38,879 bases of DNA from Myxococcota bacterium (GTDB taxonomy: Bacteria; Myxococcota_A; UBA796; SXON01): NCBI GenBank assembly GCA_964202365.1, contig CAXNIN010000002.1, forward strand, positions 1-38,879. The letters run 5' to 3'. Positions 1 to 38,879 of the stretch are shown here, piece after piece. A program made the translations under genes and the position numbers. The notes beneath the pieces were generated by a model. It was not told the origin of the DNA and did no database searches. It worked only from the letters and a program-made list of their open reading frames with translations. Numbering within the stretch: the stretch's first letter is position 1; each line of letters starts with the position of its first letter.

Positions 1-1547
1 CCCTCATCGGGGCGCTCCACGGCCTGCTCCCGAACGACCGCTTCCGCATCGTCGCGTTCGACGACCAGATCGAGGAGTTCCGCAAGGGCTTCACGCCGTA
101 CGAGAACCGCACGCTCGAAGCGGCCGACGCGTGGGTGGCGCGCCTTCAGCCGCGCGGCGGCACCGAGATGTTGCCGGCAATCACGACGTCCCTCGAGGGC
201 GAGACCCCCGCGGGGCGCGTGCGCACCGTGCTCTTCATCACCGACGGCCAGGCGCACAACGAGCAGGCGCTCGTGGCCGCCGTCGCCAACCGGCGGGGCG
301 CGGGGCGGTTCTTCACGCTCGGCATCGACACCGCCGTCAACGGCGCGCTCCTCGGGCGCCTCGCCCGCGTCGGCGGCGGGACGTGCGAGCTGTGCACGCC
401 GAGCGACGACATCGAGGCGCTCGTGAGCCGCATCGAGGCGCGGTTCGGGATGCCGCTCGCGGAGGTCAAGGTCGAAGGCGGGGAGATCGCGGGCCCGGCG
501 GACCGCGCGCTGTTCGCCGGCCGCCCGGTCACGGCGCTGCTGCGCGGGACGGGCCCGGTGCGCGTCGAAGGCCGCACGGCCACCGGCACGTTCACCCACA
601 CGCTCACCCCCACCCCGATCACGTTCCCGCTCGGCGCGCTCTGGGCCCGCGAGCGCGTCGCGGAGCTCGAAGACCGCCTCACGCTTCGCCCCTTCGAGGA
701 AGAAGCGCTCCGGGGGGAGATCCTCCGGGTTGCGCTCGCGCACCACATCGCGTCGCGCTTCACGGCGTTCGTCGCGGTGGAGACCACGTCCGCGGCCGAC
801 CCCGGCACGCGGGTCGAGGTCGTGCAGCCCGCGGCGCTCCCCGCCGAGTGGTCGTCCGCGTTCGGCGGCGGCGGCGGCCCCGCCGGCGGGCAGGTGGTGA
901 TGTCGGCGTCGCGGGCGATGGCCCCGCGCGCGCAGACGCTCCCGCCGGACCTGGCGTACTACGACGAGGCCGACGACGAGGGGCAGATGCTCCCGTCCGC
1001 CCCGCCGCCCCTGGCGAAGAGCGCGAGCCCGCTCCGCCGCGCGCTCGGGAAGATGCACGGCGCCGTCGTCGGCGCGCTGGCGACCCCCAGCGGGCGCGAC
1101 GCACCCCCCGAGAGGGAGCGGGAAGCGTTGGCCTCGCAGCCGCGGCCGAGCGCCGCGCCGGCCGCCGATTTGGCCCGCCGCCGCGCGGCGCCCGCGCGCG
1201 TCGAAGCGGAGTCCACCGCGCCCGCGCCCGCCGCCGACCCGGGCGCCGAGCTGGCCCGCACCCAGTCGGCGGACGGCAGCTATGGCGGCAGCGTCGCCCG
1301 GACCGCGGCCGCGCTCCTCGCGCTGGTCGTGCTGGGCAACACGCGCCACGCCGGGCTCCGGAAGCGCGCAGTGCTCAAGGCGGCCACCTGGCTCGGCAAG
1401 CACGCCGCGGACCCCAACGCGTCGGTCGCCCTGGCCGCGCTCGCGCGCGTCGAGCGCGGGGACGACGCGGGGCGCAAACACGAGCTCCGCATGCTCGTCG
1501 ACGAGAGCCCCGAGGGACGCATCCTCGCCGGGCTGCTCGGCGTCTGA
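1..1547 (+). CDS. von Willebrand factor A (VWA) domain protein, 5'-truncated by window edge
   Basis: Frame 3 is open from the window edge (LIGALHGLLPNDRFRIVAFDDQIEEF...), so track ORF 135..1547 is only the internal-Met part. VWA-fold hallmarks are present: RIVAFDD, GGTEMLPAI, RTVLFITDGQ, FFTLGID. Stop is TGA at 1545-1547. GC3 is very high. Confidence 0.8.
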   Translation, partial: LIGALHGLLPNDRFRIVAFDDQIEEFRKGFTPYENRTLEAADAWVARLQPRGGTEMLPAITTSLEGETPAGRVRTVLFITDGQAHNEQALVAAVANRRGAGRFFTLGIDTAVNGALLGRLARVGGGTCELCTPSDDIEALVSRIEARFGMPLAEVKVEGGEIAGPADRALFAGRPVTALLRGTGPVRVEGRTATGTFTHTLTPTPITFPLGALWARERVAELEDRLTLRPFEEEALRGEILRVALAHHIASRFTAFVAVETTSAADPGTRVEVVQPAALPAEWSSAFGGGGGPAGGQVVMSASRAMAPRAQTLPPDLAYYDEADDEGQMLPSAPPPLAKSASPLRRALGKMHGAVVGALATPSGRDAPPEREREALASQPRPSAAPAADLARRRAAPARVEAESTAPAPAADPGAELARTQSADGSYGGSVARTAAALLALVVLGNTRHAGLRKRAVLKAATWLGKHAADPNASVALAALARVERGDDAGRKHELRMLVDESPEGRILAGLLGV

Positions 1548-1557
1548 CACAGGCCGG

Positions 1558-1589
1558 CCCGGCGCGGGAGGCGAACCCTCCGCGCCGGG
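1558..1589. terminator. GC-rich hairpin between convergent genes (terminator-like)
   Basis: Perfect 10-bp inverted repeat CCCGGCGCGG (1558-1567) / CCGCGCCGGG (1580-1589), lying between the stops at 1547 (+) and 1607 (-). There is no U-tract, so it is only terminator-like. Confidence 0.4.
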
Positions 1590-1606
1590 CGCCACCGCCC
1601 CCGTCA

Positions 1607-2659
1607 TCAGTGCTCGCGCACCCCGGCGGTGGTCACCGGGCGTTCATCCTTGGGAGCGCCGAAAGCGCCCCCAACGCCCGCCGCCACGAGTCCGAGGACC
1701 ATCGCGAGCACCGACCACCCGAGGAAGCTCCCGAGGGCGTTGGTCACGTCCTCGGTCACCTGGGCCGCGTTCTCGCCCACCTGCTGCGTCGTGGTCCCGA
1801 CACGCGCCCGCACCTCGTTCGCGGTGCGCAACCAGTTGTCGACGAGCTGAGCCGCCTGGGCCTCCGACAGCTCGGTGCGGGCGACCACAACCTTGATGGC
1901 ATCCTGCCGATCCACCTCGTTGACCACCGCGCCGCCCTGGGCGGCAAGGTTCGTGAGCGCCGCCTGGATGGCCCCGAAGGCGTCGGTGGACTCGGCGGCA
2001 TCTTCGGCGGCCTGCTCCCCGGCGGCCGCGGCACGGGCCCGGAGCGCGTCGGGCTGAAGCTGCGGATTACCGGTCTGACGCAGGAAGTTCTCGATTTCCC
2101 CGCCGAGCGACTCCGGCGTGATGCCCTGCTGTTGGAGCTGCTGCCCCACCGCGGGCGCCACCGCGCCCACCCCCTCGCCCACGAGGCCGAGCGTCGACCC
2201 GATCACGCCGAACGTGCCGGAGACCACGGTGCTCATGAAGTTCGTGGCAAGCCACGTCGAGAACAACGTCACCAACCCCCAGGCCACGATGCCGTGGATA
2301 GCGCCGTCGAAGCGACGGGGTTGTCCCGCGAGCCGGCCGGCGGTCCACCCGCCGAAGAACAGGCCGATCAACGCCGTGAGCGCGAGCCAGATGCCCGTGC
2401 CCACGCCCAGCCCGCTCAACGTCTGGGCTTCGGTAGCGGGGTTGATCGTGCCCATCAGGAAGGAGAGGCCGAGCGTGCCGAGGAGCAGCTCCACCACCAG
2501 CGCCACCACCACCCCCGCGAAGATCGCGCCCCACGACACCCGCCGCGCCGCGGCCGGCGGGTAGGCCTCGATGCCCGTGCCGTACCGCGGCCAAACCCCT
2601 TCGTACCCAGGGCGCGGCGGCGTCCCGCCCGGCCCGGTGACCGGGATGTCTTCTGCCAT
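1607..2659 (-). CDS. hypothetical polytopic membrane protein
   Basis: Track ORF is 1607..2800. I prefer the internal ATG at 2659 (MAEDIPV...) because GGAGG lies 6 nt upstream. Several hydrophobic helices are visible: WGAIFAGVVVALVVELLLG, GIWLALTALIGLFFGGW, IHGIVAWGLVTLFSTWL, and C-terminal WSVLAMVLGLVAAGVGG. No family recognised. Confidence 0.7.
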   Translation of the reverse strand: MAEDIPVTGPGGTPPRPGYEGVWPRYGTGIEAYPPAAARRVSWGAIFAGVVVALVVELLLGTLGLSFLMGTINPATEAQTLSGLGVGTGIWLALTALIGLFFGGWTAGRLAGQPRRFDGAIHGIVAWGLVTLFSTWLATNFMSTVVSGTFGVIGSTLGLVGEGVGAVAPAVGQQLQQQGITPESLGGEIENFLRQTGNPQLQPDALRARAAAAGEQAAEDAAESTDAFGAIQAALTNLAAQGGAVVNEVDRQDAIKVVVARTELSEAQAAQLVDNWLRTANEVRARVGTTTQQVGENAAQVTEDVTNALGSFLGWSVLAMVLGLVAAGVGGAFGAPKDERPVTTAGVREH

Positions 2660-2818
2660 GCTCCACCTCCACGTTCTGACAAGCCCAAACGACAGGTCAA
2701 AGGTAGGCCGATGGTCCCCCGCGGCGAGCGCGACCCCGTCCACGACACGGTAGAGCGGCCGGCGGCGACGGGGCGGCAGTGGCCGACGGACGCGCCCCAC
2801 CGTCCCGCACCGGCCCCC

Positions 2819-3949
2819 TCACAACCCCAGCTCTCGCCGGACCTGCTCGGGCCGGTCCATCAGGGCGTCCCGGATGTCGTCGGGGTCGCAGTCCGCGGTG
2901 CGTCGAGGGTCCGCCGCGCAGTCCGCGGCGATCACGGCCCAGGTATCCTCGATATACGCCAGAAGATCGAGGGTCTCCCACGCGTCGAGCACGTCCACCA
3001 CCTTGGCTTCGAGCGCCGCCCGGCAGGCACCGTCGTTCACGCAGGCCATCGCCAGGCGGCCCTTGAGGCCCATGTAGAGCGACCCGCCCCCTCGAAACGC
3101 GGTGTCCTGCCCCCACGGCACGAAGTACCAGCGGTCGGCCTTGGTAGCGTGATAGAGTAGGTAGTTATTGGTGTTTCTGCAGTAGCCGTCCCAGTTGCTC
3201 GTCGCGAGGTCGACCGCCCACATCGCGAGCACGCTCTCGCGGTCGAAGCGGGCGTCCAGCACATCGAGGATGTTGGCCCCGTCGATGTCCGCCACGAGGG
3301 CCTCGAGGTCCGCCCGCGCGGTGAGAGGGTCTCCCTCTTCGAGCACGTAGCTGGCGATGCCACCGCTGGTGAGGTCCGCCGCGGTGTAGGTGGAATCGTA
3401 CAAGTTGCCGTCGCTGTCCCCGGGAAACAGCCTCCGAAGCCACTGCTCGTCCAGCGTCTCCACCAGGCCGTACAGGCCGTAGGGCTCGCCGTTGATCCGA
3501 ACACGTGCGTACCCGTGCCGGGACGCGCGGACGCCCATCGCGGCGTACAGGCGGTACGCCGCGTGCTCCCGCAACATCGTGGGGTCGAACACCATGCTGT
3601 TCAGCGTGAGGCGCCGCACCCCGAGCAGGTTGCGGTCCGATTCCCACTGTTCGAGATCCACCTTGATGGAAGGTTTGCCCTCGAACCCCTGGTAGGTGCT
3701 GCTCCCCTTGAAGTTGAAGCCGGCGTCCCACCGCACCCCCTCGTACCCCATCACCGCCACCACATCGGGCCCGTCCCGCTCGAGGCCGTCGATGGCGTCC
3801 TCGGTGAGCGTGAAGGCGAAGTCGTGAACGGAGCCGGGGGCGTAGAGAAATGCTCCCGGATGCTCGTTCGGTCCGTACTCCTGCTCCGGCGGAGCATGGT
3901 GCCACGGGATCGGCGGGAAGCCGAGCAACAACGAAAGGATGCTTTGCAT
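2819..3949 (-). CDS. CotH-family (atypical kinase-like) protein
   Basis: Track ORF is 2819..4084. I moved the start to ATG 3949 (MQSILSLLLGF...), which has GGAG 9 nt upstream. CotH-like signatures recalled from the family: LNSMVFDPTMLREHAAYRLY, INGEPYGLYGLVETLDEQWLRR, GNLYD, SNWDGYCRNTNNYLLY, YFVPWGQDTAF. Confidence 0.8.
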   Translation of the reverse strand: MQSILSLLLGFPPIPWHHAPPEQEYGPNEHPGAFLYAPGSVHDFAFTLTEDAIDGLERDGPDVVAVMGYEGVRWDAGFNFKGSSTYQGFEGKPSIKVDLEQWESDRNLLGVRRLTLNSMVFDPTMLREHAAYRLYAAMGVRASRHGYARVRINGEPYGLYGLVETLDEQWLRRLFPGDSDGNLYDSTYTAADLTSGGIASYVLEEGDPLTARADLEALVADIDGANILDVLDARFDRESVLAMWAVDLATSNWDGYCRNTNNYLLYHATKADRWYFVPWGQDTAFRGGGSLYMGLKGRLAMACVNDGACRAALEAKVVDVLDAWETLDLLAYIEDTWAVIAADCAADPRRTADCDPDDIRDALMDRPEQVRRELGL

Positions 3950-4016
3950 GCGATGGATCTCCGGATGTAGTTGGCGAGCACCCTCCCGAGGTAGGGCCCC
4001 GACACCCGGCGGAGTG

Positions 4017-5783
4017 TCACCTCTCGTCCATCGCCACCTCTCGCCGCCGGGAGCGGCGCGCGCCCTCCCCCCCCGGCACGGCACGGTCGCCCCCGCGCGC
4101 GGCGCGGATCATCTCCATCGCCGCGCGCCGCGTGGCCTCCCCCACGTGGATTCCGCCCACCATGCGCGCGATCTCCTCGTCCCGCTCCGCGGCCGAGAGC
4201 GGCCGCACGGCGCTCCGGGTGCGGTCGTCCACCACCTCCTTCCGCACCTGGAAGTGGGTGTCCGCGTAGACCGCGATCTGCGCGAGGTGCGTGATGCAGA
4301 GCACCTGGTGATGCCGCGACACCTCGTGGAGCTTCCTCCCGATCACCTCGGCAACGGCCCCGCCCACGCCGGTGTCCACTTCGTCGAACACGTAGAGCCC
4401 GACGGGCCCCTGCGCGGCGAGCGTGCGCTTCAGCGCGAGCAGCGCGCGCGAGAGCTCGCCGCCGCTCGCGACCTTGCGCAGCGGCCGCGGCGCCTCGCCG
4501 CGGTTGGTGGCGATGAGGAACTCGACGCGATCGAAGCCGGTCGCGCCGAGCCGCGCGCCGTCCACCACCACCTCTCCGGGGCGCTCCTCCCGCGCGACCT
4601 CGACCTCCACGCGCGCCTCCCCCATGCCGAGCGACGCCAGCTCGTCGGTGATGGCGGCTCCGAGCCGCGCGGCCTCCGCCCGGCGACGCGCGGACACCAC
4701 CCGCGCGAGGTCGGTCACCGCCGCCAGCGCGGCGTCGGCCGCGCGACGCAGCTCCTCGGCGCGACCCTCCGCGCCGCCCAACGCGGCCAGCTCCGCGTTC
4801 GCCTGGAGCCGGAACGCGAGCGCATCGGCGAGGGTGCCCCCGAACTTCCGCGCGAGGCGCTTGAGCTGGTGCTGCCGCTCCTCGAGCTCGGCGAGGCGCT
4901 CCGGGTCGGCGCGGAGGCCGCGGGTGTAGCGGCCGAGCTCGCGCCCCACGTCCTCCACCTCGGCGCGGGCGCCGTCGAGCTGGCGCACCAGCGCCTCCAA
5001 CGCCGCGTCGATCCGGGCGGCGCCCTCGAGCTCCGTCACGAGGCGCCCGAGCTGGCCCACGAGGTCGGCTTCGCCGCTGTAGAGCTCCTCTTCGGCACGC
5101 GCCGTGAGCCCGGCAAGCGAGGCGCCGTGGCGCAGGCGGCCGATCGCTTCCACCAGCTCCTCTTCCTCCCCCGGGCGCGGCGCGAGCTTCTCGACCTCCG
5201 AGAGCTGGAACCGGAGCAAATCCTCGCGGTCGACCCGGGCGCGCGCGGCCGCCTCCGCGTCGTCCGCCGCGGCCTTTGCCGCTTGGTACGCCCGCCACTT
5301 CTCCGCGAGCTCCGCGCGCTCCCGGCCGAGGCCCGCGAAGCCGTCCAGGAAGCCGAGGTGCGTCGAGCAGTCGGCCAGCGTGTGGTGCTGGTGTTGCGAC
5401 GAGATGTCGACGAGGCCCGACGCGAGCTCGGCGAGCTGCGAGGCGGTCGCCAGCTTGCCGTTCACGTAGGCGCGGGTGCGGCCCTCGGCCTCCACGACGC
5501 GCCGCACGACGATCTCCTCGTCCTCTTCGAGGCCCATCGCGGAGAGGCGCGCCCGGGCCGCGGCATCCTCCCGAATGTCGAACAGAGCCTCCACCTCGGC
5601 GCGCTCGGCGCCCGTGCGCACCATCTCGGGGCGCGCCTTGGCGCCGAGCACGAGCTGGAGCGCGCTCACGAGGATGGACTTCCCCGCGCCGGTCTCCCCG
5701 GTGACGACGTTCAACCCAGGGCCGAAGCCCACTTCGAGCTGGTCGATGATGGCGAAGTGTCGAACGCGAAGGTGAGTGAGCAT
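4017..5783 (-). CDS. recN: DNA repair protein RecN
   Basis: Track ORF is 4017..5837; start taken at ATG 5783 (MLTHLRVRHFAIIDQLEV...), giving 588 aa. Walker A GETGAGKS, a long Ala/Glu/Arg/Leu coiled-coil middle, signature SGGELSR, and Walker B LYVFDEVDTGVGG. Confidence 0.95.
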   Translation of the reverse strand: MLTHLRVRHFAIIDQLEVGFGPGLNVVTGETGAGKSILVSALQLVLGAKARPEMVRTGAERAEVEALFDIREDAAARARLSAMGLEEDEEIVVRRVVEAEGRTRAYVNGKLATASQLAELASGLVDISSQHQHHTLADCSTHLGFLDGFAGLGRERAELAEKWRAYQAAKAAADDAEAAARARVDREDLLRFQLSEVEKLAPRPGEEEELVEAIGRLRHGASLAGLTARAEEELYSGEADLVGQLGRLVTELEGAARIDAALEALVRQLDGARAEVEDVGRELGRYTRGLRADPERLAELEERQHQLKRLARKFGGTLADALAFRLQANAELAALGGAEGRAEELRRAADAALAAVTDLARVVSARRRAEAARLGAAITDELASLGMGEARVEVEVAREERPGEVVVDGARLGATGFDRVEFLIATNRGEAPRPLRKVASGGELSRALLALKRTLAAQGPVGLYVFDEVDTGVGGAVAEVIGRKLHEVSRHHQVLCITHLAQIAVYADTHFQVRKEVVDDRTRSAVRPLSAAERDEEIARMVGGIHVGEATRRAAMEMIRAARGGDRAVPGGEGARRSRRREVAMDER

Positions 5784-5831
5784 GGCGATGGTCCGGACGT
5801 ATCGCAGCCCCGCCGGAGCGCGAGTCCCGCC

Positions 5832-5848
5832 TAGCACATTTGTTCACC
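5832..5848. promoter_or_regulatory. candidate LexA (SOS) box upstream of recN
   Basis: TAGCACATTTGTTCACC lies 49-65 nt upstream of the recN start. It matches 14/17 positions of the Myxococcus-type LexA motif CTRHAMRYBYGTTCAGS (motif recalled from memory). On the other strand it reads GAACAAATGTGC, close to GAAC-N4-GTTC. Confidence 0.3.
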
Positions 5849-5912
5849 ACACGACCAGAATATGTCCGGGCGGGGGATTTCGCACAGGGGTACGGCCGGT
5901 CACCCCGCGCCT

Positions 5913-6668
5913 TCAGGCCGGGATGTCCCGCTCCCAATCGCGCATCTCGCCGGCCGCTCGAAACCCCATGCGTGCCACGATGGGCGCGGAGGTCTCCCGC
6001 TTGGCGTACAGGCCCACCGTCGTGAGTCCGAGCGCCTTCGCACGTTCGATTCGCGCGCCGAGGACAGCCGAGTAGGCGCCCTTCCCGCGGGCGTTGGGCA
6101 GGGCGCCGCCGCCCCAGAGCAGGCCGAAGCCGAGGTCCGCGAACGCAGTGAGTCCCCCCGTCGCCATCGCGGCGCCGTCCGCGTCGTACGCCACGAAGCG
6201 GTGCACGCGCCCACCCTCGACGCACGCGCGAAGGTCCTGCGCGAGCTCGGCGTCCGTGGATGTCTCCACCCGGCCGAATGCGGCGTTGCCCACCCGAACG
6301 GCATCGCGCAGCCGCGCCATGCTGTCCACCGGCGCCGCGACCACCCGCGCCGACCGGTGCCACTCCTCGACCGGGAGCGCGCGCACCTCGTAATGCTCGT
6401 TCTCTCGCCAGCCCGCGCCGGCGAGCGCACCGATCAACACGACGGAGTCAAAGGTATCCGGCAGCATCCACCTACCACGCCGCCCTCGAAAGTGGCCCTC
6501 CACCTCCGCCACGAGGGCCGCGGCGTTCGTACCGTCCGCACGCGTGCGCACCACCGCGTTGAGGTGCGGCGCCGGCCGCGGGCAGGTCCGCAGCAGGAGT
6601 TCCGGGCGATCCACCACGGTCACGTCCGGCGGCAGCCAGAAGCCGTCCCACTGGGACCGCTCCAGCAT
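5913..6668 (-). CDS. GNAT family N-acetyltransferase
   Basis: This is the C-terminal 251 codons of track ORF 5913..7757, starting at ATG 6668 (MLERSQWDGF...). The upstream part of that ORF overlaps the real gene at 6680..7762 in another frame. Acetyl-CoA pocket-like ARGKGAYSAVLGARIERAKALG and a typical GNAT C-terminal beta strand. Confidence 0.8.
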   Translation of the reverse strand: MLERSQWDGFWLPPDVTVVDRPELLLRTCPRPAPHLNAVVRTRADGTNAAALVAEVEGHFRGRRGRWMLPDTFDSVVLIGALAGAGWRENEHYEVRALPVEEWHRSARVVAAPVDSMARLRDAVRVGNAAFGRVETSTDAELAQDLRACVEGGRVHRFVAYDADGAAMATGGLTAFADLGFGLLWGGGALPNARGKGAYSAVLGARIERAKALGLTTVGLYAKRETSAPIVARMGFRAAGEMRDWERDIPA

Positions 6669-6679
6669 CGCCGCCGGGG

Positions 6680-7762
6680 TCACCGAATCTCCACGGCGTA
6701 CATCCCAACCTTCACGCCGCCGTTGCTGAAGGTGAGGAGCCGATGCGCGTCGCGATGCACCTTCGCGGCCAGCCCGGCGTCCGGCGAGAGGAACAAGGCG
6801 CGCCACCCCTCGAAGCGCCCGCGAAGCGTCTCCCCGAGCGAGTGGTAGGCACGCCCTTCGGACCCTTCTCCGAGGCGTTTCCCGTAAGGCGGGTTGCAGA
6901 TCACCAGCCCGGAAGGCCCCGTCGGCCCGAGATCCGCCACCTCCACGCGGCGCCACTCCACGCGCACGCCCGCTCGCCCGGCGTTCGCCGTCGCCGCGGT
7001 GAGGATGCGGGCGTCGCGGTCGCAGCCCAGAATCGGCACGTTCACCGGCATCGGCGAGCCCACCTTGGGGCGGAGCTTCGCGAGCGCGGGCCACTCCTGC
7101 CAGGCGAATGCCCGCTTCGCGTAGGGCGAACGCCCGCTCGCGAGCAGCGCGGCCTCGATACAGATCGTGCCCGAGCCGCAGAAGGGGTCGACGAGCGCCT
7201 CGTCTCCGTTCCAGCCCGCCGCGTACAACATCGCCGCCGCGAGGTTCTCGCGGAGCGAGGCCGGCCCCTGCTCGGTGCGCCAGCCTCGGAAGTGCAGCAG
7301 CTCCCCGCCGGCGTCCAGCGAGATGGTCGCCCGGTCGGCGTCGACCTTCACCGAGATTCGCTGCGCGACGCCCGCGCGGGGCGTCCGCTCCACCACGCGC
7401 GGCCCGCGGAGCGCGTCGCGCACGTGCCAGTGCACCTTCTTCTCGATGGACTCGGCGAAGTGCATGCGCGACTCCTTCGCCGTGGCGTGCACCTCGTACT
7501 TTGCGTCGGGAAGCAGGTACGTTTTCCAGGGAATCCGCTTCACGAGCGCGGTCAGCTCCTCGGCGGACCGCGCCTGGCCGGACACGAGCTCGAGAAGGAG
7601 CCGCGAGGGCGTGCGCAGCCGCGTCACGAGGGCGGCGCCGTCCTCCAACGACGCGTCGAAACGCACGCCGCCCGGGTGCACTTCGCCCGTGACTCCAAGA
7701 CCTTCGAGCTCCCGTGCGACCACGGGTTCCAGCCCCGGATGGGCGACGGCGTACCACTTCAT
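6680..7762 (-). CDS. THUMP domain-containing class I SAM-dependent RNA methyltransferase
   Basis: 360-aa ORF with an N-terminal THUMP-like region, SAM motif I VDPFCGSGTICIEAA, and motif IV ICNPPYG. Confidence 0.9.
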   Translation of the reverse strand: MKWYAVAHPGLEPVVARELEGLGVTGEVHPGGVRFDASLEDGAALVTRLRTPSRLLLELVSGQARSAEELTALVKRIPWKTYLLPDAKYEVHATAKESRMHFAESIEKKVHWHVRDALRGPRVVERTPRAGVAQRISVKVDADRATISLDAGGELLHFRGWRTEQGPASLRENLAAAMLYAAGWNGDEALVDPFCGSGTICIEAALLASGRSPYAKRAFAWQEWPALAKLRPKVGSPMPVNVPILGCDRDARILTAATANAGRAGVRVEWRRVEVADLGPTGPSGLVICNPPYGKRLGEGSEGRAYHSLGETLRGRFEGWRALFLSPDAGLAAKVHRDAHRLLTFSNGGVKVGMYAVEIR

Positions 7763-7826
7763 GGGCGCCGGCTAACCCGGAGCGAACGCGCGGACCCGAG
7801 CGCCGCGCGCACCTCCCGTCCGGCGC

Positions 7827-9176
7827 CTACTTCCCGAGCTCGAACCGGAGCGCGGCCTCCAGGTCGGGCCGCACGTACCGGAACCCGCTCTCCAACAGGC
7901 GCTTCGGCGCCACGCGCTGCCCTTCGATGAGCACGCCCTGGCCCATCTCACCGAACACGGTGCGCACCGCGAAGCCGGGCAGCGGCAGGAAAGCCGGCCG
8001 GGAGAGCACCTTCCCGAGCACCGCGGCGAACTCCGCCTGCCGCACCGATTCGGGGCCGACCACGTTCACGGGGCCGGTGAGCCCGGCGTACAGGAGGTGG
8101 TGAATCGCGCCGACGGCGTCGTCCATCGAGATCCACGGAAACCACTGCTTCCCGCTCCCGATCGGTCCGCCCACGCCGAACGCGAACGGCGTCTTCATCT
8201 TGGCGAGCGCGCCCCCGGCGGCCGCGAGGACCACGCCGATCCGGGGGTGCACCACCAGAATGCCGGCGTCCCGGGCCGGGTCTGCCGAAGCCTCCCACGC
8301 CTGGCACACCTCGGCGAGAAACCCCGTGCCGGCGGGCGAGGACTCGTCGGCCATGGTGTCACCCGTGTCGCCGTAGTGCCCGACCGCCGAAGCGGAAACA
8401 AAGATACGCGGCTTTTTCTGGAGCTTTGCGAGCGCAGTCGCAATCGTCCGCGTGCCGGACACGCGGCTCGCCATCACGGCCTCCTTCACCGCGGGCGTCC
8501 ACCGCTGGCCCACGTTTTCGCCGGCGAGGTGCACCACGGCGTCCACCCCCTCGAGCGCCGCCACGTCGATCTCGCCTTTCGCAGGGTCCCAGCGGATCTC
8601 GCCCTGGCCGGCCGAGCGCCGCACGAGCTTCTGCACGGTGTGCCCGCCCGTCGACAGAAACGCGCAGAGCTGCGTGCCGATGAGGCCCGACGCCCCGGTC
8701 ACGGCCACGCGCATCGGGGCCTTCCCGGCGTGGCGAGACAGATCTTCCGCGGTGCGCTGGTGACGGAAGTCGAACATGCGTTCAATCCGGGCGAGGGCGA
8801 AGGCCCCGCCGAAGAGGCTCCCGAGGGGGCCCATGGGGAGGGTGTAGTCGATGTGGTCGACGAGCTCGGAGCCCGCCTCGTTTGGCTCGAAGCGGTGGGT
8901 GTGCACCCACGCCGCGAAGGGCCCGCTCACCTGCGTGTCGCGGAACTGCCGGCCGGGAACGTGGTCACTGTGCTGGGCCACCCAGGTCTGCCGGATGGGC
9001 CCCATCACACCCATCCGCATCACGACGCGGGAGTCCGCGATCGTTCCGGTGTGCTCGGCAAGCTCCACCGCCTCCCACGGTGGCACGAGCCGCTGGAGCG
9101 CCCCCTCCCGCGCGTGCCAATCGTGGAGGGTCTCCGCGCTCACCGGCATCGTCGATCGCCGCTCGAAAATGGGCAT
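7827..9176 (-). CDS. TIGR01777/YfcH-like epimerase with N-terminal SRPBCC domain and DUF1731-like tail
   Basis: Track ORF is 7827..9692; start taken at ATG 9176 (MPIFERRSTMPVSAETLHDWHAREGALQRLVPPWE, the typical N-terminus of this fusion family). Rossmann motif VAVTGASGLIGTQL. ATG 9149 is an alternative start. Confidence 0.85.
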   Translation of the reverse strand: MPIFERRSTMPVSAETLHDWHAREGALQRLVPPWEAVELAEHTGTIADSRVVMRMGVMGPIRQTWVAQHSDHVPGRQFRDTQVSGPFAAWVHTHRFEPNEAGSELVDHIDYTLPMGPLGSLFGGAFALARIERMFDFRHQRTAEDLSRHAGKAPMRVAVTGASGLIGTQLCAFLSTGGHTVQKLVRRSAGQGEIRWDPAKGEIDVAALEGVDAVVHLAGENVGQRWTPAVKEAVMASRVSGTRTIATALAKLQKKPRIFVSASAVGHYGDTGDTMADESSPAGTGFLAEVCQAWEASADPARDAGILVVHPRIGVVLAAAGGALAKMKTPFAFGVGGPIGSGKQWFPWISMDDAVGAIHHLLYAGLTGPVNVVGPESVRQAEFAAVLGKVLSRPAFLPLPGFAVRTVFGEMGQGVLIEGQRVAPKRLLESGFRYVRPDLEAALRFELGK

Positions 9177-9197
9177 CCGGCCCGTTATCCGCTTCAG

Positions 9198-9953
9198 ATG
9201 GACGTGCGCCCCATCCCGTGTCTCGCGGACAACTACGCGTATCTCCTCGTACGGGACGGCCACGCCGTAGTGGTCGACCCCTCTGAGGCCCCGCCGGTGC
9301 TCGCCGCCCTCGAAGGCCTCGTGCTCGACGCCATCTGGTGCACCCACCACCACTGGGACCACGTGGGCGGTGTCCCGGGCCTGCTCGCCAAGGGTCGCGT
9401 ACCCGTGGTGGGCGGCCGGTACGACAGCGAAAACACCCGCATCGAAGGGCAGTCCGTCGCGTTCGACGACGGCGACACCTTCCCGGTGTTCGGCGTAACC
9501 GCGAAGGTGCACGCCATCCCCGGCCATACGCTCGGTGCCATCGCCTACGAGGTAGACGGCCACCTGTTCTCGGGCGACACGCTCTTCACCGGCGGCTGCG
9601 GCCGAATCTTCGAGGGGACACCGCAGATGATGCGCGCCTCGATGAACACCCTCCTCGGCCTCGATCCCGCGCTCCGGCTCTGGCCGGGCCACGAGTACAC
9701 GTTGAACAACCTAACGTTTGCGCTCCACCTCGCCGCGGAGCCCGCCGTTGAGGCCCGCCTCGCGGACACGCGCACCCGTCGCGACGCAGGCCTGCCCGCC
9801 ATCGGGGACACCCTCGCGCTCGAGCGCGCCACCAACCCGTTCCTCCGCTGGGACGCGCCCACCATTCGGGCGGCGGCCGCGCGTCTCGGCGCCGACCCCG
9901 GCGACCCCGACGAAGTCTTCGCCGCCATCCGCCACGCCAAGGATCGCTGGTGA
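9198..9953 (+). CDS. gloB: hydroxyacylglutathione hydrolase (glyoxalase II)
   Basis: Last 251 codons of track ORF 8097..9953, starting at ATG 9198 (MDVRPIPCLADNYAYLL). Metallo-beta-lactamase motif THHHWDHVGG, then IPGHTLGAI, FSGDTLFTGGCGR, PGHEYT and NPFLR. Confidence 0.9.
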   Translation: MDVRPIPCLADNYAYLLVRDGHAVVVDPSEAPPVLAALEGLVLDAIWCTHHHWDHVGGVPGLLAKGRVPVVGGRYDSENTRIEGQSVAFDDGDTFPVFGVTAKVHAIPGHTLGAIAYEVDGHLFSGDTLFTGGCGRIFEGTPQMMRASMNTLLGLDPALRLWPGHEYTLNNLTFALHLAAEPAVEARLADTRTRRDAGLPAIGDTLALERATNPFLRWDAPTIRAAAARLGADPGDPDEVFAAIRHAKDRW

Positions 9954-10411
9954 GCGCGAAGATCGAGAGCATCTTCCTCATCCAACGGCCAGGGGGAGCG
10001 CCCGTGCGCCACGCCAGCGTCCGCGCCGTCGCGGGGGCCGGCCTCACCGGCGACCACCACCTCGCCCACCCGGTCCTCTTCGGCAGCCCGGCGCCCGAGA
10101 AGCAGCTCACGCTTATCGAGGCGGAAGCCCTGGATTTCCTCGAACGGCGCCACGGCATCCGGCTCGGCCCCGGCGCATCGCGTCGCAACCTCGTCACGCG
10201 CGGCGTTCGCCTCAATGCCCTGGTCGGACGCACGTTTCAGGTCGGCGGTGTGCGCGCGCGCGGCGTGGAGCGCTGCGACCCCTGCGCGCACCTCGAAGCG
10301 CTCACCCAGCCCGGCGTGCTGCGCGGGCTCGTGAATCGCGGCGGTCTCCGCGCCGAAATCCTCACCGACGGGCTCATCCGCGAGGGCGATTCGATCGAAG
10401 CCGAGCCGTAG
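9950..10411 (+). CDS. MOSC domain-containing protein
   Basis: 153-aa ORF. Its GTG start overlaps the gloB stop (GTGA at 9950-9953). MOSC-like core RRNLVTRG...RCDPCAHLE with the conserved Cys. Confidence 0.85.
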   Translation: MSAKIESIFLIQRPGGAPVRHASVRAVAGAGLTGDHHLAHPVLFGSPAPEKQLTLIEAEALDFLERRHGIRLGPGASRRNLVTRGVRLNALVGRTFQVGGVRARGVERCDPCAHLEALTQPGVLRGLVNRGGLRAEILTDGLIREGDSIEAEP

Positions 10412-10534
10412 GGTCCCCCCTCTCGGAGGTGCAGGGTCGTCGGCGAGCCAGGGCGAACCGGGGGGCGCCGCCGCGCGCCGGATGGCTCGCGACGATCCAC
10501 GGCCTCCGAGAGGCCCGCGCCCGCCCCTCCGCCC

Positions 10535-11134
10535 CTACCGGTCCGTGACCCCGCGGACCCACGCTCCGGCGGCGATTTCCACGCGGGCGCGCGTCGAGCT
10601 CGGGAGCGGCGCGAGCGCCCGCGCGAGGCTGGAGAGAACGGCCTCCACGCGGCACTCGTCCGCCATCGTGTCGACGGACGGCTCACCGGCGGCGATCCAC
10701 GCGCGCTCGGTCGGGTTCGCCCACCGCCACAAGGCCTCGGGCGCGTGCACCGCGGCCGGCGCGCCCGCCTCGTGGAACAGCCGGCGCGCGCGTGGAACGT
10801 GGTACCGCGCGGTGAGCACGAGCCCGCGTCGAACGCCGCGCTCCCGAAACAACGCGGCGCCGAGAACGGCCTCTTCGCGGGTGGAGCGCGTCACGTCGTC
10901 GCGCACCACAACGTCGTCGGGAACGCCGAGCTCGGCGAGGTACTTCCGCACAATCGTGCTCCCGGAGTGTTCCTGGCCGCGCAGGCGGGCTTCGAGCGTG
11001 ACAACGAAGCCGGCCCCGGCGCGCCAGGCGGCGGAGGCGGAGGCGCACCGGGCGCGCAGTTCCCGCCGCGCGCGTTCGGGATCGCGACGGAGCTCCTTCC
11101 CGAGAATGAAGACGGCATCGAAGGGGGCGGGCAT
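10535..11134 (-). CDS. YdcF/ElyC-like DUF218 domain protein
   Basis: Track ORF is 10535..11461; start taken at ATG 11134 (MPAPFDAVFILGKEL...). The order of motifs is DUF218-like: FILGKE, GSTIVRKYLAELGVP, TRSTREEA, LVLTARYHVPRARRLF. The longer N-terminus would overlap the divergent gene starting at 11208. Confidence 0.7.
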   Translation of the reverse strand: MPAPFDAVFILGKELRRDPERARRELRARCASASAAWRAGAGFVVTLEARLRGQEHSGSTIVRKYLAELGVPDDVVVRDDVTRSTREEAVLGAALFRERGVRRGLVLTARYHVPRARRLFHEAGAPAAVHAPEALWRWANPTERAWIAAGEPSVDTMADECRVEAVLSSLARALAPLPSSTRARVEIAAGAWVRGVTDR

Positions 11135-11207
11135 CGCGCGCGCAGCATGCACGGGCCCCGGCGGGTTGGGAAGGGGGACACGCGCCGCGCGCGCTAAGAT
11201 CCACCCC

Positions 11208-12836
11208 ATGCACGCCCCCCATCCCACGCCGGCCTCCGCGCGCGCCGCGTTCGCCGCCTGGCGCGCCGCCCACACGAGCTGGTGGCACGATGATCCGCAC
11301 CTCGCCTCGCTGATCCGGCACCACGGCCACACGGCGGCCATCCCGGAGCTGGAGGCCTTCGCCGCCCTCTGCGCCGGCGACCTCGACCGCTGGGCGATCG
11401 AAACCAACCGCGACGAGCACCTCCCCCAGCTCCGCCGGTGGGACGGCCACGGCAACCGCATCGAGCAGGTGGTGTTCCATCCGGACTACCACCACATCGG
11501 CCGCGCGGTGTACCGCACCGGCGTGATGGCACGGTACGGCACCCCGGGCCGTGAGCTCGAGAGCCTTGCTTTCACCTACCTCCTCGCGCAGGACGGCGAG
11601 GCGGGCCACTGCTGCCCGCTCGCGTGTACGGCGGGGATGATCAAGATTCTGCAGGCGGCCGGGAACGCGCCCCCCGAGTGGCTCGAGCGGCTCCTGGACC
11701 CCAACTACGACACCCACTTCCACGGCTCGCAGTTCCTCACGGAGGTGCAGGGGGGCTCGGACGTCGGCGCGAACGCCCTCGTCGCGCAGGAGAGCGCGGA
11801 CGGCGTGACGGTCTGGGGCGAGAAGTGGTTCTGCTCGGTGATCGACGCGAACCTGTTCCTCGTCACCGCGCGGCCCGAGGGGGCCCCCGCCGGCACCGCC
11901 GGGCTGCGGGCCTACGTGGTGCCGCGCATGCTCGCGTCGGGCCCAAACCACTTCGAGATTCGTCGTCTCAAGTACAAGCTCGGCACGCGGTCGATGGCCT
12001 CGGCGGAAGTGGACTTTCGCGGCGCGCTCGCCTGGCCCGCGGGCGACTTCCGCCGCACGGTGGAGATCGTGCTCAACACGTCGCGGCTGTACAACGCCAT
12101 CTGCGCGGCGGGTTTTCTCCAGCGGGCGTGGCGCGAGGCCGACGGCTACGCGCGCGCTCGCTCGGCCTTCGGGACGAACCTCCTCGCGTTTCCCTCGATT
12201 CAGCGCACGGTGGCGCGGCTCCGGGTCGAGGCCTACGCCGCGCGCTCGGTGTCCTTCCACCTCGCTGCGCGCGCGGCGCCGGTCGGCTCCGCCCCCGACC
12301 CCGCGTGGCGGATGCTGGTGAACCTCAACAAGATCTGGACCGCCCTCACCTGCCCCGCCGGGATGCGCGACGCGATCGAGGTGCTGGGCGGCAACGGCGC
12401 CATCGAGGACTTCTCCGTACTGCCGCGCCTGTTGCGGGACAGCCTCGTGCTCGAGGCGTGGGAGGGAGGGCACGGGGTGTTGTGCGCCCAGATCCTACGG
12501 GACTCGGTGAAGCTCGGCCTGCACGAACCGGCGTTCACCCTCCTCGCGGACATGGGCGGCGCGCGGGTCTCGGCGCGCCTCGAGGACTGCCGCGCCCGGT
12601 GGAACCGCGTGCTCGCGCGTCCCGATGCGGACGCCCACATTCGCGATCTCGTCGAGGAGCTGCGGCCGGTGGCGCAGGCCGCCGCGCTCGCCGCCGAGGC
12701 CCGCACGCCCGGCTCCGACCCGCTCCTCCCCGTCGTGATCGAGCACCTGCTCGCGACCACCGCGCGCGGGTGGGACCCCGTGGACGACACGGGGCTGGCG
12801 GCGCGCCTCGCCGCCCTCACCGCCGCGCCCGCCTGA
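11208..12836 (+). CDS. AidB-like acyl-CoA dehydrogenase family protein
   Basis: 542 codons from ATG 11208 (MHAPHPTPA...) inside track ORF 10482..12836. Contains the AidB/ACAD-type motif LTEVQGGSDVGAN. Its length matches E. coli AidB (about 540 aa, from memory). Confidence 0.85.
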   Translation: MHAPHPTPASARAAFAAWRAAHTSWWHDDPHLASLIRHHGHTAAIPELEAFAALCAGDLDRWAIETNRDEHLPQLRRWDGHGNRIEQVVFHPDYHHIGRAVYRTGVMARYGTPGRELESLAFTYLLAQDGEAGHCCPLACTAGMIKILQAAGNAPPEWLERLLDPNYDTHFHGSQFLTEVQGGSDVGANALVAQESADGVTVWGEKWFCSVIDANLFLVTARPEGAPAGTAGLRAYVVPRMLASGPNHFEIRRLKYKLGTRSMASAEVDFRGALAWPAGDFRRTVEIVLNTSRLYNAICAAGFLQRAWREADGYARARSAFGTNLLAFPSIQRTVARLRVEAYAARSVSFHLAARAAPVGSAPDPAWRMLVNLNKIWTALTCPAGMRDAIEVLGGNGAIEDFSVLPRLLRDSLVLEAWEGGHGVLCAQILRDSVKLGLHEPAFTLLADMGGARVSARLEDCRARWNRVLARPDADAHIRDLVEELRPVAQAAALAAEARTPGSDPLLPVVIEHLLATTARGWDPVDDTGLAARLAALTAAPA

Positions 12837-12897
12837 CGTCCGGCCCGCGCTCGCCCGCGGCGGCTCGGGTGCGCATGGGAGGGGTACGAGGCGAGCC

Positions 12898-13008
12898 ATG
12901 ACCGACACCACCGCCGCCAGCTTCGGCGCCTTCGCGTTCCTCTGCCTCAGCGCGCTGCTCGCGGGCGCCCTCATCTGGCTCGGGCACCTCCGGTACATGT
13001 TGGGCTGA
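12898..13008 (+). CDS. candidate 36-aa single-pass membrane micropeptide
   Basis: Too short to appear in the track. Reads ATG 12898 ... TGA 13006-13008 = MTDTTAASFGAFAFLCLSALLAGALIWLGHLRYMLG. All 36 sense codons end in G/C. GGGAGGGG lies 13 nt upstream. One clear hydrophobic helix. Confidence 0.4.
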   Translation: MTDTTAASFGAFAFLCLSALLAGALIWLGHLRYMLG

Positions 13009-13123
13009 CCAAGCGGGCCGGGGACGCCAGCCACACGTCGAACGATCTCCTGACAGCAGGCGCGCACGGAAGCGCGCGTGACGCCCACCTCGGCGCTATG
13101 CTGGCAGGTATGCCGAGCCCCGC

Positions 13124-14527
13124 ATGATCTCGCTGCTTCTCCTCTCGCTGGCCTGCACCGACCCTACCGGCAACCCCGACGACTCCTCGGGGCCCGGGCC
13201 CACGCCCGTGGCCGATCTCGAGGCTACCGCCGCGCTCGAGGACGACATCGCGACGGTGGCGTGGGTGACGTGGTCCACGGAGACCGCTGGGACATCCTGG
13301 GTCGAGTACGGGCCAGACGAGAGGCTCGGCTACTCCACCGTGCGCAGCACGGCGACGACGACGGAGCACGCCGTGCTCCTCGCCGGCCTCCCCGCGGCGT
13401 CCACCTGGTACTGGCGCGCGGTGTCCGAGGTCGACGGCGAACAGCGCGTGAGCGTCGTCACCGAGATCACCACCGGCGTGGCCCCGCGCGACCTCCCCCG
13501 TGCGAGCGTAACTTCCGACGATCCTTCGCTCGCCCACACCGGGTACACCGTCACCACCTCGCTCGGCGACCCCGCCTGGGTGATCATCTACGCGGCCGAC
13601 GGCAGCCCCGTGTGGTGGACCCCGGCCCCGGAACAGAGCGTCATCGCCCAGGTGCGCCTCACGGACGACGGCACCGCCGTTCTTTACAACGTCGCCAACC
13701 TGAACTTCAGCGTGGATGTCGGCTACATCCGCCGCGTGCGTCTCGACGGCGAAGTGCTCTCCGAAACGCGCACGGTGCTCGGCCACCACGACTTCGTGGT
13801 GCTGCCGGAGGGCGGATTCGGGTACATCGCGGCCGACATGCGCGAGTGGACCGACCCGGACTCCGGCGCAACCTACACCGTCGTCGGCGATGCCATCGTC
13901 GAGGTGCCCGAAGGCGCGACGGACGACACCCCGCGCACGGAGATCTACAACACCTGGGACCACTTCGCGGTGGACGTCGACCCCGTCAAGGACCGTGACT
14001 TCTACCCGCAGGGCCTGGACTGGACGCACAGCAACAGCCTCGGCTTCGCCGACGGCGAGTACCTGCTCTCGGTTCGCAAGGAGAACTCCGTTGTCAAGGT
14101 GGACCGCGCGACCGGCGAGGAGCTCTGGCAGCTCGGCGGCGTGAACAGCGCGTTCACGCTCACCGACGGCCGCGCGTTCGTCGGGCAGCACTCGCCCGAG
14201 CTCACCGAAGCGGGCTTCATGCTCTTCGACAACGGCGACGTCTCCATCCGCGACGCCTACTCCGAGGCCGTCGAGTACACCCTCGACGAGGACGGCCGCA
14301 CGTTCACGCGGCTCTGGAGCTACGACTACGGCCAGCGCATCTCGTCCTACCTCCTCGGCGACGTTGAGCGCCTCGCCAACGGCAACACGCTCGTGGCCTG
14401 GGGCAGCGGCGGCACCATTACCGAGGTTACGCCGGACGGTCAGATGGCCCTCCAGGTGAGCATGCCCATCGGCAGCGCCATCGGCTTCACCCACCACCTC
14501 GACGCGCTCGGCGGCGTCCCGCAGTGA
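13124..14527 (+). CDS. arylsulfotransferase (ASST)-like lipoprotein
   Basis: 467-aa ORF. ATG 13124 is the only possible start, because an in-frame TGA sits at 13079. Very short lipobox-like leader MISLLLLSLAC. An Fn3-like N-domain (TVAWVTWSTE...WYWRAV) is followed by ASST-type propeller motifs: GHHDF, WTHSNS, VVKVDRATGEELWQLGG, GQHSPE, FDNG. Confidence 0.75.
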   Translation: MISLLLLSLACTDPTGNPDDSSGPGPTPVADLEATAALEDDIATVAWVTWSTETAGTSWVEYGPDERLGYSTVRSTATTTEHAVLLAGLPAASTWYWRAVSEVDGEQRVSVVTEITTGVAPRDLPRASVTSDDPSLAHTGYTVTTSLGDPAWVIIYAADGSPVWWTPAPEQSVIAQVRLTDDGTAVLYNVANLNFSVDVGYIRRVRLDGEVLSETRTVLGHHDFVVLPEGGFGYIAADMREWTDPDSGATYTVVGDAIVEVPEGATDDTPRTEIYNTWDHFAVDVDPVKDRDFYPQGLDWTHSNSLGFADGEYLLSVRKENSVVKVDRATGEELWQLGGVNSAFTLTDGRAFVGQHSPELTEAGFMLFDNGDVSIRDAYSEAVEYTLDEDGRTFTRLWSYDYGQRISSYLLGDVERLANGNTLVAWGSGGTITEVTPDGQMALQVSMPIGSAIGFTHHLDALGGVPQ

Positions 14528-14537
14528 GCCCCTCGGC

Positions 14538-15560
14538 ATGAGCCTCCCCGACGTGTGGTTGTCCGCCCCCGCGGTGCGACTCCCCCCGAAAGTCGTCCGG
14601 AACGACGAGATGTTGGACCGCGTGCGCGCCCGGTTCCGCGGGTCCGACGCCGAGTGGGATCGCGTGGATCGGCGCATCCGGTCGCTGTTCCGCGCGTGCG
14701 GCACCGACGTGCGCTACCTCGAAGACGACGCACCCCGTCCCCTCGGCGGTCACGCGGCCGCCGCCGCGGCCGACCTCCTCGCCACGCACGGCCTCGACCC
14801 CGCCGCGCTCGACGCGGTGGTGTACGGCTCGATCGCGCGCGAGTACTACGAGCCCGCGACCGCCTGCGAAGTGGCCGCCAACCTCGGCGCCGACTCCGCC
14901 CTCGCCTACGACGTCACCGCCGCCTGCGCAGGGAGCGTGCTCGCCGTTCAGGAGCTCGTGGGCCGCGCCGCGGTCGACGACAGCCTCCGCAACGCGCTCG
15001 TCGTCACGGCAACAATGACCGCCGGGCACGTGCAGTACGACATCCCCGACGCCGCCTCGGTCGATCTGCTCGGCGCCGGGCTCACCCTCGGCAACGCATC
15101 CACCGCCATGCTGCTGTCCCGCGAGCCGGGCCCCGGGCGCGCGCGCGTCGTGGCGATGCACGCCGAGAGCATGTCCCGCCACCACGCGCTCTGTCGCGCC
15201 CCGATCGACGGGCACTTCGTCACGGACGGCCCCGCGATCTTCGCGCTCGTCCGCCACCTCCCGGCGCACCTCCGCAAGACGTGCGAACGCGCAGGGTGGC
15301 GCCCGGACGAGGTCGACTTCTTCATCTGCCACCAGCCGAGCAACGCCGTGCTGCGCACACTGGCGGCTGGCCTCGAGATCCCGAGGGAGAACCTCCCCAC
15401 GCTGCACGGGCTCTACGGCAACTGCGCCGCGAGCGCCGTGCCCGTGGCGTGGGACCACCTCCGCCGCGCGGGCGCGCTCCAGCCCGGCGCGAAGCTCATG
15501 CTCGCCACGGCGGCGAGCGGCTTCATCATGGCCTCCGTCGCGGTGGTCTGGGAAGGCTGA
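14538..15560 (+). CDS. 3-oxoacyl-ACP synthase III (KAS III/FabH-like) family protein
   Basis: 340-aa ORF starting 10 nt after the ASST stop. Cys-His-Asn triad contexts are present: TAACAGS, ICHQPSN, YGNCAASAVP. The N-terminus is not classical FabH. Confidence 0.85.
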   Translation: MSLPDVWLSAPAVRLPPKVVRNDEMLDRVRARFRGSDAEWDRVDRRIRSLFRACGTDVRYLEDDAPRPLGGHAAAAAADLLATHGLDPAALDAVVYGSIAREYYEPATACEVAANLGADSALAYDVTAACAGSVLAVQELVGRAAVDDSLRNALVVTATMTAGHVQYDIPDAASVDLLGAGLTLGNASTAMLLSREPGPGRARVVAMHAESMSRHHALCRAPIDGHFVTDGPAIFALVRHLPAHLRKTCERAGWRPDEVDFFICHQPSNAVLRTLAAGLEIPRENLPTLHGLYGNCAASAVPVAWDHLRRAGALQPGAKLMLATAASGFIMASVAVVWEG

Positions 15561-15569
15561 GCGGGGGCC

Positions 15570-16349
15570 TTACGTGCCCGTGGCGCGGTCGGGCGGCGCG
15601 ATGGGAAGCGCCTTCTGGTCGTGCGGGAGCGCCGCGTCGAAGATGGCGTACACCTCGGCGATCTTCGCGTCGAGGTTGTCGAGCGTCCAGTCGTCGGTCT
15701 TGATCGCCGGCAGCGTCTGGATGTTCACGCGCGTGGGCTGGATGAGGAGCGAGTTCTTCCGCATCGCCCTGTGCGCCCCGGTCACCACCACCGGCACGAC
15801 CGGCAGCCCGGTGGCGATGGCGAGGTGGCCGAACCCCTTCTTGAAGGGGAGCAGTCGGCCGTCCCGAGCCCGGGTGCCCTCCGGCCACAACCACACGCCG
15901 ATGCCGTACTGCTTGATGATGCGGGCGGTGTCGGCGAGCGCCTCCACCGCGTTCTGCCGGTTGGCGCGGTCAAGCAGGATGTGACCGGAGATCGCGTACA
16001 GTTGGCCGAAGAACGGGTAGTACACCACCTGCTTCTTCGCCACGCCCACCGTGCCGACGGGCGCGAGCCAGATGCCCACGAAGATGTCGAGCATCGACGT
16101 GTGGTTGGAGATGTAGATCGCCGGGTGGTCCCTCCGGGCGGCCTCCGCGGCGCCTTCCGGAACGTCGATGCCGGCAATCCACAAGCACCCCCGGCCGGCA
16201 ACGTGGCCGAACACGTTGCAGATGCGGATGCGCAGGCTCCGGCTCGGCAGCGCGAGCAGCACGAGCGTCGCGAACACGGCTACCGCCACCGCCATGAAGG
16301 CGAGGCAGGAAAGGAGCCGGACAGCGCTGGAGAGGCGTGAGAGGGACAT
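15570..16349 (-). CDS. plsC: 1-acyl-sn-glycerol-3-phosphate acyltransferase
   Basis: 259-aa ORF with an N-terminal TM anchor, the HX4D motif NHTSMLD, then WPEGTRARDG and PVVPVVV blocks. Confidence 0.85.
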   Translation of the reverse strand: MSLSRLSSAVRLLSCLAFMAVAVAVFATLVLLALPSRSLRIRICNVFGHVAGRGCLWIAGIDVPEGAAEAARRDHPAIYISNHTSMLDIFVGIWLAPVGTVGVAKKQVVYYPFFGQLYAISGHILLDRANRQNAVEALADTARIIKQYGIGVWLWPEGTRARDGRLLPFKKGFGHLAIATGLPVVPVVVTGAHRAMRKNSLLIQPTRVNIQTLPAIKTDDWTLDNLDAKIAEVYAIFDAALPHDQKALPIAPPDRATGT

Positions 16350-16377
16350 CTCTCCCAGCCTACTCTCGCGGTGTCAT

Positions 16378-16408
16378 GGCGAGGTCACCGTGGGACGATG
16401 ACCTCGCC
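16378..16408 (-). terminator. hairpin downstream of the M16 peptidase gene (terminator-like)
   Basis: Perfect 10-bp inverted repeat GGCGAGGTCA (16378-16387) / TGACCTCGCC (16399-16408) with an 11-nt loop, 17 nt past the stop at 16425. No U-tract. Confidence 0.4.
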
Positions 16409-16424
16409 GGACCGCGCCGCGGCG

Positions 16425-19415
16425 CTACTTCTTGACGGGCTCGTCGGCCTTCTTCTTGGCCTCTTCCTTCTTCTTCTTCTCGTCGGCCTTGAGCACGTCC
16501 TTGAGGTTGTGCTTGGTGGCGTAGTCGAGCTTCGCCTGCTTCCAGTCGAACACCTCGACCGTGAGGCCGGCCTTCTCGAAGTAGGGCTTGATCACCTCGA
16601 CCGGGCCGATCGCGGTCACGACTTCGTGACCGACGCACGTGTCGAGCAGGGGCTGGATCTGCTTCATGTCGACGTTCGCGAGCTGCTTCGCGTACATGCC
16701 GAAGAAGTCGGCGCCCCAGCCGTAGCCGACGAGCGTGCTGCGGAGGCGGCCGATCATCTGCGCGGTCGACTGGTGGCCCGCGACGTAGCCCTGCGCGCGG
16801 TTGTACTTGACGATCTGGAGGGTCTTGACCGGGATCTTCCCGTCCTTGGCCCACTGGCCGAGGTCGAGGAAGGTCTTGGCGGCCATCCCCGCCGCGTCGT
16901 TCTGCACGAGGCCCCCCATGCTCAGGGTGGCGCCGCCGCCCTTGTACATGGAAGCGGCGGCGTAGGCGCCGTACGACGCGCCGGTCTGCTCGCGGAGCGC
17001 CAGCCACGTGCTCTCGGAGAGCGCGTCCCCGAGGATCTGCGCGGCCGCGACGTTCTTGTCGTCAACCTTGCCGAGCTGGCAGGAGTAGCTCACCTGGGTC
17101 TGCGAGCTGTTGTCCTTGTTGAAGAGGAGCACCTGGCGCGCCGGGGGCGTCGGGAGCGGGGGGTAGGTGGTGCGGAGCGGCTTCGCGGCCGCGGGCGCCT
17201 TGCCCCAACCCTTCCACCCGCCGAAGTAGGTCTCGGCGGCCTTGTTGGCCTCTTCCTGCGACACGTTCCCGACGATGAGGAGCGTGGCGTTCTCCGGGCG
17301 GAGGAGCTGCGAGAACACGTCCTGGGTCACCGCGGTGGTCCAGGTGTTCATCTGCTCGTAGTCCGTGTGGGTCGGCCAGCGGGAGAGCGGGTGGCCCGGC
17401 ATCAGGCGCTCTTGCGCGATGTTCGCCGCCCAGGCGGCCGGGTCCTTCATCCACCCGAGGATGTCCTTCTGGCGGCCCTTTACCCAGTCCAACCGACCGT
17501 TGGTGTACGGCTTGAGGTTGTCGAGGCGGTCACGGAGCACGAAGAGGGCGTCCTCGATGTTGCCGGCCGAGGCCGAGATGTCGAACGAGGTGGAGAGCCC
17601 GTCCATCCCGCTGGAGTCGAATCCGACGATGCTGAGCGGGTCCACCACGCTCTCGTCCATCCACATCGTGCCGGCGAAGAGCGCTTCGAAGCCGTCGGTG
17701 CTGTCGCTGCCGCCGTCGAAGACGAGGTTCACCTGAACGAGCGGGCCGTTCGAGTGCTGCATGGTCACGAGGTCCACGCCGCTCGGGAGCGTCGACTGAC
17801 GCAGCTTCTTCACGTCCGGGGGGAGCACGGCCGCTTCGATGAAGTCGGCGGTGAGCTGAGCCTCGGAGAGGGAGGTCTCGAGCACGTCCTCGCGACGGGC
17901 GCCGCGGTACTGGGCGTCCGAGGTGTCCTGCGAGAGGTCGCCTTCCTCGTAGGGGACCATGAGGATGGCGGCGGCGCGGGACCGGTTGAGGTACTTCTCG
18001 GCGAGGTTGCGCGCGTCGTTCGCTTCCACCATCTTGAGCCACTCGAACTGGCGCGAGTAGAAGAGGAGGTCACCGGTGTAGTGCACGAAGTCCGCGCCGG
18101 CGGCCACGCGGGTACTGCCGACGGACGACGTGTTGTCGACGGTCTGGAGGATCATCGCCATCTGCGCCGTCTTCGAGTAGCTGAACACGTAGTTCTGGAA
18201 CTTGCGGTACATCTCGTCCGCGCTCCAGAGCCGGTAGAGCCCGTCGAGCGCCTGCTCGGCGGTGCGCTCGGCGTCCTTCTCGTCGCTGATCTCGATGACG
18301 CAGTACGCGATCGAGGCTTCCTTCTGCGCCTGCATGCCGCAGCCGAGGCTGGAGAGCGGGCCGCTGTCCTTGGAGTAGTCCCAGTTCGGGTACAGCTCCT
18401 GGCGGATGGCGGAGGTCATCTGGTTGGCCGCCATCTCCATCATGGGCTGGTCGGGGCGGTAGCCGCCGGGGAGCGTCCAGCCGAGCACGATCGTCGGCTT
18501 CTCGACCGCGCCGATCTCCCGGGTGAGGCCCTTCACGTCGCCCTTGATGAGGAGCGGAGCGGGAGGAGCGGGAGGCTCGGCGGCCGGGCCCGAGATGCGG
18601 GGCTTCGGGTCGATGAGCTTCATCTCGGCGGTCGGGTCCTTGGGATCGACGAGCTGGTCGATCGCGAACTCGTCGAGGAACTTCGGGGTGTCGTCGAGGT
18701 CGAAGTCGCCGACGACGAGGATCGTCGTGTTCGACGGCGTGTAGTTGTCCACGAAGAACTTCTTGATGTCCGGCAGCGTGATCGCGTTGAGCGAGTCGTT
18801 GTTGCCGATGCCCGCGTACGCCGCGCGGCCGTACGGGTGGTTCGACGGGAACAACTTCACGGACATGTAGCCGAACGCCGCGCCGAACGCGTTCTCGTAG
18901 CGCATGCGGAGCTCGTTGCGCACGACCTCGCGCTCGGTGAGGAGCACCTCGTTCGTCACGCCTTCCCAGGCGCTCTTGAGCCGAATGGACTCAAGCCGAA
19001 GGAGCGGGATGAGCTTGTCCGCAGGGGCGATGGACATGTAGTTCGTCCAGTCGTCCGCGGTGGAGGCGTTGAGGTTGGCGCCCATGTCGCGCAGGAGGTC
19101 CCACACCTTCGGGAGCTCCTTGCCTTCCGCGTCCCTTTGCTTGGACCGGAACCACATGTGCTCGGCGACGTGCGCGATGCCCTCGAGGCCGGGGGGGTCG
19201 GAGGTCGACCCGCGGTCGATGACGGACGTGATCGAGACCAGCGGCTGGCTGTGGTCTTCCTGGAAGATGATCCGGAGCCCGGAAGGGAAGTTGAAGTCCC
19301 GCATCGGGATGTCGTACTGCTTGAGCTTGAGCTCCATCTTCGCGCGGGGCGGCGCATCGGCGGCGGCCACGAGGGGCATCAGCCCGAGGGCGAGGAAGAA
19401 GGGGAGGCGGCGCAT
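16425..19415 (-). CDS. secreted M16 (pitrilysin/insulinase) family zinc peptidase, about 996 aa
   Basis: Track ORF is 16425..19958; start taken at ATG 19415 (MRRLPFFLALGLMPLVAAADA, a signal peptide) with GGAGAG upstream. Zinc motif HxxEH = HVAEH. Two M16 halves. Lys-rich C-terminal tail. Confidence 0.9.
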   Translation of the reverse strand: MRRLPFFLALGLMPLVAAADAPPRAKMELKLKQYDIPMRDFNFPSGLRIIFQEDHSQPLVSITSVIDRGSTSDPPGLEGIAHVAEHMWFRSKQRDAEGKELPKVWDLLRDMGANLNASTADDWTNYMSIAPADKLIPLLRLESIRLKSAWEGVTNEVLLTEREVVRNELRMRYENAFGAAFGYMSVKLFPSNHPYGRAAYAGIGNNDSLNAITLPDIKKFFVDNYTPSNTTILVVGDFDLDDTPKFLDEFAIDQLVDPKDPTAEMKLIDPKPRISGPAAEPPAPPAPLLIKGDVKGLTREIGAVEKPTIVLGWTLPGGYRPDQPMMEMAANQMTSAIRQELYPNWDYSKDSGPLSSLGCGMQAQKEASIAYCVIEISDEKDAERTAEQALDGLYRLWSADEMYRKFQNYVFSYSKTAQMAMILQTVDNTSSVGSTRVAAGADFVHYTGDLLFYSRQFEWLKMVEANDARNLAEKYLNRSRAAAILMVPYEEGDLSQDTSDAQYRGARREDVLETSLSEAQLTADFIEAAVLPPDVKKLRQSTLPSGVDLVTMQHSNGPLVQVNLVFDGGSDSTDGFEALFAGTMWMDESVVDPLSIVGFDSSGMDGLSTSFDISASAGNIEDALFVLRDRLDNLKPYTNGRLDWVKGRQKDILGWMKDPAAWAANIAQERLMPGHPLSRWPTHTDYEQMNTWTTAVTQDVFSQLLRPENATLLIVGNVSQEEANKAAETYFGGWKGWGKAPAAAKPLRTTYPPLPTPPARQVLLFNKDNSSQTQVSYSCQLGKVDDKNVAAAQILGDALSESTWLALREQTGASYGAYAAASMYKGGGATLSMGGLVQNDAAGMAAKTFLDLGQWAKDGKIPVKTLQIVKYNRAQGYVAGHQSTAQMIGRLRSTLVGYGWGADFFGMYAKQLANVDMKQIQPLLDTCVGHEVVTAIGPVEVIKPYFEKAGLTVEVFDWKQAKLDYATKHNLKDVLKADEKKKKEEAKKKADEPVKK

Positions 19416-19550
19416 GGTCTCTCCGAGTCCGTACGGTCGCCCGAACTGCGGGCGAACGAAGGCGCACCAGTCTACCTCAACACGCGTTCGAGGGCGATCA
19501 GGTTCGTGGAGCCCGAGCGATTGCCGGCGAACGAGCGCCGTGGCACATTG

Positions 19551-19739
19551 ATGCGAATGCGTAAGCCTCTCGCCATCGTTGTCGGGTTCGCGTTCGTCGC
19601 GGGGTCCGGTGCGCTCGCGTATATGGCCCTCCGCCCCGAGCCCGAGCCGCCCCCCGCGCTCGACGCCGAGAAGTCGTACGACCAGATCGAGCGTCCCGAG
19701 TACGAAAAGTGGATGCAGGACCTCGGCTACACCGAGTAG
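19551..19739 (+). CDS. 62-aa membrane-anchored proline-rich mini-protein
   Basis: The only plausible coding part of the artefactual track ORF 16371..19739: MRMRKPLAIVVGFAFVAGSGALAYMALRPEPEPPPALDAEKSYDQIERPEYEKWMQDLGYTE. It has a charged N-region, one TM helix and a PEPEPPP tract. GC3 is mostly G/C. Its stop is 7 nt before the next gene. Confidence 0.5.
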   Translation: MRMRKPLAIVVGFAFVAGSGALAYMALRPEPEPPPALDAEKSYDQIERPEYEKWMQDLGYTE

Positions 19740-19746
19740 CCGGCGC

Positions 19747-20685
19747 GTGCGCTCCCTCCCCTTCACTCTCCTCGTTGTCTTCTGCATCGCGACGCTGCTC
19801 GGCGTTCGGTTCCTCTTGGAGCCGTTCGCGTCGGTCGCGGCCGATGTCGTCGCCGCCGCGTCGCCCGACGGCGTAATGGCGCTTCCGCCGAAGCCCGAGG
19901 GGCTCGACGCGCGCCCGGCCGGCGAAGATGGCGAGGGAGAAGGCCAGGCGTTGCTCACGCCGGATGCCTGCGCCGCGATGGCGCCCGATGTCCAGGACGT
20001 GTGCTTCCAGGCGCTCGCCCGCCAGCAGGCCCCGCGCGATCCGCGCGGCGCGCTTCAGATCTGCGAGCGCATCCGCGACGAAGAGCTCCTGCTGGAATGC
20101 GAGGCCGACATCGCCGAGGCGATCGCGCCGATGGACCGCGCCGTGGCCGAGGAGATCTGCACCGCAATCCCCGTGATGAAGTGGCGCGGCCAGTGCCACT
20201 TCGGCATGGGGCTGGCCCTCGCGGAGATCGACCCCGTCTACGCGATGGGGCGGTGCGAGCAGAGCGAGGCCTTCCGCGACTTCTGCCGGCACGACGTGGT
20301 GGGCGAGATCGCGCTCGAGAACGTCGAGCTCGCCGTGCCTTTCTGCGCGCGCGAAGAAGGCGACACCCTCACGCGAAAGACCTGCTGGCACGGCATCGGG
20401 AAGTACCTGGCCCGCCGCTCCTTTGACGAAGCCGGCGCCGCCTGCGCGCGCTCCACCGAGTCGTGGCGCGGCAACTGCTGGCACGGCGTGGGCTGGGGGG
20501 CCGCCGAGCGCGACCCCGACGCCACCCTCGCCGCGTGCGCGAAGGTCGAGACCTACGCGGACAACTGCCGGCAGGGCGTTGCCCACCAGCTCAAGCGATT
20601 CGACCCCGCCCGAGGGGTCGCCCTCTGCGAGAGCATCGCGACCTCCGCCATCCGCGAGCGCTGCCTCGCCTTCCTGACGAGATGA
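19747..20685 (+). CDS. signal-anchored Cys-pair repeat protein (8 repeats), unknown family
   Basis: In frame with track ORF 19579..20685. GTG 19747 gives VRSLPFTLLVVFCIATLLGVRFLL, a signal/anchor. The mature part contains 16 Cys arranged as 8 x [C-x9-12-C] separated by exactly 19 residues. Confidence 0.65.
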   Translation: MRSLPFTLLVVFCIATLLGVRFLLEPFASVAADVVAAASPDGVMALPPKPEGLDARPAGEDGEGEGQALLTPDACAAMAPDVQDVCFQALARQQAPRDPRGALQICERIRDEELLLECEADIAEAIAPMDRAVAEEICTAIPVMKWRGQCHFGMGLALAEIDPVYAMGRCEQSEAFRDFCRHDVVGEIALENVELAVPFCAREEGDTLTRKTCWHGIGKYLARRSFDEAGAACARSTESWRGNCWHGVGWGAAERDPDATLAACAKVETYADNCRQGVAHQLKRFDPARGVALCESIATSAIRERCLAFLTR

Positions 20686-20689
20686 CCCC

Positions 20690-21298
20690 ATGCTGACCTA
20701 CCTGATCACCTCGTTCTCGGGCGAAGCCGCCTTCTTCATGTACACCCTGCTCGTGGTGATGGCGTTCGCGATCGCCGTGATGGTCGAGCGCGCCTACACC
20801 CTCACGCGGTACCGCTGCGACACCGACGCGCTCATCGGCAAGCTCGACGCCGCTGTGAAGGGCGGCACCACCGGCGCCGTCACCCTCGGCGACACCCCGG
20901 CCGAGGCGGTCGCCCGCGCCGGGCTCGCCTACGCCGACCCCGACCTCGCCTGGGAAGCGATGGCCGCCGCCTCGGTCGACGCGGAGCTGAAGGTACGCCG
21001 CCGCATCGCGTACCTGTCCGCCGTGGCCTCGATCGCGACGATGGTGGGCCTCTTCGGCACGGTATACGGGCTCATCCTCGCCTTCGGCGCGCTCGGCGAC
21101 GTCGCCGCCGCAGAACGCGCGGCGCAGCTCTCCGAGGGGAGCTCCACCGCCATGGCAACCACGGCGTTCGGCCTGCTCGTGGCGATCCCCGCGCTCGGCG
21201 CCCACTCCCTCGCCGACGCCACCGCCCGCGAGCTCCTCGGCAACATCGAGCGGGTCGCGACGCGACTTGTCCTCGCGCTGAAGGCCGCGCGCGCGTGA
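20690..21298 (+). CDS. MotA/TolQ/ExbB proton-channel family protein
   Basis: 202-aa ORF with three TM helices in the family-typical arrangement. The conserved TM2-TM3 region reads SIATMVGLFGTVYGLILAF ... TAFGLLVAIPA. Confidence 0.9.
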   Translation: MLTYLITSFSGEAAFFMYTLLVVMAFAIAVMVERAYTLTRYRCDTDALIGKLDAAVKGGTTGAVTLGDTPAEAVARAGLAYADPDLAWEAMAAASVDAELKVRRRIAYLSAVASIATMVGLFGTVYGLILAFGALGDVAAAERAAQLSEGSSTAMATTAFGLLVAIPALGAHSLADATARELLGNIERVATRLVLALKAARA

Positions 21299-21846
21299 GT
21301 CAGCCGGCTCCGCACCCGAACCCCGCGCCCCGGCGCCGGCGTCCGCTGTTCCGTCACGGCGCCGCGGCCGAGGCCGACGTGCGCCCCACCCTCCTCGGGG
21401 TGGTGACGTTGATGTTCCTGCTGCTGTTCTTCCTGCTCACGACGTCGTCCGGCCAGCGGCTGGGCGTCATCGATCTGCGGCTCGGTTCCCCGGCAGATCT
21501 CGCGCCGCTCCCGCACGCGGGCTTGATCAAGGACGTGCGCGTCACCCTCAACGGCGCCAGCCTCACCTTGAGCTACGAGGTGCAGTCGACGGACATCGCC
21601 GCCGCGGCCACCTCCGTGGAGCGCCGCGAGCAGGTGTTCCCGGCCAAGAACGCCAAGCCCGACCTCGCGGCCCTCCTCGCCGCGCTCGTCGCCGTGCACG
21701 ACATCGACCGGTCGCAGGAGCGCGCGCGCCTCGCTCCGGACGACACCGCCACCACCGAAACCATTATCGCCGTGATGGACGTGATCCACGGCCCCACCGA
21801 CGCGCCGCTGTTCCCGAAGGTGACGCTCACGGGGAGCCCCGGATGA
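21295..21846 (+). CDS. ExbD/TolR-like protein, divergent (no TM aspartate)
   Basis: 183-aa ORF. Its GTG start overlaps the ExbB stop (GTGA at 21295-21298). One N-terminal TM helix (RPTLLGVVTLMFLLLFFLL) followed by a periplasmic domain. The canonical P-x-x-D of ExbD/TolR is replaced by P-T-L-L-G. Confidence 0.75.
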   Translation: MSQPAPHPNPAPRRRRPLFRHGAAAEADVRPTLLGVVTLMFLLLFFLLTTSSGQRLGVIDLRLGSPADLAPLPHAGLIKDVRVTLNGASLTLSYEVQSTDIAAAATSVERREQVFPAKNAKPDLAALLAALVAVHDIDRSQERARLAPDDTATTETIIAVMDVIHGPTDAPLFPKVTLTGSPG

Positions 21847-22292
21847 GGCGCTTGTTCAAACGGGCCGACGCGGAGCCCCTCCCCGGGCTCGACGTCGGCG
21901 CGCTCGCGCCCCTCGTCGATATGATGACGTTGATGCTGGTCTTCCTGCTGCGCTCCTACTCCACGGAAGCCGCGCCGGCCCCGCCCGAGGGCCACTTCGA
22001 GCTCGCGGGCACCGTGTCCGAGGAGACCCGCAAGCCGGCGGTGGAGATCCTGATCTCCCAGGAAGCCATCTACGTGGACGGCCGCCGTGTGGTCGCCGTC
22101 GCCTACCTCCCCGAAGAGCTGCTCGTGCGGGAATTGTACGACCCGCTGCTGCTCATGCGTGGGAAGGCGCGCGTGGAAGTCCACGCCGACCGCACCATCC
22201 CGTGGAGCGTGCTGAAGCGCGTGCTCCACACGGCGCGCACCGCCGGCTTCGAAGATCTCTCCCTCGTCGCGGCGAGCACCTCGAGCTTGTGA
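21843..22292 (+). CDS. ExbD/TolR family biopolymer transport protein
   Basis: 149-aa ORF. Its ATG overlaps the previous stop (ATGA at 21843-21846). The TM helix carries the conserved Asp (APLVDMMTLMLVFLL). Typical periplasmic domain. Confidence 0.85.
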   Translation: MRRLFKRADAEPLPGLDVGALAPLVDMMTLMLVFLLRSYSTEAAPAPPEGHFELAGTVSEETRKPAVEILISQEAIYVDGRRVVAVAYLPEELLVRELYDPLLLMRGKARVEVHADRTIPWSVLKRVLHTARTAGFEDLSLVAASTSSL

Positions 22293-22442
22293 TGGACGGG
22301 GGTGCCCCCCCACCGTCGCACATCCCCTGGGGCACGCGCGCCTCAGCCCTGCGCCGGCCGCTCCGCGGGGCGCCACCGACGCCGATCGTTCCACCCTCGT
22401 CACACGGCACGGGGCTTGCTACTCTGGGCCACGGAGGCCCGC

Positions 22443-23693
22443 ATGCTGGTCGCGCTGTTGCTCGGCTGCTCGGACTACGAGCTCGACAAGACCACCGACG
22501 ATCCCCTCGTGCCCGAGCCCGACATCGTCGTCGAGCCGTCCGTGCTGGAGTGGCCGACCGTCGGCGTCGGGTGCATCGAAGAGCAGATTGTGACGGTGTC
22601 GAACGTCGGGAGCGGGCCGCTCTCGCTCGAGAGCACGGTGTTCGAAGGCGACCCCGCGTGGTCGGCCGAGCTCCGCGACGACACGATCCAACCCGGCGAA
22701 CAGATCAGCTTTACCGTACGGTTCTCCCCAACGGTGGCCGGTGAGGTGAGCGGGACGGTGCGGGTGATCTCGGACGACCCGGACGAGGAAGAGGTCACCG
22801 TGGACTCCATCGGCCGCGGGGCCGCGGAGGGCCTCCTAAGCGACCGGTTCGTCCAGGAGGCCGAGCCGGTGGATGTCCTGTGGGTCATCGACAACTCGGG
22901 CTCGATGGCCCAGGAACAGGCGCGCGTGGCGGCGGCGATCCGCTCGTTCTTCGACTGGTTCACCACGCTGAACCTCGACTACCACATGGGCGTCATCACC
23001 ACCGACGTCGTGAATCCCGTGTACTCGGGGCAGCTCGTGGGCGCCCCCATCTACCTCGACTCCACCACGCCGAACGCCGCCGCCGAGCTCGCCGAGGCGA
23101 TCGAGGTGGGCACGGAGGACATGGGCGACGAGTCCGGGCTCGCGGCGCTCCAGCTCGCGCTCTCCGAGCCGGCCCGCTCCGGCTACAACGCGGGGTTCCT
23201 CCGCGAGAACGCCCACCTCGCCGTTGTCTTCCTCTCGGACGAACCCGAGTTCTCGGCGCAGGACTCCGCCCACTACATCACCTTCCTCCAGGGCATCAAG
23301 GCCGACCCGGATGACATCCTCGTCTCCGCGATTGTCGGCGACTACGGCACCGGCTGCAGCGCCACGTGCGACGGCACGACCCAGGACGCCCAGCCCGGCG
23401 ACAAGTACATCGACGTGGTGACCGCCTACAACGGCGTCTACGGCAGCATCTGCACGTGCGGCCTCGCCCCCGTGCTCGACGAGATCGGCATGGAGACCAC
23501 CCGGTACATCCGGAGCTTCGTGCTCTCCGACGTGCCCACCGACCCCGCGGCCATCGTGGTGTACGTCAACAGCGAAGTCGCGGCCACCGGGTGGACCTGG
23601 GTGGAGCTCACGAACGAGATCGTGTTCGACGTCCCGCCCATCAACGGGTCCGAGGTGGTGGTGCGCTACCCGGCGGCCCTCACCTGCGGGTAG
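22443..23693 (+). CDS. lipoprotein with beta-sandwich (ASH/choice-of-anchor-D-like) N-domain and VWA domain, paralog 1
   Basis: In track ORF 22302..23693. I prefer ATG 22443 (MLVALLLGC lipobox). MIDAS motif DNSGS, plus ITTD and FLSDE. Collinear with the next gene. The GTG 22302 start cannot be excluded. Confidence 0.8.
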   Translation: MLVALLLGCSDYELDKTTDDPLVPEPDIVVEPSVLEWPTVGVGCIEEQIVTVSNVGSGPLSLESTVFEGDPAWSAELRDDTIQPGEQISFTVRFSPTVAGEVSGTVRVISDDPDEEEVTVDSIGRGAAEGLLSDRFVQEAEPVDVLWVIDNSGSMAQEQARVAAAIRSFFDWFTTLNLDYHMGVITTDVVNPVYSGQLVGAPIYLDSTTPNAAAELAEAIEVGTEDMGDESGLAALQLALSEPARSGYNAGFLRENAHLAVVFLSDEPEFSAQDSAHYITFLQGIKADPDDILVSAIVGDYGTGCSATCDGTTQDAQPGDKYIDVVTAYNGVYGSICTCGLAPVLDEIGMETTRYIRSFVLSDVPTDPAAIVVYVNSEVAATGWTWVELTNEIVFDVPPINGSEVVVRYPAALTCG

Positions 23694-23814
23694 CGGGGCG
23701 GCGCGCCCGACCCGGGCCGAGGCGTGGGCTCGACCGCGAACCAGACGTGGAGGACGGTGCTTAGTTCAGGGGTGTGCTGATTCGCCGCCGGGGGGCGGCC
23801 AAGGGGGCCACGCC

Positions 23815-25077
23815 ATGTCTCTGCTCTGGATGTTCGCCTGCTCGGACCGGGGCTTCACCCTCGTGCGCGAGGAGCCTCTCGCGCCCGAGCCCGACATCCA
23901 GGTGGAGCCGCTCGAGGTAGCGTTCGACCCTGTCGCGGTCGGGTGCGTGAGCGAGCGGCCGATCACCATCACCAACGTGGGGCGTGGGCCGCTCGATGTC
24001 GAGAGCGTGTGGGTGAAGGGCTTCGACGAGACCGTCAACGACTACGGCGTGGAGTCCCTCGAAGGCACCGTGCTTCCCGGGGAAACCGAGACGGTCTTCC
24101 TCCGGTTCGAGCCGAGCTTCGTGTGGGACACCGCCGTCGACCTCGTGGTCACCTCCGACGACCCGGACGAGGCCGAGGTGCGGCTCCCCGTCTCGGGCGG
24201 GAGCTTCGACCCCACGTGGAACCTCGACGTGTTCGACCAGGCGCCGGACGCCATCGACGTGCTCTGGGTCATCGACAACTCCGGGTCGATGTACCAGGAA
24301 CGCGACAGGGTGAAACGCGAGATCCAGGAGTTCTTCCAGTGGTTTGAAGCACTCGATCTCGACTACCACATGGGTGTCATCACGACGGACGTGCTCAACC
24401 CGATCTACGCGGGGCAGCTCGTCGGAACGCCCACCTTCGTGACACGGGACACCCCGGACGCACAGGCCTCGCTCGGGCTCGCCATCACGTCCGACGGCCT
24501 CGAGATGGGCGACGAAGCCGGCCTCCAGGCGATGGAGCTCGCGCTCTCCGAGCCGCTGCGCTCGGGGGTGAACGAGGGGTTCTACCGGGAAGACGCGCGC
24601 CTCGTCGTCATCTTCCTCACCGACGAGGACGACCAGTCCGCCCCCGCCGCGTCCGAGTACGTGCGCTTCCTCGAAGACCTCAAGGGGGGCCGGGAGGACA
24701 TCTTCGTGGCGGCCATCGTCGGCGACCGCGACGAGGGGTGCGAGGGAGAGTGTACGGACGGTAAGCAGGAGGCCAAGGGCGGGGACAAGTACCTCGATGT
24801 CGCCGAGGCCTTCTCCGGGTTCGACGAGAGCATCTGCACATGCGACCTCGCCCCGGCGATGGAGCGGATGGGCATTGAGAGCACCTACTACGTTCGGACG
24901 TTCACGCTCTCGCGCACGCCCGGCGAGCCGTCGATGCTCACGGTGTGGGTGAACGGCGTCGAGGCGGGCGGGTGGCGCTACGAGCCCGCGCCCAACGCGA
25001 TCGTGTTCGACGAGGCGCCCGCGCGCGGGGCGGAGATCGTCGCGCGGTACCCGGTCGAGGACCCCTGCGGCGAGTGA
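23815..25077 (+). CDS. lipoprotein with beta-sandwich (ASH/choice-of-anchor-D-like) N-domain and VWA domain, paralog 2
   Basis: 420-aa ORF. ATG 23815 is the only in-frame start (leader MSLLWMFAC). MIDAS motif DNSGS, plus ITTD and FLTDE. Shares long motifs with paralog 1: [44 protein letters not shown]. Confidence 0.85.
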
Positions 25078-25078
25078 G

Positions 25079-26371
25079 TCAGCCCGCCAGCGCGGTGCCG
25101 AGACGGTCGACCGCGGCGCGGAGCTGATCGGGCGACACGGCGCCCACGCTCATCCGGAACCAGCCGTCGTTGCCGTCCCGGTCGAACGCCTGGAACGGTA
25201 CGACGGCCACCCCCGCGCGATGCAGGAGGAACCGGCGAATGTCCTCGTTCGTCTTCATCGGGGCGCCGTCGACGCCCGGGCGGCCGAGCAGGCGATCGAA
25301 GCACACGGAGAGGTAGATCGCGCCCTCGGGCACGAGGTGATCGACCCCGAGGCGCGTCAGCCCTTCGTCCAGGATGCCGAGGCGCTCCGCGAGGGCCCCG
25401 CGGAAGGTCGCGCCGAAGGCGGCCATCGCGGCGTCGTCCGCGAGGAGCGCGGCGGTGCCGGCCTGCTCGGGCTTCGGCGCCCACGCGCCCACGTGCCCGA
25501 TGAAGGCCTTCATGCGCTCCGCGAGGAGCGGCGGGAGGACAGCCCAGCCCACGCGCAGGCCGGTGGCCGCGAAGGCCTTCGACACGGCGTCGATCGTCAC
25601 CACGTAGGGGGTCACCTCGGGCACGAGCGCCGCGGGGTGGGCGTGCCGCGCATCGCCAAAGGTGAGGGTCCAGTACACCTGGTCGAACATCCACATCAGG
25701 GGCTTCTCGCCCGTGACGGCGCGGCGGGCGTTCTCCGCCACGATCGCGCGGGCGATCTCGGCGAGGCGCGCGGGCGCGATCACCGTGCCCGTCGGGTTCA
25801 GCGGCGAGTTCAGCGTGAACAGACGCGCGGTGGCGAGGTGCGGGGCGAGCTCTTCCACGGTCGGGAAGAAGCCGTTCTCGGCCTTCGTCGGGAGCGCGAC
25901 CACGTTCGCGTCGGTTAGCTGCGCGTAGTACCCGTTGTTCCAGCTCGGAACGGCGAACACGAGCGTCTCGCCCGGCTCCAGGAAGAGGCGATACGTCGCG
26001 TACATCACGGGGCGCGCGCCGCTCGCCACCACCACCCAGTCCGGCGAGATCTCGAGGCCGAGCGCCCGACGGTACCAGCCGCAGATGGCCGCCCGCAGCT
26101 CGGGAATGCCCTCCGAAGGCGGGTAGTTGGTCTGGAAGGAGTCGTACGCCGCCACCGTCGCGTCCCGCAGGGCGCTGGGGATCGGGAACTGCTTGGGATC
26201 GAAGTCGCCAACCGTGAGGTTGCACACCGGCAACCCCGAAGCCGCGAGCGCGCGGACCTCGGCCGCGATCCCGAGGATCAGCGAGCCCTGCATCTCCCGT
26301 GCGGTGCGAGTGAGGGCGGCGGCGCCGCGGGCGGCGGCTTCGGGCGAGAGGTGGTCGGCGAGGCGCGTCAT
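25079..26371 (-). CDS. pyridoxal phosphate-dependent aminotransferase (class I/II)
   Basis: Track ORF is 25079..26551; start taken at ATG 26371 (MTRLADHLSPEAA...). Motifs NSPLNPTG and the PLP-lysine context SKAFAATGLRVGW. Confidence 0.9.
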   Translation of the reverse strand: MTRLADHLSPEAAARGAAALTRTAREMQGSLILGIAAEVRALAASGLPVCNLTVGDFDPKQFPIPSALRDATVAAYDSFQTNYPPSEGIPELRAAICGWYRRALGLEISPDWVVVASGARPVMYATYRLFLEPGETLVFAVPSWNNGYYAQLTDANVVALPTKAENGFFPTVEELAPHLATARLFTLNSPLNPTGTVIAPARLAEIARAIVAENARRAVTGEKPLMWMFDQVYWTLTFGDARHAHPAALVPEVTPYVVTIDAVSKAFAATGLRVGWAVLPPLLAERMKAFIGHVGAWAPKPEQAGTAALLADDAAMAAFGATFRGALAERLGILDEGLTRLGVDHLVPEGAIYLSVCFDRLLGRPGVDGAPMKTNEDIRRFLLHRAGVAVVPFQAFDRDGNDGWFRMSVGAVSPDQLRAAVDRLGTALAG

Positions 26372-26459
26372 GCGCGCCGCCTTAACCCCGGCCCCGAGCG
26401 CGGGCGGGCGCGGCGCGGCGACAAGGTACGGTTTCTCCGAGCGCGCGGGCCGTCCGACC

Positions 26460-27656
26460 TCAGGCGATGCCCACCCGCCACACCCGCTCCCGTCCTCCAA
26501 TCCAGATGGCGCCCGGCACGGCCGCGAGCGACCAGGGCCGCTCCAGCGCAACCTCGACGCGCTCCAGCACGCCGTCCACCAGCACGAAGAGCCGCCCTTC
26601 GGCGAGCGCCCAGAGGCGCCCCTCGGGGGCTACCGCGAGGGCGGTCGGCTCGGGGGTCTGGGTGGTCCAGGACGCCCCGTCGAAGCGGTGGAGCGCGCCG
26701 AGCGCCGAGACCCAGAGCGCACCCTCCGCAAACGCGAGGTGCCGCACCGGGCGCGGCTTGTGGTCCGCGAACTTCCGGATCGGGCCTCCGCCGTCGACCA
26801 CGTGGATCTCGCCGGACCGCGTCCCCGCGTACACCACGCCCGCGGAGTCCGCCGCGAGGCTGAGCGCATCGAGCGGCCCGTCGCCGCCCTCGAAGCGCGA
26901 ACGGTAGCCCGCGTAGATCCGTCCGTTGGCGGCGAGCAGGGCGTTCAGGTCGTCGAAGCCGTCCTCGAGATCGGGGCCGTGCCGGCGCGAGGTCACGCGC
27001 GCGGCGAAGTCCCACACGTACAACGTCTGGCTCGTCGCGATGTGGAGGTGCCGCTGGTGCACCGCCATCGCCTCCACGCGGCGCGCCTCCCGGCGGGAGC
27101 CCTTCGGCCACGGAAAGGGCGTGAACGTGCCGCCCTTCTCGAGGGTGAGTCCGTAGTCGGAGCCGAGCGCCACGCCGCCCGGGATGGGCTCCACGCAGCG
27201 CACGGTCGCCACCTCGACGTCGCCGATCTCGAGCGTGCTCCACGAGCGCACTTCGCGCACGGACGCCGGCCGGGTGGGCCGGGACTGCCAGCGCAGCCAG
27301 GTGCGGGCGGGGTCGTCGACAGGCACCGCGCGCGCCTTCGGCCCGGGCGGGCGCCCGGCGAAGAGCCCGGCGAGCGCGGAATCGGGCGTCGGGCGCGCGG
27401 CGTCGGCCGCGAGGAGCACGGCGTCAGCCGCGTCCGCGGAGACGGCGTCGCCGGTGGTGCCGCCGACAGCCCCGTCGGCGCCGATCAGGGCGGCCCGGAG
27501 GTGAAACGGATCGGGGTTGCCCATCCGCGCCGCGATTCGCGCGCGCGCAAGCCCGAGCCCGGCTTCGTCGAGCGTCTCCAGCACGGCCGGGGCGGGGCCG
27601 GACGGCACCGCGAAGCGCGTCGCGACGCGCGCGCCTGCTACGAGGGCGTCCCCCAT
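26460..27656 (-). CDS. hypothetical protein with beta-propeller-like (Reg_prop-like) repeats
   Basis: Track ORF is 26460..28199. Start taken at ATG 27656 (MGDALVAG...), which overlaps the upstream stop (TGATG). GC3 is high from that point onward. C-terminal repeats of the type ALWVSALGALHRFDG, RLWALAEGRLFVLVDG, AIWIGGRERVWRV. No signal peptide seen. Confidence 0.6.
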   Translation of the reverse strand: MGDALVAGARVATRFAVPSGPAPAVLETLDEAGLGLARARIAARMGNPDPFHLRAALIGADGAVGGTTGDAVSADAADAVLLAADAARPTPDSALAGLFAGRPPGPKARAVPVDDPARTWLRWQSRPTRPASVREVRSWSTLEIGDVEVATVRCVEPIPGGVALGSDYGLTLEKGGTFTPFPWPKGSRREARRVEAMAVHQRHLHIATSQTLYVWDFAARVTSRRHGPDLEDGFDDLNALLAANGRIYAGYRSRFEGGDGPLDALSLAADSAGVVYAGTRSGEIHVVDGGGPIRKFADHKPRPVRHLAFAEGALWVSALGALHRFDGASWTTQTPEPTALAVAPEGRLWALAEGRLFVLVDGVLERVEVALERPWSLAAVPGAIWIGGRERVWRVGIA

Positions 27657-28123
27657 CAGGGGGTGCCGGTGTCGCCGCCGGTGTCGCCCGTATCGTCGGG
27701 GGGCACGTAGCCTTCGGGCCACGCGGCGAGCGGGATGATGAGGTTCGCGTTGTCGGGGTCGCTCGTGCGCAAACGAAGCTGGCCTTCCGACGGCTCCGCC
27801 ACGTCGAGATCGGCCACGACGGAGTAGGACGCGGTCTGCTCGGGCGCGAGCTCGATGTCCTCCACATCGTCGAAGTAGAACACCTCGTCCGGGTTGGCGA
27901 CGAGGCGGATCTCGTAGATCCGAAGGTTCGACGTTCCAACGCTCGTGACGGTGAAGCTCTCGCTCTTCGAGAAGCCCACGACGATGTCGGCCACGACGAT
28001 CTCGGTCTTGTCGACCGTGAGGCGCCCGTCTCCGTTGACGGCCTCGTTGTCGCCGCTCCCGTTCGTGAGCGTGGTGTCCGGCGCGCCGCACGCGGCGAGC
28101 ATCAGGAGCGCAACGATTCGCAT
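27656..28123 (-). CDS. small lipoprotein with beta-sandwich (ASH/choice-of-anchor-D-like) domain
   Basis: Track ORF is 27656..28189; start taken at ATG 28123 (MRIVALLMLAACG lipobox) with GGAGGAAGAG immediately upstream. The domain pattern FSKSESFTVTSVGTSNLRI ... LRLRTSDPDN resembles the N-domains of the two VWA lipoproteins. Confidence 0.7.
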   Translation of the reverse strand: MRIVALLMLAACGAPDTTLTNGSGDNEAVNGDGRLTVDKTEIVVADIVVGFSKSESFTVTSVGTSNLRIYEIRLVANPDEVFYFDDVEDIELAPEQTASYSVVADLDVAEPSEGQLRLRTSDPDNANLIIPLAAWPEGYVPPDDTGDTGGDTGTP

Positions 28124-28168
28124 CTCTTCCTCCGGTCGGGCAGTGTAGATGATTCGCGGAGCAGGTGC

Positions 28169-28600
28169 ATGGCGTCGGTTGGGTACCACGACAAGGCATT
28201 CCCCCGACGCGTGCGGGTCTGCATCGAGGTTCCCCGCCTAAGCTTCGTCAAACGGGGCGGTGCGCGCATCGAGTATGTGTCCCCGCTTCCGTGTCCGTTC
28301 AACTACGGGTCGGTGCCCGACACGCTCGCCCCCGACGGGGATCCGCTCGACGCCGTCGTCCTCGGGCCCCGCCTCGCCGTGGGCGCGAACGTCGACGTCG
28401 ACGTACACGCGGTCGTGCGCTTCGTCGACGACGGCGCGGTCGACGACAAGCTCGTGTGCGGTCCGGCGCCCAGCGCGGCGGACATCCGGCGGCTCACGCG
28501 GTTCTTCCGCGTGTACGCCGTCGCCCGCGGTTGGATGAACCGGGCCCGCGGGCGCGCGGGCGTTACCCGCTTCGACGGCGTGGAGCGGCTCCCCCTCTGA
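28169..28600 (+). CDS. short inorganic pyrophosphatase-like protein (family I PPase fold, truncated)
   Basis: 143-aa ORF with GGAG 7 nt upstream. PPase family I motifs FNYGSVPDTLAPDGDPLDAVVL and FVDDGAVDDKLV are present, but the protein is about 30 aa shorter than E. coli PPase and diverges at the N- and C-terminal ends. Confidence 0.7.
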   Translation: MASVGYHDKAFPRRVRVCIEVPRLSFVKRGGARIEYVSPLPCPFNYGSVPDTLAPDGDPLDAVVLGPRLAVGANVDVDVHAVVRFVDDGAVDDKLVCGPAPSAADIRRLTRFFRVYAVARGWMNRARGRAGVTRFDGVERLPL

Positions 28601-28642
28601 TAGAGTCACGGGAATGCGCCCGCTCTCTCGCCCCGCAGCCCC

Positions 28643-30397
28643 GTGACCGAGCGCGCCGCCTCCACATCGCCGACGCCGGGCCGCGTCGCGGTCGTGCTGC
28701 TCGCAGTCGCGCTCGCCGCGGTGGTCGCCTGGATGCACGCCCCGCTCTTCGCGTCGGGCGGCGTGCTCGGCGCCCCGGGCACCGACGTCGTCCGCGCCGC
28801 CTGGGGCCTCGACCACCAGGTGCGCGCGCTCCCCGGCCTCCCCTTCTGGACCGACCGCATCGGGTTCCCCGAGGGCGTGAAGATCATCGTGCTCCCGATG
28901 GTCTCCACCCTCTTCGGCGCGCCGCTCCACGTGCTGCTCGGCCCCATCGCGGGCTACGACGCCTGGGTGCTCACGCTCCTGTGGGCGTCGGGCTTCTGCA
29001 CCGCGCTCCTGGTGCGGGCGATGAGCGGCTCGTCCGCCGCGGGCCTGCTCGCCGGCGTCGCGATCGTGGTCCAACCCATGATCCTCCTCGCGATTACGGA
29101 CGGCACCCCCGAATACGTCGCCCTCTGGCCGCTGCCCGCCGCGCTCCTCCTCACCTGGGCCGCGCGGCGCGAGGCGGGGCTGGGCCTCCCCATCGCCGCG
29201 GGCCTCTCGTGGGCCATCGTGGCGCTCGACAGCCCGTACCACGCCGTCTTCGCGCTGCCGTTCGTGCCCATCGCCCTGTGGGGCTACTCCCGTCGTAACT
29301 TCCTCGTGCTCTGCACGGCCGGCGTGCTCGGTGGGGTCGCGGTGATCGGCGCCTACGTCGGCCTCCCGGTCGGCGATGTCGAGGATCAACGCCGCGGGAC
29401 GAACGCGGTGCAGCTCTTCGTCTGGAACCAGTGGGAGACCGGAAACGTCGGCAAGCCGTGGGACTACACGCTGGCCCCGAGCTTCATCCCGGTCGCGACG
29501 GTAGTGGGCGCGCTCGCGCTCGCGGCCCTCCGCCCGGTGCGAACCCTCCCCTGGCTGATCGTCGGGGTTCTCTGCGTGACGTTCGCGATCGGCGACAACC
29601 CCGAGAACGCGCTCTGGCTCGAGCGCGCGCACGGGCCCACGGCGGGGAGCGTCGGGCGCGCCGTCGTGGCGTTCAACGAAACGGTGCACGTGCCCGTCGT
29701 GCGGTTTCCGCGCCGGTGGCTCGTGCCGGCCGCGCTCGCCCTCTCCGCGGCCGCCGGCATCGGGCTGTCGCGGCTCCCGTGGGAGTGGCTCCGGCTCGGC
29801 ATCGCTGTCCCCGCCGCCGTCGCGGTGCTGGTCCACACGCTCGCGCTCACCGGCTACCGGCGCGCCCTGCCCACGTTCCCCACGCCCAACGCGGCTTTCG
29901 CCACCTTCATCGGGGAACACCCGGCCTCGGGGGCCTTGCTCGCGCTCCCGACCATCCGCGCGGCGAACACGATCGCTACACGACGCGAGGACATCCCCAT
30001 CTGGGCAAACCTCGACGGCGCGATCCGCAGCGCCGACCAGATCTGGATTCAGCTCGCCACCGGGCGCGCGAACGTCTACGTGCCGCACGGGATGCGCACG
30101 ATGGAGCGGCGCACGGCGCGCGAGCGGGAGCTCGAAACGCTGCTCCGCGACCTCGACGACCTCACGCTGCCGCAAACCACCGGGCGGGCAATCCCCCCGT
30201 CCGCCACGCAGGAGCCACCGCGCCGGGCGCTCGCCGCGGGCCGCCTCGTTGACAGCGGGCTGGCGTTCGTCGCGCTCGACGCCGCGTTGTACGGACCCGA
30301 AGGTTTGGCGCTGGCCAAGGCGCCGTTCGCCGACCGCATCGTCGAAGAACGAACGTTCGAAGACGGCACCGGCGTGGTGGTCTGGGTGGTCGAGTAA
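28643..30397 (+). CDS. large polytopic membrane protein (possible GT-C-like glycosyltransferase), unknown family
   Basis: 584-aa ORF with a GTG start. More than 10 hydrophobic helices over about 420 aa, then a soluble C-terminal domain of about 160 aa. The family assignment is a guess from architecture only. Confidence 0.65.
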   Translation: MTERAASTSPTPGRVAVVLLAVALAAVVAWMHAPLFASGGVLGAPGTDVVRAAWGLDHQVRALPGLPFWTDRIGFPEGVKIIVLPMVSTLFGAPLHVLLGPIAGYDAWVLTLLWASGFCTALLVRAMSGSSAAGLLAGVAIVVQPMILLAITDGTPEYVALWPLPAALLLTWAARREAGLGLPIAAGLSWAIVALDSPYHAVFALPFVPIALWGYSRRNFLVLCTAGVLGGVAVIGAYVGLPVGDVEDQRRGTNAVQLFVWNQWETGNVGKPWDYTLAPSFIPVATVVGALALAALRPVRTLPWLIVGVLCVTFAIGDNPENALWLERAHGPTAGSVGRAVVAFNETVHVPVVRFPRRWLVPAALALSAAAGIGLSRLPWEWLRLGIAVPAAVAVLVHTLALTGYRRALPTFPTPNAAFATFIGEHPASGALLALPTIRAANTIATRREDIPIWANLDGAIRSADQIWIQLATGRANVYVPHGMRTMERRTARERELETLLRDLDDLTLPQTTGRAIPPSATQEPPRRALAAGRLVDSGLAFVALDAALYGPEGLALAKAPFADRIVEERTFEDGTGVVVWVVE

Positions 30398-30465
30398 CCA
30401 GCCGCTCCCGACGCCCCCAGCGGCTCGCGACGGTCCGCGGCCACCGGGAGGTCGGCGCCCGGCCC

Positions 30466-30756
30466 CTACTTCTTCGGCGCGTCGAAATTACGGCGGTTCA
30501 TCCAGTCCTGGAAGCCGTCGCCCATGTTCGAGCCGGCCCAGTTGCGGGTGATGCGGGCCACGAGGATGCGGTCCTGCCCGGCGACCACGTGGGGCTTGAG
30601 CAGATCGCGGATCTGCGAGGCGTTGAAGCGACTCTCCACGATCCACTGGCCTTTCAGGCGGTTGGACCAGTTGCCGAGGGCCTTGAGCGCGCGCTCGAGC
30701 TCCGGGTAGTCGGAGGCGGGGCGGCCGTTCAGCTCGAGCAGAATGAGGAACATCAT
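30466..30756 (-). CDS. hypothetical small protein (96 aa)
   Basis: Track ORF is 30466..30795; I prefer ATG 30756 (MMFLILLELNGRPASDYPELERALKALGNW...). High GC3. Alternating beta/alpha propensity. No family recognised. Confidence 0.5.
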   Translation of the reverse strand: MMFLILLELNGRPASDYPELERALKALGNWSNRLKGQWIVESRFNASQIRDLLKPHVVAGQDRILVARITRNWAGSNMGDGFQDWMNRRNFDAPKK

Positions 30757-30878
30757 GGGGTGCGTGATCTCCGGGCGACTCCTTATGAGGCGCACCCGAG
30801 GCGCACAACCGCTCGTTCGGACAGCGCGCCGGGCGAGCCCGCGCTCGCGTGGCCGTCGTCTATGTTAGGCGCGGCGTC

Positions 30879-32411
30879 GTGAACCGGAAGATCGCAGCCG
30901 CGGGCGTGATCTGGACCCTCGCGCTGCTCGCGTCCCGGGTCATGGGGCTCGTGCGCGACGCGGTCCTCGGCACCGTGCTCGGGGTCTCCCCCGCCGCCGA
31001 CGCCTACGCCGCCGCGTTTCGCGTCCCCGACCTCGTGTCGCTCCTCGTCTCCGGCGGTGCGCTCTCCATCGTCTTCATCCCGATGTTCACGGGTTTTCTC
31101 GCGAAGGGCGAGGACGATCGCGCCTGGCGCGCCTTCAGCCTCGTCGCGAACTTCGTGGTGGCGCTCGCGGCCGTGCTCGTGCCTCTCGCGTGGTGGTTCG
31201 CGCCGGAGATCGCGGCGTTTCTCGCACCCGGCTTCGACCCCGAACAGCGCGCGCTCCTCGTGCGGCTCTCGCGCATCGTGCTGCCGGCGCAGGTGTTCCA
31301 TCTGCTGTCGGGCCTGCTCGGGGCCGCGCTTCTCGCCAGGGACAAACACGCGATTCCGGCGTTGGCGCCGCTCGTCTACAACGCCGCCATCATCGTGGGC
31401 GGCGTGGTGGGCCAGAGCGCCGAGGGCTTCGCCTGGGGCGTGCTGATCGGGGCGTTCCTCGGGCCGTTCCTGCTCCCGCTGCTCGCCGCGCGAAGCGTCG
31501 GCTTGCGCTGGACGCTCGGCCTCTCTCTGCGCGATCCCGATTTCCGAACCTACATCCTCCGCGCCCTGCCAATCATGCTCGCGTTCAGCATCGTCGGCTT
31601 CGACGACTACGCGTGGACGTGGTTCGCCTCCTCGCTCCCCGAAGGGGCGGTTTCGACGCTGCAATACGCGAAGAAGCTCGCGATGGTGCCCATCGGCGTG
31701 TTTGGGTACGCCATGGGCTACGCCGCGTACCCCACGCTGGCGCGGCTCTCCGCGGAAGGTCGTAACGCGGAGGTGTGGAGTACGGTGGTAACGTCCGTGA
31801 AGGCCACCTTGTTCCTTGCGTTCGGGTCGCAGGTGGTGCTCACGGTCGCCGGCGCGGACGTCGGCGCGGCGGTGTTCGGCACCACGCGCATCACGCCGGC
31901 CGAACACCTCATCCTCGGGGAGTGCGTGGCGTGGTTCTCCCTCGGACTCGCGGGGTGGAGCGCGCAGACCCTCTTCGCCCGCGGGTTCTATGCCCGCGGA
32001 AAGACCTGGCTTCCGACCCGCCTCGGCTTCTTCGTGCTGATCGCGGCGCTCCCGGTGTACTGGGGCGGCGCGGCGGGGCTCGGGACGCCGGGCCTCGCGC
32101 TGGCGTCGAGCGCCGGCATCACGCTTTACGTGGTCGCGCTCGCGGTGCTGCTCCGCCGCGATCTGGGTGGAACCAACGGTCTCGGCGAGTTTCTCCTCCG
32201 CGCGCTCCCCGCCGTGGCCGCGGGCGTCGCGGTGGGCCTGAGCCTCAAGCCCGCGCTCGGCGCCCCCGAATGGACAAGGGCAGACGCCATCTTTCGCACG
32301 GTCGTCCTCGGCGGCGCGGGCGGGCTCGCGTTCGTGGGCGCGGCCTGGGCGTTCGGCATCGCCGAGGTGCGCGAGATAGCAACCAAGGTCATCCAGAGGA
32401 TTCGGCGATGA
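30879..32411 (+). CDS. murJ: lipid II flippase MurJ
   Basis: Track ORF is 30849..32411. Either GTG 30879 (VNRKIAAAGVIW...) or GTG 30849 could be the start. The MurJ/MviN N-terminal signature is present (SRVMGLVRDAVLGTVLG...ADAYAAAFRVPDLV...GALSIVFIPMF), with about 14 TM helices. Confidence 0.9.
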   Translation: MNRKIAAAGVIWTLALLASRVMGLVRDAVLGTVLGVSPAADAYAAAFRVPDLVSLLVSGGALSIVFIPMFTGFLAKGEDDRAWRAFSLVANFVVALAAVLVPLAWWFAPEIAAFLAPGFDPEQRALLVRLSRIVLPAQVFHLLSGLLGAALLARDKHAIPALAPLVYNAAIIVGGVVGQSAEGFAWGVLIGAFLGPFLLPLLAARSVGLRWTLGLSLRDPDFRTYILRALPIMLAFSIVGFDDYAWTWFASSLPEGAVSTLQYAKKLAMVPIGVFGYAMGYAAYPTLARLSAEGRNAEVWSTVVTSVKATLFLAFGSQVVLTVAGADVGAAVFGTTRITPAEHLILGECVAWFSLGLAGWSAQTLFARGFYARGKTWLPTRLGFFVLIAALPVYWGGAAGLGTPGLALASSAGITLYVVALAVLLRRDLGGTNGLGEFLLRALPAVAAGVAVGLSLKPALGAPEWTRADAIFRTVVLGGAGGLAFVGAAWAFGIAEVREIATKVIQRIRR

Positions 32412-33118
32412 ACGTCCTGATCACCGGTGGGTCCCGCGGCATCGGCGCCGCCATCGCCCGCGAGCTCGCGCGCCCCGGCACGCGCGTCGTGCTCAACTAC
32501 CTGCAGAACGAGGCCGCCGCGGTCGACGTCGCCGCGGACATCGTGGCGCGGGGCGGCGAGGCCGCGCTCGTCCAGGGCGACGTGCGCAGCGAGGCCGATC
32601 TCAAGAAGATGGCCGAGGTCGCCGGCCCGCTCGACGTGCTCGTCCACAACGCCGCCATCGGCGTCATGAAGCCGTGGGACAAGATTCGCACCGGCCAATG
32701 GGATCTCACGCTGGAGAGCTCGCTCCGACCGTTCTGGCTCCTCACGAAGTTGTGCACGCTCAACGACGGCGCGAGCGTCATCGGGTTGTCGAGCCTCGGA
32801 AGCCGGCAGTTCACGCCGGGCTACGCCGCCATCGGCGCCGCCAAGGCCGGCCTGGAAGCCCTCACGCGCCAGCTCGCGGTCGAGCTCGCGCCGCGGGTGC
32901 GCGTCAACACGGTCTGCGGCGGCCTCGTGCGCACCGACGCCCTCCGCTACTTTCCCGAAGGCGAAAAAATGCTCGCGGCGGCGGAGTCGCTCACGCCGAT
33001 GAAGCGCGTCGGAAGCCCCGAAGACATCGCTGGCGTCGTGGCGCTCCTGCTCGATCCCCGGGCCGCGTGGGTCACGGGTCAGGTGATCGTCGCCGATGGC
33101 GGCTTGTCGTTGGTGTAG
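32408..33118 (+). CDS. SDR family oxidoreductase, FabL-like enoyl-ACP reductase
   Basis: ATG 32408 overlaps the murJ stop (ATGA). Cofactor motif TGGSRGIG. The Y-x6-K spacing (YAAIGAAK) is typical of enoyl reductases. Blocks SSLGS...LEALTRQLAVELAP..VN.V.GG...TDAL..FP resemble B. subtilis FabL as I remember it. Confidence 0.85.
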   Translation: MNVLITGGSRGIGAAIARELARPGTRVVLNYLQNEAAAVDVAADIVARGGEAALVQGDVRSEADLKKMAEVAGPLDVLVHNAAIGVMKPWDKIRTGQWDLTLESSLRPFWLLTKLCTLNDGASVIGLSSLGSRQFTPGYAAIGAAKAGLEALTRQLAVELAPRVRVNTVCGGLVRTDALRYFPEGEKMLAAAESLTPMKRVGSPEDIAGVVALLLDPRAAWVTGQVIVADGGLSLV

Positions 33119-33227
33119 CGCGATCCCCTGTTGAGAGGACGTCTGCAGGGGGCAGGGGGGCGAGCCCCCCCGCAACGCCCCCCCTCCCGCTGGCGCACCC
33201 CTGTCTTCGCTCGTTCCGGAGCTCCGA

Positions 33228-33761
33228 ATGGCCACCGACGGCTTCCGCTGGGAGATCGACCCCGACGCGATCGACGAGTCGATCCGCCAGCTCCGCGACC
33301 GGCTGAAGAAGCTGTTCGACCAGGGGCGCTACACCAAGGTGCGCCTGTCGTACAAGGGCAAGGCGCTCCTTCCGGACGTGCCCCTCGCGGCGCTCGTCGC
33401 GGCCGAGGGGCTCTCGCTCGCGCTCGCGGGCCCGCTCCGCTTCCTGCTCGTCAACCTCGGCGTGAAGTCCTTCATCGAGGTCGAGTTCATCCACGAGGCC
33501 ACGGAGCGCGTCGCGGAAGGGCAGGAGCTCTTCGCCGCGGGCGAAGTCGACGCCGCGGAGGCGAAGTACCGCGAGGCGCTCGCGATGAAGCCCGACGACA
33601 CAACCGCGCTCTACCACCTCGGCGTGCTGCTCCGGGTCACCGGCCGCCGTGACGAAGCGCTCGACGTGCTCACCCGCGCCGCGCGCGCCGCCGAGCACCC
33701 CGACGGCGTGAAGGCCGCCGACGCGCTCGACCGCATGAAGCGCGGCGGAAAGTCGCTGTGA
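33228..33761 (+). CDS. hypothetical protein with C-terminal TPR-like repeats
   Basis: 177-aa ORF. A central hydrophobic stretch is followed by TPR-like AEAKYREALAMKPDDTTALYHLGVLLRVTGRRDEALDVLTRA. Confidence 0.65.
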   Translation: MATDGFRWEIDPDAIDESIRQLRDRLKKLFDQGRYTKVRLSYKGKALLPDVPLAALVAAEGLSLALAGPLRFLLVNLGVKSFIEVEFIHEATERVAEGQELFAAGEVDAAEAKYREALAMKPDDTTALYHLGVLLRVTGRRDEALDVLTRAARAAEHPDGVKAADALDRMKRGGKSL

Positions 33762-33781
33762 CCGGCGCGCCGGGCGGAGTT

Positions 33782-33797
33782 TCCCGCGCGCGCGGGA
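33782..33797 (+). terminator. short GC hairpin after the TPR gene (terminator-like)
   Basis: Palindrome TCCCGCGCGCGCGGGA, 21 nt past the stop at 33761, followed by CGGATTTCG. The stem is at most 6-7 bp. Confidence 0.3.
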
Positions 33798-33830
33798 CGG
33801 ATTTCGCTCCGGCCGCGTTGTAGCCCCGCC

Positions 33831-35030
33831 ATGCTCCCCTTCGCAATCACCTGCCTCGTGGCGGCCCTGGCGTTCGCCGCGATCATCGCCCGGCGAAACG
33901 GCGCCCGGTTCGCGGTGCCGCTGCTCGTGGTGCTGCTGCTGCAAGGCACGATGGCGGTCGCCGCGCTCCGCGTCGCGGGGGTGCTCGCGCCGGCGTTCTG
34001 GTACCTGCAAGGCAGCGTCTACGCGATGATCGTGGCGCTCGCCCGCGGCAAGGCGACGCCGCGCTGGTGGCAGCCGCTCGTGAGCTGGCCGGCCTCCTGG
34101 TTCGTCGTCGCCACCTTCCTCGCGCTGCCCTGGAGCGTTCCTGGCATCACGACGCTCGCGGGCGTCCCGTTCGCGGTCGCGGGGCTCGGCGTGCTCTGGA
34201 GCCTCACGAACCGCCAGGAAACGGTCACTATCGACCTCACGACGCCGACACCCGAGCGGCTCACCCGGCTGCCCGAGATGATCCACCGCCGACGCGGCCT
34301 GTCGAGGCCCGGGCACGAAGGCCTGCGCATCGTGCAGATCTCGGACCCGCACCTCGGCCCGTTCATGAGCGAGGCCCGACTGCGCCGCATCTGCGAGCGC
34401 GCGGTGGCCGCCGAGCCGGACATCATCGTGCTCACCGGCGACTACTTGACGCGCGAGACCAACGGCGAGGCGGCGATGCTCGGGCGCGCGCTCGCGCCAT
34501 TGGCGGCGCACCCGCTCGTGTTCGCGTGCCGCGGCAACCACGATCTCGAGGGCCCCGAAGCGGTGGCCGAGGGCCTCGCGGCGGCGGGCGTGCGGCTCCT
34601 GATCGACGAATCGATCACGGTGAACACGCGCGCGGGGCGGGTGCAAATCGTCGGGATGGACTTCCACTGGCGCGACCGCGCGCGGACGATGCGGGGCGTC
34701 CTGGTCGACCTCGTGCGGCCCGCCGACGGCCTGCGCCTCCTCCTCCTGCACGACCCCGGCGCGTTTCAGCACCTCCCGGCCGGAGCCGCCGATCTCGTGC
34801 TCTCCGGGCACACCCACGGCGGCCACGTGGGCCTCGTCTCGTTCGGGCTCGACTGGACCGCGGTGCGCGCGCTCGCGGGCCTCCCCGACCACGGGGCGTG
34901 GGGCGTGCGGCAAAATCGGCTGTACGTGCACCGCGCGAACGGGCACTACGGGTTCCCGCTCCGCATCGGCGTCCCCGCGGAAGAGAGCGTCCTGGAGCTC
35001 CGGCACCCGCGGCTCGTTTCGCGGGTGTGA
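33831..35030 (+). CDS. membrane-anchored metallophosphoesterase
   Basis: 399-aa ORF. About 4 N-terminal TM helices, then calcineurin-like phosphoesterase motifs DPHLG, GDY, GNHD and GHTHGG. Confidence 0.85.
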   Translation: MLPFAITCLVAALAFAAIIARRNGARFAVPLLVVLLLQGTMAVAALRVAGVLAPAFWYLQGSVYAMIVALARGKATPRWWQPLVSWPASWFVVATFLALPWSVPGITTLAGVPFAVAGLGVLWSLTNRQETVTIDLTTPTPERLTRLPEMIHRRRGLSRPGHEGLRIVQISDPHLGPFMSEARLRRICERAVAAEPDIIVLTGDYLTRETNGEAAMLGRALAPLAAHPLVFACRGNHDLEGPEAVAEGLAAAGVRLLIDESITVNTRAGRVQIVGMDFHWRDRARTMRGVLVDLVRPADGLRLLLLHDPGAFQHLPAGAADLVLSGHTHGGHVGLVSFGLDWTAVRALAGLPDHGAWGVRQNRLYVHRANGHYGFPLRIGVPAEESVLELRHPRLVSRV

Positions 35031-35042
35031 GCGCGGGCGCTA

Positions 35043-35062
35043 GGGTCCGTCCGGACGGGCCC
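35043..35062. terminator. palindromic hairpin between convergent genes (bidirectional terminator-like)
   Basis: GGGTCCGTCCGGACGGGCCC forms an 8-bp stem (one G-U pair) with loop CCGG. It lies 12 nt after the + stop (35030) and abuts the - stop (35063). Confidence 0.45.
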
Positions 35063-36904
35063 TTACTCGCGGGCTCGCGCGCGGCTCGCAGCGGCCGCAT
35101 CCGACGACCACCCAGGCGGCGCCTCCGTCCCCGCCGCCCACCCGCCGCCGGGCCCGCTGTGCGCGGCGGACCCGCGCCCCTGGCGCTCCCGGTGGGAGGG
35201 GTGCCTACGGTAGAACTCGGTGACGCGCGCGAGGGCGAAGAGCGGGGTCCAACTCGGAACCCCCTCTCCGAAGGCGGGAAGTTGCCCGGCGTTCGCGACG
35301 CGGCCGCCGGGGGTGAGCCAGTAGGCGCCGCACCCGGGGTCGCCGAGGCGTCCGCTCCACGCCGGCGCGAGCCCGCGCGCCGCGGCGAGCTCGACCACGC
35401 GGGTGGTCGCGTCGGGCGCGCGGAGCCGCCACTGATCGTCGCGATCGCCGCAGTCCCACGTCAACAGGGCGTCGATGCGGCGAACCGCGGCCCGCGAGCG
35501 GGGCGCGTCGTACACGGAGGCGAGCGCGACGCGGTCCTCCGCGAGGAGGAACCGCGCGAGCCGGCCCAGGTCGTCGGAGTCCGGCGCCACGAGGCCCTGG
35601 TCGACGATGATTGCGCAGCTCGCCCACGCTTCGGAGGCGCAGGTGGCGTCCAGGAGCGCGCCGAGGGTCCCGACGATGTCGCCCCGCACGGGCCGGAACG
35701 GCGTGTCGCCGGCAGGTGCGGCCGCGAGCGACGGCACGAGCCGAGCGGAGAGCCCGCCGTCGCTGGGGGCCTCGTACTGAGGAAAGGTGAACGCGGCGAA
35801 CACACCCGCAACCACCACCACCCCGCCCACGTGCGCGGACAGCGGGCCGGCGGCGAGCACGGCCAGCGCCAGGGCGGCGGGCAGCAGGGTATCGGGCTTG
35901 CCTCCGTAGATCGCGGCGTCGAGCAGCGGGGTGAGCGCCCAGAGGACGAGCACGGGACGGACCGAGAGCCCGGCGGCGGCGGCGCGAAGGCGAGCGCGCC
36001 ACGGCAAGGGGACGGGGCGAGCGGTGCGGGGGCGCGTGACGGCCAGCACGATCCCTGCGATGGCGGCAAGGAGCAGGGCGACGAGCGCCGGGCGTTCGAG
36101 GAGCGTCACGATGCGCGCGACGGCGTCCCGGAGGGCCCCCGCAGCGCCCTCGGGGTGCGCGGGTACCGCCGCCGACGCGCCCTCCGCCATCCCCACGAGC
36201 GCCCCGGCGCCCCAGAACGCCGCAATCGCCGAGAGCTTCCCGACGAAGGGGCCCACCTGCCCGTCGCCGCGGCTCCACACACCGGCGGCGAAGAGCAGCA
36301 GCACCGGAGCGAGCCACACGAAGGCGGAGGGTTCCAGCGCGAGGAGCGCGGCACCGAACAGACTCGCCGCGAGGATGCTGCCCACCCGCGCGAGCCCAGG
36401 GTCGCGCGCCGCGACGAGGAGCGTCAACCCTGCGAGCGCGGCGCCGGCCGGCCGCGGGTCACCCCCTCGCGCGGTCAGCGTGAGCCACGGCGTGGCGGCG
36501 AGAAGGAGCGCGGCCACGGCGCCGGCACGGTCGCTACGCGCGGAATTCGCGGCGTCTTCGCGGGTATGGGCGGCGCGGGCGAGGAGCGACGCCGTCACCA
36601 CCGCGGCGAACCAACCCGCCGCCGAGGCGGCGTCGAACACGCCGGGTGCACGCCCGAACGCACGCAGCGCGCCGGCCACGAGCCAGGCATACCAACCACC
36701 CGGCGCGAACAGCGTGTCCCGCGCCGCGTCGACCGTACTGGGCCAGGTGCCGAGCGCCCAGTAGAGGTCGGGCAGCCACGCGAGGGCTCCCCCGTCCGCG
36801 TTCGGGAGCCGGCCGTCCCGCCCCCGCCAGAGAAGCTCCGCGCCGGCCGTGGTAGCCACCGCCGCGAGCGTCCACCGCGGGAGCCGCCATACCTCCGGCT
36901 TCAC
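35063..36904 (-). CDS. large polytopic membrane protein (possible GT-C-like), unknown family
   Basis: In track ORF 35063..37435. Start proposed at GTG 36904 (VKPEVWRLPRW...), overlapping the upstream stop (GTGA at 36901-36904). About 11 or more hydrophobic helices, then a soluble C-terminal domain. The 177 codons upstream of 36904 are the out-of-frame image of the neighbouring repeat. Confidence 0.65.
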   Translation of the reverse strand: MKPEVWRLPRWTLAAVATTAGAELLWRGRDGRLPNADGGALAWLPDLYWALGTWPSTVDAARDTLFAPGGWYAWLVAGALRAFGRAPGVFDAASAAGWFAAVVTASLLARAAHTREDAANSARSDRAGAVAALLLAATPWLTLTARGGDPRPAGAALAGLTLLVAARDPGLARVGSILAASLFGAALLALEPSAFVWLAPVLLLFAAGVWSRGDGQVGPFVGKLSAIAAFWGAGALVGMAEGASAAVPAHPEGAAGALRDAVARIVTLLERPALVALLLAAIAGIVLAVTRPRTARPVPLPWRARLRAAAAGLSVRPVLVLWALTPLLDAAIYGGKPDTLLPAALALAVLAAGPLSAHVGGVVVVAGVFAAFTFPQYEAPSDGGLSARLVPSLAAAPAGDTPFRPVRGDIVGTLGALLDATCASEAWASCAIIVDQGLVAPDSDDLGRLARFLLAEDRVALASVYDAPRSRAAVRRIDALLTWDCGDRDDQWRLRAPDATTRVVELAAARGLAPAWSGRLGDPGCGAYWLTPGGRVANAGQLPAFGEGVPSWTPLFALARVTEFYRRHPSHRERQGRGSAAHSGPGGGWAAGTEAPPGWSSDAAAASRARARE

Positions 36905-38199
36905 CGATTCTGGGGTGCGCCGCCCTGGCCCGCGCCCCCGGACGCGCCCTGCTGCGAGCCGCCCATCTGCTGGCCGCCCATCTGCTGACCGCCCTGCTGC
37001 GCGCCGCCCTGCTGCTTTCCGCCGGTCTGCGCACCGCCCATCTGCTGGCCGCCCCCGGTCTGGGCGCCGCCCATCTGCTGGCCGCCCATCTGCTGGCCGC
37101 CGGTCTGGGCGCCGCCCGTCTGCTGGCCGCCCATCTGCTGGCCACCGCTCTGCGCGCCGCCCATCTGCTGGCCGCCCCTCTGCTGGCCGCCCGCCTGCGC
37201 GCCGCCCATCTGCTGGCCGCCGGCCTGCGCGCCGCCCATCTGCTGGCCGCCGGCCTGTGCGCCCGCGCCCTGGCCGGTGCGCGAAGCGGAAGCCGCGGCG
37301 CTCGCGCGGGACGCGACGGAGGAGCCCGCGGCGTCCTCGTCGGTGCCGCCCGTGCCGCCGAGCGTCCCGATGAAGCGGCGCACGAAGCCGCGCTCGAGCA
37401 TGCTCACCCACGCCTCGTCGCCGAGCCCGACGCACGCGGCCGGAAGAAGCTCGTAGCGGGCGCGCTGGGACGCGAGGAGCTGCGCGTCGACGAGCTCGAG
37501 CGCCGCCACGGCGCGGTCGACGGCGTCGGCCTCGCCGGGCTTCACCTGCTTGATCTCGCTCGCGAAGGCGGCGAACTGCGCATCGGTCTCGACGCGCACG
37601 CCCTCGACCGCGAACTGCATGCCGAGGAGAAGGCGGCGCACGCGCAGCTCTTCCTTACCGTCGAGCTGGAGCGCCGACCACGCGGGGAGCGTCGCGGACG
37701 CGCCGCTGGCTTGGGCAACACGGCCCTTGAGGAAGAGCGTCTCCGGGTCGGAGAGCTGCCAAACGAGATCGCGTCCGGGCGCACCGAGCGCATCGAGCAC
37801 GCCGCGAAGAAGGTCGCGTTCGTTGGCGAGCGAGGAAGCCTCGGCGGCGGCGAGGGGCTCGAACGCGGCGCCGAGGGACTCGACTTCACAGGTGCGCGCG
37901 AGAGCTCCCTGGAGCACGGAGAGCTCCCGCTCCACCTTGTACTGCTCCACCTTTCGGGCGGACTCGCGGGCGGAGAGGATCTCGGCGATGGTCGTGCGGG
38001 GCTCGGTCGTGGGCAGCGATGCGGCCACGACGAGCAGCGCCGCAAGAGGGTCGTCGGTGTCCGAGGCGGTGGTGCCGACGGCGCTCGCTTCCGCGGCGAG
38101 TGTCGACGCGCTGGGCTTCGTTGCGGTAGGCTCGTCCGCGCCCTTGGAGTCGGACCCGCACCCGAAGAGCGCGCCAGCAGCGAGAAGAACGGTGAGCAT
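36901..38199 (-). CDS. lipoprotein with C-terminal Gly/Gln/Met-rich tandem-repeat tail
   Basis: Track ORF is 36901..38229; I prefer ATG 38199 (MLTVLLAAGALFGCG lipobox). About 300 aa of Ala/Leu/Glu-rich globular or helical region, followed by about 115 aa of GGQQM/GGAQx repeats. Confidence 0.75.
   Translation of the reverse strand: MLTVLLAAGALFGCGSDSKGADEPTATKPSASTLAAEASAVGTTASDTDDPLAALLVVAASLPTTEPRTTIAEILSARESARKVEQYKVERELSVLQGALARTCEVESLGAAFEPLAAAEASSLANERDLLRGVLDALGAPGRDLVWQLSDPETLFLKGRVAQASGASATLPAWSALQLDGKEELRVRRLLLGMQFAVEGVRVETDAQFAAFASEIKQVKPGEADAVDRAVAALELVDAQLLASQRARYELLPAACVGLGDEAWVSMLERGFVRRFIGTLGGTGGTDEDAAGSSVASRASAAASASRTGQGAGAQAGGQQMGGAQAGGQQMGGAQAGGQQRGGQQMGGAQSGGQQMGGQQTGGAQTGGQQMGGQQMGGAQTGGGQQMGGAQTGGKQQGGAQQGGQQMGGQQMGGSQQGASGGAGQGGAPQNR
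36949..37251 (-). repeat. in-frame imperfect tandem repeat (15-nt GGQQM unit, 30-nt super-unit)
   Basis: The 14-mer CCGCCCATCTGCTG occurs 9 times on the + strand between 36958 and 37245, interleaved with GCCGCC(G/C)G(T/C)CTG(G/C)GC variants. On the - strand this encodes (GGQQM)(GGAQ[A/T/S]) units. Confidence 0.85.
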
Positions 38200-38329
38200 G
38201 GACTGCCTCGAATCCGCCGCGGATAACACGACCCCTCCGGCGGCGGTGCAAGCTGGAGAAAGGATCGAAAAACCTGCTGGACATTCCGCCGTGCCCTACG
38301 ATACAAAGAGTGCAAGCAGGCGTGCGCCC

Positions 38330-38879
38330 ATGGATCGTTTCCTTCTCCTTCCGCTCCTCCTCCCCGTCTTCCTCATGGGTTGCGCCGACGGGGAAGTACC
38401 GAAGGACAAGGGCGCGGACGGCGACACGGCGCCCGTCACCGACAACCCTGACGGCGACGAGTTCGGCATCGACAGCGACTGCGACAACGAGCGCGCGGAC
38501 GTGTACCCGGGCGCCCCCGAACTCTGCGACGGCGTCGACAACGACTGCGACGAAGAAGTCGACGAAGGCGCGACCACCACCTTCTACCCGGCCGGCGACG
38601 GCGACGGCGCCGGCGCCACCGATGGCGCCGTCGAGGCCTGCGAGGCCCCCGCCGGCTACGTCGCATCGTCCGACGACTGCAACGACGCCGACCCCGAAGT
38701 GGCCCCCGGCCTCGACGAGCTCTGCGACGACAAGGACAACGACTGCGACGGCGCGATCGACGAAGACACGGCCGAGCGCACCTGGTTCCGCGACGCCGAT
38801 GCCGACGGCTACGGCGACCCCGACGACTCGATGGACGTCTGCGGCACCCCCGAAGGCTATGTCGACAACAACCTCGACT
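38330..38879 (+). CDS. lipoprotein with MopE-type putative metal-binding Cys-rich repeats, 3'-truncated by window edge
   Basis: Absent from the track because there is no stop inside the window. ATG 38330 gives MDRFLLLPLLLPVFLMGCADGE... (lipobox LMGC). Repeats DCDNERADVYPGAPELCDGVDNDCDEEVDEG and DCNDADPEVAPGLDELCDDKDNDCDGAIDED, then DADADGYGDPD. Confidence 0.75.
   Translation, partial: MDRFLLLPLLLPVFLMGCADGEVPKDKGADGDTAPVTDNPDGDEFGIDSDCDNERADVYPGAPELCDGVDNDCDEEVDEGATTTFYPAGDGDGAGATDGAVEACEAPAGYVASSDDCNDADPEVAPGLDELCDDKDNDCDGAIDEDTAERTWFRDADADGYGDPDDSMDVCGTPEGYVDNNLD

Follow-up and report, generated by a model that had tools for sequence, protein, structure and literature searches.

The locus at positions 19551-25077 of the window (the whole 38,879-nucleotide stretch of Myxococcota DNA analyzed here) encodes a variant form of an established type of machine, the proton-driven envelope motor (Tol/Ton/gliding), and not a machine of a new type. 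By our tentative reading, it may be a 5:2 proton motor of the Tol/Ton/Agl type, its output perhaps delivered through a tethered TPR-like protein stapled by cysteine pairs. The seven co-directional ORFs (Table 1) lie just as the original prediction placed them, with gaps of 7 nt (19739/19747) and 4 nt (20685/20690) between the first genes, start/stop overlaps at 21295-21298 and 21843-21846, and longer gaps of 150 nt before VWA1 and 121 nt before VWA2.

Table 1. Genes of the motor locus and the divergent neighboring gene (window coordinates)
Feature	Coordinates	Strand	Evidence or remarks
M16 (pitrilysin-like) peptidase, secreted	16425..19415	-	PF00675 and PF05193; divergent from the operon
62-aa bitopic mini-protein	19551..19739	+	Ortholog directly 5' of the Cys gene in 33/33 genome loci
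Cys-pair repeat protein, 312 aa, membrane-anchored	19747..20685	+	160 homologues; AF2 model pLDDT 91.4
ExbB/TolQ/AglR-type proton-channel subunit, 202 aa, 3 TM	20690..21298	+	PF01618 2.7e-22
ExbD', divergent ExbD/TolR-like, 183 aa, no TM Asp	21295..21846	+	PF02472 1.3e-3
ExbD/TolR-type subunit, 149 aa, TM Asp kept (LAPLVDMMTLMLVFLLRSYST)	21843..22292	+	PF02472 1.1e-10
VWA1, lipoprotein-like, 416 aa	22443..23693	+	Lipobox; VWA domain with intact MIDAS; optional stator neighbor
VWA2, 420 aa, paralogue of VWA1, same architecture	23815..25077	+	47% identity to VWA1

The stator is the best characterized part of the locus. ExbB was predicted to be a channel of the MotA/TolQ/ExbB family and ExbD a canonical ExbD/TolR protein, and the Pfam matches (Table 1) bear out both assignments. 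The closest solved relative of ExbB is TolQ (2.6e-10), and the pore motifs of TolQ/ExbB are retained (GLFGTVxG and T-T-A-x-G-L), both Thr positions included; the protein also shares 36% identity, across 119 aa, with the stator subunit of a gliding cluster, L104. The ExbD profile matches ExbD structures at 1.4e-6, and the best pairwise match of the protein is to the second of the two ExbD proteins in gliding clusters L104 and L099 (5e-16), with which it has DMxxxLLVFLxxSYST in common. ExbD' was thought to be ExbD-like without the TM Asp. The absence of the Asp is clear: in its TM segment, ADVRPTLLGVVTLMFLLLFFLL, which is almost invariant across the lineage, Gly/Leu stands at the position of ExbD's Asp (LAPLVDMMTLM) in all 19 orthologues aligned. 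Membership in the family is less so, since the match to PF02472 (19 bits) falls under the gathering score of 25.4 bits. Comparison with its ExbD paralogue by hhalign gives a probability of 57%, and there is no match in PDB, while the profile of its orthologues finds the first ExbD gene of L104, a genuine gliding cluster (6e-5). Because the pore motifs of ExbB and the Asp of ExbD are kept and the three genes stay together throughout some 30 loci, the stator looks functional.

Upstream of the stator lie genes for two membrane proteins not previously catalogued. The Cys-pair protein begins with a TM helix (residues 4-37) and a disordered linker (39-63), followed by TPR-like helical hairpins that contain one Cys pair apiece. 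The eight Cys-pair repeats that had been read from the sequence hold up: an AlphaFold model shows eight hairpins, and the 16 Cys, in eight pairs, are invariant in 56 sequences, as is the PPKP of the linker. The fuller linker motif, M-x-x-P-P-K-P-x-G, is likewise invariant, PPKP being kept even in the most distant orthologues (P0362 and P0368). As modeled, the protein has the topology of TolA or TonB without homology to either. Its eight conserved Cys pairs argue for a periplasmic, oxidizing location. There is no match in Pfam or NCBIfam, including none to the Sel1 or TPR families of Pfam, and the best Foldseek match of the model is the TPR domain of LGN/Pins (E 0.02). The 120 homologues listed share 55-99% identity, and all come from metagenome-assembled genomes (MAGs). 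The type of repeat, with consensus C-x10-13-C-[WFH]-H-G-x-G, is found in 406 representative proteins; none of nine sampled has a significant Pfam match, two matches being marginal (E 0.005-0.009, below gathering scores).

The mini-protein is also without a match in Pfam or NCBIfam. Its N-terminus is basic and leads into a Gly-rich TM helix; next come a linker rich in Pro and Glu and, at the very C-terminal end, the conserved motif E-x-W-M-x-x-L-G-Y-T-E, in which E52, W54, G59, and Y60 are invariant amongst 17 aligned sequences. Since its orthologues start with MRK, translation may really begin at the ATG at position 19557.

How might these parts work together? Family knowledge suggests that a pentamer of the ExbB/TolQ-like protein would surround a heterodimeric plug made up of the Asp-bearing ExbD and the Asp-less ExbD'. 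There is precedent for a heteromeric plug in AglQ/AglS, modeled as a heterodimer inside AglR5 (PMC11761067), and heterologous pairs of tolR-like genes have been reported in vWA-motor clusters (PMC12204202). The output partner would be the membrane-tethered, disulfide-stapled, TPR-like protein instead of a homologue of TonB or TolA. Its TM helix would lie at the rim of the pentamer, and its invariant membrane-proximal strand, M-A-L-P-P-K-P, might take, between the periplasmic domains of the ExbD subunits, the role of the "motor box" reported for all TonBs and 93% of validated TolAs (PMC12204202). In TonB and HasB, a disordered stretch directly after the TM helix binds between ExbD protomers (PMC10771500), and the PPKP linker, some 25 disordered residues between TM helix and folded domain, sits where TonB binds ExbD. 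The helical solenoid would then extend into the periplasm and grip a partner. The mini-protein would be an accessory subunit, its C-terminal peptide a plausible ligand of the solenoid or of the ExbD domains. The two VWA/MIDAS lipoproteins are probable clients or end effectors in the clade of the window, optional and clade-specific. In this picture, the genes present, their domains, conservation, topology, and synteny are observations, whereas all contacts between proteins and the role in the cell are inferred.

The idea that the mini-protein or the Cys-pair protein acts as force transducer, part of the original prediction, fits the bitopic topology of both. It is weakened by their TM helices, which carry neither the S-H-L-S motif nor its His, the feature by which TolA, TonB, and vWA transducers from the literature bind the motor (PMC12204202). 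This lack, together with a linkage to the stator that seems from gene order not to be obligatory, speaks against a motor with a tethered solenoid.

Gene order was compared in about 40 related loci from MAGs of freshwater Myxococcota, 36 of which carry the Cys gene. The genes fall into three separable blocks: mini with Cys, exbB-exbD'-exbD, and the VWA gene or genes. The mini and Cys genes are adjacent in every locus. A conserved association of these two with the stator had been proposed, and in 27 of the 36 loci the five genes mini-Cys-ExbB-ExbD'-ExbD are indeed contiguous, with gaps of 4-16 nt. In the other nine loci, however, mini-Cys occurs with no stator within 3.7-10 kb, hence the linkage is not obligatory. 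The two blocks are seen unlinked in one genome, CANKTH01, which retains both of them on different contigs (L010 and L121), a point in favor of the association. The whole family stems from a single uncultured lineage of narrow span (55-99% identity), so some of the synteny may reflect inherited order rather than selection. In about 26 of the 36 loci, the M16 peptidase gene lies upstream in divergent orientation, and it is missing in L001/L019, L008, L009, L017, L023, and L033; it is a conserved neighbor and at most a candidate for membership in the system.

The third block is the most loosely attached. VWA1 and VWA2 are, as predicted, paralogues with an intact MIDAS (an invariant D-N-S-x-S...T...D) and a beta-sandwich in addition to the VWA domain. 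The order in VWA1 is lipobox, PapD/ASH-like beta-sandwich, VWA domain, and a small C-terminal beta domain (AF2 pLDDT 93), the last of which had escaped the earlier description. Foldseek matches the model to ITIH1, the integrin beta-I domain, SpaC, and HYDIN. VWA genes are found downstream of exbD in only about nine of some 27 stator loci, as a tandem pair in the clade of the window (L003-L007, L029, L035, and L036) and as a single copy in L041, the distance from exbD to the start of the VWA gene being 18 nt in L041 and about 37 nt in L029; in L028, the gene directly after exbD encodes an aminotransferase. Elsewhere, VWA homologues mostly stand alone: orthologues with 53-55% identity (L038-L040) and full-length homologues with 36-45% (P0310, P0323, and P0332) lie among unrelated genes. 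The seven genes are thus not the single self-contained unit they were taken for, and the absence of VWA genes from two thirds of stator loci counts against their products being clients of the motor. Even so, their expected proximity to stators has some basis beyond the lineage. The neighborhood recurs independently in the Agl-Glt clusters L099, L104, and L111, where the gene for a VWA-domain lipoprotein is directly upstream of an ExbB-ExbD-ExbD stator.

Perhaps the stator is instead a housekeeping or spare ExbBD/TolQR paralogue that would work for a canonical TonB or TolA whose gene lies elsewhere, its neighbors being unrelated envelope proteins in a lineage too young for their order to have been scrambled. 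This we judge unlikely, though it deserves to be taken seriously. The separation of the three blocks in relatives, the confinement of all homologues to a narrow lineage, and the want of an SHLS motif in either candidate partner are what one might then expect, and the 150-nt and 121-nt gaps leave room for the VWA genes to have promoters of their own. However, ExbB, ExbD, and ExbD' score far under the curated NCBIfam equivalog cut-offs for TolQ, TolR, ExbB, and ExbD (e.g., 56 bits versus 221 for tolQ and 17 versus 127 for tolR), and an invariant Asp-less ExbD' is foreign to standard Ton or Tol operons. Furthermore, in most loci only 4-16 nt separate the end of the Cys gene from exbB, and the Cys-pair protein has its invariant linker motif just at the position where TonB binds ExbD. 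Finally, in agreement with the original prediction, no ORF scanned across the window encodes TonB_C, TolA, TolB, Pal, or a TonB-dependent receptor (TBDT), nor is there a gene for TonB, TolA, TolB, Pal, or a TBDT within 10 kb at any locus inspected.

A reduced relative of the Agl-Glt machinery is a less probable reading still. The stator would be orthologous to AglR/Q/S, the VWA proteins would be CglB/CglD-like adhesins moved or exposed at the surface, and the TPR-like protein would replace GltC, GltD, or GltE. One ExbB with two unlike ExbD proteins recalls AglRQS (PMC3169522, PMC11761067), cglB is found together with the full Agl-Glt machinery (PMC9946355), and the L099/L104-type clusters whose second ExbD best matches ExbD (the first being matched weakly by ExbD') also encode GltG (NF033760, 2e-44), a CglF-like protein, and a GltD-like TPR protein. 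To these may be added the VWA genes directly 5' of the stator in those clusters and in L111, and partial matches of VWA1/VWA2 to adhesin models: in NCBIfam, VWA1 matches choice_anchor_D (8e-13), the Bdellovibrio MIDAS-adhesin model MIDASAdhsBdello (2e-13), and CglD (1e-11). All of these, however, are below equivalog cut-offs, the last two far below (43 bits versus 400 and 50 versus 700). Moreover, neither the window nor the 10-kb flanks in relatives contain a homologue of GltG/GltJ, GltD, GltA, GltB, GltH, or GltK, the Cys-pair and mini-proteins match no Glt model, and the MAGs derive from lake water columns.

It is quite improbable that the locus belongs to the published TPR - tolQ - tolR - tolR - vWA class (PMC12204202) with the vWA proteins themselves as motor-bound force transducers, despite the precedent of two transducers in Tichowtungia (PMC12204202). 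Against this, each transducer of that class is anchored in the inner membrane through a TM helix containing SHLS and His, with a linker after it, whereas the VWA proteins here have a lipobox Cys after only 8-9 residues and no TM helix or long linker and are missing from most stator loci of the lineage, the tethered protein being the TPR-like one. The short signal peptides, several with no alternative upstream start, are a caveat to the lipoprotein assignment, although lipoprotein signals of the usual kind occur in more distant members of the family.

The preferred reading, a motor with a tethered, Cys-stapled output, can be set beside known systems. Like the 5:2 motors ExbB-ExbD-TonB and TolQ-TolR-TolA, the locus has a tightly packed operon, a PF01618 channel with pore Thr motifs, a PF02472 protein with the TM Asp, and a bitopic partner whose TM helix leads through a disordered stretch near the membrane to a periplasmic domain; it differs in having two unlike ExbD subunits, one Asp-less, no C-terminal domain of TonB or TolA, no SHLS motif, and no TolB, Pal, or TBDT nearby. 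Helicobacter cysteine-rich proteins and Sel1-like repeats are secreted or periplasmic helix-turn-helix proteins, each of whose repeats has its two helices stapled together by a disulfide. By that description, the Cys-pair protein resembles them in its helix-pair repeats with one staple each but differs in repeat consensus and in its N-terminal membrane anchor. AglRQS-Glt of Myxococcus xanthus and the "core complex" (aglRQS plus gltC, D, E, and G) share with the locus one TolQ-like and two TolR-like subunits, TPR-type periplasmic proteins, and VWA/MIDAS lipoproteins (PMC3169522, PMC9946355, PMC11761067), and ExbD is similar to the second ExbD of true Glt-type clusters, where the stator has a VWA lipoprotein gene beside it. 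Here, in contrast, GltG/GltJ, GltD, and outer-membrane platform genes are lacking, the TPR-like protein is small, membrane-anchored, and Cys-stapled, and the VWA proteins have a PapD/ASH-like N-domain where CglB has a beta-jellyroll. The locus had been called undescribed. This was too strong, because of the VWA genes upstream of stators in Bdellovibrio-like Agl-Glt clusters and because clusters ordered TPR, tolQ, two unlike tolR, and vWA were published in 2025 in Mol Biol Evol (PMC12204202) as motor-linked clusters with vWA "force transducers"; overall, then, the original interpretation is partly supported. In the published clusters, vWA is tethered to the inner membrane through a TM helix bearing SHLS. 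The VWA proteins of this locus, in contrast, are lipoprotein-like and the cluster can do without them, while TM helix and conserved linker motif belong to the TPR-like protein.

The seven genes under study are all present, in one direction and at the positions given in the original prediction. The first four junctions show the predicted gaps of 7 and 4 nt and two start/stop overlaps of 4 nt; VWA1 starts after a gap of 150 nt and VWA2 after one of 121 nt. Scans for sigma-70 promoters and terminators gave nothing useful, with no terminator inside either of the longer gaps, and scans for Rfam families and tRNAs were empty. That the seven make up one conserved operon is contradicted by synteny. 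The proteins were mapped by tblastn and HMMs onto 33 genome loci gathered with a profile of the 312-aa Cys-pair repeat protein (the Cys protein), 80 metagenome loci gathered with a VWA profile, and 8-10 further contigs found by exact protein look-up. The genes fall into three blocks.

The first block consists of the 62-aa mini-protein and the Cys protein, which are always found together, the mini ORF lying directly upstream of the Cys gene in 33 of 33 genome loci. The second, exbB-exbD'-exbD, is likewise always intact; of the 36 loci with a Cys gene, 27 have it directly 3' of that gene. Nine loci (two clades and the contig L010) have mini and Cys genes with no stator within 3.7-10 kb, and two contigs, L120 and L121, have the stator with no mini-Cys pair. 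Since a single assembly, CANKTH01 (GCA_947486185.1), contains both L010 (its contig 87) and L121 (contig 123), one genome keeps both blocks, unlinked. The third block, the VWA gene or genes, lies 3' of exbD in about 9 of the 27 stator loci with enough downstream sequence. The VWA lipoproteins, which the original prediction included in the module, are optional neighbors in the lineage. Two copies occur in the clade closest to the window (L003-L007, L029, L035 and probably L036); L041 has a single copy, starting 18 nt past exbD, and in L028 an aminotransferase gene directly follows exbD. Orthologues with 53-55% identity (L038-L040) have a Ser/Thr kinase gene on one side and an FG-GAP gene on the other, and full-length homologues at 36-45% identity stand alone. 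The close relatives of the window, itself about 71% G+C, are MAGs labelled Myxococcota or 'Deltaproteobacteria', mostly derived from lakes (Mendota, Erken, Baikal, Tanganyika and others), and because the lineage is narrow, shared descent of gene order may make the linkage look stronger than it is.

Positions of the genes under study, their neighbors in the window, and features of the related loci
Feature	Sequence	Coordinates	Strand
Mini-protein	window	19551-19739	+
Cys protein	window	19747-20685	+
ExbB	window	20690-21298	+
ExbD' (Asp-less)	window	21295-21846	+
ExbD (Asp-bearing)	window	21843-22292	+
VWA1	window	22443-23693	+
VWA2	window	23815-25077	+
Short lipoprotein signal, VWA1	window	22443-22470	+
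Short lipoprotein signal, VWA2	window	23815-23842	+
Short VWA lipoprotein signal	L006	12658	
Short VWA lipoprotein signal	L003	13985	
Short VWA lipoprotein signal	L041	7995	
GTG start of VWA1 (rejected)	window	22302	+
Partial VWA_3 gene, cut by left end of window	window	135-1547	+
M16 peptidase gene	window	16425-19415	-
Unannotated gene	window	26460-27650	-
Choice-of-anchor D lipoprotein gene	window	27656-28189	-
G+C-rich region	window	35031-36900	
Cluster with VWA beside stator	L099	6916-16127	
Cluster with VWA beside stator	L104	7932-16906	
Cluster with VWA beside stator	L111	551-2964	
Repeat protein and PEGA-domain protein upstream of exbB	L121 (CANKTH010000123.1)	620-5994	
Mini ORFs with no Pro-rich tract	L022, L024, L025, L027, L034	just upstream of 10001	

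ExbB belongs, as predicted, to the MotA/TolQ/ExbB superfamily: it matches PF01618 at 79 bits (gathering score 22.9, 2.7e-22), has three TM helices with conserved Thr in TM2 and TM3, and conserves GLFGTVxG and TTAxGLxxAIPA when aligned with E. coli TolQ. It is neither TolQ nor ExbB proper, reaching 56.5 bits against a cut-off of 221 for tolQ (TIGR02796) and 33.8 against 206 for exbB (TIGR02797). ExbB and ExbD both score far under the curated equivalog cut-offs for TolQ, ExbB, TolR and ExbD, and no stator subunit has an NCBIfam match to an AglR/Q/S-type family. The ExbB homologues listed are all from within the lineage, with identities of at least 58%, so that comparison does not extend to distant relatives of the stator.

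The second ExbD belongs, as expected, to the ExbD/TolR superfamily (PF02472 at 42.1 bits against a gathering score of 25.4, 1.1e-10), with the Asp in its TM helix (LAPLVDMMTLM); this residue, D26, is invariant in 13 orthologues. ExbD' carries Gly or Leu at that position in 19 of 19 aligned orthologues, confirming the predicted lack of the Asp, and its TM helix, ADVRPTLLGVVTLMFLLLFFLL, is almost invariant. It fails the PF02472 gathering score (19.2 bits against 25.4, 1.3e-3), though within a genuine gliding cluster its profile matches the first ExbD at 6e-5. Since hhalign of ExbD' with ExbD gave a probability of 57% and a PDB profile search gave no match, ExbD' is best called ExbD-like by position, topology and weak profile matches. 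Its place between exbB and exbD, its size, its topology and those matches support a distant relationship to the ExbD/TolR superfamily. A heterodimeric plug has precedents, in AglQ/AglS modelled within AglR5 (PMC11761067) and in reported pairs of heterologous tolR-like genes (PMC12204202). Judged by sequence, the stator looks functional. On L121, two genes precede exbB: one, 6 nt away, for an acidic double-disulfide repeat protein of 1,428 aa (NF033662, 2.5e-174, 34 repeats), and one for a PEGA-domain lipoprotein-like protein.

Neither the Cys protein nor the mini-protein has a match in Pfam or NCBIfam. The Cys protein has 160 homologues, the 120 listed being 55-99% identical to it. Its eight predicted Cys pairs are borne out by 16 Cys residues invariant in 56 sequences, in which the tetrapeptide PPKP is also invariant. 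The AlphaFold model (pLDDT 91.4) consists of a TM helix (4-37), a disordered stretch (39-63) and eight helical hairpins (72-311), so that by sequence and model the topology is like that of TolA or TonB. In each modelled hairpin, one Cys ends the short helix and its partner starts the long one, a placement that would imply a disulfide staple and hence a periplasmic location. Foldseek returned only a generic likeness to TPR proteins (LGN/Pins, E 0.02), and the C-terminal domain is predicted to be a TPR-like solenoid. The invariant motif M-x-x-PPKP-x-G falls in the disordered stretch, 7-15 residues past the TM helix, where local pLDDT is below 50. Its position fits what has been published for known transducers: in TonB and HasB the disordered residues immediately past the TM helix bind in between two ExbD protomers, selecting the open state (PMC10771500), and a 'motor box' is reported from all TonBs and from 93% of validated TolAs (PMC12204202).

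The repeat itself, about 30-33 aa long (C-x10-13-C-[WFYH]-x-G-x-G; examples are P0380, P0384 and P0404), seems to be a family not yet catalogued. When 1.84 billion representatives were searched with a profile, 406 proteins matched at E <=0.001, many of them long and multi-repeat, and only 16 at <=1e-30, and none of nine repeat-bearing proteins sampled had a significant Pfam match (two marginal ones were under the gathering scores). Thus the repeat type is widespread but uncatalogued, and the orthologous family is narrow. Some repeat proteins are 1,000-3,500 aa long, with up to 11 matched stretches.

The mini-protein starts with a basic N-terminus and a Gly-rich TM helix, continues with a linker that varies and is usually rich in Pro and Glu, and ends in the conserved sequence E-x-W-M-x-x-L-G-Y-(T/V)-(E/D), in which E, W, G and Y are invariant. 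One clade (the last line of the table) has linkers with no Pro-rich tract, e.g. WYWQHQHERGLADRPMADIP. The same clade has no stator adjoining mini-Cys and retains EYEKWMQDLGY in the mini-protein and PPKP in the Cys protein; phylogeny alone may explain the correlation between loss of the tract and absence of the stator. Divergent from mini-Cys across most of the lineage is a gene for a secreted M16 peptidase of about 1,000 aa, a frequent though not universal neighbor that is also paired with mini-Cys where the stator is missing. Perhaps the M16 gene and the mini-Cys genes have a common regulatory region.

VWA1 and VWA2 match choice-of-anchor D/ASH models and, weakly, VWA models; they also match the CglD and Bdellovibrio MIDAS-adhesin models in part. 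The VWA domain with its MIDAS, claimed from the start, is seen in the D-x-S-x-S, T and D residues and in a Rossmann-like fold. D150, S152 and S154 do not vary among 58 homologues, and D266 is invariant also; T186 and T187 are invariant or nearly so in a 10-sequence alignment and are lost from the wider one. The model (pLDDT 93) has Foldseek matches to integrin beta-I, ITIH1 and SpaC with probability 1.0. The Pfam VWA matches by themselves are under the gathering score, and the cut-offs of NF033765 and NF052240 (CglB/CglD/Bdellovibrio MIDAS adhesins) are missed, with 50 bits against 700 and 43 against 400 for VWA1, and 42 and 27 bits for VWA2, the matches spanning parts of the VWA domain only. 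The two are predicted to be lipoproteins from a lipobox Cys, which in the window clade is reached within 8-9 residues (MLVALLLGC, MSLLWMFAC) with no basic n-region. Several orthologues with such short signals have no in-frame start further upstream; in more distant members of the family the lipoprotein signal peptide is of the ordinary kind, 15-25 residues long. A longer VWA1 with an N-terminal TM segment, begun at the upstream GTG, was rejected because no such start exists in orthologues or in VWA2. Elsewhere in the window, the partial VWA_3 gene, its third VWA-type gene and unrelated to VWA1/VWA2, resembles a marine proteobacterial sortase target protein (TIGR03788, 2.8e-34). The gene for a small choice-of-anchor D lipoprotein adjoins an unannotated gene of about 396 aa and, together with the aminotransferase gene, keeps its position in all window-clade loci.

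A VWA gene beside a stator is also found in L099, L104 and L111, contigs of about 45% G+C, as an independent recurrence. In these, the gene directly upstream of ExbB-ExbD-ExbD (aglR-like first) encodes a lipoprotein that shares 29-33% identity with VWA1 in its VWA domain, and a PilZ-GYF gene lies beside or between them. The clusters in L104 and L099 are of Agl-Glt type, with genes for a GltG-like protein (NF033760, 2e-44, containing FHA and TonB_C), a small CglF-like protein and GltD-like TPR proteins (977 aa in L099, 1243 aa in L104). The best pairwise match of the window ExbD is to the second ExbD of these two (5e-16, with DMxxxLLVFLxxSYST in common), ExbD' weakly matches the first, and ExbB is 36% identical to its counterpart over 119 aa. 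The first ExbD of L104 also has no TM Asp (LAPLLAVMVKL); that of L099 retains it. The gene cglB co-occurs with Agl-Glt (PMC9946355), and an ancestral 'core complex' of aglRQS, TPR proteins and a TonB-like protein has been described (PMC3169522); the paper on Bdellovibrio Bd0875 does not mention a stator context. The window contains no glt gene, nor is there a Glt protein among the roughly 35 other ORFs scanned, whose products are housekeeping or unknown. Family scans of the seven proteins and those ORFs also agree with the prediction that TonB_C, TolA, TolB, Pal and TonB-dependent receptors are absent from the window, with no match to PF03544 or TolA. One region, about 77% G+C with long ORFs overlapping on both strands, has no Pfam match, and its GC3 shows no clear coding frame.

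Given such a stator, a Cys protein with TolA/TonB-like topology and an invariant disordered motif next to the membrane, the remaining steps can be proposed by analogy. In view of the TonB/HasB binding mode and the motor box, the Cys protein would be the output of the motor and its MALPPKP segment the motor box. The mini-protein might be an accessory subunit, its C-terminal peptide a candidate ligand of the solenoid, and the VWA lipoproteins clade-specific clients. That the motor and the Cys protein work as a pair we consider quite possible, though somewhat less likely than not. The fuller reading is rather unlikely: the five-gene core would represent a third kind of motor-transducer pairing, in which a Tol/Ton-type 5:2 motor, its heterodimeric plug having a single Asp, drives a membrane-tethered, disulfide-stapled TPR-like solenoid with the help of a 60-aa bitopic subunit, rather than a TonB/TolA-fold or vWA domain, in an envelope task confined to uncultured freshwater Myxococcota, the VWA/MIDAS lipoproteins serving in some clades as outer-membrane clients. 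Involvement of the VWA proteins is less likely still.

Proton-driven 5:2 motors (MotAB, ExbBD, TolQR, AglRQS, GldLM, ZorAB) are turning out to serve ever more kinds of output. If the proposal is true, transducers would be more varied than now known, the partner being neither TonB/TolA-like nor vWA-tethered, and a plug with one proton-accepting Asp would provide a natural test of whether one Asp suffices for rotation. The locus also yields two uncatalogued protein families, one a membrane protein of 60 aa, the other a Cys-pair helical repeat that recurs in hundreds of protein clusters. The optional placing of VWA/MIDAS lipoproteins beside such motors connects the window lineage with Bdellovibrio-like gliding clusters and PVC clusters (PMC12204202), and its recurrence supports the idea that adhesin handling is a common job of these motors.

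Compared with known systems, the TM helices of the Cys protein and the mini-protein do not have the SHLS motif (its spacing and essential His) of TonB and TolA, and none of the seven proteins has a TonB_C or TolA_III C-terminal domain. The published vWA-motor clusters, ordered TPR - tolQ - tolR - tolR - vWA and with two such transducers in Tichowtungia (PMC12204202), have the same gene order as the window. In those clusters, however, an SHLS-bearing TM helix ties the vWA protein to the inner membrane; in VWA1 and VWA2 only 8-9 residues precede a lipobox Cys, and there is no TM helix. Thus they belong neither to class 1 (SHLS TM helix) nor to class 2 (Asp-bearing trans-pore helix) of that study, and they have no long linker. 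In the window lineage, by contrast, it is the TPR-like protein that bears the TM helix and conserved linker motif, and the vWA genes are dispensable neighbors. The observation behind the original prediction is confirmed and its interpretation partly supported: the blocks separate, so that the seven genes are not a self-contained unit, and, with published precedents, the system is not categorically new. The locus is a lineage-restricted member of a growing class of non-canonical Tol/Ton/Agl-type motor modules, set apart by an unusual plug with a single Asp and by two partner proteins that are uncatalogued, its link to adhesins being optional rather than defining.
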